DNA from: Ranitomeya imitator
Taxonomy: Eukaryota
DNA: 64,000 nucleotides
Direction of reading: 5' to 3'
Assembly: GCF_032444005.1 (NCBI RefSeq)
Contig: NC_091286.1
Location: forward strand, 278,256,001-278,320,000
In this document: piece by piece, positions 1 through 64,000 of the stretch
Numbering within the stretch: the stretch's first letter is position 1
How the letters are laid out: every line of letters begins with the position of its first letter
The notes under the pieces: model-generated
What the model was told of the DNA's origin: nothing
The model's input: only the letters and a program-made list of their open reading frames with translations
Database searches by the model: none
Made by a program: the position numbers and the translations under genes

Positions 1-679
1 CATGGTGGTGGCAGTATCATGGTTAGGGCCTGCTTTTCTTCAGCAAGGACAGGGAAGATGGTTAAAATTGATGGAAAGATGGATGGAGCCAAATACAGGA
101 CCATTCTTGAAGAAAACCTGTTGGAGGTTGTAAAAGACCTGGGACTGAGATTTGTCCTCCAACAAGACAATGATCCCAAACATAAAGCAAAATCTACAAT
201 GGAATGGTCCACAAATAAACATATCCAGGTATTAGAATGGCCAAGTCAAAGTCCAGACCTCAATCCAATCGAGAATCTGTGGAAAGAGCTGAAAACTGCT
301 GTTCACAAACGATCGTCATCAAACCTCACTGAGCTCGAGCTATTTGCCAAGGAAGAACGGGCAAGAATTTCAGTCTGTCAATGTACAAAACTGATAGAGA
401 CAGACCCCAAGCAACTTGCAGTTGTAATCGCAGCAAAAGGTGGGGCAACAAAGTATTAAGTTAAAGGGGCCGAATAATATTGCACGCCCCACTTTTCAGT
501 TTTTAAATTTTCACAAAAATGTAAAATAGCCAATACATTTCGTTCAACTTCACAATTGTGTTCCACTTGTTGATGATTCTTCACAAAAAAATTTACATTT
601 GGTATCTTTATGTTTGAAGCATGATATGTGGGAAAAGGTTGAAAAGTCAAAGTGGGCTGAATACTTTCGCAAGGCACTG
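1..679 (+). mobile_element. Tc1/mariner transposon, 3' part (runs off window start)
   Basis: ORF 19..459 has QQDNDPKH and [15 protein letters not shown] motifs and ends GATKY. The element ends ...gcaaggcactg|TA at 679. Confidence 0.9.
19..459 (+). pseudogene. C-terminal fragment of Tc1 DDE transposase
   Basis: Second D and E of the catalytic triad are visible; the 5' part is outside the window. Confidence 0.85.
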
Positions 680-841
680 TAATCCCCAATTCCCTTGTCT
701 CCTGTAAACAATCAAAAATAATAAACAACCATATACTCTCCTGTCCACTATAGTCCTTGTAATCTAGAGTGTCCCACAGCGATTCCACTTGTAGAACAGT
801 CACATTGGAAGATGTCACTGCTCTAAATGGCCGCCGGTGAT

Positions 842-1040
842 ACACTGACAGGAGCGTCATCACTCCTGCAGTATATTGCACTGAGCTGCCGTGAGAGCGG
901 TCACATGAGTTCATCAGCTGATGAGCTCTGGTGTTCTCAATCACTGGGGCTCGTCAGCTGATGAACTCCAGTGAACGTTCGCTGCAGATCAGGGCTGCAC
1001 ACTGCAGGAGTGATTACACGCTCCTGTGTTAATGTGTAGC
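842..1040. repeat. Imperfect palindromic MITE-like remnant
   Basis: gagttcatcagctgatgagc pairs with gctcgtcagctgatgaactc, and caggagcgt..cactcctgcagt is mirrored by actgcaggagtg..cgctcctg. Confidence 0.5.
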
Positions 1041-2149
1041 CGTGTGTAATTGAGAGCAGTCTCATCAGTGGCTGCATTTAGAAAAAGCCGGTATACAAGT
1101 GAAACGCGTGTCAGGGACTTTTGTCCCAGTGATATTGTAAGTGCAGAATGTCAGAGCCGAGAAAATAACTTGATCGTTAGTTGTATAGATCGACATTTCA
1201 GTGACAGCCTTTGTATGAATACAAGCTCACTTGACACACTGACCAACACTGACATTTGTGGTCAGAGAAGGAGATTATGAATGCACAAGTCACAGTGATA
1301 TATGCTCACCTGCATTGGCCACACACATCCAGATACAGCTCCCGCCAGAGTCAACATGGCTGTTTAATCTTACTTTCAGTCATTGGCATATACCAATAAC
1401 TATTAGCGGTCTATTAACAAAGAGTGTATATAGTATTCTATCATTCACAATAATATAGTGAAATTGGAGATACAGTATCTCTAGGCTCATAGATTACAAT
1501 CAAATTTAACTTGGCTTCTAACTTTATAAGGGACAGTGATGTTTTATGAGGGGGATGATTATTATTATTTCTCTAATAATTTAACATCCTTCACTGCAAT
1601 TCATCGGGTATCAGCAGATCACAATATAATTACACAATATTTATGATCCAATTATATATCCCACATATCTATTTCTTAAAATGTATTTTATCCAATCATG
1701 AATAAAGGTTATATTTTATTACACATCCCTTTCCCCCTCTTCACCCCTTTTCTTTGCTCTGGCATCTAAACATAGGATGGTACTGGGAGGGGTGGGATCC
1801 CCTGCTGCCTTAGAGAGGAAGTCGAAACAAATTGTGTGATCTGTGCCTATTAGGCCTGTTGCACCTGGCTCACGGTTAATGATAATAATTTTATTTCTAT
1901 AGCGCAAACATATTCCACAGCACTTTACTATTAATTACATGAAAGTGAGGGCCCTGCTGGCAAGCTTACAATCTTAAGGACAAAAAAGGACATTTACTTT
2001 TATAGAAAATGCTTGAGTCTTGCCTCCCTACCCGCAGACCAGAAACACGAAGAGTATGGGAGATTGTTGTTACATGCCGTACAGCCCCTTTATTATTACT
2101 TTTGTCCCCTTGACAGCCTTGCCGATCACTTTTTTCTTGCCTTTTGATC

Positions 2150-4576
2150 ATTTTTTGATGGACATCCAGTTTTAGGTAATGTCACTGTTGTGCAAAATTT
2201 ATGCCACTTTTTGGTGTCTGTCTTCCCAAAGTTCCATAGTATATATAAAGCCAAATGTTACTACTGATAACTTTGAACAATGAGATCCCTTTGCTGTGTG
2301 ATAAGCTGTTTTAGGACCATGGCTTTAGCTGTAAAATGTCATTAAGAAAATGTCAGTAAAATCCAGTTAGAACAGCTAAACTTTATATGGAGTTAATCCC
2401 AATCACCTATGATGAAAGCAACACCATTCCTACTGTAAAGCACGGAGGTGGATCGCTGATGTTTTGGGGATGTGTGAGCTACAAAGGCATAGGAAACTTG
2501 TTCAAAGTTGAAGGAAAGATGTAAATGGATGCCTCATAACTATCTCCCTAATTCTGAAAATCACTTAGTTAGTTCTGTTGGTGCTAAATGTCTGCTGGGT
2601 CTTTTGGAATCGGGGAAAATAAGCGCTCCTAGTTTGCTGCCCATGGTTCGATTGGCGAGATCCACTTGGAAGAAAATTTAAAAAGTTACTGGATTTGGGG
2701 ACATTGTGGCCGAGATGCCTCTGTGGGATAACAGTTATTTCCCGACGTTAGTGAATCACCCATCTACAAAATTTTGGGTTTCCTACGGGGTTCTTTTGAT
2801 GGGAGATTTATATGATCAGGGGGTTTTTATGTCCTTTGAACAACTACAAAATAAATATGACCTTCCAAGGTCTCAATTTTTTCGATACCTGCAACTCAGA
2901 TCTGCCGTTCAGTCATTTGTCAGGAATGAGGGGATGAACCGTAACATCTCATCTTTACCTCTGATAGGTATTCTTAAGTCCCAGGGACCTCAGGGTCTTA
3001 TCTCGTCCCTATACACATATCTGCTATCAGCGGGAACGAACTTTGTTGTGGATTCGGTGAGAGGCAAATGGGAGGGGCTTTTTCCTGATATGCAAAGTGA
3101 GGAATAAGAGGATATTTTGGAATCCCCCCTCAGAGTCTCCCCATCAGCCAATAATAAGATGACCCAATTATATATAATCCACCAGTCATATTTGACTCCG
3201 TTGAGACTTTGTCGGATGGGTCGATACTCGACGTCGGAATTCTTGCGTTGCCACTCACCTGACGCTGATTTTATACACATGATATGGCAGTGCCCCATAG
3301 TCTCTCATTACTGGAGGGAGGTGACGTCATTATTAGCTTCAATACTGTCAATTCCGATTCCTCTTGAACCCTTAATTTGCCTGTTTGGAGTGTGGGACGA
3401 GGAGGCCTGGGAACACTATACGGGGATTTTTCTACGAGAAACACTTTTCTTGGCAAGGAAGTTGCTAGCTATGCGGTGGATGGGGAATTCACCCCCCTCC
3501 GTTAGGTCTTGGATTGAACTGGTGAATGCAGTTGTCCCCTATGAGCGCACTCTTTATCAAAATAGGGGCTGCCCGTATAAGTTCAGCAAAATCTGGGATA
3601 GATGGAACGCCTCTCATCTCACTCTGTGACCTGACTAATTGGGAGAAATGTGGTTTACCTGGTCCTTTGATCTGCAAATATTGCGCAATGGGAAAGGAAC
3701 AAAATAAATAATGTATTCAACTTTGGTTAAGTGGCGGCTTAGCAGTTCTGGAGGTTTAGTTTGGTTGTAGTTCAAGAACCCTATGTTCTGACTTTCATAA
3801 TTTAGTACATACGTTTTCTATATGTGAAATGATTGACATATGTATGTTCTGTCCTTTTCAATCCCTGTAATGTAACCGCGCAAATTAACGACAAGGACAA
3901 ATATGTATGCTGTAATTTTATTCTATGTTTAATAAATAAACAAATTAAAAAAAAAAAAAAGTTGAAGGAAAGATGAAAGCAGCATGTTATCAGCAAATAC
4001 TGGAGGCAAATATGCACTCATCAGCCCGGAAGCTGAGCATGAGACGTACTTTGACTTTCCTACATGACAATGATTCAAAAGACAAGGCCAAGTCGACCTG
4101 TCTTTGGCTACAGCAGAACAAAAGTAAAGGTTCTGGAGTGGCCATCTCAGTCTCCTGACCTCAATATCATTGAGCCACTCTGGGGGGCTATCAAGAGCTC
4201 AGTTCATGCTAGACAGCTCAGAAATTTACAGGAACTGGAGGCTTTTGCCAAGGAGAGTGGGCAGCTTTCCCATCTGAGAAAATAAATAACCTCATCCACA
4301 ACTACCACAAAAGACTTCAAGCTGTCATTGATGTTGAAGGGGCAATACACGGTATTAAAAAATGGGGTATATAAACTTTTGATCAGGGTCATTTGGATGT
4401 TTTGGGTTGTCATTATGATTTGAAAAGAGAAAACACAGTAGTTTGACAATAAATGGCTTCAGCCAACCACTAACCATGAGTGGAGAAAAAGTTTTGGTGT
4501 TATCATTCATATTCTATGAAAAAACTCCAAGAAAGCAAAAATTCTCCAGAGATATGTAAACTTTTCAGCACAACTG
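2150..4576 (+). mobile_element. Degenerate Tc1 element interrupted by an L1 insertion
   Basis: Transposase remnants on both sides of the L1 ([15 protein letters not shown] at about 2427-2475; ORFs 3973..4158 and 4064..4285 with WPSQSPDLN). 3' TIR ends cagcacaactg|TA at 4576. The left boundary is approximate. Confidence 0.8.
2521..3960 (+). mobile_element. 5'-truncated L1-clade LINE with poly(A) tail and TSD
   Basis: In-frame ORFs 2706..3107 and 3117..3629, separated by one TAA, encode an L1 ORF2 C-terminus with the zf-RVT motif (RCHSPDADFIHMIWQCP). AATAAA at 3931 and an A tail to 3960. TSD (aaa)gttgaaggaaagat at 2504-2520 and 3958-3974. Confidence 0.92.
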
Positions 4577-4592
4577 TATAATCCTGAGTGAT

Positions 4593-5050
4593 CAATTGCA
4601 TTCAGAAGCTAAATAATTAGTAAATTGATTCCACCTCTGTGTAACGTATTCTCAGTATAACTACAGCTATCCTTTGAAGGCCTCAGAGATTTGTTTGAGT
4701 ACATTAGGGATCATCCAGCATCATGAAAATCAAGGAACGCACCAGAAAGGTCAATGATAAATTTGTGTAGAAGAGTAAAGCAGCTCTACATTATAAAAAA
4801 TATCCCAAGCTCTGAACATCTTAAAAGCATTGTTCAATCCATCATCCAAAAATTGGAAAGAGTGTGGATCAACTGCAAGGAAAGCTCTAATTATAGAAGC
4901 AGCTAAGAGGCTCATGGTTATTCTAGAGGAACTGTAGAGATCTACAGCTCAGCTAGAAGAATCTGACCACAGGACAACTATTAGTAATATATTCTGCAAA
5001 TCAGATCTTTATGGAAAAGTTGCAAGAAGACATTTTTGAAGGCAAGCCAC
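4593..5050 (+). mobile_element. Degraded 5' fragment of a Tc1 element
   Basis: atcatgaaaatcaaggaacgcacc... start and HTH-region remnants; truncated at the following MITE. Confidence 0.6.
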
Positions 5051-5066
5051 AAGCAGTCCCTTTTTA

Positions 5067-5430
5067 AAGGGAACCTGTCACCCCGAAAATCGCGGGTGAG
5101 GTAAGCCCACCGGCATCAGGGGCTTATCTACAGCATTCTGTAATGCTGTAGATAAGCCCCCGATGTTACCTGAAAGAGGAGAAAAAGACGTTAGATTATA
5201 CTCACGCAGGGGCGGTCCCGCTGCTGGTCAGGTCGGATGGGCGTCTCCGGTCCGCTGCAGCGCCTCCCATCTTCATTACAAGACGTCCTCTTCTGATCTT
5301 CAGCCATGGCTCCGGCGCAGGCATACTTTGCTCTGCCCTCTTGAGGGCACAGGATAGTACTGCAGTGCGCAGGCGCCGGAAAGGTCAGAGGCCCGGCGCC
5401 TACGCACTGCAGTACTTTGTCTGCCCTCAA
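5067..5430. mobile_element. T2/Kolobok-type MITE (TTAA target), partial
   Basis: TTAA|AGGGAACCTGTCA terminus, identical to that at 58472. Internal hairpin ctgcagtgcgcaggcgccgg...ccggcgcctacgcactgcag. Confidence 0.7.
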
Positions 5431-6529
5431 CATGTTTGTTAAAAGCCCTGTAGTAGAGCTAATGGGTATGTCAGTGTCAGGTGTAACATCAGTGTAAGTC
5501 TGGTGTGTGCTGTTGTGCAGAGCAGAGGCCTGCAGAGCACTGGCTATGAGTGTGAAGCTGCACAGGCCAGCGGAGCCAGCAGCCAGGGCAGTTGAATAGC
5601 CTGACACCCGCAGTGTACCCAGCGATGCAAGCCGTCCACAATAACTGGTCTCGGATGTGGATATCCTGTGCCAATAGGTGAACCAGAGGTGGATGTCGTG
5701 TGCCCAAAGGAGGACTGGAATATTTAATGACTGCAAACAGGAGGACATGGCGCCCGGCTGCAATCCGGAGGATATCATGGACTGTGTGCGGCTGTGTGAG
5801 TAAAAGAAAGTAATGTAGTGGTGCGATCACCCATAGTAACTGGTCAGAGGAAGACTGGCATGTGTAGTGATCTGCAAAACTTAATGAGTAAAACTGTGTC
5901 TGAGAGACATTGACATGGCGTACGGTCGCCCACGGTTACTGGACAAGGAGAGGTCCAGCGTGTTTAGAGGCCACAAACTAATGAAATAAAGCTTTGTATA
6001 AGAGACTTTGATGCGGCGTGCAGTCGCCCCACGGAAACTGGACACAGGGAAATCTGGCGTGTTTAGGGACTGTGATTTGAAGCCGTGTACTATGTAGTGC
6101 TATGAATTGGTTTAAATTGAACACTAATGAAATGCACTTGTGTGAAATGGACTTTTACGTGTAAAGTAACACATTAAAAGAGACTTTTGTGTTTGAATTT
6201 TGTGGGTCACTGACTCTTCACTGCATACGATGGTACCGCTGCATTATAATATACATACATTTCAAAGAATGTAAGAAGTAGACCTCTAAAAAATTTTTAT
6301 GTGTGGGCATTATAAACATGCTCAAAACATTTATAGCAAGGGTAGCACAATCACCCTGTTGATATGGTGGTGGAGGATGATGACACATAAAAGTAGAAAT
6401 CCTCAAGCAAATAGACATGTTTGGGTGGGAAGGGGTGAATGGTAATAAACCAGAAAAAAATACTGGATTTGAGTTTATGTTCCGCTGCTGCTATCCGTTG
6501 GAGTAGAGAAGTCTGGCCCAATCCACCCC

Positions 6530-8330
6530 TTGTTCATTTTGATAAGAGTCAGTCTGACTGTGCCTGGTTGTAGGTTCAGGGGAGACAGCCATACTGTAGA
6601 TCAGTCTGGTCTGTTAGACCTTTCAACAACTCCGCAGCCATGTGTGGTTTGTCACCTAAGCAGATTAGCTTTAGCAAAGCTTGTTCTTGCTTGGCCAATG
6701 CATTGCTGCAGTGCTTCCAGCTTGCGACTGATTTTGATGTTTCTGAAGTGAGGAGGAGGAAGATGTACAGAAACTGCTGTAGAAGGTGAGAGCAACCCAG
6801 ATTTAATCAAGGCCCGCAATCCATGGTCTCGGTAGCATGTGTTCTATCCCAGGGTCCAACTGGGTTCCAACTTCCACAATGTTCACCCAGTGTGACATCA
6901 GGGAAATGTAGGTTCCATGCCCACGAGCATTTGTCTAGGCGTTCATGGTTAATTGGTCCTTCCCAGTAACAGCATTAGTCAGGGCATGCCTGATGCTATG
7001 GGACATGTGCTTATGTAAGCGGGGATGGCACACTCAGAAATAGTGGTGGTTGGGGAGTGAGTACCAAGGAAAGGCTGCCACCATGAGGTTGTCTCCACAA
7101 GCCTGTATGTCAACATTTCCAGGGCAAGCAGTCTGGAAATGTGGCCGTTTAGTATTGTAGCCTGTGGGGTGGTGGCTGCATATTTACGCTTGTTTCCCAA
7201 GGACTGGGGTAGGAACAAATAAACTCTGCACTGGGACAAGGATGGTTGCTGATGATGGTTGCAAGTGTGCAATGACAGGTACAGGGTGGGAGTCATCTTC
7301 TCCTACACAATAGACAGGGGATTGGCGTGCACAGAGAACAGGGGAAGAGGTAGTGGTGTCACCCTCAGACAGTGTTTCTTGACTCTGGCATTTGGTCCAA
7401 TTAGTCGGGTGCTTTGCTTCCATGTGCCTGAGCATGCTGGTGGTGGTCAGGTTGGTTGTTGCGCTGCCCCTGGTGATGATGGCATGGCAGATGTTGCAAA
7501 TGGCTGTTTTTGGGTTAACACCTTTGGCTTGGCAACTTTACACGTGTTGATGTTCTGGGGAACAGTTACCCACCTTGTGTTTCTGGCCACCCAACTGATT
7601 CTTCCGGCCTGTTGTGTTGCTGTGGATCCCTCCCTCTGTGCTTTGCTGTCCTCACTCTGCATGTCACCTTCCCGAGTTGGGTCAGTGACTTCATCGTTCA
7701 CCACCTCATCTTCCACTTCCACAGCCTGGTCCTCCTCCTGACTTGCTGACATAACACCACTTGTTGGCAAGTGTGTCTCATCATCATCTACCTTTGCGAC
7801 AGTAACTGCATTTTTCCACCATCACCTTCTTGTGAGCATGGCTGCTCACATATTTAGGCATTGCTACTTGTGATCTTTTCATGTCCCGCTTGAAATGCGC
7901 AGGGCAAGAGACTAGGATCTATAATTGGAAACGTGAACAGCTCTTTGGAGTGTCCAAGTGTGGGATTACTTGTCTCCGGGCACTCGGCATGGTGGGAAGA
8001 AGGAGGATCAGGGTGATTATTATGTGGTCCAGAATCACGGCTATTGATACTGGACTGTATAGTAGACAGGGTGGTGCTGGCAAAATCTCTGAAAGCATTA
8101 TCTGCTTTGCATCCAACAACCTTATCACACTGGTCTTGCTTTAAGAGTGGTGCTCTGCGCCCCCTACAAAATGGGACAAGAAACTAGATCAACATGATGT
8201 GTGTGATTGTTATGCTCACGCAGCAGGCACATGTTCACCCTGAAAGACCTCGGACTCTGCACTCACCATCAGCATCACGTCCACTTTCTCGTCCCTTCCC
8301 ATGCGCCTTGCCTATTTTAAATTAAGTATC
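6530..8330 (-). mobile_element. Degenerate hAT (BED-finger) transposase remnant
   Basis: Minus-strand fragments ...NTCKVAKPK... and MLRHMEAKHP resemble a BED zinc finger; downstream frames are disrupted. Family call is from motif resemblance. Confidence 0.55.
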
Positions 8331-8339
8331 CTATATCAC

Positions 8340-8960
8340 TGTTGAGAAAACATTGCAGTATTACTATCCCAGGAAAATTTGCCAACTTCCGATGGACTTA
8401 TTAGACTGCAGTATAAATATAGTGATGCTATTTCTAACCAAGCAAGTTTTTTGTTGTTGTTGTTTTGACACAGAACTGCAACACAATGAATGCCCTATAA
8501 AATACTACTGCTGAAAAAAATAGCAATAATGCAATCGCAGGAAAATTGGCCCACCTCATGTTTTTTCTTGGTTTGCGGGACAGCTGGAGCACGATAAACG
8601 CGTATAAAATTTTACTGCTGAAATAATTTGCAGTATTACAGCTGCAGGAAAATTAGCCCACTGCAGATGAACTTCTTAGACTGCAAGATCAATATAGCAA
8701 TGTTATTTCTAACTAAGCAACTTTTTTTTGTTTTGAGGCACAACTGGAGCATGACAAATGCCATATAACATTTCACTGCTCAAAAATATTGCAGTATTAC
8801 CATTGCAGGAAAATTTGCACACCTCATATGGACTGCCTGAGAAATATAGTGATGCTATTGAAATCCAACCAAGTCTAGATGTACGCTTTTAATGCACAAC
8901 TGCCACAATAAAAATGGTGTATAATACTTCCTGCTCAGAACAGTTTGCAGTATTAAGAGC
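8340..8960. repeat. Diverged subterminal repeats of about 130-270 bp spacing
   Basis: The gcagtatta...caggaaaatt(t/a/g)gc motif recurs at about 8356, 8531, 8630 and 8791. Confidence 0.55.
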
Positions 8961-9026
8961 GAAAAGAATATTATTAGCCCTGAGAAGGGATTTTGGTTTG
9001 AGTTGCAGGCTGCAGCATAAAGGACA

Positions 9027-11300
9027 TGTGAGTCGCCCGCCGGGCCGTGGGGTACTCGTTACCTGGTCTGTTACTTAAAGGGATGTGTCACAGCAGTGGT
9101 GACCCAGTCTGTGGCTTCTTAGCAAGGTCCTCTCAGTTATCTCTGTCCTTTATTGAAGTGGGACACAAACCCGTATGACAGGTGAGTCGAGCCTTTTACC
9201 AGAGTCTCTATCATGACTCGGGCACTATGTATCACTGTGTCTCCTGGGCATTAGGGCGGACAGGTTACTTGTAGTCTAGCTGTCCTACCAGTTTCTGGTG
9301 TGCCTCCTAGAGTATGACACAACCTCAGTCTTCCAGTTACTGTTATCTGCGCTCTATCAGAGAGGTAGCCTCAGACTGCTCCAGTCTGCTGTCTGGCACC
9401 AACGGGGGCTTTGAGAAGGAGGGGGTGCGCTTCCTGACACTTAAGATGGGTAAGCCTGCATTGTGTTACTAGTGGCATTTTGCCATTCATGCATATGGGG
9501 TACCTGAGGGACCCTGTACAGTGTATGTGCACTATCACTTTGTCAGCTATGTAAAGGTACATTGGGAGTGTTTTTCCCCCTCTTTGCTCAAATTCCGTCA
9601 TGCTTTTCCCTTATTGTCCCTCCTTAGGCTGCATTGTGCATACAGCACATTTTTGCGGCATTTGACTCATTTTGTATATGTTTGTTGGTATATTTTGTCT
9701 ATAATAAAATTACGATTGACATTTTTAATATAATTATGTCTTTGTGGACTTTATCACTCTGTTTTTTTGTGTTTATATCTGCGTTGAGTGGTCCCGGTGA
9801 TAGGACACCTTGTTGGTGTTTGGGGAGAGCAGAATTTTGTCGCTCTCAGATACATCGTACTTTGGTGCTTCTGGATTGTGCTAGTAATCATTGTCTGGCA
9901 CCAACTGTCTAAAGTTTCCTAACTGCCTAGCAACTAACTCCTCCTCCCGACCAGAGAGAGCAGCTCCCCTGAAGTCGGGTGCAGAGCTCCCCCTTCTGGC
10001 CTGGAGTCAGAACGGTGTTGCATGCACTAATTACCTGTTAAACGGAATCTTCCATCGCTTCCAAGCGTGACATCACTCTCCCCATTAGGAAACCAATGCC
10101 ACTGTGACAACAAGGACCCTGGGGCATCACACTCCCCCCCCGTTAAATCTAGTACTCCCAGGCTGGGAAAAGAAAACTACAGTTACAGGTTATTAAAAGG
10201 CATGCAAAATTTTTGTAAATACTGATAAACAGGTTAAACATATGTAAACTTGAGCTTCCCCTTATGGGAGGTATTTACATTAATAACATTTTTACATCTT
10301 GTTCTAGGGCAGGTCCTCAGGCCTGCATAATCCTGGACTGGAGGCCAGCTGGATCTTCTCCTTTGGGGCACTTGCATGGACTGCACAATTTTGGCTAAGG
10401 GCATAGTCCCGTATACTGTCATGTACCCTCTGTTTACATCCAAAGAATATAATTTTTACTATTGCTGCAGTGCGAGTGTCAAAAGTGTCCTTAAGTTTGG
10501 CAAATATCTGCTTAACAGTTTCTTTTCAATATCTGGCCAGGATTTTACTTCTCTTTGTGCTGTACCAAATAATTGGCCAGTTAGGATGCTGACTTTTTGT
10601 TGTTCCAACAGGGGGTACACCTGAAATAAGCTGCAGAGTCTTTCTTTAAAGTCATTAAGGGTGTGGGACTCCCCTGAATATTGTGGCAGCCAGACCGCTC
10701 CTGGTATATAGGGCATGGATAGCGGCATTATAGGAGATGTTACTATGGCTGGGTCCGGCCTATTTGCAGGAGCTGCAGGTACTGCGGGGACTGGTGGCAT
10801 TATGGGATCTGCGGCAGCGTGCACCGCTGGGCCTGGTGGCATCATGGAACTTGCGGATGCGACCGCCACTAGTCCTCCTACCAGGTCTGACATTTCCATT
10901 ACCCCGTGCTAGCCTTCAGATTGGCTGATGTCTCTCCTCTGGAGTCTGCAGCGGTTCCTCCTGTGCGCGGTAAGTCGCTCATTCCGGTCCTCCGTGCAGG
11001 GCTTTGCAGCGTCTTCACTTGCAGTCCTCCTGCACGGCGTCCTCACTTGCGGCTCACTTCAGGCTCCACCCACAATGGCACACCTCTCTTTTCCTGCTCT
11101 ACTCGCGGCGCTCTTTCTGGCGGCTGTTGGCGGTTATTTTCAAAGCAAAGTGCACGCATCATGTGGCAGTTATGGCGGCAAAGTCTTTTTAAAAATGAGA
11201 ATTGGGATCCTAATTAGTATAAAATCATATAAACCCAAAATCAATTTTATTAATTATGATTTAAAATGCCACCAACTTGTGGCTGCACCAAAATCTAGAA
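9027..11300 (-). mobile_element. Internally deleted Ty3/Gypsy element: 3' LTR-like segment (9027-10131), PPT and gag remnant
   Basis: TG...CA bounded segment with the purine tract (cccccccc on +) at 10132-10141. ORF 10459..10899 (WLPQYSGESHTLNDFKERL...QREVKSW) resembles a PNMA-type gag N-terminus. No pol is seen. Confidence 0.55.
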
Positions 11301-12577
11301 CAAACAAAAAAACTAAACACACCGTGAAAAAACTAGGGTGGGGAGGAGGACATTCCTTATATGATACCTAGGCTTGAAGCTGCCTGACAGCGGGGGTTGG
11401 CGCCCTAGGGGGAACGTTGTGGCGCCCCCGCTCAACGGCGGCTGGCCCGGGGGTCCCTAGAACGACCCTAGTATTCCCAAAGGGTCCCTCTACCCACACA
11501 GTGATGTACTAAAGGTACCCCTGTAAGCTATACATATAGCAACCTGAACCTAGGGAAACTTCAAACCCCACACCTGTGTATTAAAAACAATGAGAGAACA
11601 TGCATTTTCACACTTAATATGTGACTATTCTAGTATAACCTTACTTAAACAGATGATACTGTAATTGCCTCTATCAGCACTGTGGGGTGCACACACCAGC
11701 AGATGTCCACCATACCACATTCAGTCCAGTGTTATAATGAACACTTTTAGGACCAGATTTAATGTCCACCACCAGTCTGATGTCATACATATACTACCAA
11801 CTGAGACTCATGTATGTAATAAACCTGTGTCTCATACAGCCATGTCAAATTCCAGCCGGAATGCATTTCAAAGATAAAAGCACATGTACTCATCGTATAG
11901 TGAGGTGCCGTCCGCCTACTGTTCCTAAGTAGCCTCAACGCGTTTTGCCTCTCTGGCTCATCAGGAGGCTCGATTAATGATCATTTGTCTCGATGGTGCA
12001 GGATATATAAAAATCGCGATGTGATTTACCTCAATTTAACACAGCGCTGCTGTGTGACACGCAGATCCAGAGTGTGTTCCACTGTGTGCAGCCGCAAGGA
12101 TAGGCATTCGGTTCTACTAGTTAGAGATGAGCGCCTATTCTACTTCCGGATGCTACACAGGAAGTCCATCCTGGCGTCCTTTTCTGGCGGGTTCTGATTT
12201 AAATTGAGGTAAATCACATCGCGATTTTTATATATCATGCACCATCGAGAGTGCAAAAGTAGCTTTGAGAAGCAATGATTAGCTGATGATATAACGTAGT
12301 CACCCCGCAGTCCTGATCTGCATCTACTGTGAAGGCACAATCTACAAACATCATCAGCATGCTGCTCTTTAGCTATGTGCTGCTATGTAATTCTCTGCCC
12401 TGCTGTCTCTATGACCAACCATGCTGTTTAGTGCTCTGCCTTGGCTTCTTGCTTTATCATCCGTCTGCTCTGCCATAGTCTTCCTCTATCTCCTGTGTTC
12501 TGCAGTCAACATAGTGATTCCCCTCAGACATGCATATTCTAGAATACCCGATGCGTTAGAATCGGGCCACAATCTAG

Positions 12578-13140
12578 TATATAGATAATGTAGCCCCTCC
12601 ATAGAATACAATGTAGCCCTCCTCATATAGTATAATGCAGCCCCCATAGAATATAATGTAGCCCACTCAGAGTATAATGAAGCCCCCATACAATATAATC
12701 TAGCCCCCATAGAATATAATGCAGCCCCCCATAAAATATAATGCAACCCCTTAGAGTATAATGAAGTCCTGCATACAATATAATCTAGGCCCCATAGAAT
12801 ATAATACAGCCCCCATAGAATACAATGTAGCCCCCTCATGTAGTATAATGTAGCCCCCTATGCAATCACCCTTCATAGAATATATGAATATAATACAGCC
12901 CCCATAGAATATAATGTAGCCTCCCATAGAATTTAATACAGCCCACCTCCCATAGAATATAATGTAGCCTCCCATAGAATTTAATACAGCCCACCTCCCA
13001 TAGAATATAATGTAGCCCCCATAGAATATAATACATACCACCTCCCCATAGAATATAATGTACTCCCCATAGAATATAATACAGCCCACCTCCCCATAGA
13101 ATATAATACAGCCCCCCATAGAATATAATGTAGCCCCCCC
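12578..13140. repeat. Minisatellite (about 20-24 bp; ccccatagaatataatgtagc), left-arm copy
   Basis: Tandem degenerate units, the reverse complement of 24742-25353. Confidence 0.9.
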
Positions 13141-15543
13141 GAGAATGGCCCCACAGTACTCACTGATGTATTAAAAAAACACAATCCTCACCTCTCCTCA
13201 TGCCCCACGCTGCTCCAGGCTCTGCTCCAGTCTCAACAGCAGCACACAGTGGGCGATCGATTAAGTAACGTCATTGCACACCCGCAGTGTCAGAGACAGG
13301 GGAATGATGGGAGAGGGAGCATCATCTGACGCTCTCTCCTCCATCATGGCTTTGAATGCAGCAGCGGTGCGAGGGGTCGAGTTGGCGCTGGCGGCAGGCG
13401 GGCCCCCCTGACTCAGGGGCCCCATAGCGGCTGCGTGATGTGCAGCTATGAACGGCACGCCACTGGCTGGGGGACCCTGGTGGAGCCGGCCCTGTGCATA
13501 AAAAGACAATAGCAGCGTGCAGCGAGTGCTCCACAAATCAGACCATATGCACCTATAAAAGTCTATGAGTGCATGTAAGACTTCAGACTGCACTCAGATG
13601 TTATCAGAGTGCAGTCTGATATATGCACACAAAGACAATGGAGAAGATGGAGAAATTAAGCTCTCTGCCTTCTCTGCACCTGTGATATCATTCTCTCATG
13701 TGAGAGAATCGATCACAGGGAACTGACACTCTGCTTAACCAATGATGAGAGTTTGTGTCGAGTGCACTGTAATTAGGATAATCATCGCAGTTCTCTCGCA
13801 TGAGAAAATATATACTAGTATGAGCGACCCCTATTACAGAACGCAGTGGTCCTTGGCTAGCAATCACAGTGACGTTATCACTCTTGGTATCATTCATTTT
13901 TTTATATCACTTTTTTTTCATTTCTTTTTTACTTTTATTACATTGGAGGTTTGTTTGCTGTGCAGTGTGTGACTGGTGTGGAGGTGCATTAAAAAAAACT
14001 TACCAGTGATGTAGTGTTGTCTCTATGGGAAGGAACACTTCTCCTGGGTGGCAGCACAGCTACTGTACTGTTTCCTGACAGGCACTGCTGTGCAACGTGA
14101 GGACAACGTCAGCGGTCAGGAGTCACATAGGAAGGTCCTGCCGCTGAACAGCAGCTGCCAGCCCACCTCACAGTATAAATGATAATACAGAAGCCAGCTG
14201 TAGGAGTGAGGATGGATAGCCATAGCAGAACAGGAGAAGATGCAGAGTGCAGGTCTGGTAAGTATGACACGCCTGAGTGCTCCTGCCTCCGGATCACCGC
14301 CGACATTACTATAAGTAGCACAAGGCAGTGCAGTGCCGGGGAAAGGCTTGCATTGCAGAACAGATAAGATGCACTTACATCTGTCTCTTCTGCAAAGCGA
14401 AGCACTGCCTTGTGCTATTTGGATTGTGCGCTCAATTGTGGAACCAGCAGGGGGCCCCAGGCAGCTGCCTGGTCTGCCTGCCCATAACGCCAGCCCTGAT
14501 GCTGTGAATAAGAAAGCCCTCGTCATTCACCTCTCCAGCTGCTGCCAGGTCCTCTGCACGTCCTGCATGTCATCCTCACTTGGTAGGCCTTAGACATTGT
14601 TGTGAAAACCCCTTTCCTGGGTAAGCTAATTTGGGATGAGATACAAGTGATCTCCAGATGTGCCACTGTTGGTCCAATTAATAGAGATGCATCAGAGACA
14701 AGAACACTCACAGACAGTATCTGTCAGTATACAAGAATAGTCTGGCTTCAGATCGCAAGCCACGGGTATCTTATCACCCCAACAGGAAGAAAAGAGGATG
14801 GCTTAATACGGTACGTTACTTAAAGAAAATATAAGCTTAGAAACACAGTACCATAAATCATGGCTTCTGCCAGCTCCAAGAACTAGCTAAAACTATCTCC
14901 CAGTGTAGCAACATATTTAAACAAAGCTTGCCAACACAGTGTTTCATTGCTTTTATGTATGAAACATATAAAGATAATTTAAACACAAAGTTATTAAAGA
15001 TATGCACTGTATATAGTGAGACAGCAATCATAGCTGAGAGTCATTATGTGTCCCCCTGGATGCACACAGAAGCCTATGAAACCCGCTGGAGTGCACTGTA
15101 ATCACAGCCGCACCTGTGGTTGCAATGCAAAAAAAAGAGTGTGGATTTGGTCAAACTATTTGGTCAAGTCAGATTTAAGAAATCCTGATATGGGCTTTTA
15201 TTTTTGAAGAGATCTGCAGGATTGATAGTGGGACGGATCTCTTGCTTCACTCCGGGTTTTGCGAGTAGCCCACGTCCACAATTCACATTAAAACTTTGAG
15301 TTGAAGTTTGGGTGTGTCATTGTTTGGTTTTGCAAGCTTGAGAGCAGGAGCTTTCTGCAGTACGCGTCTGTGTGAAACTAAACACAGGCCAGAGCCAGAG
15401 GAAACAAACACAGGAGTCTGCCCACGGCAACGGTCGTTGCCTTTTACCGCACTGTGTGAACACATCTGCATTACGATACATATATATATTACGATACATT
15501 ACGATACGATGCATTACGATACATATATATATATATATATATA

Positions 15544-16970
15544 CAGTACAGACCAAAAGTTTGGACACACCTTCTCATTTTAACATTTTTCTGTATTTTC
15601 ATGACTATGAAAATTGTAAATTCACACTGAAGGCATCAAAACTATGAATTAACACATGTGGAATTATATACTTAACAAAAAAGTGTGAAACAACTGAAAA
15701 TATGTCTTATATTCTAGGTTCTTCAAAGTAGCCACCTTTTGCTTTGATGACTGCTTTGCACACTCTTGGCATTCTCTTGATGAGCTTCAAGTGGTAGTCG
15801 CCGGGAATGGTCTTCCAACAATCTTGAAGGAGTTCTCAGAGATGCTTAGCACTTGTTGGCCCTTTTGCCTTCACTCTGTGGTCCAGCTCACCCCAAACCA
15901 TCTCGATTGGGTTCAGGTCTAATGACTGTGGAGGCCAGGTCATCTGGCGTAGCACCCCATCACTCTCCTTCTTGGTCAAATAGCCCTTACACAGCCTGGA
16001 GGAGTGTTTGGGGTCATTGTCCTGTTGAAAAATAAATGATGGTCCAACTAAACGCAAAGCGGATGAAATGGAGTGGTAGCCATGCTGGTTCAGTATGCCT
16101 TCAATTTTGAATAAGTCCCCAACAGTGTCACCAGCAAAGCACCCCCACACTATCACACCTCCTCCTCCATGCTTCACGGTGGGAACCAGGCATGTAGAGT
16201 ACATCCGTTCACCTTTTCTGTGTTGCACAAAGACACGGTGGTTGGAACCAAAGATCTCAAATTTGGACTCATCTGACCAAACACAGATTTCAACTGGTCT
16301 AATGTCCATTGCTTGTGTTCTTTAGCCCAAACAAGTCTCTTCTGCTTGTTGCCTGTCCTTAGCAGTGGTTTCCTAGCAGCTATTTTACCATGAAGGCCTG
16401 CTGCACAAAGTCAACTCTTAACAGTTGTTGTAGAGATGTGTCTGCTGCTAGAACTCTTTGTGGCATTGACCTGGTCTCTAATCTGAGCTGCTGTTAACCT
16501 GCGATTTCTGAGGCTGGGAACTCGGATAAACTTATCGTCAGAAGCAGAGGTGACTCTTGGTCTTCCTTTCCTGGGGCGGTCCTCATGTGAGCCAGTTTCT
16601 TTGTAGCGCTTGATGGTTTTTGCAACTGCACTTGGGGACACTTTCAAAGTTTTCCCAATTTTTTGGACTGACTGACCTTTATTTCTTAAAGTAATGATGG
16701 CCATGCATCTTTCTTTACTTAGCTGCTTTTTTCTTGCCATAATACAAATTCTAACAGTCTATTCAGTAGGACTATCAGCTGTGTATCCACCAGACTTCTG
16801 CTCAACACAACTGATGGTCCCAACCCCAATTATAAAGCAAGAAATCCCACTTATTAAACCTGACAGGGCACACTTTTGAAGTGAAAAACATTTCTGGTGA
16901 CTACCTCTTGAAGCTCATCAAGAGAATGCTAAGAGTGGGCAAAGCAGTCATCAAGGCAAAAGGTAGCTAC
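15544..16970 (-). mobile_element. Tc1 element with broken transposase, left-arm copy
   Basis: (TA)n|cagtacagaccaaaagtttggacac TIR at 15544. ORFs 16411..16740 (HTH) and 15836..16309 ([20 protein letters not shown]). The other long TIR is truncated at about 16970. Confidence 0.9.
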
Positions 16971-17149
16971 TAGTTAAAACCTACAAGAGAAAAAAGTAAA
17001 TGAAAACCCTGATGTAGCTAAGTAAAAAAGCAAAAGTGCATTTAAATAATACAGAGTTTTTAGTAATACTGTTTTTTGATCAAAAAATAGCACAAAAGCC
17101 ATCCCACCTCGTCACGGTAACTCTGATCGGGACAGTCCTACACTGTCTA

Positions 17150-17510
17150 CTAATGTTGAGCATTCCGATACTGCAAATATCGGGTATCAGACGATATTTG
17201 CTGTATCGGAATTCTGATACCGAGTTCCGATATTTTTGAGATATCGGAAATCGGAATCGGAAGTTCCTATAAGTTCCCAGTCATCTTCGGCGTGTGCGGT
17301 GCATATGGTTCCCAGGGTCTGGAGGAGAGGAGACTCTCCTTAAGGCCCTGGGATCCATATTCATGTAAAAAATAAAGAATAAAAATAAAAAATATGGATA
17401 TACTCACCCCTCCGGCAAACCCTGGCTGTCACCACTGCAAGCGTCTGCCTCCATTCCTAAGAATGCAGTGGGTGAAGGACCTTCAATGACATCACGGTCA
17501 CACCTACCGA
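17150..17510. mobile_element. hAT-type MITE fragment, left-arm copy (right-arm copy about 20372-20732)
   Basis: taatgttgagcattccgatac terminus and tatcgg/ccgata subterminal repeats. Confidence 0.5.
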
Positions 17511-18727
17511 TCTCCTCCAGATCTTTCAGTTTTCAGGACTGTCATTGGGCAACATTGAGTTTCATCTCCCTTCAAAGATTTTCTGTTGGGTTCAGGTCTG
17601 GACACTGGCTAGGCCACTACATGACCTTGAAATGCTTCTTACAAAGCCACTCCTTAGTCACCCTGGCTGTGTGTTTAGGGTCATTGTTATACTGGAAGAC
17701 CTAGCCACTACCCATCTTCAATGCTCCTACTGAGGGAAGTTGGCTAAAATCTCTCGATACATGATCCAATCCATCCTCCCTTCCATATCATGCAGTCATA
17801 CTGTCCCCTTTGCAGAAAAGCATCCCCAAAGTATTATGTTTCCCCTCCATGCTTAAAGATTGGGATGGTGTACTGTGGGTTATACTCATCCTTCTTCTTC
17901 CTCCAAACACGGCGAGTAGAGTTGATACCAAAAGGTTCAATTTTGGTCTCATCTGAGCACATGACCTCTCTAATGCCTCCTCTGTATCATCCAGATGGTC
18001 ATTGGCCAACTTCAAACAGGCATGGAGTTGTGCTTGCGTGAGCAGAAGAATCTTGCATGCCCTTCAGGATTTTATTCTATGATGGCGCAGTGTGTTACAA
18101 ACAGTAATGCTTGAGACTGTGATCCCAGCTCTCTTCTGGTCATTGATCAGATCCTCCTCTGTAGTTATGGGCTGATTCCTGACCTATCTCAGAATTATCA
18201 GAATTCCACGAGGCAAATGGAGCTCCAGACCAAGGAAGACTGACAGTCATCTTGTGCTTCTTACTTATTATAATAATTTTGCCACCAGCTGTTGTCTTCT
18301 CGCTAAGCTGCTTGCCTATTGCCCTATAACCCATCCCAGCCTTGTGCAAGTCTACAATTTCTCCATCGTGTCCTTAGACAGCTCTTCGGTCTTGGCCATG
18401 GAGGAGAGGTTGGAGTGTGATTGAAAGACAGGTGTCTTTCATACAGGTAACGAGTTCAAACAGGTGCAATATCCAGGTAATGAGTGCAGAGTAGGAGGGC
18501 TCCTTAATGAGAAACTAACAGGTCTGTGAGAGCCAGAATTCTTTCCGGCTGGAAGGTGATCAAATACTTATTTCATGCAATTTCAATATTTAAAAATTAT
18601 ATAATGTGATTTTTTGCGTTGTATTTTTAGATTCTGTCTCTCACAGGTGAAGTGTACCTACGATAAAAATTACAGACCTCTCCATTCTCTGTAAATTGTA
18701 AAACTTGTAAAATCATCAGTGTATCAA
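17510..18727 (-). mobile_element. Degenerate Tc1, left-arm copy lacking the terminal 19 bp of its TIR
   Basis: Mirror of 19155-20372. It ends ...catcagtgtatcaa and then joins the hairpin. Confidence 0.85.
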
Positions 18728-18840
18728 TTCACAATGGTGGTGGCCCCCAGCAGTTTGATCCTAGGTGTTATACATTTACTATATGCCCTGTGTGTATAAC
18801 ACCTAGGATCAAACTGCTGGGGGCCACCACCATTGTGAAT
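18727..18840. repeat. Perfect 48-bp inverted repeat with 18-nt loop
   Basis: attcacaatggtggtggcccccagcagtttgatcctaggtgttataca (18727-18774) and its exact reverse complement (18793-18840). Confidence 0.95.
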
Positions 18841-19135
18841 GAAGCAGTAGTGCATATGCATGACCACCGCGCCATTCTCATTGTCTATGGAAGCGGCAGT
18901 GATAAATGTACCCTTTCCCTCAATTACCATCTTTTTTTTTTCTTCATCTTGTTGTCCTGTTACATAAGTTAAAGCAAAATATTCCCAATGGCAATTTTAG
19001 ACTGATAGGTCTAAAAATAATAGTGCAGTAGTCTTCTTAGGAAAGCAGAATTGTATCCTTAGATCTGTAGTAAAAAGTGACATAAAGAATGAAAGGCAAG
19101 ATACATAAAAAGGTTTACTGGATAGTAATGTAATG

Positions 19136-20372
19136 CAGTGGGGAAAATAAGTATTTGATACACTGATGATTTTACAAGTTTTACAATTTACAGAGAATGG
19201 AGAGGTCTGTAATTTTTATCGTAGGTACACTTCACCTGTGAGAGACAGAATCTAAAAATACAACGCAAAAAATCACATTATATAATTTTTAAATATTGAA
19301 ATTGCATGAAATAAGTATTTGATCACCTTCCAGCCGGAAAGAATTCTGGCTCTCACAGACCTGTTAGTTTCTCATTAAGGAGCCCTCCTACTCTGCACTC
19401 ATTACCTGGATATTGCACCTGTTTGAACTCGTTACCTGTATGAAAGACACCTGTCTTTCAATCACACTCCAACCTCTCCTCCATGGCCAAGACCGAAGAG
19501 CTGTCTAAGGACACGATGGAGAAATTGTAGACTTGCACAAGGCTGGGATGGGTTATAGGGCAATAGGCAAGCAGCTTAGCGAGAAGACAACAGCTGGTGG
19601 CAAAATTATTATAATAAGTAAGAAGCACAAGATGACTGTCAGTCTTCCTTGGTCTGGAGCTCCATTTGCCTCGTGGAATTCTGATAATTCTGAGATAGGT
19701 CAGGAATCAGCCCATAACTACAGAGGAGGATCTGATCAATGACCAGAAGAGAGCTGGGATCACAGTCTCAAGCATTACTGTTTGTAACACACTGCGCCAT
19801 CATAGAATAAAATCCTGAAGGGCATGCAAGATTCTTCTGCTCACGCAAGCACAACTCCATGCCTGTTTGAAGTTGGCCAATGACCATCTGGATGATACAG
19901 AGGAGGCATTAGAGAGGTCATGTGCTCAGATGAGACCAAAATTGAACCTTTTGGTATCAACTCTACTCGCCGTGTTTGGAGGAAGAAGAAGGATGAGTAT
20001 AACCCACAGTACACCATCCCAATCTTTAAGCATGGAGGGGAAACATAATACTTTGGGGATGCTTTTCTGCAAAGGGGACAGTATGACTGCATGATATGGA
20101 AGGGAGGATGGATTGGATCATGTATCGAGAGATTTTAGCCAACTTCCCTCAGTAGGAGCATTGAAGATGGGTAGTGGCTAGGTCTTCCAGTATAACAATG
20201 ACCCTAAACACACAGCCAGGGTGACTAAGGAGTGGCTTTGTAAGAAGCATTTCAAGGTCATGTAGTGGCCTAGCCAGTGTCCAGACCTGAACCCAACAGA
20301 AAATCTTTGAAGGGAGATGAAACTCAATGTTGCCCAATGACAGTCCTGAAAACTGAAAGATCTGGAGGAGAT
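19136..20372 (+). mobile_element. Degenerate Tc1 with complete 5' TIR, right-arm copy
   Basis: cagtggggaaaataagtatttgatacac at 19136; atggccaagaccgaagagctgtctaagg start at 19483; the transposase is frameshifted. Confidence 0.85.
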
Positions 20373-20911
20373 CGGTAGGTGTGACCGTGATGTCATTGAA
20401 GGTCCTTCACCCACTGCATTCTTAGGAATGGAGGCAGACGCTTGCAGTGGTGACAGCCAGGGTTTGCCGGAGGGGTGAGTATATCCATATTTTTTATTTT
20501 TATTCTTTATTTTTTACATGAATATGGATCCCAGGGCCTTAAGGAGAGTCTCCTCTCCTCCAGACCCTGGGAACCATATGCACCGCACACGCCGAAGATG
20601 ACTGGGAACTTATAGGAACTTCCGATTCCGATTTCCGATATCTCAAAAATATCGGAACTCGGTATCAGAATTCCGATACAGCAAATATCGTCTGATACCC
20701 GATATTTGCAGTATCGGAATGCTCAACATTAGTAGACAGTGTAGGACTGTCCCGATCAGAGTTACCGTGACGAGGTGGGATGGCTTTTGTGCTATTTTTT
20801 GATCAAAAAACAGTATTACTAAAAACTCTGTATTATTTAAATGCACTTTTGCTTTTTTACTTAGCTACATCAGGGTTTTCATTTACTTTTTTCTCTTGTA
20901 GGTTTTAACTA

Positions 20912-22338
20912 GTAGCTACCTTTTGCCTTGATGACTGCTTTGCCCACTCTTAGCATTCTCTTGATGAGCTTCAAGAGGTAGTCACCAGAAATGTTTTTCA
21001 CTTCAAAAGTGTGCCCTGTCAGGTTTAATAAGTGGGATTTCTTGCTTTATAATTGGGGTTGGGACCATCAGTTGTGTTGAGCAGAAGTCTGGTGGATACA
21101 CAGCTGATAGTCCTACTGAATAGACTGTTAGAATTTGTATTATGGCAAGAAAAAAGCAGCTAAGTAAAGAAAGATGCATGGCCATCATTACTTTAAGAAA
21201 TAAAGGTCAGTCAGTCCAAAAAATTGGGAAAACTTTGAAAGTGTCCCCAAGTGCAGTTGCAAAAACCATCAAGCGCTACAAAGAAACTGGCTCACATGAG
21301 GACCGCCCCAGGAAAGGAAGACCAAGAGTCACCTCTGCTTCTGACGATAAGTTTATCCGAGTTCCCAGCCTCAGAAATCGCAGGTTAACAGCAGCTCAGA
21401 TTAGAGACCAGGTCAATGCCACAAAGAGTTCTAGCAGCAGACACATCTCTACAACAACTGTTAAGAGTTGACTTTGTGCAGCAGGCCTTCATGGTAAAAT
21501 AGCTGCTAGGAAACCACTGCTAAGGACAGGCAACAAGCAGAAGAGACTTGTTTGGGCTAAAGAACACAAGCAATGGACATTAGACCAGTTGAAATCTGTG
21601 TTTGGTCAGATGAGTCCAAATTTGAGATCTTTGGTTCCAACCACCGTGTCTTTGTGCAACACAGAAAAGGTGAACGGATGTACTCTACATGCCTGGTTCC
21701 CACCGTGAAGCATGGAGGAGGAGGTGTGATAGTGTGGGGGTGCTTTGCTGGTGACACTGTTGGGGACTTATTCAAAATTGAAGGCATACTGAACCAGCAT
21801 GGCTACCACTCCATTTCATCCGCTTTGCGTTTAGTTGGACCATCATTTATTTTTCAACAGGACAATGACCCCAAACACTCCTCCAGGCTGTGTAAGGGCT
21901 ATTTGACCAAGAAGGAGAGTGATGGGGTGCTACGCCAGATGACCTGGCCTCCACAGTCATTAGACCTGAACCCAATCGAGATGGTTTGGGGTGAGCTGGA
22001 CCACAGAGTGAAGGCAAAAGGGCCAACAAGTGCTAAGCATCTCTGAGAACTCCTTCAAGATTGTTGGAAGACCATTCCCGGCGACTACCACTTGAAGCTC
22101 ATCAAGAGAATGCCAAGAGTGTGCAAAGCAGTCATCAAAGCAAAAGGTGGCTACTTTGAAGAACCTAGAATATAAGACATATTTTCAGTTGTTTCACACT
22201 TTTTTGTTAAGTATATAATTCCACATGTGTTAATTCATAGTTTTGATGCCTTCAGTGTGAATTTACAATTTTCATAGTCATGAAAATACAGAAAAATGTT
22301 AAAATGAGAAGGTGTGTCCAAACTTTTGGTCTGTACTG
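20912..22338 (+). mobile_element. Tc1 element with broken transposase, right-arm copy
   Basis: ORFs 21142..21471 and 21573..22046; TIR ends ggtctgtactg|(TA)n at 22338. Confidence 0.9.
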
Positions 22339-24741
22339 TATATATATATATATATATATGTATCGTAATGCATCGTATCGTAATGTATCGTAATATATAT
22401 ATGTATCGTAATGCAGATGTGTTCACACAGTGCGGTAAAAGGCAACGACCGTTGCCGTGGGCAGACTCCTGTGTTTGTTTCCTCTGGCTCTGGCCTGTGT
22501 TTAGTTTCACACAGACGCGTACTGCAGAAAGCTCCTGCTCTCAAGCTTGCAAAACCAAACAATGACACACCCAAACTTCAACTCAAAGTTTTAATGTGAA
22601 TTGTGGACGTGGGCTACTCGCAAAACCCGGAGTGAAGCAAGAGATCCGTCCCACTATCAATCCTGCAGATCTCTTCAAAAATAAAAGCCCATATCAGGAT
22701 TTCTTAAATCTGACTTGACCAAATAGTTTGACCAAATCCACACTCTTTTTTTTGCATTGCAACCACAGGTGCGGCTGTGATTACAGTGCACTCCAGCGGG
22801 TTTCATAGGCTTCTGTGTGCATCCAGGGGGACACATAATGACTCTCAGCTATGATTGCTGTCTCACTATATACAGTGCATATCTTTAATAACTTTGTGTT
22901 TAAATTATCTTTATATGTTTCATACATAAAAGCAATGAAACACTGTGTTGGCAAGCTTTGTTTAAATATGTTGCTACACTGGGAGATAGTTTTAGCTAGT
23001 TCTTGGAGCTGGCAGAAGCCATGATTTATGGTACTGTGTTTCTAAGCTTATATTTTCTTTAAGTAACGTACCGTATTAAGCCATCCTCTTTTCTTCCTGT
23101 TGGGGTGATAAGATACCCGTGGCTTGCGATCTGAAGCCAGACTATTCTTGTATACTGACAGATACTGTCTGTGAGTGTTCTTGTCTCTGATGCATCTCTA
23201 TTAATTGGACCAACAGTGGCACATCTGGAGATCACTTGTATCTCATCCCAAATTAGCTTACCCAGGAAAGGGGTTTTCACAACAATGTCTAAGGCCTACC
23301 AAGTGAGGATGACATGCAGGACGTGCAGAGGACCTGGCAGCAGCTGGAGAGGTGAATGACGAGGGCTTTCTTATTCACAGCATCAGGGCTGGCGTTATGG
23401 GCAGGCAGACCAGGCAGCTGCCTGGGGCCCCCTGCTGGTTCCACAATTGAGCGCACAATCCAAATAGCACAAGGCAGTGCTTCGCTTTGCAGAAGAGACA
23501 GATGTAAGTGCATCTTATCTGTTCTGCAATGCAAGCCTTTCCCCGGCACTGCACTGCCTTGTGCTACTTATAGTAATGTCGGCGGTGATCCGGAGGCAGG
23601 AGCACTCAGGCGTGTCATACTTACCAGACCTGCACTCTGCATCTTCTCCTGTTCTGCTATGGCTATCCATCCTCACTCCTACAGCTGGCTTCTGTATTAT
23701 CATTTATACTGTGAGGTGGGCTGGCAGCTGCTGTTCAGCGGCAGGACCTTCCTATGTGACTCCTGACCGCTGACGTTGTCCTCACGTTGCACAGCAGTGC
23801 CTGTCAGGAAACAGTACAGTAGCTGTGCTGCCACCCAGGAGAAGTGTTCCTTCCCATAGAGACAACACTACATCACTGGTAAGTTTTTTTTAATGCACCT
23901 CCACACCAGTCACACACTGCACAGCAAACAAACCTCCAATGTAATAAAAGTAAAAAAGAAATGAAAAAAAAGTGATATAAAAAAATGAATGATACCAAGA
24001 GTGATAACGTCACTGTGATTGCTAGCCAAGGACCACTGCGTTCTGTAATAGGGGTCGCTCATACTAGTATATATTTTCTCATGCGAGAGAACTGCGATGA
24101 TTATCCTAATTACAGTGCACTCGACACAAACTCTCATCATTGGTTAAGCAGAGTGTCAGTTCCCTGTGATCGATTCTCTCACATGAGAGAATGATATCAC
24201 AGGTGCAGAGAAGGCAGAGAGCTTAATTTCTCCATCTTCTCCATTGTCTTTGTGTGCATATATCAGACTGCACTCTGATAACATCTGAGTGCAGTCTGAA
24301 GTCTTACATGCACTCATAGACTTTTATAGGTGCATATGGTCTGATTTGTGGAGCACTCGCTGCACGCTGCTATTGTCTTTTTATGCACAGGGCCGGCTCC
24401 ACCAGGGTCCCCCAGCCAGTGGCGTGCCGTTCATAGCTGCACATCACGCAGCCGCTATGGGGCCCCTGAGTCAGGGGGGCCCGCCTGCCGCCAGCGCCAA
24501 CTCGACCCCTCGCACCGCTGCTGCATTCAAAGCCATGATGGAGGAGAGAGCGTCAGATGATGCTCCCTCTCCCATCATTCCCCTGTCTCTGACACTGCGG
24601 GTGTGCAATGACGTTACTTAATCGATCGCCCACTGTGTGCTGCTGTTGAGACTGGAGCAGAGCCTGGAGCAGCGTGGGGCATGAGGAGAGGTGAGGATTG
24701 TGTTTTTTTAATACATCAGTGAGTACTGTGGGGCCATTCTC

Positions 24742-25353
24742 GGGGGGGCTACATTATATTCTATGGGGGGCTGTATTATATTCTATGGGGAGGTGGGCTG
24801 TATTATATTCTATGGGGAGTACATTATATTCTATGGGGAGGTGGTATGTATTATATTCTATGGGGGCTACATTATATTCTATGGGAAGGTGGGCTGTATT
24901 ATATTCTATGGGCGGCTACATTATATTCTATGGGAGGTGGGCTGTATTAAATTCTATGGGAGGCTACATTATATTCTATGGGAGGTGGGCTGTATTAAAT
25001 TCTATGGGAGGCTACATTATATTCTATGGGGGCTGTATTATATTCATATATTCTATGAAGGGTGATTGCATAGGGGGCTACATTATACTACATGAGGGGG
25101 CTACATTGTATTCTATGGGGGCTGTATTATATTCTATGGGGCCTAGATTATATTGTATGCAGGACTTCATTATACTCTAAGGGGTTGCATTATATTTTAT
25201 GGGGGGCTGCATTATATTCTATGGGGGCTAGATTATATTGTATGGGGGCTTCATTATACTCTGAGTGGGCTACATTATATTCTATGGGGGCTGCATTATA
25301 CTATATGAGGAGGGCTACATTGTATTCTATGGAGGGGCTACATTATCTATATA
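24742..25353. repeat. Minisatellite (gggggctgcattatattctat-type), continuing at 27060-27176 and 32866-33830
   Basis: The same G-rich strand orientation holds on both sides of the Helitron array and the Gypsy insertion, so it is one interrupted tract. Confidence 0.9.
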
Positions 25354-27058
25354 CTAGATTGTGGCCCGATTCTAACGCATCGGGTATTCTAGAATATGCA
25401 TGTCCCCGTAGTATATGGACAATGATGATTCCAGAATTCGCAGCACACTGTGCCCGTCGCTGATTGGTCGAGGCAACCTTTATGACATCATCGTCGCCAT
25501 GGCAACCATTATGACATCTACGTCGATACTGTGCCCGTCGCTGAATCAGAAACGTGAGATGTCTACGTCCTTTATGACATCATCGTCGCTGTGCCCGTTG
25601 CTGATTGGTTGAGGCCTGGCGGCCTCAACCAATCAGAGACGCGGGATTTCTACGTCGATGCTGTGCCGGCCTCGACCAATCAGAGAGCCGGGATTTCCAG
25701 GACAGACAGACAGACAGACAGACAGATGGAAAAACCCTTAGACAATTATATATGTACTAGATTGTGGCCCGATTCTAACGCATCGGGTATTCTAGAATAT
25801 GCATGTCCCCATAGTATATGGACAATGATGATTCCAGAATTCGCGGCACACTGTGCCTGTCACTGATTGGTCGAGGCAACCTTTATGACATCATCGTCGC
25901 CATGGCAACCATTATGATATCTACGTCGATACTGTGCCCGTCGCTGAATCAGAAACATGAGATGTCTACGTCCTTTATGACATCATCGTCGCTGTGCCTG
26001 TTGCTGATTGGTCGAGGCCTGGCGGCCTCGACCAATCAGAGACCGGCACAGCATCGACGAAGAAATCCCGCCTGGCGGCCTCGACCAATCAGCAACAGGC
26101 ACAGCGACGATGATGTCATAAAGGACGTAGACATCTCATGTTTCTGATTCAGCGACGGGCACAGTATCGACGTAGATGTCATAATGGTTGCCATGGCGAC
26201 GATGATGTCATAAAGGTTGCCTCGACCAATCAGCGACAGGCACAGTGTGCCGCGAATTCTGGAATCATCATTGTCCATATACTATGGGGACATGCATATT
26301 CTAGAATACCCGATACGTTAGAATCGGGCCACAATCTAGTATAGATATAATTGTCTAAGGGTTTTTTCCGTCTGTCTGTCTTTCGGTCTGTCTGTCTTTC
26401 TGTCTGTCTGTCTGTCCTGGAAATCCCGCGTCTCTGATTGGTCGAGGCCGCCAGGCCTCGACCAATCAGCGACGGGCACAGCGACGATGATGTCATAAGG
26501 GATGTAGAAATCCCACGTTTGATTGGTCGAGGTCGCCAGGCCTCGACCAATCAGCAACGGGCACAGCGACGATGATGTCATAAGGGACGTAGAAATCCCA
26601 CGTTTGATTGGTCGAGGTCGCCAGGCCTCGACCAATCAGCAACGGGCACAGCGACGATGATGTCATAAGGGATGTAGAAATCCCACGTTTGATTGGTTGA
26701 GGTCGCCAGGCCTCGACCAATCAGCAACGGGCACAGCGACGATGATGTCATAAAGGACGTAGACATCCCGCGTCTCTGATTGGTCGAGGTCGCCAGGCCT
26801 TGACCAATCAGCAATGGGCACAGCGACGATGATGTCATAAAGGACGTAGAAATCCCACGTTTCTGATTCAGCGACGGGCACAGTATCGATGGAGATGTCA
26901 TAATGGTTGCCATGGCGACGATGATGTCATAAAGGTTGCCTTGACCAATCAGCGAGGGGCACAGTCTGCCGCAAATTCTGGAATCATCATTGTCCATATA
27001 CTACGGGGACATGCATATTCTAGAATACCCGATGCGTTAGAATCGGGCCACAATCTAG
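25354..27058. mobile_element. Four-unit non-autonomous Helitron concatemer arranged -,-,+,+
   Basis: The 3' terminus CCCGAT-gcgttaga-ATCGGG-ccacaat-CTAG occurs at 25354(-), 25757(-), 26339(+) and 27058(+). 5'-type ends carry tataattgtctaaggg and a (GTCT)n microsatellite. Flanks are A (25353) and T (27059) with no TSD. Confidence 0.8.
26450..26880 (+). repeat. 85-bp tandem repeat (about 5 copies) inside Helitron unit 4
   Basis: gcgacgatgatgtcata recurs at 26481, 26566, 26651, 26736 and 26823. Confidence 0.9.
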
Positions 27059-27176
27059 TACTATATAAGGGGGCTATTCTATGGAGGGGCTGCATTATAT
27101 TCTGTGGGGGCTGCATTATACTCTATGAGGGGACTACCATATATTCTATGGAACGGCTATGCTATATGAGGGGGCT

Positions 27177-27924
27177 TGTTATGGCTGGCAATCAGGCAAC
27201 ACAGCGTGCAGTAATCAGCGCACATACAGAGATCTGGCAATAACCAAAAACAATAGGACGAGCTCTGAGACGTGGAATCTCTGTAGACTGCAGTACCTGA
27301 TCTATCCTCACACAACTATAAGCAGCAGTGGATTGCGCCTATCACTACCTATGCAACTCGGCACCGCCTGAGGAGCTGACTAGCCTGAAGATAGAAATAC
27401 AAGCCTGACTTACCTCAGAGAAATACCCCAAAGGAATAGGCAGCCCCCCACATATAATGACTGTTAGCAAGATGAAAAGACAAACGGAGGAATGAAATAG
27501 ATTCAGCAAAGTGAGGCCCGATATTCTAGACAGAGCGAGGATAGCAAAGAGAACTATGCAGTCTACAAAAAACCCTAAAACGAAAACCACGCAAAGGGGC
27601 AAAAAGACCCACCGTGCCGAACTAACAGCACGGCGGTGCACCCCTTTGCTTCTCAGAGCTTCCAGCAAAAGTTAATAGCAAGCTGGACAGAAAAAACAGA
27701 AAACAAACTAGAAGCACTTATCTAGCAGAGCAGCAGGCCCAAGGAAAGATGCAGTAGCTCAGATCCAACACTGGAACATTGACAAGGAGCAAGGAAGACA
27801 GACTCAGGTGGAGCTAAATAGCAAGGCAGCCAACGAGCTCACCAAAACACCTGAGGGAGGAAGCCCAGAGACTGCAATACCACTTGTGACCACAGAAGTG
27901 AACTCAGCCACAGAATTCACAACA
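27177..27924 (-). repeat. 3' LTR of the Gypsy element
   Basis: Direct repeat of 32118-32865; ORF-track translations of the two LTRs are identical. Confidence 0.95.
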
Positions 27925-30900
27925 GTACCCCCCCCTTGAGGAGGGGTCACCGAACCCTCACCAGAACCCCCAGGCCGACCAGGATGAGCCACATGAAAGG
28001 CACGAACAAGATCTGGGGCATGGACATCAGAGGCAAAAACCCAGGTATTATCTTCCTGAGCATAACCCTTCCATTTGACCAGATACTGGAGTTTCCGTCT
28101 AGAGACACGAGAATCCAAAATCTTCTCCACAATATACTCCAATTCCCCCTCCACCAAAACAGGGGCAGGAGGCTCCACAGATGGAACCATAGGTGCCACG
28201 TATCTCCTCAACAACGACCTATGGAATACATTATGTATGGAAAAGGAGTCTGGGAGGGTCAGACGAAAAGACACCGGATTGAGAATCTCAGAAATCCTAT
28301 ACGGACCAATAAAACGAGGTTTAAATTTAGGAGAGGAAACCTTCATAGGAATATGACGAGAAGATAACCAAACCAGATCCCCAACACGAAGTCGGGGTCC
28401 CACACGGCGTCTGCGATTAGCGAAAAGCTGAGCCTTCTCCTGGGACAAGGTCAAATTGTCCACTACCTGAGTCCAGATCTGCTGCAACCTGTCCACCACA
28501 GAATCCACACCAGGACAGTCCGAAGACTCAACCTGTCCTGAAGAGAAACGAGGATGGAACCCAGAATTGCAGAAAAATGGAGAGACCAAGGTAGCCGAGC
28601 TGGCCCGATTATTAAGGGCGAACTCAGCCAACGGCAAAAATGACACCCAATCATCCTGGTCAGCGGAAACAAAACATCTCAGATATGTTTCCAAGGTCTG
28701 ATTGGTTCGTTCGGTCTGGCCATTAGTCTGAGGATGGAAGGCCGAGGAGAAAGATAGGTCAATGCCCATCCTACCACAAAAGGCTCGCCAGAACCTCGAG
28801 ACAAACTGGGAACCTCTGTCAGAAACAATATTCTCAGGAATGCCATGTAAACGAACCACATGCTGGAAGAACAAAGGCACCAAATCAGAGGAGGAAGGCA
28901 ATTTAACCAAGGGCACCAGATGGACCATTTTAGAAAAGCGATCACAGACCACCCAAATGACCGACATTTTTTGAGAAACGGGAAGGTCAGAAATGAAATC
29001 CATCGAAATATGTGTCCAAGGCCTCTTCGGGACCGGCAAGGGCAAAAGCAACCCACTGGCACGTGAACAGCAGGGCTTAGCCCTAGCACAAATTCCACAG
29101 GACTGCACAAAAGCACACACATCCCGTGACAGAGATGGCCACCAGAAGGATCTAGCAACCAACTCCCTGGTACCAAAGATTCCTGGATGACCGGCCAGCA
29201 CCGAACAATGAAGTTCAGAGATAACTTTACTAGTCCACCTATCAGGGACGAACAGTTTCTCGGTCGGACAACGATCAGGTTTATTAGCCTGAAATTTCTG
29301 CAACACTCTCCGCAAATCAGGGGTAATGGCAGACACAATGACTCCTTCCTTGAGGATACTCGCCGGCTCAGATAACCCCGGAGAGTCGGGCACAAAACTC
29401 CTAGACAGAGCATCCGCCTTCACATTTTTAGAGCCCGGAAGGTATGAAATCACAAAATCAAAACGAGCAAAAAATAACGACCAACGGGCCTGTCTAGGAT
29501 TCAAGCGCTTGGCAGACTCAAGATAAGTAAGGTTCTTATGATCAGTCAAAACCACCACGCGATGCTTAGCACCCTCAAGCCAATGACGCCACTCCTCGAA
29601 TGCCCACTTCATGGCCAGCAACTCTCGGTTGCCCACATCATAATTACGCTCAGCAGCAGAAAATTTCCTGGAAAAGAAAGCACATGGTTTGAACACTGAG
29701 CAACCAGAACCTCTCTGTGACAAAACCGCCCCATCACCAATCTCAGAAGCATCAACCTCGACCTGGAACGGAAGAGAAACATCAGGTTGACACAACACAG
29801 GGGCACAGCAAAAACGACGCTTCAACTCCTGAAAAGCTTCCACGGCAGCAGAAGACCAATTAACCAAATCAGCACCCTTCTTGGTCAAATCGGTCAATGG
29901 TCTGGCAATGCTAGAAAAATTACAGATGAAGCGACGATAAAAATTAGCAAAGCCCAGGAATTTCTGCAGACTTTTTAGAGATGTCGGCTGAGTCCAATCC
30001 TGGATGGCCTGAACCTTAACCGGATCCATCTCGATAGTAGAAGGGGAAAAGATGAACCCCAAAAATGAAACTTTCTGCACACCGAAGAGACACTTTGATC
30101 CCTTCACGAACAAGGAATTAGCACGCAGTACCTGGAAAACCATTCTGACTTGCTTCACATGAGACTCCCAATCATCTGAGAAGATCAAAATGTCATCCAA
30201 GTAAACAATCAAGAATTTATCCAGATACTCACGGAAAATGTCATGCATAAAAGACTGAAAAACAGATGGAGCATTGGCAAGTCCGAACGGCATCACCAGA
30301 TACTCAAAATGACCCTCGGGCGTATTAAATGCCGTTTTCCATTCATCTCCCTGCCTGATTCTCACCAGATTATACGCACCACGAAGATCAATCTTAGTAA
30401 ACCAACTAGCCCCCTTAATCCGAGCAAACAAGTCAGAAATCAATGGCAAGGGATACTGAAACTTAACAGTGATCTTATTAAGAAGGCGGTAATCAATACA
30501 CGGTCTTAGCGAACCATCCTTCTTGGCTACAAAAAAGAACCCTGCTCCCAATGGTGACGACGATGGGCGAATATGTCCCTTCTCCAGGGACTCCTTCACA
30601 TAACTGCGCATAGCGGTGTGTTCAGGTACGGACAAATTAAATAAACGACCCTTAGGGAATTTACTACCAGGAATCAAATCGATAGCACAATCACAATTCC
30701 TATGCGGAGGTAGGGCATCAGACTTGGACTCTTCAAATACATCCTGAAAGTCCGACAAGAACTCTGGGATGTCAGAAGGAATGGATGACGAAATAGACAA
30801 AAATGGAACATCACCATGTACTCCCTGACAACCCCAGCTGGTTACCGACATAGAGTTCCAATCCAATACTGGATTATGGGTTTGTAGCCATGGCAACCCC

Positions 30901-32099
30901 AACACGACCACATCATGCAAATTATGCAGTACCAGAAAGCGAATAACTTCCTGATGTGCAGGAGCCATGCACATGGTCAGCTGGGCCCAGTACTGAGGCT
31001 TATTCTTGGCCAAAGGTGTAGCATCAATTCCTCTCAACGGAATAGGACACCGCAAAGGCTCCAAGAAAAATCCACAACGTTTAGCATAATCCAAATCCAT
31101 CAGATTCAGGGCAGCGCCTGAATCCACAAACGCCATGACAGAATACGATGACAAAGAGCACATTAAGGTAATGGACAAAAGGAATTTGGACTGTACAGTA
31201 CCAATAACGGCAGAGCTATCGAACCGCCTAGTGCGTTTAGGACAATTAGAAATAGCATGAGTAGAATCACCACAATAGAAACACAGTCTGTTCAGACGTC
31301 TGTGTTCTTGCCGTTCTACTTTAGTCATAGTCCTGTCGCACTGCATAGGCTCAGGTTTACTCTCAGACAATACCGCCAGATGGTGCACAGATTTACGCTC
31401 GCGCAAGCGACGACCGATCTGAATGGCCAAGGACATAGACTCATTCAAACCAGCAGGCATAGGAAATCCCACCATTACATCCTTAAGAGCTTCAGAGAGA
31501 CACTTTCTGAACAAAGCCGCTAGTGCAGATTCATTCCACAGAGTGAGTACTGACCACTTCCTAAATTTCTGACAATATACTTCTACATCATCCTGACCCT
31601 GGCATAAAGCCAGCAGATTTTTCTCAGCCTGATCCACTGAATTAGGCTCATCGTAAAGCAATCCCAGCGCCTGGAAAAATGCATCAACATTACTCAATGC
31701 AGAATCTCCTGGTGCAAGAGAAAACGCCCAGTCCTGTGGGTTGCCGCGCAAAAAAGAAATAATAATCAAAACCTGTTGAATAGGATTACCAGAAGAATGA
31801 GGTTTCAAGGCCAAAAATAGCTTACAATTATTTCTGAAGCTCAGGAACTTAGTTCTGTCACCAAAAAACAAATCAGGAATCGGAATTCTTGGTTCTAGCA
31901 TCGATTTCTGATCAATAGTATCTTGAATCTTTTGTACATTTACAACGAGATTATCCATTGAGGAGCACAGAGCCTGAATATCCATGTCCACAGCTGTGTC
32001 CTGAAGCACTCTAATGTCTAGGGGAAAAAAAAGACTGAAGACAGAGCTAAGAAAAAAAAATGATGTCAGGATTTCTTTTTTCCCTCTATTGGGAATCAT
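27804..32099 (-). CDS. Gag-Pol polyprotein (gag, CCHC knuckle, protease, RT, RNase H, integrase, chromodomain)
   Basis: CFYCGDSTHAISNC; FVDSGA; YLDDILIF; DAS and TDHKNL; HHCC plus D-D-E (SMDFI, VSDRG, GQTER); GPY; chromodomain EYIVEKILD...YLVKWKGY. The first ATG is at 32099 (the track start at 32132 is a TTG in the LTR); an alternative ATG is at 31985. Confidence 0.95.
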   Translation of the reverse strand: MIPNRGKKEILTSFFFLSSVFSLFFPLDIRVLQDTAVDMDIQALCSSMDNLVVNVQKIQDTIDQKSMLEPRIPIPDLFFGDRTKFLSFRNNCKLFLALKPHSSGNPIQQVLIIISFLRGNPQDWAFSLAPGDSALSNVDAFFQALGLLYDEPNSVDQAEKNLLALCQGQDDVEVYCQKFRKWSVLTLWNESALAALFRKCLSEALKDVMVGFPMPAGLNESMSLAIQIGRRLRERKSVHHLAVLSESKPEPMQCDRTMTKVERQEHRRLNRLCFYCGDSTHAISNCPKRTRRFDSSAVIGTVQSKFLLSITLMCSLSSYSVMAFVDSGAALNLMDLDYAKRCGFFLEPLRCPIPLRGIDATPLAKNKPQYWAQLTMCMAPAHQEVIRFLVLHNLHDVVVLGLPWLQTHNPVLDWNSMSVTSWGCQGVHGDVPFLSISSSIPSDIPEFLSDFQDVFEESKSDALPPHRNCDCAIDLIPGSKFPKGRLFNLSVPEHTAMRSYVKESLEKGHIRPSSSPLGAGFFFVAKKDGSLRPCIDYRLLNKITVKFQYPLPLISDLFARIKGASWFTKIDLRGAYNLVRIRQGDEWKTAFNTPEGHFEYLVMPFGLANAPSVFQSFMHDIFREYLDKFLIVYLDDILIFSDDWESHVKQVRMVFQVLRANSLFVKGSKCLFGVQKVSFLGFIFSPSTIEMDPVKVQAIQDWTQPTSLKSLQKFLGFANFYRRFICNFSSIARPLTDLTKKGADLVNWSSAAVEAFQELKRRFCCAPVLCQPDVSLPFQVEVDASEIGDGAVLSQRGSGCSVFKPCAFFSRKFSAAERNYDVGNRELLAMKWAFEEWRHWLEGAKHRVVVLTDHKNLTYLESAKRLNPRQARWSLFFARFDFVISYLPGSKNVKADALSRSFVPDSPGLSEPASILKEGVIVSAITPDLRRVLQKFQANKPDRCPTEKLFVPDRWTSKVISELHCSVLAGHPGIFGTRELVARSFWWPSLSRDVCAFVQSCGICARAKPCCSRASGLLLPLPVPKRPWTHISMDFISDLPVSQKMSVIWVVCDRFSKMVHLVPLVKLPSSSDLVPLFFQHVVRLHGIPENIVSDRGSQFVSRFWRAFCGRMGIDLSFSSAFHPQTNGQTERTNQTLETYLRCFVSADQDDWVSFLPLAEFALNNRASSATLVSPFFCNSGFHPRFSSGQVESSDCPGVDSVVDRLQQIWTQVVDNLTLSQEKAQLFANRRRRVGPRLRVGDLVWLSSRHIPMKVSSPKFKPRFIGPYRISEILNPVSFRLTLPDSFSIHNVFHRSLLRRYVAPMVPSVEPPAPVLVEGELEYIVEKILDSRVSRRKLQYLVKWKGYAQEDNTWVFASDVHAPDLVRAFHVAHPGRPGGSGEGSVTPPQGGGTVVNSVAEFTSVVTSGIAVSGLPPSGVLVSSLAALLFSST

Positions 32100-32106
32100 T
32101 GGTGTG

Positions 32107-32115
32107 GCTCCTTGT
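32107..32115 (-). promoter_or_regulatory. Primer-binding site complementary to its own LTR (self-priming type)
   Basis: Minus-strand ACAAGGAGC, 2 nt downstream of the 5' LTR, is the exact complement of GCTCCTTGT at 32731-32723. It lacks the TGG start of tRNA-primed PBSs. Confidence 0.75.
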
Positions 32116-32117
32116 AC

Positions 32118-32865
32118 TGTTATGGCTGGCAATCAGGCAACACAGCGTGCAGTAATCAGCGCACATACAGAGATCTGGCAATAACCAAAAACAATAGGAC
32201 GAGCTCTGAGACGTGGAATCTCTGTAGACTGCAGTACCTGATCTATCCTCACACAACTATAAGCAGCAGTGGATTGCGCCTATCACTACCTATGCAACTC
32301 GGCACCGCCTGAGGAGCTGACTAGCCTGAAGATAGAAATACAAGCCTGACTTACCTCAGAGAAATACCCCAAAGGAATAGGCAGCCCCCCACATATAATG
32401 ACTGTTAGCAAGATGAAAAGACAAACGGAGGAATGAAATAGATTCAGCAAAGTGAGGCCCGATATTCTAGACAGAGCGAGGATAGCAAAGAGAACTATGC
32501 AGTCTACAAAAAACCCTAAAACGAAAACCACGCAAAGGGGCAAAAAGACCCACCGTGCCGAACTAACAGCACGGCGGTGCACCCCTTTGCTTCTCAGAGC
32601 TTCCAGCAAAAGTTAATAGCAAGCTGGACAGAAAAAACAGAAAACAAACTAGAAGCACTTATCTAGCAGAGCAGCAGGCCCAAGGAAAGATGCAGTAGCT
32701 CAGATCCAACACTGGAACATTGACAAGGAGCAAGGAAGACAGACTCAGGTGGAGCTAAATAGCAAGGCAGCCAACGAGCTCACCAAAACACCTGAGGGAG
32801 GAAGCCCAGAGACTGCAATACCACTTGTGACCACAGAAGTGAACTCAGCCACAGAATTCACAACA
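32118..32865 (-). repeat. 5' LTR of the Gypsy element
   Basis: TGTTG...TAACA on the minus strand; TATA-like TATTTAG at 32761-32755. Confidence 0.95.
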
Positions 32866-35580
32866 GGGGCTGCATTATATTCTATGGGGGTTACATTATA
32901 TTGTACGGCATGGCTGCATTATACTCTGAGGGGGCTATCTTATATTCTGTGGGGTGGCTGCATTATACTCTAGGGTGGCTGCATTATGCTCTATGAGGTG
33001 GCTGCATTATACTATATGTGGGCTGCATTATACTGTATCGAGGACTATGGGAAATACATTATACTATATGAAGAAATATGGTGTGCATTAAACTATGGGA
33101 AGTGAATTGTACTACATGGATGACTATGGTGGTGCATTATACTAAATGGAGCACTCTGAGGAGTGCATTATACTATATGGAGGACTGAGCAGTGTATTTT
33201 AATACATGGAGGACTATGAGGAGTGTATTATACTATATGGAAGACTGAGGAGTGTGTTATACTATATGGAGAACTGAGTGTATTTTAATATATGGAGGGC
33301 TATGAGGAGTGTAAAATAATATATGGAGGATTGAGGAGTGTATTATACTACATGGAGGACTGAGGAGTGTATTATACTATATGGAGGACTGAGCAGTGTA
33401 TTCTAATTTGTGGAAGACTATGAGGAGTATATTATACTATATGGAGGACTATGGGAAGTGTATATGGAAGACTGAGGAGTGTATTTTAATATATGGAGGA
33501 CTACAGGGAGTGTATTATACTATTTGGAGGACTATAGGGAGTGTATCATTCTATATAGAGGACTATGGAGAGTGTATTATACTATATGGAGTACTATAGG
33601 GAGTGTATTATACTATATGGAGAGCTATGAGGAGTGTATTATACTATATGGAGGCCTATGGGGCACAATATGTTATATGGAGGACTATGGGGTGTACATT
33701 TTACAATATGGAGGACTGTGGTGCACATTATGTGACATGAAGGACTATGGTGTTTGCATTTTACAATATGGAGGACTGTGGTGCACATTATACTATGTGG
33801 AGGACTATGGGTTTTATTATACTATACAAGCAAAATGCTGCATATTTATCGAGTGATTGGATTGTTTATGCGGGAACAGAAATCCTTGTTCCCAGCAGCA
33901 GATCGCTGGTGTAAACTGTAGATGTGCTGCTGATAACATGATACTGTATGGGGACAGATTGATCTATTAGTGATTGTTCTGTTCCCATCATTCTTTCTCA
34001 GTTGGTGTAAAGATCCCGGGAAACAAGCGTCAAATGACTTCAATATTGTTGATCACACTCGTTTAGCGGCCTGAACTCAGTGCTTGTAAATACAACAGAA
34101 AATCTTTTGTGTGATGTGTGATAAGTTATCATTTAGGGCCCCTTTTTAGCCACTTTCTGACATTAGATGTACTATCCCTTCGAGATGGTATGGGCTCGTA
34201 CTATCAGCCATGCTCACAGGGGGAGCGCGGCCGATCAAGGCCGGGTGTCAGCTGACTATCATAGCTGACATCCGGCACTATGTGCCAGAAGCGGTCACGG
34301 ACCGCTCCTAGCACGTTAACCCCCGTAACACTGTGATCAAACATAATTGTAGCATTACGGCGGAATAAGGTAGCATCGCGCAGGGAGGGGGCTCCCTGAG
34401 TGCTTCCCTGAGACCCTCGGAGCAACACTATGTGATCGCGATGCTCCGAGCATCTCCTCTGTCCTCCTCCCTGCAGGCCCCAGATCCAAGATGACCGCGG
34501 GTTTCCTTCCGGGTCCTGCAGGGAGGTGGCTTGCAAGCAGCTAATCAGAGCAAGCGCCTGCAAGCCTCCTGCAGTGCCTGTCAGATCGCTGATCTGACAC
34601 AATACATTGCAAAGTGTCAGATCAGCGATCTGACACTATAACATGATGTCCCACACAGGGACAAAGTAAAAAAGTAAAAAATATATTTACATGTGTAAAA
34701 AAAATATATATTTATATTGTTCCAATAAATACATTTCTTTCTGTAAATAATAAAAACAACAACAATAAAAGTGCACATATTTAATATGGCCGCATCCATA
34801 ATGACCCGACCTATAAAACTGTCACAATAGTTAACCCCTTCAGTGAACACCGTAAAAAAAAAAAACTAGGCAAAAAACAATGCTTTATCATCATACCGCC
34901 GAACAAAAAGTGAAATAACACGCGATCAAGAAGATGGATATAAATAAACATTGTACTGTTGAAAACGTCATCTTATCCCGCAAAAAACGAGCCGCCATAC
35001 AGCGTCATCAGCAAAAAAATAAAAAAGTTACAGCCTCAGAATAAAGCGATGCAAAAATATTTTTTTCTATAAAATAGCTTTTATTGTATAAAAGCGCCAA
35101 AACATAAAAAAATTATATAAATGAGGTATCGCTGTAATCGTACTGACCCGAAAAATAAAACTTCTTTATCAATTTTACCAAATGCTGAATGGTATTAAAT
35201 GTCCCCCCAAAAGAAATTCACGAATTGCTGGTTTTTGTTCATTCTGCCTAAACAGAAATCGGAATAAAAAGCGATCAAAAAATGTCGTGTGCCCGAAAAT
35301 GATACCAATAAAAACGTCAACTCGTCCCGCAAAAAAAAAAGATCTTACATGACTCTGTGGACCAAAATATGGAAAAATTATAGCTCTCGGAATGTGGTAA
35401 CGCAAAAAATATTTTTTGCAATAAAAAGCGTCTTTTAGTGTGTGACAGCTGCCAATCATAAAAACCCGACATAAAAACCCACTATAAAAACCTGCTATAA
35501 ATAGTAAATCGAACCCCCCATTATCACTGCCTTAGTTAGGGAAAAATAATAAAGTAAAAAATGTATTCATTTCCATTTTC

Positions 35581-35880
35581 CCATTAGGGTTAGGGTTAGG
35601 GTTGGGGCTAAAGTTAGGGTTGGGGCTAGAGTTGGGGTTTGGATTACGTTTACGGTTGGGTTAGGGGTGTTTCAGGGTTAGGGGTATGGTTAGGGTTGGG
35701 ATTAGGGTTAGGGGTGTGTTGGGGTTAGGGGTGTGTTGGGGTTGGGATTAGGGTTAGGGGTGTGTTTGGGTTAGGGGTGTGGTTAGGGTTGGGATTAGGG
35801 TTAAGGGGGTGTTGGGGTTAAGGGTGTGGATAGGGTTGGGATTAGGCTTAGGGGAGTGTTGAAGTTAGGTTTGGAGTTAG
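35581..35880 (+). repeat. Degenerate telomere-like (TTAGGG)n tract
   Basis: ttagggttagggttaggg interspersed with ttgggg, ttagggg and tgtg variants. Confidence 0.85.
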
Positions 35881-35889
35881 AATTGGGAG

Positions 35890-37300
35890 GTTTCTACTGT
35901 TGAAGCACACCGGAGCTCTGCCACCGCAACATGACGTCTGATCTCAATCCATGCAATTCTGCGTTGAAAAAGTAAAACGGTTCTCCTTCCCTTCCGAGGT
36001 CTGCCGTGCACCCAAACAGTGGTTTGCCCCCACATATGGGGTATCAGCGTACTCAGGACAAATTGGACAATATGTTTTGGGGTCCAACTTCTCCTGTTAC
36101 CTATGGGAAAATACAAAACTGGGGACTAAAAAATAATCATTTTTGTGGGGAAAAAAAGAATTTTTATTTTCACGGCTCTGTGTTATAAACTTAAATGAAA
36201 TACTTGGGGGTTCAAAGTAATCACCACAATCTAAATAAGTTCATTGGGGGGTCTAGTTTCAAATATGGGGTCACTTGTGGGGGGTTTCTACTGTTTAGGT
36301 ACATCAGGGGCTCTGCAAACGCAACTTGACACCCACAGACCATTCCATCAAAGTCTGCATTCCAAAACGTCACTTCTTCCCTTCCGAGCTCTGCCATGCG
36401 CCCAAACAGTAGTTTTCTCCAACATATGGGGTACTCAGGACAAATTGGACAACATTTGAGGTCCAATTTTTCCTGTTACCCTTGGGAAAATACAAAACTG
36501 GAGGCTAAAAATCATTTTTGTGGAAAAAAAAAGATTTTTTATTTTCATGGCTCTGCGTTATAAACTTTAGAGAAGCACTTGGGGTTCAAAGTGCTCACCA
36601 CACATCTAGATAAGTTCCTTGGGGATCTAGTTTCCCACATGGGGTCACTTGTGGGGGGTTTCTACTATTTAGGCACATCGGGGGCTCTAAAAAATGAGGC
36701 ATGGCGTCCCATCTCAATTACAGCCAATTTTGCATTGAAAAGTCAAATGGCACGTCTTCCCTTCTGAGCTCTGCCATGCGCCCAAACAGTGGTTTACCCC
36801 CACATATGGGGTATCAACGTACTCAGGACAAATTGTACAACAACTTTTGTGGTCCAATTTCTCCTGTTACCCTTGGGAAAATAAAAAAAATTATGGGCGA
36901 AAAATCATTTTTGTGAAAAAAATAAGATTTTCTATTTTTGCGGCTCTACATTATACACTTTTGTAATGCACTTGGGGGTTCAAAGTGCTCACCACACATC
37001 TAAATAAGTTCCTTAGGAGGTCTAATTTCCAAAATGGTGTCACTTTTAGGGGGGTTTCCACTGTTTAAGCACATCAGCGGCTCTCCAAACGTGACATGGC
37101 ATCTTTTCTCAATTCCAGCTAATTTTGCATTGAAAAGTCAAATGGCGGTCCTTCCCTTCCGAGCTCTGCCATGCGCCCAAACAGTGGTTTACTCCCACAT
37201 ATGGGATATCAGCGTACTCAGGACAAATTGTACAACTTTTGGGGTCCATTTCCTTGTGTTACCCTTGGTAAAATAAAACAAATTGGAGCTGAATAAATTT
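35890..37300 (+). repeat. Tandem repeat of about 385 bp, roughly 4 diverged copies
   Basis: The tttc(t/c)act..gcacat.. and cccaaacagtggtt..cccacatatggggtatc..cgtactcaggacaaatt blocks recur at about 35890, 36285, 36660 and 37055. Confidence 0.8.
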
Positions 37301-38587
37301 TTTGTGAAAAAAAGTTAAATGTTCATTTTTTTTTAAACATTCCAAAAATTCCTGTGAAATATCTGAAAGGTTAATAAACTTCTTGAATGTGGTTTTCAGC
37401 ACCTTGAGGGGTGCAGTTTTTAGAATGGTGTCACACTTGGGTATTTTCTATCATATAGACCCCTAAAAGTGACTTCAAATATGATGTAGTCCCTAAAAAA
37501 ATGGTGTTGTGAAAATGAGAAATTACTGGTCAACTTTTAACCCTTATAACTCTCTAACAAAAAAATTTTTAGTTCCAAAATTGTGCTGATGTAAAGTAGA
37601 CATGTGGGAATTGTTACTTATTAAGTATTTTTTGTGACATATTTCTGTGATTTAAGGGCATGAAAATTCAAAGTTGGAAAATTGCTAAATTTTTCAAGAT
37701 TTTCGCCAAATTTCTGTTTTTTTCACAAATAAACTCAAGTATTGTCAAGGAAATGTTGCCACTACCATGAAGTACAATATGTCATGAGAAAACCTTGTCA
37801 GAATCATCTAGATCTGTTGAAGCATTCCAGAGTTATAACCTCATAAATGGACAGTGGTCAGAATTGTAAAAATTGGCCTGTCATAAACATGCAAACCACC
37901 CTTGGGGGTAAAGGGGTTAAACTTTTGCCTAAGGCCCAACTTTGCCTAAAATCAGCCCTGCACAGCATAACAAAGGATATTTGATTCTGAACTGTAACAT
38001 TATATCAATGCACATTGAACTTCCAGTCCAAATTTGAGCAAAATACCAGATTCAAATTCTAGAAGATCCACTCATCAGTAATGGAACCTGGAAGCTGATT
38101 CACGCTCCCCAGACAATGGGTAGCATGGGTCAAACATTGGCTACATTTTTCCAGTCATGTATGTTTAACTGTGAATCACTAATGAATATGACAAAAGACC
38201 AATCCCCTTGTGGCTTCTTCCATCTCACTATCCATGACTGGAAAGTCTCTTTCTATACACACATAAATGGATTGACTGATCAGTCATAAGGAGCAGGGGC
38301 GGGGATAAACTGCCAGGTATCTGCCTCGGACTAGTCATCCAAGAAGCATACTTCCCTCTTGTTTTTTTTAAGCATGTTTTTTCTTGAATGTTGCAGCATT
38401 TCAGAGTAGAACATACATGGCTGCAATTACACAGCCAATGTCTGATTCATGCTGTCTGTTGTTTGGGTAGCATGAATCAGATAATAGTTTGCCTTTAATG
38501 CATATAATCATTGTGTTTAGTAATAGCTTGTTGCTGCTAAAAGAATGATGGAGCAGTTCGGCAAAAGAGAACCTAGAATGTTAGTAG

Positions 38588-39295
38588 GACAAATTCAAAA
38601 CATTACAATAAGTACATAAAAAACAAATGCGTAAAATGCAAAAGATGAGAGAAGAGGCGAGCCTAGTGCCACGCACAAATACACGAATCCATTAACGAGC
38701 AAATCAAATGGTAGCTATAAGGTAGAGAGGCAACTCCTGCGAAACGCGCATCGGGGCCTCCTCTTCCACGCACGGCAGCAGCAGGTTGGTAACGTACTAC
38801 TTTCGCATCTGTTCAGTCTTCCCCTTTTTTTGCATGGGACTTCCCGGGATTATGTGCAATATATGGCTTACTGAGCCACTAGGGGGAACCAATTTATAAC
38901 GCTTATATTTCTGCACAGATAGTTGTAATAAGCCATAAGGGGTCAATCTCTATATATAATGCTTTAACGTGACACCCGTTCATTTGGCTACATACCTACT
39001 TAACCTTCCTGCTGTTTGCTTGGTACTTTGGAGCTTTATCTCCTGTGTAGCTGCCCACTTTCTGGTATTAGTATACACTACAACTATATTGAATATTGGG
39101 CTAATACTTATTTCATTGTTTTGATTACATCTTTACATGCTCTTATATATGGCCTCTCTACCTTATAGCTACCATTTGATTTGCTCGTTAATGGATTAGT
39201 GTATTCGTGCGTGGCACTAGGCTCGCCTCTTCTCTCATCTTTTGCATTTTACGCATTTGTTTTTTATGTACTTATTGTAATGTTTTGAATTTGTC
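38588..39295. mobile_element. Penelope-like terminal fragment with 144-bp inverted duplication
   Basis: 38588-38731 and 39152-39295 are reverse complements (2 mismatches seen). cgaaacgcg follows the left arm, and aataaa follows the right arm. Confidence 0.55.
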
Positions 39296-41442
39296 TTAAT
39301 AAAGCTGTTATTTTTTGAGCTCTTGTGTCCATTGTTTCTTGGTTCTCTCATATTTTATGATGGCGGAGCATTTAAATTGTTTGCCCTCCCTATAGGTTTA
39401 TAGAATGTTAGTAGACAACACATGCAGGACATATAAGTTCTAACTCGTTTATAAACCAAACTATATGAAATAAATCCTAGAGACAGGTGATTAGCTTCAA
39501 GGTCAATTCCAAAAGGGGTTACCTTCCGTTGGACAATTTGGATCGATTGGAGAATGTTTTGGCACTTCAAATGCCCAGTCCAAACCAAAGGCTTGTCTAG
39601 TGCTCTGTACAGTGTTGTAGATCAAAGTTGTAGCTAGCCTGTGCCTTACCTGGTACCAAGATTTAATTTACTACACTAGTCAGGGCCGGACTGGCCATCT
39701 GGCAATTCTGACAAATGTCAGAAGGGCCTTGTCTGCTATTTTGTTAACAGAATCTGTGTTCTTAAGATACCCATACGGTTAAGAGTTGTGATGGAGCACA
39801 AAGTTGCTGACTCCGTCACTTACCCCAGCAGGCCACGGGTATCATTAGACATATTGGTCTTGTAGAAAATCTTCCTTTACTCCATCCAGGGTAATATTAG
39901 TAATATATTCCGTCTGATTCATGGGGACGGGGACAACATGGGCCTCAGTGATTTCAAATGCCAGGGCTCAATTTCAGCCCCAGTCCGTACCTGACCATAG
40001 TACTGTTTATAAATGCTCTGATCTAGGGAGAGTGGCATTTTAGCCCTTGTACCAAATATCCAGAGGACAAGCCCCACTAGTATCCCCTTGTTATGACACT
40101 GGCGATGAGGATAAAATATAGGCATAAAACAGTCTACATTACACTTTAAAATTAGCAATTATCATATAATTCAACAGTTTAACAATCAGCCTATTTAAAA
40201 GATTGGTGAAAAATGCTTTTTAAAATAAATTTAATTTCTCAAGGATTTGTAGTGATTTTTTTATTTGCCTTCCTTATATATGTATATTGGCCTGAGTGTC
40301 CATTACTGCCCTTCATTGGAGTCCGGTAGCTAAGAATGTGAGCAATGCCTTCATTGCATAGCATCTCTTTATTATACTTTAGCAATACACATGTCCTACA
40401 TGCCTGATGATTTGCACACTACTAACACTAACATTTTCTGCATAATTCAGGGTTAACATTTCACACGCCTTTCACATGTAATGTTTTTTCCAACGTCAAA
40501 CTGCTGTAAAAGTAGCTGGCAAGTAGCCACTTGGAGCAACTTTAAATACTTGGAACATTTATAAAATGTTGATGTCTACTCATTGTATCTCCATAGCCTT
40601 TGTGGTTGCTAGTAGAAAACTATAAATCAATTATCAAAATACTAAATCAATAAATCTTCTTTATAGCATGTTGCTGGGCAAGGAAAACAGGAATTTTTTC
40701 TTCATATCTCATACAGCAGTATTGCTAGTTCTTCGGCTTTGAAGAGTTCTTCAGAAACTACATAGCTGGCATATCCACTTCTGGCACTCCGGTCTATTGG
40801 GACACAAGCAGTTCCTTAACTTTCTATTTGAGTCTGTAGTCACGAATCCAGGCCAAGTTTGAATGGAGAGAGGACCAAAAATACATTCCAGTGAAAGTGA
40901 CTTGTAAAAACAGACAAGCCAGCTTGAAAGGGATTATGTTGTCTGAAAATGACATATTGTTTAAATCTGGTCTTAATATAAAATATATATTTTTAAGAAT
41001 TTTTGGATTATTTTTTTCAATTTTCCATATCACTATGTATATTAAACGCTTGATATTAAACCCACAACTTTCTGGGCACATGACAGCTGATTTGTCCAGT
41101 CTTGAAGAGGTTAATAAATAAATAAAAAATAAACTTTAACATATTTTTTATTAACTTGGAAATTCTACCAAATGTGAACCAGAATACAGTATAAGGCCGG
41201 CATCACACACAACGTATAAAAATACGGCCTGTTTTTTTACGGCCGAGAGATACAGAAATGTTCCCAAACAGTGATCCGTATGTCATCCATGTGCAATGCG
41301 AGGATGCGATTTTTTTCTCATTAAAGTATCCGTGTGACATCCGTATGACATCCGTATGGCGAGATTTTCTCGCCAGCCTGAAAAATGAACATATAATGGA
41401 TCCATGGGCTCAAATAATCACGAAAACATATACAGTACACAG

Positions 41443-41473
<31 letters not shown>

Positions 41474-42561
41474 CATACAGAGCTAGATAGCAGAATAGCT
41501 GATAATTCAATTGTCGGGTTCTGTAAAATCATTGATATGAGACATGGTATACATACAGTAAACCATTGCATATCCGTTAGATTTTTATATGTCTCTCATT
41601 AATAATGTTAGTAGTGTGTGTGTATAAAATTTTGGAGCTGTGGGTGTTATAGTAAAGGATTAATTTACGGCGTGGGCTCCCGTGTAATTTTCTCCACCAG
41701 AGAGGGAAAGCCAGTGACTGAGGGAAGATAGTAATAGCCTAGAGAGGGACCATGGTTATTGCCCCCCCCGGCTAAAAAATCTGCCCCAGCCACCCCAGAA
41801 AAGGCACATCTGTAAGATGCATCTGTTCCAACACTTAGCCTCTCTTCTTCCCATTGCCCAGTAGCGGTGGCATATGGGGAATAAGGGGTTAATGTCACCT
41901 TGCTATTGTAAGGTGACATTAAGCCTGGTTAATAATGGAGAGGTGTCCATAAGACACCTCTCCATTATTAATCCAATAGTATGAAAGGGTTAAAATACAC
42001 ACATGCAGTAATAATGAAACACATGTTCAACATCTTTATTACACTCTCAATCCAAGCGAAGCCCTCATTCTTCTGTAATAAAATTCAAAATAAAAAAGCA
42101 ACAATATCCCATAACTGTCCGCTGTACAATCAAGTCCCACGCTGCAATCCATCTCAAGGGGTTACATAGTTTACAACCCAGAGCGGTGTTAATGCTACCG
42201 ACCACTCATTAGCGTGGGAAAGTTTCTTAACATCTTCCCACACTGCCAAGTTCACCGTGTCAGGTGGGGAGTCTGCGCATGCTCAGTGACATCAGCGGTA
42301 GTCGGCCCCGCCTGACCTGAGCTGAACTTGACAGCGTGGGAAAATGTTAAGAAACTTTACCACGCTAATGAGTTCATGTCCGGTCAGGCAGGGAGGCTGC
42401 GCAGGCAGCTTTTCATTCATTCCTCCATGGTTTACAATGTTACAATCAATATTTGCTAATATGTTGATTACCCTTTGCATAAGTCTATGTAGCTTGTTGA
42501 CCTGTAAAATAGTGGAAGACAAACTACGCAGTTTGATTAAATACTCACACAATGAGAGTTA

Positions 42562-42752
42562 GGCCGGGGTCACACATGCGAGAAACACGTCCGTGTCTCG
42601 CATGTGAAAAGCAAGCTGTGGCGCCGGCACTTCGGAGCGGCGCGTGCGGCCGCATAGGAACACATGGAGCCGCACGCTCCACAGTGCCGGCGCCACAGCT
42701 TGGATTTCACATGCAAGACACGGATGTGTTTCTCGCATGTGTGATCCCGGCC
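42562..42752. mobile_element. PIF/Harbinger-type palindromic MITE
   Basis: TIR ggccggg(g/a)tcacacatgcgagaaac; TTA duplication on both sides. Confidence 0.85.
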
Positions 42753-43254
42753 TTAATCTCATCCCATCTACCCCCTGACCTGTGGATAATGACCTGAAAC
42801 ACATAGCGGGGTGCCACTGGTGGGGGTAGTTGGCCCTCACAGCCCTGCAGTCACAGCTGCTCTAATCCTAGCTCAGCAAAAGGGTGAGACTCCTATTTTC
42901 TGTTGGTGGTTCAGTAAAGTATTGCAACTCTGTTTTACCCTTACCCTGTGTTGTCTGAGTAGTATTATGCCCACGGGAAAGGACAGTGGGTATTTAGTAG
43001 GAAGAACCCTGCTCCATGCGGTCTCGGGCCAATGAACAAGAGTACTGACCATCGTGTTTCCCCAGAACACATCACCAAATCCACCAACATTACAGGAATA
43101 CATTACCAGAACCAACATTAGTACAAGAATATATCACCAGAACCAGTAACACTATAGGAATACATCACCAGAACCACTATCAGTACAGAATACATTCATA
43201 AGTGATTTGCATACTTAAAGACACATGATCACTAGATCCCTACCTAATTCTTTC

Positions 43255-43490
43255 AACATTTATTTATTTTTTTTATTTTACTCGTTTATATAGCGCCATT
43301 AATTCCACAGCGTTTAACACTCATTATTGGCACTGTCCCCGATGGGGCTCATAATCTAAATTCCCTATCAGTATGTCTTTGGAGTGTGGGAGGAAACCGG
43401 AGTACCCGGAGGAAACCCACGCAAACACGGGGAGAACATACAAACTCCTTGCAGATGTTGTCTTTGGTGGGATTTGAACCCAGGACCCCA
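43255..43490 (-). mobile_element. 5'-truncated tRNA-derived SINE (V-SINE-like)
   Basis: Minus strand has B-box GGTTCAAATCC, then tgtatgttctccccgtgtttgcgtgggtttcctccgggtactccggtttcctcccacactccaaagac, and an A-rich tail. Confidence 0.8.
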
Positions 43491-44159
43491 ACTTCTGTAA
43501 TCAATGAACAGAGTCAAATCCTGACATTGAGTATATAACATGCTGTTAAGATTTGGCATGACATAGTGCTTATCTGTATTATTAATGGTCTTAACATAAA
43601 TAAAGATGTAGTAATTATTAACTTGTTAGAAGGCATAATACTTAAATATATCAAGTAACGGGTTGTTACACATGTACAGGATCAGAAATAACAACATCTT
43701 TCACCAAAACAACTTACAGTACAGAAACACAGTTCCCAGTACCACTATCCATATAGGAATACATCATCAGATCCGCCATTAATACATGAATAGATCACCA
43801 GATCCATCAACGTTACAGTACAGAAATACGTCATCCCAACAACCATCAGTACAGAAATACAGTACAGAACAATGGTAAGTTGTAACAGCCATCATCAGAC
43901 TGTGGACCATACAGGAACCCCAATACTGATGAGACGCAGGCAGTGTCTGAAATAAACCTTTACATCCAGATAACGCTATACCGGAGATATTCTCTAATTG
44001 TACTAGTTCTCTTTCTTTTTCTCTCCAGCTCATTCAGATGACATGATGACTTTTTACATCCACAGCTCGTATTAGCAGACTTTCCTCCTCTATGGTCCTC
44101 TGCAGCACATTCCAACACGCTGCCATTTAAAATACCAGTGTTTTTAATATGCTCCTTAA

Positions 44160-45442
44160 CCCCTTACCGGCATCGGACGTACTATACCGTCCGATGCCGG
44201 CTCCCCTGCTTTGATGCAGGGCTCCGCGGTGAGCCCGCACCAAAGCCGGGACATGTCAGCTGTTTTGAACAGCTGACATGTGCCCGTAATAGGCGCGGGC
44301 AGAATCGCGATCTGCCCGCACCTATTAACTAGTTAAATGCCGCTGTCAAACGCAGACAGCGGCATTTAACTACCGCTTCCGGCCGGGCGGCCGGAAATGA
44401 CGTTATCGCCGACCCCCGTCACATGTCCGGGGGTCGGCGATGCGTCTCCATTGTAGCCATAGAGGTCCTTGAGACCTCTATGGTTACTGATTGCCCGTCG
44501 CTGTGAGCGCCACCCTGTGGTCGGCGCTCACAGCACACGTGCAATTCTGCTACATAGCAGCGATCAGCAGATCGCTGCTATGTAGCAGAGCCGATCGGCT
44601 TGTGCCTGCTTCTAGCCTCTCATGGAGGCTATTGAAGCATGGCAAAAGTTAAAAAAAAAAGTTTAAAAAAATGTGAAAAAAATAAAAAAAACATAAAAGT
44701 TTAAATCACCCCCCTTTCGCCCCAATCAAAATAAATCAATAAAAAAAATATCAAATCTACGCATATTTGGTATCGCCGCGCTCAGAATTGCCCGATCTAT
44801 CAAATAAAAAAAAGTATTAACCTGATCGCTAAACAGCGTAGCGGGAAAAAACTCGAAACGCCAGAATTACGTTTTTTTGGTCGCCGCGACATTGCATTAA
44901 AATGCAATAACGGGCGATCAAAAGAACGTATCTGCACCGAAATGCTATCATTAAAAACGTCATCTCGGCACGCAAAAAATAAGCCCTCAACCGACCCCAG
45001 ATCACGAAAAATGGAGACGCTACGAGTATCGGAAAATGGCGCAATTTTTTTTTTTTTTTTTTTAGCAAAGTTTGGAATTTTTTTTCACCACTTAGATAAA
45101 AAATAACCTAGTCATGTTTGGTGTCTATGAACTCGTAATGACCTGGAGAATCATAATGGCAGGTCATTTTTAGCATTTAGTGAACCTAGCAAAAAAGCCA
45201 AACAAAAAACCAATGTGGGATTGCACTTTTTTTGCAATTTCACCGCACTTGGAATTTTTTTCCCGTTTTCTAGTACACGACATGCTAAAACCAATGATGT
45301 TGTTCAAAAGTACAACTCGTCCCGCAAAAAATAAGCCCTCACATGGCCAAATTGACGGAAAAATAAAAAAGTTATGGCTCTGGGAAGGAGGGGAGCGAAA
45401 AACGAACACGGAAAAACGAAAAATCCCCTGGTCATGAAGGGG
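44160..45442. mobile_element. Complete non-autonomous piggyBac-like element
   Basis: TTAA|CCCCTT ... AAGGGG|TTAA ends, nested internal palindromes and no long ORF. Confidence 0.85.
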
Positions 45443-47294
45443 TTAATAAATATATCTATCCTATGCTGTGCCCCTGGATAGTTGCCCTTCTTTTTGCTCC
45501 ACAAAATATGACTTCCACATCATCCCTCTTATTGTACATGGCCTCCACACTGTCTTTTTCTTTCCATACCGGGTCCCCCTTCACACTAACTCCTCACACT
45601 GTATCCCCCTATACTGTCCATTCTCTATGCTGTGCCCTCTCCTCACACTCCCCATCCCATCCATACTATGTCCTCATACTGTCTCTCCCACGCTTCCCCT
45701 TCTCTATACTAACTGCACACACTACAGGGCTAGTAAACTTGCAGCCATGGAGATCTCCATATCTAGAAGCTCTGTATAACCCTGCACAAACCACTGATTG
45801 GCAGCTTTCTGCCTATGCACAGTGTGCACAAAAAGCAGTCGATCGGTGGTGTGGGTGGGGTGTTTTCAAAGCTCTACATTCAGACAACTGGTAGATCTAC
45901 AGCAGATTATATCAATACAACAGCAACAGCTCAGTAAGTAACACATTGCTAGAATCAAGGTCTCTGTCCCTACATCATAACGGGTTAGCAAAAATCTGGT
46001 GATAGATTCATTTTATATCACATAGCTAGACTATTAATGATGACTATACCTTTGTACATGTTAATTTGTATGGGTTAAAGGCCCCACCTACATATGTGCC
46101 TATAACTTAATATTCTTCACTATAACTCAATGATCTTTTGCAGAAAGCAGGAAAAAAACATTGTCACTTTGAATTAAAAAGTTTTCTTTTATCCCTCAAG
46201 TTGAGGCACTGATTATTGCCAATGTGTGGCCTACGTTTACATAACTTTGGCTCATATACATAAAATCTTCTGCATAATTATTCATTATATAATTTCTCAA
46301 ACTATGTCTTAGGATATATTTTACTGTATGGGACAAACTGGACACTTAAATAATCACATCTTTACGCTATATTAATACACAGATATAACCGGAACCACAT
46401 AACGAAATCAATCAACACTTATATGGAAGGTGGGCATCCTACCCACCTAATATTAAAACATCAAAAACATTACCCTAATTAGGAAACCATAATAATCTTC
46501 ATTTTTATGATGGAGAATGTAATAATGTGGAAGTGAAGAAAACTGTTATGCAAATAACTGACAAAAAAAAAAAGTTAATGCACTTTTATAAAATATTAAG
46601 GCAGCAAAAAATTCACAGATTAGAAAAGAAGAACAAACAGAAATGGACATTTACTAAAATCATTGCATTAACCTTATGGCTTTGTTGCTTAAAATTCGCA
46701 CATAAAAGACACATTTGAAAGCATGATGACAATAACGCAGTATCCTTGCATCTGAAAAACATTCAGGACTTCAGTGAATTATGCACATCTGCACATATTT
46801 CTTTTGTATGTGTTATATTGGAAAGTTAAGGGCCAAGGAAGAAGAAAATTCCTCTTCTCTTTTCATGTCACTTGAATAGGTCACATATGATCAAGGACAA
46901 GGCTTCATTTTTCTTCTAAACGACTGATGTCATGTTTAAAAAGACACAACTTTCACTTGCAAACACTTAAAAACATAGCGGAGAAAATAAATCGGTTTTG
47001 TTTGTATTTGCATTTTGCGGAGGGGGAAAAAAAAATAGAAATAATCTTGCAAAATGTGAATTAACTTGTGAATGGCCTTGATACAAGTAATAATCAAAAG
47101 GGAGGTGCTGAGTTTCATAATGAGCACAAGGGCAAATAGCTCATGTAGGTGAAGCTTCGCACATCGAAGAAAGCCTGCAAAACGCGTTTAGACTTCTCAT
47201 CACAATAAGAAAAAGAAACATCCGAAACGCTAAACTGATAAACACATAAAAATTGTAATAAAAATGGAAATGCAGCAATTTATTAGAATGTACC

Positions 47295-47339
<45 letters not shown>

Positions 47340-50300
47340 GAGTTTACAGCTCAGCTTATTTATCGGAAAGATGATCTTGTGTTGTTGAAGTTAATTAACC
47401 ATTTTTCCATTATGATGCCTAAGATTTGCCTATATTGATGCACTGGAAAAAAAAACAAAAATATAAGCAACAGACATAAATATATAGGCATTCCAGTCTA
47501 TTACATGGATTTTTTTTATTAATGAAACCTAAATGTTGTAGGTTCCGTCATTAAGGAATTGAAAGCAAGAGCAGATAATCTGTAAAAAGCTTCTCTTCTG
47601 CACTGGTGGACATGACCCGGCTGTGGACTACAAGGACAACCATTGATGTCAACTGGCTCCTTCCATTTTTTTCTTGACCCTTGACAACTTGAATGCTTAG
47701 TGTATTGGAGTGAATGCTACACAAGCTATTGATATTATTAAGCCTAGTTTTGTGTCATTGACCGTTAAATGGGGTTCTTCGAGAATGAAATAAAACCGCC
47801 AACCAACTCGTAATTCGAAAAGTGAAGGGCTGTAATGAGGAAAGAAATTAATCTTTTCCTTTGCTGAGCACAAAGGAATTTTTTTTCTTCTCCAGCCAGT
47901 CATCCATGCTCAATCATCCAAGCAGTTTTTTACTCCTCCCTACATATCACATCTCTGGCAGTTCACAGGTATGTGTGATTATAATACAGCTCCTCTGTCA
48001 ACTTAGACACAGGTCTCGGAAGCTGTGTTTTCTCAGACTGCAGTTCATCATGACACATGACTAGGACCGAGTGCAACTTGAATTACATGACAGGAACTAT
48101 TTTGCTTCCGTCTTTGAGAATTCATTTAATTACAAGCCAGTATGCATGGCCCCTTCCTAGGCTATTAATATCAGCCCGCTGTTACCTGCATAGCCTTTGC
48201 TGGATATTAATTAAAGGGGGACTCTATGTCATTTTTTAGGGTCCCCCAATTTAATAGCCAGTAAAGTGCAAAAAGTGAAGCTCATACTATATAGTCATTA
48301 CAAACAGGGATCTATTTCAAGTGTTTATTTCTGTTAATGTTGATGATTATGGCTTGCAGCCAATGAAAACTCAAAAGTCATTATCTCAGTAAATTAGAAT
48401 ACTTTATAACACCAGCTTCAAAAATGAATTTAACCACTTCGTGACCGCTCACTGTACATAAACGTCGGCGTTTGCAGGGCTTTGTGCAGCATCAACATTT
48501 ATGAGCAGTCGGTGGTCTCGCAGCGCTCAGGACCCCTAGGGTCCTGGAAGCACTGCAATTCCTGTGCAGAGCCATTGCTCTGACAGGTGACATCATCGGG
48601 ACCTGATTAGATCAGGTCTCAATGATGTTAACCCTTAGCTATCTTCTAGATGCCGCGATTGCGGCATTAAGAAGATAGCAGAGGTTGACCCCTGCTATAC
48701 TCACCTCTCCAACGCCCCCCGTGATGAGATCTGATCACAACACAGGGGATCCCGCATTGCCATCGCAGCTGGAAGTAACGTGATGACTTCCAGCTATGGT
48801 GGCTTGAAAATTTTTCTAGTGCCATCTGGTAGTAAATGACTATTATATACTATGTTTGAACTTTGCTGAGGGTATTGCTAATTGAATGTGATCATTTGTG
48901 ATTTGGACTCAATGCCCATTTATAATGCACTAACATTGCCCTTCTATCTTTCTGCTCCTTGTCTCCTTACTGATGATCTACTGTTTTAGCTGGTTATAAC
49001 TGTTGATTCCTGATTGTTCTTGCTACTATTTTATTACTTTTCGGTATACAATAAACTTGATGTTTTACCTTATTATGTAAGATGATTCGTATTTTTTTAT
49101 GACTAATTTTTTGGGGGATTTGTTGACTCCATGATCTTGTAGCATATAATTATTGGGAAGTTCCCTATATGACTTTGGTCCCTTTATATTGCCATGCTTT
49201 CCGGTCTATATGATCCAATCAGTGGTGCGGGCTGGTTTACGCAGATTAGCTGGTCTGGCTTGCACGCAACACCTAGTTTTCAGTGATGATCTCCTGCTGA
49301 TAAAACACTGATTGTATTGAAACTATAGCAATCTGCTGAGCAAGTAACATACCAGTACCAAACTTGCTTCGATTTTTTTATTTACGTGATTCAAATTTCT
49401 GAATTTTGCAATTAAAACTGTTTTTACAATATGTCCCCATTTTCCAATGCCTATTTACATTTTTCAAAACTTTTACGTTTTCTCAGGGGGCTTGAACCTG
49501 CAATTTTTTCATCTCTTATACCATGTATTACAATTCTACAGTAATGTAGTGAATTTGGAAAATCATAGTCTAATATGGAGCTCAGCCCACGGCTGAGCTT
49601 CAGAGAGGAATCAAAATGGCAGCAATTGGGACCTTCAGCAGAATCCCGGCTGTCATGATAACCCATAAGTTTACACAGGATTACTATGAAGGCAGTTGAT
49701 GGAAACCAATGCATGAAAGCAATGGCATGTGTTCTATTGGAACGCTGCCGTCAGAAATTGAAGGCGACATTTAAATGGTTAACAGTCAGCTCCGCCGGCA
49801 GCTGTTAGACAAAGATCAGATGCCAGTAGAGGGAGCTCAGTCCTCCACCCATGTGACCCCCTTCCCACGACGTAAATTCTCATTATAATGGTTGAAGGGC
49901 CAATCAGTGGCCAAGACCAACATAATAGAAAAAAAAACTGTTGTGAGACAAGAACATTTGTATATTGAAGCACGGGCCAAATAAGCATCAAAATAGAAAA
50001 AATATTTTATAGAATGTGTAAATTACTGTCTCAAAGACAATAAAAAATATACACAATGGCAATAGTTCCTTTTGAATATGGTTCACTAGTGGTCAGCGTC
50101 AACACGTTATTAACAAATTCCAATCTATCTATAAAGTCAGTGATTAAATAGATCGGTTACTTCCATTCATTGAAATTACATTTGTGCAAATACTTCTACT
50201 ATTGGAAATACCACAGTCTTTTCTTCCCCCAATGGAGTGTTCAAGGCTTTGCTGTTTTATAGCATCTTTGGTTCAAACGTTCTTCCCTTAAGATTTTCAT

Positions 50301-50848
50301 TGCTTTACGTAGTAACCATTAGATAATTGAGGCCATCTATATTTCTTGCTCCCGTAAGGGTCAATGAACCTGTTTCTTCTGAAGCTGAACCAAGACTCGC
50401 ATCTGTATCTGAAAAGTAAACTCATATCACACATTTATTCAAATTAAAGGCCTTGAAAGTGATCTAATGTGGAAATTAAAGCCATTTGATGGAAAATAAG
50501 ACATTATAAAGTGTCAGTGTATTGTTAGTTGAATGAGAACATGTAAGATATTGTGTAGTGTGAATGTATATCATATTTTACTCTCATAACTAAAGCTGTT
50601 GAAAGAAGAAACAGGGAATAGAAATTTCATTGTGAACAAAAATAAAGAATATTTATCGAATAAGACCAACGTATGTAATGCACAAGGTTTATTTTTTGTG
50701 TAATGTTCATGCACCGTACAAAAAATATTAACTTTTTAAATCACAAACATATACAGAAATTACCCCCCTGCATCAGTACGTCTTTAGAATCTCTGACCAT
50801 GATGGAGTGCCAGATGGCCACCATTCCAAAATGCAAGCATCCTATGTA

Positions 50849-53266
50849 CAGTGGGGCAAAAAAGTATTTAGTCAGTCAGCAATAGTGCAAGTTCCACTAC
50901 TTAAAAAGATGAGAAGCGTCTGTAATTTACATCATAGGTAGACCTCAACTATGGGAGACAAACTGAGAAAAAAAAATCCAGAAAATCACATTGTCTGTTT
51001 TTTTAACATTTTATTTGCATATTATGGTGGAAAATAAGTATTTCGTCAGAAACAAAATTTCATCTCAATACTTTGTAATATATACTTTGTTGGCAATGAC
51101 AGAGGTCAAACGTTTTCTGTAAGTCTTCACAAGGTTGCCACACACTGTTGTTGGTATGTTGGCCCATTCCTCCATGCAGATCTCCTCTAGAGCAGTGATG
51201 TTTTTGGCTTTTCGCTTGGCAACACGGACTTTCAACTCCCTCTAAAGGTTTTCTATAGGGTTGAGATCTGGAGACTGGCTAAGCCACTCCAGGACCTTGA
51301 AATGCTTCTTACGAAGCCACTCCTTTGTTGCCCTTTCTGTGTGCTTTGGATCATTGTCATGTTGAAAGACCCAGCCACGTTTCATCTTCAATGCCCTTGC
51401 TGATGGAAGGAGGTTTGCACTCAAAATCTCACGATACATGGCCTATTCATTCTTTCATGTACCCGGATCAGTCGTCCTGGCCCCTTTGCAGAGAAACAGC
51501 CCCAAAGCATGATGTTTCCACCACCATGCTTTACAGTAGGTATGGTGTTTGATGGATGCAACTCAGTATTCTTTTTCCTCCAAACACGACAAGTTGTGTT
51601 TCTACCAAACAGTTCCAGTTTGGTTTCATCAGACCATAGGACATTCTCCCAAAACTCCTCTGGATCATCCAAATGCTCTCTAGCAAACTTCAGACGGGCC
51701 TGGACATGTACTGGCTTAAGCAGTGGGACACGTCTGGCACTGCAGGATCTGAGTCCATGGTGGCGTAGTGTGTTACTTATGGTAGGCCTTGTTACATTGG
51801 TGTTGTGAATTCTGTTGTCGGGCCCCCTCCTGTGGTCATGAATGGTACTTCGGCTGGTTCTGTCCATTGACTTCCTCTGGTGGGTGTTTCTGAGTTTCCT
51901 TCCTCAGGTGACGAGGTTAATTCGTTAGCTGGCTGCTCTATTTAACTCCACTTAGATCTTTGCTCCATGCCACCTGTCAATGTTCCAGTATTGGTCTAGT
52001 TCTCTCCTGGATCGTTCTTGTGACCTGTCTACCCAGCAGAAGCTAAGTTTCAGCTTGCATTTCTTTGGTTTACTATTTTTCTGTCCAGCTTGCTATTTTT
52101 TATTGTTGTCTTGTTTGCTGGAAGCTCTGGGACGCAGAGGGAGCGCCTCCGCACCGTGAGTCGGTGCGGAGGGTCTTTTTGCGCCCTCTGCGTGGTCTTT
52201 TTGTAGGTTTTTGTGCTGACCGCAAAGTAACTTTTCCTATCCTCGGTCTGTTCAGTTAGTCGGGCCTCACTTTGCTAAATCTATTTCATCTCTGTGTTTG
52301 TATTTTCATCTTTACTCACAGTCATTATATGTGGGGGGCTGCCTTTTCCTTTGGGGAATTTCTCTGAGGCAAGGTAGGCTTTATTTTTCTATCTTCAGGG
52401 CTAGCTAGTTTCTTAGGCTGTGCCGAGTTGCATAGGGAGCGTTAGGCGCAATCCACTGCTATTTCTAGTGTGTTTGATAGGATTAGGGATTGCGGTCAAC
52501 AGAGTTCCCACGTCCCAGAGCTCGTCCTTTATTATCAGTAACTCTCAGGTCATTCCATGTGCTCTTAACCACCAGGTCCATTATTGTCCTGACCACCAGG
52601 TCATAACACATTGGTCCCAGCTCTCTGCAGTTCATTCACTAGGTCCCCCCGTGTGGTTCTGGGATTTTTACTCACCGTTCTTGTGATCATTCTGACCCCA
52701 CGGGGTGGGATTTTGCGTGGAGCCCCAGATCGAGGGAGATTATCAGTGGTCTTGTATGTCTTCCATTTTCTAATTATTGCTCCCACTGTTGATTTCTTCA
52801 CTCCAAGCTGGTTGGCTATTGCAGATTCAGTCTTCCCAGCCTGGTGCAGGGCTACAATTTTGTTTCTGGTGTCCTTTGACAGCTCTTTGGTCTTCACCAT
52901 AGTGGAGTTTGGAGTCAGACTGTTTGAGGGTGTGCACAGGTGTCTTTTTATACTGATAACAAGTTTAAACAGGTGCCATTACTACAGGTAATGAGTGGAG
53001 GAAAGAGGAGTCTCTTAAAGAAGAAGTTACAGGTCTGTGAGAGCCAGAAATCTTGATTGTTTGTTTCTGACCAAATACTTATTTTCCACCATAATATGCA
53101 AAAAAAATGATAAAAAAACAGACAATGTGATTTTCTGGATTTTTTTTCTCAGTTTGTCTCCCATAGTTGAGGTCTACCTATGATGTAAATTACAGACGCC
53201 TCTCATCTTTTTAAGTGGTGGAACTTGCACTATTGCTGACTGACTAAATACTTTTTTGCCCCACTG
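50849..53266 (-). mobile_element. Tc1 element with long TIRs, disrupted by a solo LTR
   Basis: TA|cagtggggcaaaaaagtatttagtcagtc ... gactgactaaatacttttttgccccactg|TA. Transposase pieces at 52601..52900, 51421..51867 and 51242..51439. Confidence 0.93.
51801..52608 (+). mobile_element. Solo LTR related to the Gypsy element at 27177-32865
   Basis: TGTTGTGAATTC...CATAACA ends and internal blocks are shared with that LTR; CATTGG is duplicated on both sides. Confidence 0.9.
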
Positions 53267-53472
53267 TATATTACGCCAAAAGAAATCAGAGCTCAAAATA
53301 TAGCATAACTCCATAAAGACTAAGGATAAAGATTTATTTACATGAATAGATAATTAAATTAAAAGCTAAAGAATAATCATGCACAATACAAATTAGCGGA
53401 TCAGACAATATTCCAATTTACCTGTTTGTGTGGTTTCTCCGTGAAGTGAACGTCTCTTATTATGCTCTAGGT

Positions 53473-53659
53473 CAGTGTTCCCCAACCCGGTCCTCAAGAG
53501 CCACCAACATATAACGTTTACAGGATTTCCTTAGTTTTTCACAGGTGAGAATTGTATCATGTCTACCGGCAAGAATTTCATCACCTTGGCAATACTAATG
53601 AAATCCTGAAAACATTACCTGTTTTGGTGGCTGTTAACGACCAGAGTTGGGGAACACTA
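53473..53659. mobile_element. hAT-type MITE
   Basis: TIR cagtgttccccaac / gttggggaacacta; degenerate 8-bp TSD ctctaggt / ctttaggg. Confidence 0.65.
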
Positions 53660-54840
53660 CTTTAGGGTCTTTCCAGAAGTTTAGAAAATAAAAAATAGAA
53701 GTTTAGAAAATAAAAAAAACGTACACTCAATTTACCATTCACCTCTCCAGCACTTACATTCTGCACAGTCACACGTCCAGTGTATCTTCTTGTCCCAGTC
53801 GATGAGCGCTGAATCCATGGGTCTCTTCACGCTAGGCCATGACTTCTGGCCCTGACAAGGTCTTGGATGGTCTTGGATGTTTCTATGCAAAAGCATGTAA
53901 GGTCACGAAGTCATAATATCAAGATGTATGCCTAGACCTTGCACAATAACATCCTGGGCCTCATTAGAGACAGAAGTCTTGACCTTGCATGAAGAGGCCA
54001 CAGCTTGGCAGTGGTGATAATAAGATGTGCTGAGGATCAGAATGGTGCAGGGTGGAGGATCCAGAGAGGTCAGCGGTAAAGTGACTATAAGTATTTATTT
54101 CACTTTTTTTAACCTTTTGATATTTGCCACTTTGCTGAATCCGCATGGAAGTGAATTACAAAAAATCCACATTTTGGCAAATGCGGATTTTTGTAATATT
54201 TGCGAAGAGTTCACTTTCTATCTCTAGTGCACAGTCATCACTTAGTGTAACTAGGAATTGACTGAACAATTAGAGATAAAGCGCAAATTGAATGTGTAGA
54301 TGCTCTATTGCTATGCCAACCAATCAATAATCATTGATTGTTATGATGTTGTGGTATGTAACAATTAATTGTTTGAAAATAGCCAGTGTGTGATATTATT
54401 AAGTGACCAATGTATTTAGAAACATTATTGAGATGTTGTGAAAATACTTGTCGGCACTGACTAATAGGTCTCCTACAGAAATCCTAGTGCCAGATGCTAT
54501 ACGAATATCTGTCCATGTAAATGGATCTTAAGCTTGCTGCTATCAACCTACTTGATGTCACGTGTTAGTATATGGATACGCATGGACCAAAAATCAATAA
54601 CTCTAAACAAAAAGTGTCAATATGTCGAATTTTGTGAAAATATCCAAAATCTTTATTTAACTATCCAAGTGGGTATGTGGTGGCTGAAAAAGACAGGTGC
54701 ACACACAATTTTAAAATGGCATAAAATATATTAAAGAACAAATGCACAATATGCAAGGTCACACATATGGACCAGAACACAGTCATTCCAACTTTAAAGC
54801 CAATTGCTTAAAGAAATGGCTGTAAAAGCACTATAAATCT

Positions 54841-55027
54841 GCCGTCACACTATCAGTATTTGGTCAGTATTTTACATCAGTATTTATAAGCCAAAACCAG
54901 GAGTGGGTGATAAATGCAGAAGTGATGCATATGTTTCTATTATACTTTCCCTCTATTTGTTCCACTCCTGATTTTGGCTTACAAATACTGATGTAAAATA
55001 CTGACCAAATACTGATAGTGTGATGGC
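54841..55027. mobile_element. Palindromic MITE (Harbinger-like)
   Basis: gccgtcacactatcagtatttggtcagtattttacatcagtattt is mirrored at the other end. Confidence 0.7.
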
Positions 55028-56188
55028 ACCTAATAGTGATTAAATGTATGTTTTGTTGACTATGCAAACTGCCTCTTCGGTGAGGAAGAAGACTTGAACT
55101 CTCTAGCGCCACCTGTTGGAAGCAGCAATCTTACAAGTCACTACTAACCCTTTAACAAGCCTTGAAATTTGACTTAGGGCAAAAGCCAATTCAGAATCTC
55201 AATTTATAGACACAGTGTTTCAGAGTATTGCCCCTAATTTGGCTAGGTGAGAGGCTCTGGACTGAGGTACAAGTTGTAACGTTTCTCCTTGTGGCGATTG
55301 CCATACCGGCTCTGTCATGACAAGCTAAGGAGGCTTATTTGCCGTGTAATGCTCCTCTGGGAAATTTAATATGCATATTGCCTCTCCAGAGAGGAAGAGG
55401 ACTTGAACTCTATAGCGCCACCTGTTGGAACCAGCAATCCTACATGTGACTATTGACCCGTGCCTTGAAATGGGACTTAGGACAAAAGCCTTTCAATTTC
55501 TGTTTTATTGAAGAAATGTGTTCTTCTTCTTTATTCTCTATTTGAAGTTTTCTTCTATTTAGATTTCGGTGCACAGGGACTGGACTCTATAGTGGGTCTT
55601 TTCCTCCCTGTCTGTGATTCACAGCCCCTCCGCCTGCCTTCAGCCTTTGAATTACCTGCCTTCTCTGCTTGAGATCTCAGTAGTGACCTGTCATTCACAG
55701 ACCAGAGGCAGGAAGAGGGGCTGTGGAACCACAGAGAGGAGAACACCCTGTCCACAGTCAGGCCCCTGTGCAATCTATTTAGCAGAAAACTTCAAAAGCT
55801 GATTAAAAAAGAACCACAAAATGGGTTTCTCCATCAAAGGTATCAATGTAATCAGTATTACAGCGCCATCACAGCCATGTCTTTTCTTTCCATTTCAAAA
55901 TCATGTTGACAGTTTTTTTTTAAAGTAATTCTCTAGGAATATTACAGCTCCTGCTTTTGTGAAGACTCCGATTCCATCTTGGCTGATTAGGGGATCCACA
56001 GGTGTCCTCCATCATGATTAATGGTGACAGTGAAGACACTGTTGAATTTGGGGTCATAGACAGAAGAGTTGACAGTCGTCTATCCCTCAATCAGCACGGG
56101 TCATAAAAATAATAATTTAGGACTTTATAATAAACATTTCTAAATACAAAATAATAGAATAAATCCTAAATCACAAAATATTGAGTTA

Positions 56189-57812
<1,624 letters not shown>

Positions 57813-58471
57813 TATATAAAGTTGTCCAACTGCCTGAAAACACCTGTCACCAACAGCAATGTTGACACTAGCCCTTCTGAACCCATGCCAGCTGTACTAT
57901 GCTAGCTATTTGTCTGTAAACACTGGATCCCATAGTTTAGTTGCATAATTTACTTACTAGCCACATATATCACATGCCAATCATTCCATAACAGCATGGA
58001 ATCACAGTCACGTCTTATGTCCTTTGCCAGGAGATACATTCTATAAAATATTCTTCAGCTATCAGTACTCTTATCTGTAGGGAATAAAGTTCTGTTCACA
58101 CTAATATTCTACATTTAATTTAAAAAAGTCATGTTGGAATTATATTTTAATGATACCAATGGATCCCTTTAACTTGTAAATGGCCATCAAGTAATCACCT
58201 GGGTTCCATTTTATGTAGGTAATGGAATTGGAGAATGGTGTCAGTGTGAACAGTTCCAAATGCATAACATTGACCAAACCAAGCAACAAATAATACCACA
58301 TCCACTAACTCAACATGCCATCCATGCCTGTCAATATCTGTATATCATGTTTGGTAAAGCAATGAGCTCAAGACAAAGGCAGATTAATTTAGCATATCAC
58401 CCTATCTATGCTGGCCTACATAAAGAGATGTAATTATTGTAACCTCATACCATGACAGATTCATTGATTAA

Positions 58472-59241
58472 AGGGAACCTGTCACCCCCCATGGCATTTT
58501 TAAGCAAAAGAGCCACCTTGTGCAGCACTAAGGCTGCATTCTGTCAAGGTGGCTCTTCTTTTTGTGCTCCCTTCTAATGCTGCAATATTAATTTTTATAA
58601 TTTTCGCACCATACCTTTAGCCTGTCCAGGGGGCACGTCTTTTCCCATGGACACAACTGCCTCCCAGCAATCAGTCAGCCGATCTGTGCGATGGGGGCCG
58701 CCTCCTCGGTCTTCAGTCATGTACCCGCCACATGCGCTGTGCTTTCCTTTTTCGGGCATGCACCGTTTGCACTGCTCTTCAACTCACATCACCTGATGTA
58801 TTCATCTCGCGCCTGCGTGTAGCTCATGCTCGAGATCCCGTCCCACAATGCGAATAAATCAGAACACACTGCGGGGCGGGATCTCGAGCCTGGGCTACAC
58901 GCAGGCGCGAGATGAATACATCAGGAGATGTGAATTGAAGGGCAGCACAAACGGCACATGGCCGAAAAAGGAAAGCACAGCGCAGGCACCGGGTGTTTGA
59001 CTGAAGACAGAGGAGGCGAGGCCCGGCGCACTGAGGGGCTGACTGATGGCTGGGAGGCAGTTGTGTCCGGGGGAAAAGACGTGCCCCCGGACAGGCTAAA
59101 GGTAAGGAGCGAAAATTCTAAAATTAATATTGCAGTGTTAGAAGGGAGCACAAAAAGAAGAGCCACCTTGACAGAATGCAGCCTTAGTGCTGCACAAGAT
59201 GGCTCTTTTACTTAAAAACACCAGGGGGTCACAGGTTCCCT
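58472..59241. mobile_element. Complete T2/Kolobok-type MITE, imperfectly palindromic throughout
   Basis: TTAA|AGGGAACCTGT ... ACAGGTTCCCT|TTAA; aagagccaccttg..gcagc..tagtgctgcacaag blocks are mirrored. Confidence 0.88.
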
Positions 59242-59609
59242 TTAATCTCGACATTAAAAATTTTGTATGTGTGGATGAAAGCCATCGAACAATCCTGTTT
59301 GGTCATGGGGACTTTCCAGTAGCCACTGGATAAATCGAGGGGGGAAAGTATCTAGCTCTTAATAGTGCTGACAGGGATTCTCCTAACCTCGGCAAAGGGT
59401 ACGAATTTCAGATTGCGCAGACGTTCAACGATAATAGTCCACTCAGAACCTCAGTGTCCCGACCTTCTTCCAGACCAACATGATGGTGAGCATTGTCTTT
59501 CCTTGTGGCAAAGTCAGGGAGATAGTAGTGGGTACCACCACTTTTCTCAGGGCCTGGTAGGCAACTTGCAATCACTGGATTTATCTGGCTAACATTAGCT
59601 GCTTACATA

Positions 59610-61261
59610 CAGTTAGGGCCAGAAATATTTGGACAGTGACACAATTTTCGCGAGTTGGGCTCTGCATGCCACCACATTGGATTTGAAATGAAACCTCTAC
59701 AACAGAATTCAAGTGCAGATTGTAACGTTTAATTTGAAGGGTTGAACAAAAATATCTGATAGAAAATGTAGGAATTGTACACATTTCTTTACAAACACTC
59801 CACATTTTAGGAGGTCAAAAGTAATTGGACAAATAAACATAGTCCAAACAAAATATTTTTATTTTCAATATTTTGTTGCAAATCCTTTGGAGGCAATCAC
59901 TGCCTTAAGTCTGGAACCCATGGACATCACCAAACTCTGGGTTTCCTCCTTCTTAATGCTTTGCCAGGCCTTTACAGCCGCAGCCTTCAGGTCTTGCTTG
60001 TTTGTGGGTCTTTCCGTCTTAAGTCTGGATTTGAGCAAGTGAAATGCATGCTCAATTGGGTTTAGATCTGGAGATTGACTTGGCCATTGCAGAATGTTCC
60101 ACTTTTTGGCACTCATGAACTCCTGGGTAGCTTTGGATGTATGCTTGGGGTCATTGTCCATCTGTACTATGAAGCGCCGTCCAATCAACTTTGCAGCATT
60201 TGGCTGAATCTGGGCTGAAAGTATATCCCGGTACACTTCAGAATTCGTCCGGCTACTCTTGTCTGCTCTTATGTCATCAATAAACACAAGTGACCCAGTG
60301 CCATTGAAAGCCATGCATGCCCATGCCATCACGTTGCCTCCACCATGTTTTACAGAGGATGTGGTGTGCCTTGGATCATGTGCCGTTCCCTTTCTTCTCC
60401 AAACTTTTTTCTTCCCATCATTCTGGTACAGGTTGATCTTTGTCTCATCTGTCCATAGAATACTTTTCCAGAACTGAGCTGGCTTCTTGAGGTGTTTTTC
60501 TGCAAATTTAACTCTGGCCTGTCTATTTTTGGTATTGATGAATGGTTTGCATCTAGATGTGAACCCTTTGTATTTACTGTCATGGAGTCTTCTCTTTACT
60601 GTTGACTTAGAGACAGATACACCTACTTCACTGAAAGTGTTCTGGACTTCAGTTGATGTTGTGAACGGGTTCTTCTTCACCAAATTAAGTATGCGGCGAT
60701 CATCCACCACTGTTGTCATCCGTGGACGCCCAGGCCTTTTTGAGTTCCCAAGCTCACCAGTCAATTCCTTTTTTCTCAGAATGTACCCAACTGTTGATTT
60801 TGCTACTCCAAGCATGTCTGCTATCTCTCTGATGGATTTTTTCTTTTTTTTCAGCCTCAGGATATTCTGCTTCACCTCAATTGAGAGTTCCTTTGACCGC
60901 ATGTTGTCTGCTCACAGCAACAGCTTCCAAATGCAAAACCACACACCTGGAATCCACCCCTGACCTTTTAACTACTTCATTGATTACAGGTTAACGAAGG
61001 AGACGCCTTCAGAGTTAATTGCAGCCCTTAGAGTCCATTGTCCAATTACTTTTGGTCCCTTGAAAAAGAGGACGCTATGCATTACAGAGCTATGATTCCT
61101 AAACCCTTTCTCCGATTTGGATGTGGAAACTATCATATTGCAGCTGGGAGTGTGCACTTTCAGCCCATATTATATATATAATTGTATTTCTGAACATGTT
61201 TTTGTAAACAGCTAAAATAATAAAACTTGTGTCACTGTCCAAATATTTCTGGCCCTAACTG
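59610..61261 (-). mobile_element. Intact Tc1 transposon
   Basis: Perfect 35-bp TIR cagttagggccagaaatatttggacagtgacacaa, TA on both sides, and an intact ORF. Confidence 0.96.
59865..60902 (-). CDS. Tc1-family DD34E transposase, 345 aa
   Basis: ATG start, paired-like HTH, GRPR, WTDETK, MDNDPKH, and 34 residues to the E of SPDLNPIE. Confidence 0.95.
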   Translation of the reverse strand: MRSKELSIEVKQNILRLKKKKKSIREIADMLGVAKSTVGYILRKKELTGELGNSKRPGRPRMTTVVDDRRILNLVKKNPFTTSTEVQNTFSEVGVSVSKSTVKRRLHDSKYKGFTSRCKPFINTKNRQARVKFAEKHLKKPAQFWKSILWTDETKINLYQNDGKKKVWRRKGTAHDPRHTTSSVKHGGGNVMAWACMAFNGTGSLVFIDDIRADKSSRTNSEVYRDILSAQIQPNAAKLIGRRFIVQMDNDPKHTSKATQEFMSAKKWNILQWPSQSPDLNPIEHAFHLLKSRLKTERPTNKQDLKAAAVKAWQSIKKEETQSLVMSMGSRLKAVIASKGFATKY

Positions 61262-63410
61262 TATTCTCTGTTGCACTCCTCCAAGTCACTTCCTTGCCAG
61301 CTGTCCGACAGGAACTGTCCTATTTCCTTGAGGACATTCATCCCCAATTTTACAATTGGTCCATCCCTGATGGGGCCCTTCACCAGCACGATCCCATTAT
61401 TTCCTATATTCCGTGTGCAGACACACAGCTCCATCCATACCACCCCACTACTTGGATAGGTAACTGATTGGCAGCCATCAGTTGAATGCATGTGCTTCCC
61501 TCTTAACCTGACAGCGCTTCCAAAATGTTGCCAGGTTAAGAGGGGATCCCATCCATTTGAAATGTACTTCTGGCTTTGCAGTCACCTTGGACTCCGTATC
61601 CATTTGACAACTATTCCTCCGTCTGTCCAGCTTGGCCCACATAGTAGAACTATTGTAAATTACATTTTCTGAGCTGAGCCATCAGCCCTCTCTACAGTGG
61701 ACTCAGTCCCACAGTGTGCTTCCAGACTATGGGGCACTTTAGTTTAACGGCCGCTCCCATTGCTGGCTACCTCGGGTGGGGCAATTCCTCAACATGTAAA
61801 TAAGTCCAACACTCAAATCTGTGCTGGTCTGGTTAGCATCTTGGTCTGTATTGCTGCCCTCTGGGAGTGGGGTAACCCCTCTCTGGTCGCTATTCAGGCC
61901 AAGGTGTGTAATTTGATTCTGGTGTAGCTGCAGGGGTTTTTCTTATACTCAATAGCCTCCCTCTGATTTATTGCATTTCCTGTTGTAATTCAAGGGCCCT
62001 TACTGGCTCGACATAGGGCACCCCAAAGCAGACACTTCATGGCTTCGGACCATACCTGCCATGTTGTTCTCAGACTCTGGGCTCAGATCCGACCTCGAGG
62101 AAACTCATGTTGAATTCTTTGTAGCCCAGACATTCTTTCAAGGCCTGCCTCAAGTAGGTGTCTCTTAGGCCCATAACCAGTTGGTCCCGCAGTAATTCAT
62201 CCAGCAGGCCTAGTCCCCTATTTTCACCTTCAGTTTTCTTAGTGATGTGAGCCAATACTTCGTGCAGAGCATTCACTTATTAGGCAACTGTCTTTACCGT
62301 TGAACCAGAAAGAAAAGGCAAATGTGCAGGTTAACTATCTTCAAGTATTACCACTACAATCTTGATCACAGTGCCTCAGCTATCTAAACATGATCGTCTG
62401 TCGTGCCTCTCTGTCGAAGATCAGCAAGGCTATCTCTTCTTGTAAGGCAGGCATGATAGGGTGCATTCGTAACATGCTCTTCAGAAGTTCAACCCAGTTC
62501 CATATCTGTAAATTGTCACCTGTAAACTTTGGTATGTTGCTGAGCATAGCTTCAAGAGGGAGACAGCCCCTGTGATCTCAGTTATCAACTGATCCGCCAT
62601 TTCTGCACTCCAGAGTTGCATCCTGCTGACTATGCCAAATATAAGCAGAAAAGTAGATGCCACAGCGCAGAGAATGAAGACTCAGTAGTACTTTAACCAA
62701 AAGATATTCATTTGATTAACACGGATATATGTGGTACCTATGGCACAATATCACAGGGTAAAGTAAAAAGTGGAAATTCTGTAAATTATTATACAATGAG
62801 AATGCAACAATTTGGCTATACTGGGGGTTAACACAATTCTATTCCTGTACTATTGTTCTGTTGCTAAAAGTAAACAACTATTATCATCAGTGGTGTCTTA
62901 GACCTAATACCTTCACCAAAAGTGTGCCACAACACTATTGGGCCCATCATTGTCATCACTATCTCTCACTTAGGCAATACGAATCTACATACAGGCTCTA
63001 ACGGGACTGTACGATACTACGCCGTTATGCCACAAGCCCCTTATCAATAAGTCACTTTTCACACCCGTTATACTGGCCGCTGTAGTCCCCTGAGGCATGG
63101 CCCTAGTTCACTTCTATACCAGAAGTTACAGTTCACACGAACGTCCCTCTCCTGTGGCCTAATCGTCTCCTTCTGCTCTGGCTCTGCACACTTGGCTCGG
63201 ATCGGGTTACTCGTTTCTGGTCACTTGGTTCGTCACTTGGATCTGGTCACTCAGTTCTGAACACTCGGTATCTTGCACACATCTGGTTACTTGGATCTGG
63301 TTACTCGTAATGGTGGCTATAAGCCAACTCTGCTGCACCGTATGTCTGTCCTGCCACAAGTCCAGGTGCCAACTCCTCCACTTCTCTGCTCTCCGAGGCC
63401 TTTTATAATT
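61262..63410 (-). mobile_element. Degenerate Ty3/Gypsy remnant (gag and protease fragments, possible LTR)
   Basis: LRDQLVMGLRDTYLRQALKE gag-like motif (62070..62276) and protease-like IVKLGMNVLKE (61255..61491); many stops. Confidence 0.55.
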
Positions 63411-63412
63411 AA

Positions 63413-64000
63413 CTAGCTATTGAACCCGTTCTACGCCCGGGTGGCGAGCATTTATATTGGTATATGGTCTCCATCCTGGTATGTGCTGCTCCATCCTGCA
63501 TCCCCATCCTGTCATGTGCTGCTCCATCCTGCGTCCCCATCCTGTCATGTGCTGCTCCATCCTGCACCCCCATTCTGTCATGTGCTGCTCCATCCTGCAT
63601 CCCCATCCTGTCATGTGCTGCTCCCATCCTGCGCCCCCGTTCTGTCATGTGCTGCTCCCATCCTGCTCCCCTGTTCTGTCATGTGCTGCTCCCATCTTGC
63701 ACCCGTTCTGTCATGTGCTGCTGCCATCCTGCGCCCGTTCTGTCATGTGCTGCTCCCATCCTGCGCCCGTTCTGTCATGTGCTGCTGCCATCCTGCGCCC
63801 GTTCTGTCATGTGCTGCTGCCATCCTGCGCCCGTTCTGTCATGTGCTGCTCCCATCCTGCTCCTCCATTCTGTCATTTGCTGCTCCCATCCTGTCATGTG
63901 CTGCACCCATCCTGTGCCCCCGTTCTGTCATGTGCTGCTCCCATCCTGCGCCCCCGTTCTGTCATGTGCTGCTCCCATCCTGCTCCCCTGTTCTGTCATG
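63413..64000 (-). mobile_element. Second Helitron-like family: 3' end plus internal minisatellite of about 30-33 bp (runs off window)
   Basis: A|CTAG at 63413, hairpin ACCCG-ttctacgcc-CGGGT about 8 nt inside, then (ccatcctgcgccccgttctgtcatgtgctgct)n. Confidence 0.7.

What the first reader, a model, noticed from the sequence alone, without database searches (positions are those of the whole stretch)
12527..25404. 12.9-kb near-perfect palindrome with breakpoints inside a Helitron 3' end and a Tc1 TIR
Seen: two 6.2-kb inverted arms, apparently identical apart from one 49-bp minisatellite block, separated by only 427 bp. The right arm is continuous with downstream structures (complete Tc1 TIR, full Helitron, continuing minisatellite), so the left arm is the derived copy. 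That copy starts 51 bp inside a Helitron 3' terminus (including the hairpin and CTAG) and runs through 6.15 kb of flank to stop 19 bp short of a Tc1 end. Established: long palindromes with short spacers are generally unstable, and Helitrons can capture 3' flank by terminator read-through. Inference: either a Helitron-associated 3' transduction placed locally in inverted orientation, or a replication template switch at structured TE termini. The empty site would read ...cctca|ttcac..., an A|T junction as at Helitron targets, but this is weak evidence.
Basis: partly seen in the sequence, partly recalled or inferred. Interest (0 to 1): 0.9.

Follow-up and report, generated by a model that had tools for sequence, protein, structure and literature searches.

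The report
Young 12.9-kb palindrome, reality unproven
The assembly does contain a 12.9-kb palindrome with error-free arms, but the only deeply sequenced sample of this species carries a version of the site without it. It is therefore either a very recent, not-yet-fixed copying accident of DNA replication or an assembly or library artefact, and nothing supports a Helitron origin.

Summary
The arms 12527-18727 and 19155-25404 are inverted copies with no substitution. They differ only by one 49-nt minisatellite unit.

Window 12527-18774 is the exact reverse complement of [18793-18840]+[19156-25404]. The true centre is therefore the 18-nt loop, and the left arm lacks a 315-nt block (18841-19155).

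The "Helitron" is the end of a 1.7-kb composite palindromic repeat. The window holds no Rep/helicase ORF, and the copy has neither a Helitron 5' end nor a new 3' terminator.

Public reads came from one sample of the same species label, as de Bruijn contigs. A 721-nt contig at single-copy depth runs through the stem, which a perfect hairpin would not allow. No contig covers 18728-18774. Only 6 of 10 sampled words around the outer junction are held, as expected if the flank is present and the junction absent. A palindrome-free allele therefore exists.

The verdict is a near tie: a very young, non-fixed inverted duplication made by serial template switching (0.45), or an assembly/library artefact (0.40). 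Long reads would decide.

Unchecked scan notes report a palindrome of similar size elsewhere in this genome.

The parts
12527..18726 (-). Left arm: inverted copy of 19156-25404, with no substitutions and one minisatellite unit (49 nt) fewer
18727..18774 (-). Left stem: perfect inverted copy of 18793-18840, joined to the left arm with a 1-nt overlap. It belongs to the duplicated material.
18775..18792 (.). 18-nt single-copy loop, the true centre of the palindrome
   Evidence: covered by the 721-nt public contig in the depth table
18793..18840 (+). Right stem: the source copy, contiguous with the spacer in public contigs
18841..19155 (+). 315-nt block present only on the right side. It is unique DNA plus the first 20 nt of the Tc1-type inverted repeat, and it is missing from the left arm at a 1-nt (T) microhomology.
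   Evidence: flat single-copy depth of 15.2 and 9 in X1 and X2
19136..20580 (+). Degenerate Tc1/Sleeping-Beauty-like transposon. Many genomic copies start at 19131-19134. It keeps an HTH_SB remnant at 19533-19742. The right end at about 20580 is approximate.
19156..25404 (+). Right arm: the source copy, a mosaic of high-copy transposons. It includes a second Tc1-like remnant (transposase pieces at 21142-22046) and ends in the minisatellite and 58 nt of the neighbouring repeat.
24746..25031 (+). Minisatellite block of period 48-49 nt: 5.9 copies here against 4.9 in the left arm (12900-13136). This is the only difference inside the arms.
25342..27065 (.). Composite palindromic repeat. Four ~300-nt units (two direct, two inverted, 94-97% alike) each end in hairpin+CTAG, with (GACA)n and 85-nt tandem repeats. 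The outer breakpoint of the palindrome (25404|25405) lies 58 nt inside it.
12237..12526 (+). Unique left flank, abutting the left arm at 12526|12527 with no microhomology. Its last two bases (CA) repeat at the end of the left stem.

Best explanation
Window 12527-18774 (6,248 nt) is an inverted copy of the DNA lying just downstream, put in at a single point about 18 nt from the start of its own source.

The most coherent way to make it is one low-fidelity replication or repair episode of the fold-back / microhomology-mediated break-induced replication (MMBIR) type. A growing strand leaves its template at the end of the left flank (12526). It restarts on the opposite strand about 6.6 kb ahead (25404), inside a hairpin-prone repeat end. 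It then copies back towards its origin, slips by one minisatellite unit, skips 315 nt at a 1-nt microhomology 20 nt inside a Tc1 inverted repeat, and copies 48 nt more. Finally it returns to the original template at a 2-nt (CA) microhomology.

The event is very young and not fixed, because an allele without it is present in the one deeply sequenced sample.

Shown: the anatomy, the junction sequences, and the existence of a hairpin-free allele. Inferred: the order of the switches, and that the structure exists in the animal at all.
For: - The copy is exact, with 0 substitutions in 6.2 kb, one repeat-unit slip and one 315-nt skip.
- Junctions carry 0, 1 and 2 nt of homology, as in replicative template-switch rearrangements.
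- The inverted copy lies 18 nt from its own source, the geometry of fold-back events (fold-back priming and fill-in with a further template switch are described in PMC10622511).
- Both outer breakpoints lie at structure-forming repeat ends.
- Neither novel junction lies in homologous sequence, so an overlap-based assembler could not create them by mis-joining repeats. They must stand inside reads.
- Fold-back artefact reads are reported as virtually absent from PacBio HiFi gDNA (PMC12870357). A simple fold-back read would also give no flank junction, no 315-nt skip and no repeat-unit difference.
- Other events at this locus are equally young: Ty3/gypsy LTRs are 749/749 identical.
- A palindrome-free allele in sample S1 fits a polymorphic or heterozygous insertion.
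Against: - No read evidence for the structure was obtained. In X1 and X2 no contig covers 18728-18774, and high-copy pieces stop exactly at 18727.
- Only 6 of 10 sampled words around 12526|12527 are held, the share expected if the flank is present and the junction absent.
- A 721-nt contig runs through the stem. In simulation that happens only when the hairpin is absent.
- If S1 is the assembled animal, a heterozygous palindrome needs three graph features to have been pruned from Logan's contigs in both runs.
- Unchecked scan notes list another palindrome of nearly the same size (about 6.56-kb arms, 283-bp spacer) in this genome. That hints at a size set by read or insert length.
Confidence: 0.45

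Rival explanations
1. Assembly or library artefact. One or a few chimeric molecules were threaded into the consensus or used to patch the assembly, and polishing made the arms identical. Such molecules could come from in-vitro strand-displacement or snap-back synthesis, from amplification chimeras, or from a fold-back read joined to a second chimeric junction. The animal would carry only the palindrome-free allele.
For: - Both novel junctions are missing from the contigs of the only deep sample of this species label, while the flank and spacer are present at single-copy depth.
- The 721-nt contig is close to the 706 nt predicted for a hairpin-free allele, against 350 nt for the assembled structure whether homozygous or heterozygous.
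- Amplification chimeras are typically nearby inverted copies, often several per molecule, and do enter assemblies as inverted duplications (PMC6218980).
- ONT gDNA has about 0.6% fold-back reads (PMC12870357).
- The total length of 12.9 kb is about one long read. A second palindrome of about 13.4 kb is noted in the same genome (unchecked note).
Against: - Three non-homologous junctions plus a repeat-unit slip in one molecule is not the usual single-junction chimera of unamplified libraries.
- Assemblers normally discard paths supported by one read when normal coverage contradicts them.
- There is no gap (N) or contig end nearby (no N in the window).
- Logan contigs prune low-coverage branches next to high-copy repeats, so the absence of junction words is weak evidence.
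- Sample S1 may be another individual.
Confidence: 0.4
2. Helitron-mediated 3' transduction. Read-through past the Helitron terminator captured 6.15 kb of flank, and the product re-inserted nearby in inverted orientation.
For: The motif 12527-12577 has a 6-bp-stem hairpin 11 nt before CTAG, followed by T, as at Helitron 3' ends.
Against: - Rolling-circle transposition starts at the 5' end. The copy has only the last 51 nt of the motif and no 5' terminus.
- The far end is not a CTRR/hairpin terminator but 1-2-nt microhomologies.
- There is no Rep/helicase ORF in 64 kb.
- The motif sits at the ends of nested inverted ~300-nt units, and similarity continues beyond CTAG in some copies, so even the Helitron identity is unproven.
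- Landing 18 nt from the source's own start is unexplained by transposition.
Confidence: 0.02
3. An older palindrome kept identical by arm-to-arm gene conversion, as in sex-chromosome palindromes.
For: The arms show 100% identity, and the differences are limited to indels, which conversion tolerates poorly.
Against: A palindrome-free allele exists in the species. An 18-nt loop makes a 6-kb palindrome highly unstable in established knowledge of long inverted repeats. The arms are ordinary transposon debris with no genes. No sign of age was found anywhere.
Confidence: 0.03

Closest known systems
Fold-back inversions / inverted duplications by fold-back priming with fill-in synthesis (yeast and cancer genomes; PMC10622511)
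   Same: Inverted arms are separated by a short single-copy loop (18 nt here; 6-35 bp in the yeast cases). A tiny microhomology lies at the fold-back point. The copy extends away from the centre.
   Different: The classical product runs to the chromosome end and gives a dicentric. Here the copy stops after 6.2 kb and rejoins the original flank at the place it left, so at least two further switches are needed. No pre-existing short inverted repeat at the centre could be shown.
MMBIR/FoSTeS complex rearrangements (inverted duplications inserted in place, DUP-INV type; from established knowledge, not tested against a paper here)
   Same: Several template switches occur within a few kb. Junctions carry 0-2 nt of homology. 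There are small skips and repeat slippage inside the copied tract, and the net result is an insertion of nearby sequence in inverted orientation.
   Different: Usually inferred in human disease loci and tumours. Here it would be a germline or polymorphic event in a wild amphibian-like genome, with breakpoints at transposon ends.
Artificial palindromes in long reads (WGA chimeras, PMC6218980; fold-back reads, PMC12870357)
   Same: The inverted copy comes from the same few kb, the arms are perfect, and the total size is that of one long read. Such reads can enter assemblies.
   Different: Simple fold-back reads are symmetric, have no flank junction and no internal skip. HiFi gDNA is reported as nearly free of them. 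Nothing indicates that this genome was amplified.
Helitron 3' read-through gene capture
   Same: A hairpin+CTAG motif lies at one end of the copied tract.
   Different: There is no 5' end, no new terminator, no Rep/Hel, and the copy lies in inverted orientation 18 nt from its source.
Foldback-type / long-inverted-repeat transposable elements
   Same: The neighbouring 25342-27065 repeat has long inverted ends built of sub-repeats and TA at both borders.
   Different: It is only the site of the outer breakpoint. The 12.9-kb palindrome is a mosaic of unrelated transposons and flank, not an element.

Membership tests
Inverted duplication by fold-back / serial template switching | Two copies in inverted orientation, adjacent, with a short single-copy centre | tested here: met
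   The arms are exact and the centre is 18 nt.
Inverted duplication by fold-back / serial template switching | Junctions with no or very short microhomology and no target-site duplication of a transposase type | tested here: met
   The three junctions carry 0, 1 (T) and 2 (CA) nt of homology.
Inverted duplication by fold-back / serial template switching | The structure exists in genomic DNA: independent molecules span both novel junctions and the arms have raised copy number | tested here: not met
   In the Logan contigs of X1 and X2, depth is zero over 18728-18774, 6 of 10 words are held at the outer junction, and the contig runs through the stem. Contigs show presence, not absence, so this is not a refutation. 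Raw long reads were not available.
Inverted duplication by fold-back / serial template switching | An ancestral allele without the copy | tested here: met
   A 721-nt single-copy contig in X1 and X2 continues past 18793 into sequence that is not the left stem or arm. Simulation gives 706 nt for the flank|18775 allele and 350 nt for the assembled structure. That the contig continues into the left flank itself is inferred, not read.
Long-read fold-back / chimera artefact | Junctions supported by one or very few molecules while normal coverage contradicts them | not testable with these tools
   Only de Bruijn contigs of two runs were available, and both read-laying runs are used.
Long-read fold-back / chimera artefact | A symmetric palindrome about the read midpoint, with the breakpoints within about 200 bp on opposite strands (Breakinator definition, PMC12870357) | tested here: inconclusive
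   The centre fits, with breakpoints 18 nt apart. But the left arm lacks 315 nt and one 49-nt unit and is joined to unique flank.
Helitron (element) and Helitron 3' transduction | 5' TC terminus, 3' hairpin + CTRR, insertion between A and T, no terminal inverted repeats | tested here: inconclusive
   The 3' hairpin + CTAG + T is present in five copies. No 5' end was identified. The copies form nested inverted pairs of ~300 nt, and similarity continues past CTAG.
Helitron (element) and Helitron 3' transduction | A transduced copy begins at the element's 5' end and ends at a surrogate terminator | tested here: not met
   The copy begins 51 nt before CTAG and ends at microhomologies.
Helitron (element) and Helitron 3' transduction | Rep/helicase protein in an autonomous partner | tested here: not met
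   There is none in the window. Of the four ORFs of 180 aa or more, one is a Ty3/gypsy pol, one is a Tc1 transposase and two have no Pfam hit. The rest of the genome could not be searched.
Tc1/mariner element at the inner breakpoint | Inverted repeat beginning CAGTG next to TA, many copies, and an HTH/DDE transposase | tested here: met
   Hundreds of contigs from four runs begin at 19131-19134. An HTH_SB remnant lies at 19533-19742. The second inverted repeat was not located exactly.

The most novel reading that the evidence does not exclude
The palindrome is real and was caught almost at birth. It would be a germline, still-polymorphic 6.2-kb inverted duplication in a wild amphibian-like genome, made in one replication episode with three template switches that can be read base by base. 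The switch points sit at hairpin-prone transposon ends, and the ancestral allele is still present in the same species. That would make it a natural specimen of how large palindromes start.
Probability: 0.4. Interest if true: 0.55.

Novelty: new member of a known kind. Interest (0 to 1): 0.3.

Why it matters
If real, the locus records every junction of a multi-switch inverted duplication before mutation or deletion has blurred it, together with its empty allele. It would help in studying how long palindromes arise and how long they survive in a vertebrate germline, and whether structured transposon ends act as switch points.

If it is an artefact, it flags a class of error in this assembly: read-length palindromes inside contigs, without gaps. 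That would affect other 'giant palindrome' notes from the same genome. In either case it is an instance of a known kind of rearrangement or a known kind of error, not a new mechanism.

Tried and rejected
1. Helitron transduction was rejected for the reasons given in the rival explanations.

2. It keeps the perfect hairpin, and in simulation the spacer unitig then stops at 18813 (348 nt), not the 721 nt observed.

3. I tried to recover the 721-nt contig's sequence through the look-up of encoding contigs, using three ORFs of the spacer. Nothing was on record.

4. I considered reading the 721-nt contig as itself palindromic. This was rejected because a k=31 de Bruijn contig cannot use the same canonical words twice, and its mean depth is single-copy.

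5. A retro-copy of a local transcript with the 315-nt skip as an intron was rejected. There are no GT..AG ends on either strand, and the 18-nt adjacency to the source stays unexplained.

6. Adapter remnants at the centre were rejected. From my knowledge of SMRTbell and ONT adapter sequences, the 18-nt loop and the stem do not resemble them, and the loop is covered by the public contig.

7. An Rfam scan of the window found no family.

8. The unit structure of the 'Helitron' region was resolved only to the level of four ~300-nt units. The family was not identified.

9. The piece table and depth table disagree by 18 nt (18793 against 18775) on where the contig leaves the window. I could not resolve whether the loop is inverted in that allele.

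10. The 15-nt excess of the observed contig over the simplest empty allele is unexplained.
Full report
**1. What is in the sequence**

The palindrome is there as described. The repeat finder gives arms 12996-18727 / 19155-24886 (5,732 nt) and 12527-13020 / 24911-25404 (494 nt), both 100% complementary. A direct comparison gives arm lengths of 6,201 and 6,250 nt with no substitution. The single difference is 49 nt inside a minisatellite of period 48-49 nt, which has 4.9 copies on the left and 5.9 on the right. There is no N in the window.

It is not. It begins with a perfect 48-nt inverted repeat, 18727-18774 / 18793-18840, around an 18-nt loop. As single-stranded DNA this folds at -61 kcal/mol, z = -17. 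Because the stem is as error-free as the arms and abuts the left arm with a 1-nt overlap, it belongs to the same duplication.

Window 12527-18774 (6,248 nt) equals the reverse complement of [18793-18840]+[19156-25404], minus one minisatellite unit, with no other difference. The structure is therefore a palindrome centred on an 18-nt loop. Its left arm lacks a 315-nt block (18841-19155) that the right side has. The block consists of unique DNA plus the first 20 nt of a Tc1-type inverted repeat.

**2. The surroundings**

- The inverted repeat that starts at 19136 is a true element end. Contigs of four runs from two species labels begin at 19131-19134 by the hundred. A Sleeping-Beauty-type HTH remnant follows at 19533-19742.
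- The arms, at least from 16.8 to 21.2 kb, are very high-copy transposon debris with word depths of 10^3 to 10^5. A second Tc1-like remnant lies at 21142-22046.
- The outer end of the right arm runs 58 nt into a 1.7-kb composite repeat (25342-27065). This repeat is built of four ~300-nt units, two direct and two inverted, 94-97% alike. Each unit ends in a small hairpin and CTAG. The repeat also carries (GACA)n and 85-nt tandem repeats.
- The composite repeat sits in a G-rich minisatellite. That minisatellite is also interrupted by a Ty3/gypsy element with an intact 1,442-aa ORF and LTRs that are 749/749 identical.
- The hairpin+CTAG+T does look like a Helitron 3' end. However, the window has no Rep/helicase ORF, no 5' end was identifiable, the motif sits at the ends of long inverted repeats, and similarity continues past CTAG in some copies. 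Helitron identity is unproven and is not needed for what follows.

**3. The junctions**

- Outer junction: ...TTCCCCTCA|GACATGC... shows no homology with the sequence that follows 25404 in the source.
- Skip of 315 nt: ...GTGAA(T)|TGATAC... has 1 nt of homology.
- Fold-back point: ...GTTATA(CA)|TTTACT... where the same CA ends the left flank, giving 2 nt of homology.
- There is no transposase-type target duplication, no terminator motif, and no GT..AG at the skip.

**4. Read evidence**

Only de Bruijn (k=31) contigs of public runs were available. X1 and X2 come from one sample, S1, of the same species label. They cover the unique spacer at a flat single-copy depth of 15.2 and 9.

- In both runs one 721-nt contig lies on 19160 down to 18793 and then continues for about 335-353 letters that do not lie on the left stem or the left arm. 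The depth table puts its coverage down to 18775.
- Depth over 18728-18774 is zero in all four runs. The high-copy pieces on the left stop exactly at 18727.
- A perfect 48-nt hairpin forces a branch in a k=31 graph. In my simulation the spacer unitig is 350 nt (18811-19160) for the assembled structure, whether homozygous or heterozygous. It is 706 nt (12207-12526 + 18775-19160) for a hairpin-free allele that joins the left flank to the loop.
- The observed 721 nt and the passage through the stem fit only a hairpin-free allele. The 15-nt excess and the orientation of the loop in that allele remain open.
- For the outer junction I queried 12437-12556, which holds 60 flank-only words and 30 junction-spanning words. 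X1 and X2 each hold 6 of the 10 sampled words. That is the share expected (0.67) if the flank is present and the junction is not.
- A related species label holds 4 of 10 words, so the flank is an ordinary conserved locus.

Sample S1 therefore carries an allele without the left arm, and its contigs show neither novel junction. Such contigs prune low-coverage branches next to high-copy repeats, so they prove presence only. I also could not learn whether S1 is the assembled animal.

**5. Mechanism**

If the structure is real, one low-fidelity replication or repair episode explains every feature.

1. The growing strand leaves the template at 12526.
2. It restarts on the opposite strand 6.6 kb ahead, at 25404, next to a 12-nt palindrome and a hairpin of the composite repeat.
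3. It copies back towards its origin and slips one minisatellite unit.
4. It skips 315 nt at a 1-nt homology, 20 nt inside the Tc1 inverted repeat.
5. It copies 48 nt more and returns to the original template 18 nt away at a CA homology.

This is the fold-back / MMBIR family of events. Fold-back priming with short loops, and the variant in which fill-in synthesis switches template again, are described in PMC10622511.

With no differences in 2 x 6.2 kb, and assuming about 1e-9 substitutions per site per year, the copy would be younger than roughly 10^5 years. That fits a non-fixed allele and the known instability of long palindromes with short loops. The age estimate is an inference.

**6. The artefact rival**

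The read evidence is what an artefact predicts, and the total length of 12.9 kb is that of one long read. Amplification chimeras are typically nearby inverted copies, often several per molecule, and are known to enter assemblies (PMC6218980). ONT gDNA has about 0.6% fold-back reads, whereas HiFi has virtually none (PMC12870357). Unchecked notes of this scan list another palindrome with ~6.56-kb arms and a 283-bp spacer in the same genome.

Several points count against the artefact. Three non-homologous junctions plus a repeat slip in one molecule is unusual for unamplified libraries. An overlap assembler cannot invent non-homologous junctions and normally drops single-read paths. No gap or contig end is nearby.

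I rate the two readings as nearly equal: real 0.45, artefact 0.40.

**7. Other readings**

- Helitron 3' transduction fails on its defining features: no 5' end, no surrogate terminator, and placement 18 nt from the source.
- An old palindrome homogenised by gene conversion is unlikely, given the palindrome-free allele and the 18-nt loop.

**8. Verdict**

This is an instance of a known kind of rearrangement or of a known kind of error. Its interest is modest until long reads settle which.

Noticed in passing
window 27177-32866: A very young Ty3/gypsy LTR retrotransposon. It has an intact 1,442-aa gag-pol ORF (27804-32132, minus strand; RT, RNase H, integrase, chromodomain) and LTRs 27177-27925 / 32118-32866 that are 749/749 identical. 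It is inserted in the G-rich minisatellite, with a probable GGGCT target duplication.
   Followed up: partly
window 25342-27065: A composite palindromic repeat of four ~300-nt units (two direct, two inverted). Each unit ends in hairpin+CTAG, and the repeat carries (GACA)n and 5 copies of an 85-nt tandem repeat rich in CCAATCAG. An inner 290-nt-arm palindrome (25730-26366, 98%, 57-nt spacer) extends beyond the CTAG ends. A smaller inverted duplication has therefore also happened at this locus, or the family is foldback-like.
   Followed up: partly
window 24736-25346, 27075-27150, 32866-33826 (and 12585-13146 in the left arm): A long minisatellite of 21-22-nt units (ATTCTATGGGGGGCTACATTAT) with higher-order 48-, 65- and 85-nt periods. 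It is interrupted by the composite repeat and by the gypsy element.
   Followed up: no
window 11989-12250: A MITE-like structure in the left flank: ~50-nt inverted ends (38 nt perfect, 12002-12039 / 12199-12236) around ~160 nt.
   Followed up: no
window 59865-60902: An intact 345-aa Tc1-type transposase ORF (HTH_Tnp_Tc3_2 + DDE_3), possibly an active copy.
   Followed up: no
window 12437-12526 and 18841-19130: Runs of a second species label (organism B) hold 4 of 10 words of the left flank but show no depth over the unique spacer. The two stretches may not be neighbours, or the spacer may be absent or diverged, in that relative.
   Followed up: no
window 18793-19160: The 721-nt public contig differs from the window by one letter over 368 nt, at a place the tool did not list. 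It therefore represents another haplotype or individual than the assembled sequence.
   Followed up: no

What the first reader, a model, noticed from the sequence alone, without database searches (positions are those of the whole stretch)
18727..18840. Perfect 48-bp hairpin begins at the exact base where the long left arm ends
Seen: a mismatch-free 48-bp stem with an 18-nt loop shares base 18727 with the end of the 6.2-kb arm, and replaces the 19 terminal Tc1 TIR bases present in the right arm. Each stem contains CCTAGG. Inference: two successive fold-backs, one short and one long, as expected from serial template switching. Alternatively a pre-existing hairpin stalled the fork or acted as a surrogate rolling-circle terminator.
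Basis: partly seen in the sequence, partly recalled or inferred. Interest (0 to 1): 0.7.

Follow-up and report, generated by a model that had tools for sequence, protein, structure and literature searches.

The report
Hairpin is the palindrome's own centre
The perfect 48-bp hairpin is real in this poison-frog assembly, but it is the innermost part of the neighbouring 12.9-kb inverted duplication, made when that duplication formed; short-read contigs of the same species show only the unrearranged single-stem version, so the rearrangement still needs confirming.

Summary
**Observation: confirmed.** The stems are 18727-18774 and 18793-18840, 48/48 complementary, with an 18-nt loop.

**What it is.** Read outward from the loop, the hairpin and the 6.2-kb arms form one palindrome. 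The left arm differs from the right only by lacking two stretches:
- 315 bp: 295 bp of unique flank plus the 19-nt Tc1 tip, with 1 nt of junction overlap.
- One 49-bp satellite unit.

**The hairpin was made at the junction.**
- Contigs of a sister species and of the same species read flank, one stem, the loop, then unrelated sequence. The single stem is therefore ancestral.
- The hairpin is not a MITE and did not exist before the event.
- The loop belongs to the left (copied) arm.
- The strand-inverting joint is loop|right stem (18792/18793), with up to 3 nt of microhomology.
- The joint at 18727 is a same-strand skip, not a second fold-back.

**Mechanism and caveat.**
- All new joints and both losses lie in the left arm. 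This fits one error-prone, template-switching copying event of the known fold-back inversion kind.
- Neither derived joint appears in the two same-species runs. The structure may be a private young variant or a chimeric-molecule or assembly artefact, at roughly even odds.

The scan had already noted the large palindrome on this window (s1-292469).

The parts
12527..18726 (-). Left arm, main block. It is an inverted copy of 19156-25404 and carries both losses (315 bp and 49 bp) and the outer novel joint.
   Evidence: blocks of 5731 bp and 469 bp at 100% identity.
18727..18774 (+). Left stem S. It is the innermost 48 bp of the left arm and the inverted copy of 18793-18840.
18775..18792 (+). Loop L (18 nt). 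This is ancestral single-copy sequence and the centre of the whole palindrome. It is contiguous with S as in the ancestral allele, so it belongs to the copied arm.
   Evidence: contigs of X1, X2 and X3 read flank-S-L; no other copy in the window.
18793..18840 (+). Right stem S'. This is ancestral sequence contiguous with the unique flank. The strand-inverting joint lies at 18792/18793. TGT at 18793-18795 may be microhomology.
   Evidence: the X1/X2 piece ends exactly at 18793, and the X3 piece runs L plus 3 nt. Also.
18841..19135 (+). Unique flank U (295 bp). It is present only in the right arm. It is single-copy in the reads and conserved in the sister species.
19136..19154 (+). Terminal 19 nt of the Tc1 inverted terminal repeat. 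It is present only in the right arm.
   Evidence: very high repeat depth begins here.
19155..25404 (+). Right arm, in ancestral context. It holds a Tc1 fragment, a second Tc1-like element at 20891-22175 with HTH and DDE_3 ORFs, a 21/48-bp satellite, and the first 63 bp of a Helitron unit.
24887..24935 (+). 49-bp satellite unit present only in the right arm. The joint is ambiguous over 22 bp of repeat homology, as expected for slippage.
12520..12533 (.). Outer novel joint (12526|12527) between the unrelated left flank and the truncated Helitron end of the left arm.
25405..25683 (+). Continuation of the Helitron unit beyond the right arm's end. It shows that the right arm's outer end is not a breakpoint.
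   Evidence: 25342-25683 aligns without a break to 25745-26092 at 91.7%.

Best explanation
**What it is.** The hairpin is not a separate element. It is the centre of one inverted duplication, 12527-25404.

**Ancestral order, from reads.** Unknown left flank, then the 18-nt loop sequence in the opposite orientation, then the right stem, the 295-bp flank, the complete Tc1 end, and the rest of the right arm running on into a Helitron.

**Derived order.** An inverted copy of that segment, starting with the loop, was placed to its left.
- The copy's first 48 bp now face their template across the loop as a perfect hairpin.
- The copy skipped 315 bp, which created the 18727/18728 joint, and it lost one 49-bp satellite unit.
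- The strand-inverting joint is loop|right stem, with up to 3 nt (TGT/ACA) of microhomology.

**Most likely mechanism (inferred, not shown).**
- A growing DNA end moving leftward stopped at the end of the stem.
- It paired through ACA/TGT with the same-polarity strand 18 nt ahead, which would be the lagging-strand template.
- It then copied about 6.6 kb backwards in an error-prone way with two slips, and finally switched or was joined to the left flank.
- This is a microhomology-mediated template-switch or fold-back inversion event.

Zero substitutions between the arms make the event very young.
For: - **One palindrome:** reading outward from the loop gives 48 + 5731 + 469 bp at 100% identity, with only two gaps, both in the left arm.
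- **Right arm is ancestral at both ends:** the Helitron unit runs unbroken across 25404, and the Tc1 TIR is complete and abuts the flank.
- **Sister species (run X3):** its contig covers 19161-18820 and then joins on the opposite strand to 18749-18795. That reads flank, S, L, 3 nt, then stops. It also carries the same Tc1 insertion, so the locus is orthologous.
- **Same species (X1, X2):** a 721-nt contig ends its match exactly at 18793. It covers the loop, since depth 10.8 = 15.2 x 17/24 and 6.38 = 9 x 17/24. It then continues 335 nt in sequence that is not on the stretch.
- **Not a dispersed repeat:** there is no other copy of stem or loop in the window.
- **Literature:** fold-back inversions use 2-8 bp inverted microhomology and single-copy spacers (PMC3907307). 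Stems can be as short as 4 bp, with a median loop of about 36 nt in repair-proficient yeast (PMC7467729). [quoted passage not shown]
Against: - Neither derived joint, 18727/18728 or loop|S', appears in contigs of the two same-species runs. Depth is 0 at 18744-18767, and the ancestral contig runs unbranched through S and L. The derived allele is therefore absent from that sample.
- If that sample is the sequenced animal, the structure is not germline.
- The ancestral left flank was not recovered. It is therefore unknown whether the left flank (up to 12526) was the original neighbour.
- The 3-nt microhomology rests on the sister species only.
- A switch followed by 6.6 kb of backward synthesis is long for a simple fork error.
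- The 315-bp loss could be a later, separate deletion.
Confidence: 0.5

Rival explanations
1. The structural reading is the same, but the rearranged molecule is not in the germline. It would be a chimeric DNA molecule, made by a strand-displacing polymerase in vitro or by a rare somatic event, or a wrongly kept assembly path.
For: - Same-species contigs (X1, X2, one sample, the only genome-scale sample listed for this species) carry the ancestral order at single-copy depth, with no branch and no derived joints.
- Several closely spaced template switches with 0-3 nt of microhomology are also the signature of polymerase chimeras (PMC6218980).
Against: - The palindrome sits between two different unique flanks and has unequal arms. 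This does not fit the usual long-read fold-back artefact, which is symmetric about the read's middle. PacBio HiFi shows virtually none of these (PMC12870357).
- An assembler cannot invent joints that lack homology, so at least one read carried them.
- Assemblers normally drop paths supported by a single read.
- It is not known whether X1/X2 come from the sequenced animal.
Confidence: 0.4
2. One reading: two successive fold-backs, a short one making the hairpin and a long one making the 6.2-kb arm.
For: The hairpin and the long arm abut at 18727. The junction-made origin is supported.
Against: After the right stem's inverted copy, the left arm continues with the Tc1 in the same relative order and orientation as in the right arm. 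Only 315 bp are missing. The 18727 joint therefore does not change strand. One fold-back plus one skip explains everything.
Confidence: 0.07
3. A break in a replicated chromosome was followed by head-to-head fusion of the two sister ends after unequal trimming, or by snap-back of the broken 3' end on itself. The short arm then broke and rejoined, and asymmetric deletions later stabilised the palindrome.
For: - An 18-nt asymmetric centre with 2-3 nt of microhomology is what unequal end trimming plus microhomology joining gives.
- Erosion of one palindrome arm near the centre is described (PMC10766186).
- Fold-back after double-strand breaks is well documented (PMC3907307, PMC7467729, PMC10622511).
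Against: - It needs more independent events: fusion, a second break only 6.2 kb away, rejoining to the left flank, and two deletions that both fell in the same arm.
- Simple local snap-back of the flank-bearing strand predicts the loop in the opposite orientation to the one seen.
Confidence: 0.15
4. The hairpin is a pre-existing small palindromic mobile element (a MITE or fold-back element) or a structured RNA gene that attracted the breakpoint.
For: It is a perfect short palindrome next to transposons. This genome holds many fold-back insertions of Penelope-like elements.
Against: - The state is single-stem in a sister species and in same-species contigs.
- Depth is single-copy, and there are no other copies in the window.
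- No target-site duplication is seen.
- All Rfam matches are far below their gathering scores.
Confidence: 0.03

Closest known systems
Fold-back inversions / inverted duplications with a single-copy spacer (human germline: PMC3907307; yeast: PMC7467729, PMC10622511)
   Same: - Two inverted copies face each other across a short single-copy spacer.
- The spacer boundary carries 2-3 nt of inverted microhomology.
- The ancestral allele has one copy.
- The 18-nt loop falls in the yeast 'large-loop' class (15 nt or more).
   Different: - This case is interstitial and small (6.2 kb). It has no terminal deletion, translocation or ring.
- The spacer is 18 nt, against 766 bp-70 kb in the human cases.
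- The loop orientation fits copying of sequence ahead of the end rather than snap-back on itself.
[quoted passage not shown]
   Same: - The joint lies at a very short inverted repeat separated by tens of nucleotides.
- The loop orientation agrees with a switch across the fork.
- One arm is eroded asymmetrically near the centre.
   Different: - ODIRA gives a direct-inverted-direct triplication with two such joints. Here there are only two copies.
- The outer joint here shows no inverted-repeat signature.
- Whether the segment contains a replication origin is unknown.
Microhomology-mediated break-induced replication / serial template switching (FoSTeS/MMBIR; from general knowledge, named in PMC9199198 and PMC10766186)
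   Same: Several joints with 0-3 nt of microhomology, a jump within the template and a repeat slippage are all clustered in the newly copied segment.
   Different: This is a single natural case without pedigree or read support. No breakpoint insertions or point mutations are seen near the joints.
Long-read fold-back and whole-genome-amplification chimeras (PMC12870357, PMC6218980)
   Same: These are inverted joins formed by a polymerase or by read-through. The derived joints are absent from independent short-read contigs.
   Different: Technical fold-back reads are symmetric about the read's middle and have the same flank at both ends. This structure has unequal arms, a non-duplicated 18-nt loop and different unique flanks.

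Membership tests
Fold-back inversion (inverted duplication with spacer) | Two adjacent copies in inverted orientation separated by a single-copy spacer | tested here: met
   arms run from 18774 and 18793 outward, and the 18-nt loop is single-copy.
Fold-back inversion (inverted duplication with spacer) | The unrearranged allele has one copy, and the spacer is ordinary contiguous sequence | tested here: met
   contigs of X1, X2 and X3 read flank-S-L and then other sequence.
Fold-back inversion (inverted duplication with spacer) | Short inverted microhomology (2-8 bp) at the spacer/inverted-copy boundary | tested here: inconclusive
   the sister-species contig matches 3 nt (TGT) beyond the loop, complementary to ACA at the stem's end. 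The same-species letters after the loop were not obtainable.
ODIRA | Inverted triplication (direct-inverted-direct) with two inverted-repeat joints | tested here: not met
   only two copies in the window. The outer joint at 12526/12527 has no inverted-repeat signature.
ODIRA | A replication origin inside the amplified segment | not testable with these tools
   No origin data exist for this genome.
MITE / fold-back transposon | Many dispersed copies and a target-site duplication | tested here: not met
   no other copy in 64 kb; single-copy depth and a single stem in relatives. No duplication flanks 18727-18840.
Technical long-read fold-back artefact (as defined in PMC12870357) | Fold within 200 bp on the opposite strand, symmetric about the read's middle, hence equal arms and the same flank at both ends | tested here: not met
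   the arms differ by 315 and 49 bp; the left and right outer flanks are unrelated. This does not exclude other chimeric molecules.
microRNA or other structured RNA gene | Score at or above the Rfam gathering threshold | tested here: not met
   the best match scores 46.2 bits against a threshold of 113. All matches are generic hairpin hits.
Helitron 3' terminator hairpin | A short GC-rich hairpin about 10 nt before a CTRR end of a Helitron, present before the event | tested here: not met
   The hairpin did not exist in the ancestral allele. It lies next to a Tc1 end, not a Helitron end.

The most novel reading that the evidence does not exclude
This is a real, very young germline inverted duplication in a vertebrate, still segregating alongside its ancestral allele. 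The orientation of its 18-nt loop shows that the growing strand switched to the same-polarity template ahead of it (leading to lagging strand, ODIRA-type first step) rather than snapping back on itself. Two further jumps are recorded in the same 6.2-kb stretch of synthesis. It would be a rare natural case in which the two fold-back models can be told apart from sequence alone.
Probability: 0.3. Interest if true: 0.5.

Novelty: new member of a known kind. Interest (0 to 1): 0.3.

Why it matters
**If real.** It would be a clean natural example of how a large palindrome arises in a vertebrate germline. The ancestral allele is at hand, every joint is readable, and the loop orientation bears on the choice between self snap-back and a switch across the fork.

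**If an artefact.** It would flag a 6.3-kb false insertion in a chromosome-scale frog assembly. It would also show that multi-switch chimeric molecules can survive assembly.

**Either way.** The hairpin needs no explanation of its own. It is not a mobile element, an RNA gene or a fork barrier.

Tried and rejected
**Attempts to recover the 335 nt that follow the loop in the same-species contig (the ancestral left flank). All failed.**
- Exact look-ups of two ORFs of the unique flank found nothing on record.
- A metagenome-contig scan for the stem-loop joint found 0 hits.
- A full representative-protein search with the ORF at 18790-18969 gave only two low-complexity chance hits.
- I ran no further search on a long shot.

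**Is the left flank the ancestral neighbour?**
- If it is, the two contigs would end at about 12192 and 12243. Both points lie in the right end of a MITE-like inverted repeat at 11988-12250.
- The fit to the expected ~30-nt run-in is poor, so I treat this as inconclusive.

**Other checks**
- Rfam gave only sub-threshold generic hairpin matches.
- A second near-match to the loop at 61400 (3 mismatches) has unrelated context and is chance.
- A Helitron-style insertion of the left arm was considered because the arm lies between an A and a T. I rejected it because the ends are not TC...CTRR and the outer end lies 12 nt beyond the CTAG.
- A Penelope-type fold-back insertion, common in this genome, was rejected. 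There is no target duplication, and the copied DNA is adjacent multi-element genomic sequence.
- Searches of earlier notes for assembly-artefact palindromes gave nothing useful.

Full report
**1. Observation**

- The sequence at 18727-18840 is as described. The two 48-nt arms, 18727-18774 and 18793-18840, are 100% complementary and 18 nt apart.
- The stem occurs nowhere else in the 64-kb window at up to 3 mismatches, and shuffles expect none.
- As single-stranded DNA the region folds at -62.8 kcal/mol, against -19.5 +/- 2.9 for shuffles, z = -15.
- CCTAGG is present in both stems.
- The long inverted repeat is also real. Its blocks are 12996-18727 / 19155-24886 and 12527-13020 / 24911-25404, both 100%.
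- The right arm continues for 19 more bases to a complete Tc1 terminal repeat at 19136.

**2. One palindrome, not two structures**

I read the left side, reverse-complemented, and the right side outward from the loop. The two sides match as follows:
- 48 bp match (the stems).
- The left side then lacks 315 bp, 18841-19155. One T fits either side of this gap.
- 5731 bp match at 100%.
- The left side then lacks 49 bp, 24887-24935. The joint is ambiguous over 22 bp inside a 48-49-bp satellite.
- 469 bp match at 100%, ending at 12527 / 25404.

The missing 315 bp are 295 bp of unique flank plus the 19-nt Tc1 tip, plus the one ambiguous T. The 'hairpin' is therefore the innermost 48 bp of the same inverted duplication, and the 18-nt loop is the centre of the whole 12.9-kb structure. 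The joint at 18727/18728 connects stem to Tc1 in the same order and orientation as in the right arm. It is a skip, not a second fold-back.

**3. Which arm is the original**

- The Helitron unit that starts at about 25342 runs unbroken across 25404. The stretch 25342-25683 aligns to 25745-26092 at 91.7%.
- At the left arm's outer end, the homologous 63 bp stop at 12527 against unrelated sequence.
- At the inner end, the right arm has the complete Tc1 tip abutting its flank. That tip is part of a very high-copy repeat in the reads of four runs.
- The right arm is therefore in ancestral context at both ends. Every novel joint and both losses lie in the left arm.

**4. The ancestral state, from reads**

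*Sister species (run X3, organism B)*
- A 679-nt contig at single-copy depth (6.1) covers 19161 down to 18820, with 13 substitutions and 5 gaps.
- It includes 25 nt of the Tc1 tip, so the locus is orthologous.
- It then joins on the opposite strand to 18749-18795. That reads flank, stem S, loop L, three more letters (TGT), and then leaves the stretch.

*Same species (runs X1 and X2, one sample)*
- A 721-nt contig, at depth 15.2 and 9, matches 19160 down to exactly 18793.
- It covers the loop. Bin depths of 10.8 and 6.38 equal 17/24 of the contig depths.
- It then continues for 335 nt that lie nowhere on the stretch laid.
- A k-mer contig cannot hold both stems, and this one runs through S and L without a branch.
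- Depth is 0 at 18744-18767 in both runs, and no extra depth lies over the loop|S' joint.

*Conclusions*
- (a) One stem plus the loop is the ancestral state, so the hairpin was made by the rearrangement.
- (b) The loop is ordinary flanking sequence.
- (c) The derived allele is absent from that same-species sample.

**5. Loop orientation**

- The ancestral strand reads flank-S-L-TGT. In the window, the strand that carries the flank reads flank-S-(reverse complement of L)-S'.
- The loop is thus contiguous, in the ancestral sense, with the left (copied) arm. The strand-inverting joint is L|S' at 18792/18793.
- TGT may come from either side, and it pairs with ACA at the end of S.
- If the error-laden left arm is the newly made DNA, the growing end stopped at the last base of S and paired with TGT 18 nt further on. 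That pairing was on a strand of its own polarity.
- It then copied the loop, the stem and the rest backwards. [quoted passage not shown]
- It is not the geometry of a 3' end snapping back on itself, which would leave the loop the other way round relative to the flank-bearing arm.
- This step is inference. It depends on taking the left arm as the new copy.

**6. Mechanism and comparison**

- The picture fits the known class of fold-back inversions and microhomology-mediated template switching. It shows a very short inverted microhomology, a short single-copy spacer, a long inverted copy, a jump within the template, and a slippage in a tandem repeat.
- Human germline cases have 2-8 bp of microhomology but kilobase spacers and terminal deletions (PMC3907307).
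- Yeast cases use stems as short as 4 bp, with loops of median about 36 nt when Mre11/Sae2 are intact (PMC7467729).
- ODIRA predicts a triplication, which is not present here. This is therefore not a member of that class, even though the first step looks alike.
- The 315-bp loss could instead be a later deletion. Erosion of one arm near the centre of a palindrome is described as stabilising (PMC10766186).
- There are zero substitutions in 6,248 compared bases. At a vertebrate-like rate of about 1e-9 per site per year (general knowledge), the event is younger than roughly 0.2-0.3 million years, unless gene conversion keeps the arms alike. The flank differs by about 3.7% from the sister species.

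**7. Real or artefact?**

*Against a routine technical fold-back*
- The arms are unequal, the loop is not duplicated, and the two outer flanks differ. Technical fold-back reads are symmetric about the read's middle and are virtually absent from PacBio HiFi (PMC12870357).
- An assembler cannot create joints without homology, so at least one molecule carried them.

*For an artefact or a somatic molecule*
- X1/X2 are the only genome-scale runs listed for this species. They carry the ancestral order at ordinary depth, with no sign of either derived joint.
- If that sample is the sequenced animal, the palindrome is not in its germline.

I cannot tell which sample was assembled, and contigs show presence better than absence. 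I put a real private or heterozygous variant and a chimeric-molecule or assembly artefact at roughly even odds.

**8. What it is not**

- It is not a MITE or fold-back transposon. It has no other copies, no target duplication, and a single stem in relatives.
- It is not a pre-existing fork barrier or rolling-circle terminator.
- It is not an RNA gene. Rfam matches lie far below threshold.

**9. Verdict**

The 'two fold-backs' and the 'pre-existing hairpin' alternatives are not.
- The kind is known, so the case is of modest interest, and it needs read-level confirmation.
- The large palindrome had already been noted on this window (s1-292469).

Noticed in passing
window 27177-27925 and 32118-32866: Two 749-bp direct repeats at 100% identity, the LTR pair of an apparently very young Gypsy-type element that another note already flagged.
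   Followed up: no
window 11988-12250: A 263-bp MITE-like unit with ~44-nt terminal inverted repeats (72% inverted self-match over its length). It lies in the left flank, 276 bp from the palindrome's outer joint.
   Followed up: partly
window 20891-22175 (copy at 15707-16991): A second, short Tc1/mariner-type element with 109-nt terminal inverted repeats. Its ORFs match Sleeping-Beauty-type HTH domains and DDE_3 (E = 3e-5). It lies wholly inside each palindrome arm.
   Followed up: partly
window 18694-18727 and 19155-19188: This Tc1 copy's terminal repeat differs from the family consensus. Most of the thousands of other copies in four runs diverge after 18693 or skip 33-67 nt at 19152-19226, so this copy carries an extra ~40-nt segment in its TIR.
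   Followed up: no
window 18830-18870: A ~40-nt stretch across the right stem/flank boundary has 3-4 times the single-copy depth in all four runs, including a more distant species. This suggests a short conserved or low-copy repeated motif.
   Followed up: no
window 12585-13146 and 24736-25346: A satellite of 21-nt units, with a higher-order 48-49 nt unit, lies between the Helitron end and the rest of each arm. It is the site of the 49-bp difference between the arms.
   Followed up: partly
window 25389-25404: The palindrome's outer breakpoint lies 12 nt beyond a hairpin-plus-CTAG motif of a Helitron unit. The left arm is bounded by A (12526) and T (18793). This may be coincidence. The ends are not canonical Helitron ends.
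   Followed up: partly

What the first reader, a model, noticed from the sequence alone, without database searches (positions are those of the whole stretch)
25354..27058. Double-3'-ended Helitron: head-to-head concatemer that mimics a TIR element
Seen: four units oriented -,-,+,+, so both outer ends are Helitron 3' termini (hairpin+CTAG) and no outer 5'-TC end exists. The block sits between A and T with no TSD, inside a minisatellite that resumes in the same orientation. The internal CTAG|t..tataattgtctaaggg junctions are head-to-tail. Established: rolling-circle transposition yields head-to-tail tandems and A|T insertion. Inference: strand switching during rolling-circle replication, or fusion of two oppositely inserted tandems, produced a palindromic unit that might move or recombine as a whole. 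I do not recall this configuration being described.
Basis: partly seen in the sequence, partly recalled or inferred. Interest (0 to 1): 0.75.

Follow-up and report, generated by a model that had tools for sequence, protein, structure and literature searches.

The report
Head-to-head Helitron nest, not mobile
Four copies of a small rolling-circle transposon (Helitron) in a poison-frog genome do sit back to back, so that both outer ends are 3' ends. The block is a patchwork of separately derived copies joined at a hairpin-forming motif, not a new kind of mobile palindrome.

Summary
Window 25354-27058 carries four units of one non-autonomous Helitron family, oriented -,-,+,+. Both outer ends are hairpin+CTAG 3' termini, next to host A and T, inside a 21-bp minisatellite that resumes in the same orientation.

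I fetched 312 kb of Ranitomeya imitator DNA through gene models that contain the unit's antisense ORF. The family there is a canonical Helitron (A|TC 5' end, hairpin+CTAG|T 3' end) and often forms head-to-tail arrays.

The block is not one palindromic unit.
- Only the inner pair B/C are sister copies: 3 differences in 247 nt and 4 shared private CpG changes.
- The outer units A and D differ at 10 of 247 sites, including 3 lineage-diagnostic non-CpG sites, and in internal repeat structure. A is 99% identical to copies at other loci.
- B and C meet inside the unit's own 36-bp perfect palindrome (DNA hairpin -20.7 kcal/mol).
- Inverted junctions occur at two other clusters of the family.
- The neighbouring 12.9-kb, 100%-identical palindrome ends 51 nt inside unit A.

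Best reading: opposite-facing independent insertions, with a centre fused or refilled at the palindrome. The whole block has no outer 5' end, which Helraiser needs to move.

The scan flagged a similar double-3' "fold-back Helitron" elsewhere in this genome (s1-295083). I could not check it.

The parts
24736..25353 (+). Left part of the 21-bp host minisatellite; it ends in host A at 25353.
   Evidence: TRF period 21; direct-repeat families D1, D2, D7.
25354..25756 (-). Unit A: a full-length 403-nt Helitron unit. Its 3' CTAG is at 25354-25357, the hairpin at 25365-25384, and the degenerate 5' end at 25756. It is near the family consensus.
   Evidence: It is 99.2% identical to L015 9940 and has 1 private change.
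25757..26039 (-). Unit B: the 3' part of a unit, from its CTAG at 25757-25760 up to the palindrome P1. It is the sister copy of C.
   Evidence: The B+C clade has 98/96 support, with 4 shared private CpG transitions.
26004..26039 (.). P1: a 36-bp perfect palindrome (16-nt arms, 4-nt loop) in which B(-) and C(+) are joined. Its sequence reads the same in both orientations.
   Evidence: DNA hairpin -20.7 kcal/mol, z -7.8. The continuation to its right is the normal one for a + unit.
26020..26076 (.). The 57-nt asymmetric spacer between the long inverted arms. It holds the P1 loop and right arm, AGAC, and the 28-nt segment X in + orientation. It is bracketed by a 20-nt direct repeat (26020-26039 and 26073-26092). 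The left arm of C's second P1 copy is missing at 26072/26073.
   Evidence: Inverted pair I2 and direct family D8.
26040..26339 (+). Unit C: the 3' part of a unit, ending in CTAG at 26336-26339, with the hairpin at 26309-26328.
26340..27058 (+). Unit D: a full-length unit of a different sub-lineage. It has a degenerate 5' end at 26340, a (GTCT)n run at 26365-26417, 5.2 copies of the 85-bp repeat at 26420-26862, the hairpin at 27028-27047, and CTAG at 27055-27058.
   Evidence: It has 6 private changes and 3 lineage-diagnostic differences from A, B and C.
27059..27167 (+). The minisatellite resumes in the same orientation, starting with host T. It is cut by a Gypsy LTR element and continues at 32866.
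12527..12577 (+). Inverted copy of the last 51 nt of unit A. This is the outer edge of the 12.9-kb, 100%-identical palindrome (12527-18727 against 19155-25404). It is not an independent Helitron end.

Best explanation
The block is a Helitron nest built in several steps. It is not one palindromic element.

Copies of one non-autonomous family entered a Helitron-associated minisatellite in both orientations. A and B lie on the minus strand, C and D on the plus strand. Each pair is joined head-to-tail, as is usual for this family, and the two pairs face each other 5' end to 5' end.

The middle was then lost or refilled at the unit's own 36-bp hairpin-forming palindrome (P1). P1 reads the same in both orientations, so it offers homology between opposed units. 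Two routes give the same product:
- a deletion between the P1 copies of two opposed units; or
- a break followed by snap-back priming at P1, copying B from C or C from B, with capture of the homologous 5' end of the next unit.

Shown here: Helitron identity, the orientations, the ends, the junction inside P1, B and C as sister copies, and A and D as unrelated copies.

Inferred: the order of events, which of the two routes made the joint, and immobility. The whole block has no outer 5' end, so the rolling-circle machinery should move only A or D singly.
For: 1. The family is a canonical Helitron. Solo copies in L014, L016, L017, L019 and L020 begin A|TCTATATAT, and about 20 termini end hairpin+CTAG|T.
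2. Direct head-to-tail junctions are common: 7 in 312 kb. They also occur between dissimilar units; the L013 array ranges from 74% to 98% identity to A. Independent adjacent insertion is documented in maize (PMC2267711).
3. A and D differ at 10 of 247 sites. Three of these are non-CpG sites that each shares with other genomic copies. A carries the half-site plus X and one 85-bp repeat; D carries five repeats and no half-site. A is closer to L015 9940 and L018 9940 (2 differences each) than to D.
4. B and C form a clade (98/96 support) with 4 private shared CpG transitions.
5. The joint lies in P1 (-20.7 kcal/mol). The sequence to its right is the normal continuation of a + unit, seen in 10 other copies. 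A snap-back product modelled from unit A is 577 nt against 583 observed, with 552 of 584 columns identical.
6. The family rearranges this way elsewhere. L015 has a 98-nt hairpin centred on P1 next to a minus unit's 5' end (-60 kcal/mol), and L015 and L018 have convergent junctions.
7. The adjacent 12.9-kb palindrome has its break 51 nt inside A, unrelated to any Helitron terminus.
8. Deleting the 5' end abolishes Helraiser transposition.
Against: - The sister status of B and C needs one of three things: a copying step, a shared source copy, or arm-to-arm gene conversion. I cannot tell which.
- Unit A looks younger (1 private change) than D (6) or the B/C lineage (6-7). That implies an insertion at or beside a resident 3' end, which is non-canonical (G|T). 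Alternatively it is chance, with Poisson P about 0.01-0.02.
- The A-D versus B-C contrast alone is only marginal: 10 versus 3 differences in 247 nt, Fisher P = 0.09.
- The minisatellite is too irregular to say whether the block occupies one A|T site or two.
- The sample of other loci is small (312 kb) and biased toward copies inside gene models.
- A scan note reports another double-3' fold-back Helitron in this genome. That could mean a regular mechanism.
Confidence: 0.6

Rival explanations
1. In-situ fold-back (inverted duplication) of a single inserted tandem. One C-D tandem entered the minisatellite, and a hairpin-primed or template-switch event at P1 copied it backwards to give B and A.
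For: B and C are sister copies, and the centre is at a strong hairpin. The same locus holds a second, 100%-identical fold-back palindrome. Fold-back inversions at short inverted repeats are well documented (PMC3907307 and PMC7467729, listed; I saw only their titles and abstracts).
Against: - A is not a copy of D: 3 lineage-diagnostic differences and a different repeat architecture.
- A fold-back would copy the right flank in inverted orientation. Instead the left arm stops exactly at a Helitron 3' terminus, and the minisatellite continues in direct orientation.
Confidence: 0.15
2. Strand switching during rolling-circle replication made a palindromic double-3' Helitron (the whole block, or only the 583-nt B|C core), and this integrated, and may still move, as a unit.
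For: - Both outer ends, and both ends of the B|C core, are exact 3' termini.
- P1 would fold readily in a single-stranded intermediate.
- Scan note s1-295083 reports a second 'fold-back Helitron with a 3' end at both termini' with 273-bp arms, about the distance from the terminus to P1 (unverified).
Against: - For the whole block, A and D are not mirror copies.
- No outward-facing terminus pair lies within 5 kb in 312 kb of related DNA holding about 25 termini.
- On either strand only one of the two 3' ends is in the sense orientation, and no 5' end lies upstream of it. Helraiser cannot move without its 5' end.
- Exact ends are equally explained by ordinary insertions beside resident ends.
Confidence: 0.12
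3. A terminal-inverted-repeat element (a MITE-like or foldback-type transposon) with arms of about 300 bp and a short target duplication (TA, or the 7-nt CTATATA).
For: 305-nt inverted arms at 95% identity (pair I1). TA flanks both ends, and CTATATA occurs on both sides.
Against: Solo copies of the same family are asymmetric, with a 5' TC end and a 3' hairpin+CTAG end and no terminal inverted repeat. The same terminus recurs inside the block at head-to-tail joints. The flank repeat is offset by 2 nt and lies in TA-rich low-complexity sequence.
Confidence: 0.03
4. Assembly artefact: a chimeric or fold-back read produced the palindrome.
For: The neighbouring 12.9-kb palindrome is 100% identical apart from one 49-nt repeat-unit offset. 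Such identity is compatible with an artefact or with a very recent event.
Against: The arms of the Helitron block differ by 1-5%, and differ in repeat number. A duplicated read would not give that.
Confidence: 0.03

Closest known systems
Canonical (Helitron1-type) non-autonomous Helitrons, such as the HelibatN/Helraiser system in bats and Heli1Xen1 in Xenopus
   Same: A 5' TC end followed by a TA-rich stretch, a subterminal hairpin 11 nt before a 3' CTAG, and insertion between A and T without target duplication.
   Different: In this block the two outer ends are both 3' ends, and the 5' ends of the two full units lie inside and are degenerate (TA...). No Rep/helicase partner was looked for.
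Head-to-tail Helitron tandems and adjacent insertions (bat tandems cited in, and maize 'back-to-back' Helitrons described in, PMC2267711)
   Same: Exact CTAG|T(C/A) joints with no host base between units. Dissimilar neighbours imply consecutive insertions at a resident end.
   Different: Here two such pairs face each other in opposite orientation and have been fused. I found no description of that arrangement in the papers searched.
Fold-back inversions and palindromes seeded by short inverted repeats (PMC3907307, PMC7467729), with later remodelling of the palindrome centre
   Same: The centre sits at a strong pre-existing hairpin, there is a short asymmetric spacer, and the inner arms are sister copies.
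   Different: The outer arms are not copies of one another, and they stop exactly at transposon termini. A plain chromosomal fold-back does not explain the whole block.
Helentron/Helitron2 elements and Foldback-type transposons, which naturally carry inverted termini (from my own knowledge, not checked in a paper here)
   Same: Superficially, inverted ends and internal tandem repeats or a microsatellite.
   Different: Solo copies of this family have no inverted termini and insert at A|T. The roughly 300-nt inverted arms here are whole Helitron 3' halves.

Membership tests
Canonical Helitron (Helitron1 type) | 5' terminus TC, joined to host A | tested here: met
   About 10 solo or outer 5' ends in L013-L020 read A|TC(TATATAT or TACTAT) followed by the conserved head motif. 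The two 5' ends inside the window block are degenerate (TA...).
Canonical Helitron (Helitron1 type) | 3' terminus CTRR, followed by host T | tested here: met
   All termini of this sub-family with at most one mismatch end in CTAG, apart from one degenerate TTAG copy in L013. All are followed by T on their own strand, in the window and in L013-L020.
Canonical Helitron (Helitron1 type) | Short hairpin about 10-12 nt upstream of the 3' end | tested here: met
   A 6-bp stem with an 8-nt loop, 11 nt before the end; -6.4 kcal/mol, z -2.9.
Canonical Helitron (Helitron1 type) | No terminal inverted repeats and no target-site duplication in single copies | tested here: met
   The solo copies in L014, L017 and L020 are asymmetric. 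Their flanks show no duplication in the stretches printed.
Canonical Helitron (Helitron1 type) | An autonomous partner encoding Rep/helicase that shares the termini | not tested
   No eukaryotic genome collection could be searched by DNA, and I had no RepHel reference sequence on hand.
Mobile composite (double-3' Helitron that transposes as a unit) | Two or more copies with the same internal structure at independent target sites | tested here: inconclusive
   None in the window outside the block. No outward-facing terminus pair lies within 5 kb in 312 kb of R. imitator DNA. One unverified scan note describes a similar element. A genome-wide scan was not possible.
Mobile composite (double-3' Helitron that transposes as a unit) | A 5' end (LTS) in the sense orientation upstream of the 3' end used | tested here: not met
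   There is no outer 5' end. The only 5' ends are internal (25756 and 26340) and would mobilise A or D alone. The 5' end is essential in Helraiser.
Single-event inverted duplication (fold-back palindrome) | Both arm pairs are mirror copies of equal age | tested here: not met
   B-C: 3 differences in 247 nt, with shared private changes. A-D: 10 in 247, including 3 lineage-diagnostic sites, plus a different repeat architecture.
Single-event inverted duplication (fold-back palindrome) | Centre at a short inverted repeat able to snap back | tested here: met
   The joint lies inside the 36-bp palindrome P1; a snap-back model reproduces the core.
TIR transposon / MITE | Terminal inverted repeats present in every copy, with a constant target duplication | tested here: not met
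   Solo family copies lack inverted termini. The flank repeat at the block is offset and low-complexity.

The most novel reading that the evidence does not exclude
The 36-bp palindrome inside this Helitron family regularly makes single-stranded or broken transposition intermediates snap back and self-prime, in a 'rolling-hairpin'-like side reaction. This would yield double-3'-ended fold-back Helitrons, such as the 583-nt B|C core here and the 891-nt element of scan note s1-295083, which then integrate at A|T sites next to resident Helitron ends.
Probability: 0.15. Interest if true: 0.7.

Novelty: new member of a known kind. Interest (0 to 1): 0.33.

Why it matters
If the block were a mobile palindromic Helitron, it would add a new product to rolling-circle transposition. 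It would also create Helitron copies that annotation pipelines misread as TIR elements. The evidence points instead to ordinary ingredients: clustered Helitron insertions, a hairpin-forming internal motif, and palindrome remodelling.

The useful results are narrower:
- A poison-frog Helitron family is now defined by its 5' and 3' ends.
- The family carries a strong internal palindrome and rearranges into inverted forms at three of the roughly twenty clusters sampled, counting the window.
- Such nests can mimic TIR elements, which matters for repeat annotation in large amphibian genomes.

Tried and rejected
- Metagenome scan for the 17-nt terminus: 12 hits, all chance matches with no similarity beyond the 17-mer.
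- Look-up of earlier scan findings by sequence: nothing.
- Exact look-up of 8 window ORFs (Gypsy, Tc1 fragments and others), to find the same locus in another assembly: none is in the collection. I ran no further search on this.
- All 24 antisense ORFs of family copies are unique sequences, so exact look-ups cannot fetch further copies.
[quoted passage not shown] No paper on poison-frog Helitrons was found.
- Inversion between P1 copies within one head-to-tail array: rejected, because it predicts another unit's 5' part beyond A's 3' end, not host DNA.
- TIR/MITE reading: rejected on the asymmetric solo copies.
- The minisatellite phase argument for one versus two target sites: abandoned, because unit lengths around the block are irregular (24, 31, 16, 21 nt).
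- A full step-by-step derivation of the 57-nt spacer, in particular the lost left arm and flipped loop of C's second P1: not resolved. A small quasi-palindrome template switch is the likeliest cause.

Full report
**What is in the window**

Reading 24700-27700 and the repeat analysis confirm the anatomy.
It starts at 25354 and 25757 on one strand and ends at 26339 and 27058 on the other.
- The fifth copy, ending at 12577, is part of a 12.9-kb inverted duplication (12527-18727 against 19155-25404). That duplication is 100% identical apart from one 49-nt repeat-unit offset, and its right arm stops 51 nt inside unit A. It is therefore not an independent Helitron end.
- The four units are A(-) 25354-25756, B(-) 25757 to about 26039, C(+) about 26004 to 26339, and D(+) 26340-27058. 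A and D are full length. B and C lack their 5' parts.
- Every 3' end has a small hairpin 11 nt before CTAG (-6.4 kcal/mol, z -2.9) and is followed by T on its own strand.
- The 21-bp minisatellite lies in direct orientation on both sides.

**Getting other copies of the family**

No eukaryotic DNA collection was available. A metagenome scan for the terminus gave only chance matches.

The antisense strand of the unit carries an ORF (window 26581-26997, minus strand). A protein search with it returned eight gene models, all from Ranitomeya imitator. Their contigs gave loci L013-L020, about 312 kb of frog DNA. These hold about 25 termini of this and a sister sub-family.
- Solo copies (L014, L016, L017, L019, L020) start after host A with TC, then a TA-rich run and a conserved head motif.
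- Exact head-to-tail joints (CTAG|TC...) are frequent: seven in the sample. They also occur between dissimilar units. The L013 array has at least six units at 74-98% identity to A, and there are joints between the two sub-families in L017 and L019.
- The two internal joints of the window block (CTAG|TACATAT..., CTAG|TATAGAT...) are degenerate versions of this joint.
- A maize study concluded that such neighbours can arise by consecutive insertion at a resident end (PMC2267711).

**The block is a mosaic**

I aligned the 247-nt unique 3' region of 18 copies.
- B and C form a clade (bootstrap 98, SH-aLRT 96). They share four CpG transitions; three are found in no other sampled copy and one recurs in a single L013 copy. 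They differ from each other at 3 sites.
- A differs from D at 10 sites. Three of these are non-CpG positions where A, B and C carry one state and D another, and each state is shared with other genomic copies.
- A is only 2 differences from L015 9940 and from L018 9940. D is nearest to L015 9298, L015 5939 and L019 21844.
- A and D also differ in architecture. A has a half-palindrome, a 28-nt segment X and one 85-bp repeat. D has five 85-bp repeats and a longer (GTCT)n run.
- Private changes are A 1, B 3, C 1-2, D 6.

The outer units are therefore separate arrivals of different sub-lineages, not the two arms of one duplication. Taken alone, the 10-versus-3 contrast is only marginal (Fisher P = 0.09). 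The weight rests on the lineage-diagnostic sites and on the architecture.

**The centre**

Each unit carries copies of a 36-bp perfect palindrome, P1 (for example window 26004-26039), which holds two opposed CCAAT-box motifs. As single-stranded DNA it folds at -20.7 kcal/mol (z -7.8).

B(-) and C(+) are joined inside such a copy. To its left the sequence is the normal minus-orientation flank. To its right, AGAC plus segment X is the normal continuation of a plus unit after its first P1 copy, as seen in ten other family copies. C's second P1 copy has lost its left arm at 26072/26073. That leaves a 57-nt asymmetric spacer bracketed by a 20-nt direct repeat.

Because P1 reads the same in both orientations, two opposed units share it as a direct repeat. 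Two routes then give the observed joint:
- a deletion between the P1 copies of two opposed units; or
- a snap-back of a broken end onto P1, followed by copying.

A snap-back product modelled from unit A's own sequence is 577 nt against 583 observed. It matches at 552 of 584 columns, and nearly all mismatches fall in segment X.

**The family does this elsewhere**

- L015 holds a 98-nt near-perfect hairpin centred on P1 (-60 kcal/mol), directly beside the 5' end of a minus unit. This is another divergent joint.
- The two L015 clusters hold two convergent joints in which an 18-nt GC-rich filler replaces the 3' hairpin. The two joints look like duplicates of one another.
- L018 has a plus copy truncated at its 3' side facing a full minus copy across 111 nt.
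- None of these is a clean double-3' block. No outward-facing terminus pair lies within 5 kb in the 312 kb.

**Context**

- The minisatellite resumes at 32866, after a Gypsy LTR element that also landed in it.
- A related 21-22-bp satellite lies inside sister-family Helitrons in L018 (37521-38886) and L017 (24286-28518).
- The block therefore sits in a Helitron-associated satellite that collects insertions. That makes repeated independent hits plausible.

**Mechanism and mobility**

In the Helraiser system, deleting the 5' end abolishes transposition, while deleting the 3' end leaves about 24% activity (PMC4778049). On either strand of the block only one outer 3' end is in the sense orientation, and no 5' end lies upstream of it. 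The only usable 5' ends are internal (25756 and 26340) and would move A or D alone. Immobility of the whole block is an inference from that work, not a test.

**Weighing the readings**

- Independent opposed insertions plus a P1-mediated joint explain the exact termini, the unrelated outer units, the position of the centre and the family's habits. I give this 0.6.
- What it does not settle is why B and C are sisters. The options are copying by snap-back with capture of the neighbour's homologous 5' end, two insertions from one source, or arm-to-arm gene conversion.
- A plain in-situ fold-back of one tandem fails on A versus D and on the direct-orientation flank (0.15).
Scan note s1-295083 reports another "fold-back Helitron with a 3' end at both termini" with 273-bp arms, about the distance from terminus to P1. 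I could not see that sequence.
- The TIR-element and assembly-artefact readings are rejected on the asymmetric solo copies and on the 1-5% arm divergence.

**Limits**

- The sample of other loci is small and biased toward copies inside gene models.
- The target-site question (one A|T site or two) is undecidable in this irregular minisatellite. The joined flanks give a 31-nt unit, and a 7-nt CTATATA repeat sits offset by 2 nt.
- The order of events rests on a handful of substitutions.
- The window's species is inferred only from the exclusive R. imitator hits and the 92-99% identity of most of the family copies sampled there.

Noticed in passing
window 12527-18727 and 19155-25404: A 12.9-kb palindrome with 100%-identical arms (one 49-nt minisatellite offset) and a 427-nt spacer. 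Its right arm ends 51 nt inside Helitron unit A. It is either very recent or an assembly problem. It is already noted by the scan as s1-292469.
   Followed up: partly
window 27177-32865: A Gypsy-type LTR element with an ORF of about 1430 aa on the minus strand and identical LTR starts (300 of 300 nt). It sits in the same minisatellite about 110 nt from the Helitron block. The minisatellite resumes at 32866 and grades into a 31/60-bp satellite up to 33826.
   Followed up: partly
L018 37521-38886; L017 24286-28518; window 24526-24639: A 21-22-bp satellite related to the window's minisatellite lies inside sister-family Helitrons (5' TCTACTAT..., 3' ...CCATCTAG). Window 24526-24639 matches an internal part of the L017 element at 87%. 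The host minisatellite may therefore be the cargo of a larger, broken Helitron.
   Followed up: partly
L013-L020 gene models P0001-P0008: Eight R. imitator gene models, including ones with Cpn10 (HSPE1-like) and FGF13 domains, use the Helitron's antisense ORF (starting MDNDDSRI, 61 nt inside the 3' end) as a first, internal or last exon. This is either an annotation artefact or exonisation.
   Followed up: no
window 26434-26811 and every family copy: Each 85-bp internal repeat carries the 36-bp palindrome, which is made of two opposed CCAAT-box (Y-box) motifs and lies next to TGACATCA-like motifs. This is a promoter-like cargo multiplied inside the element.
   Followed up: no
L015 6167-6186 and 9526-9545: At two convergent joints the same 18-nt GC-rich filler replaces the 3' hairpin and terminus. 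The two L015 clusters (5.9-6.6 kb and 9.2-9.9 kb) look like duplicates of one rearranged segment.
   Followed up: no
L013 15535-18470: A head-to-tail array of at least six Helitron units whose 3' regions range from 74% to 98% identity to unit A. It is a heterogeneous array, not a young rolling-circle tandem.
   Followed up: partly
window 35584-35869: An interstitial telomere-like (TTAGGG)n array with degenerate higher-order periods of 47 and 93 bp.
   Followed up: no
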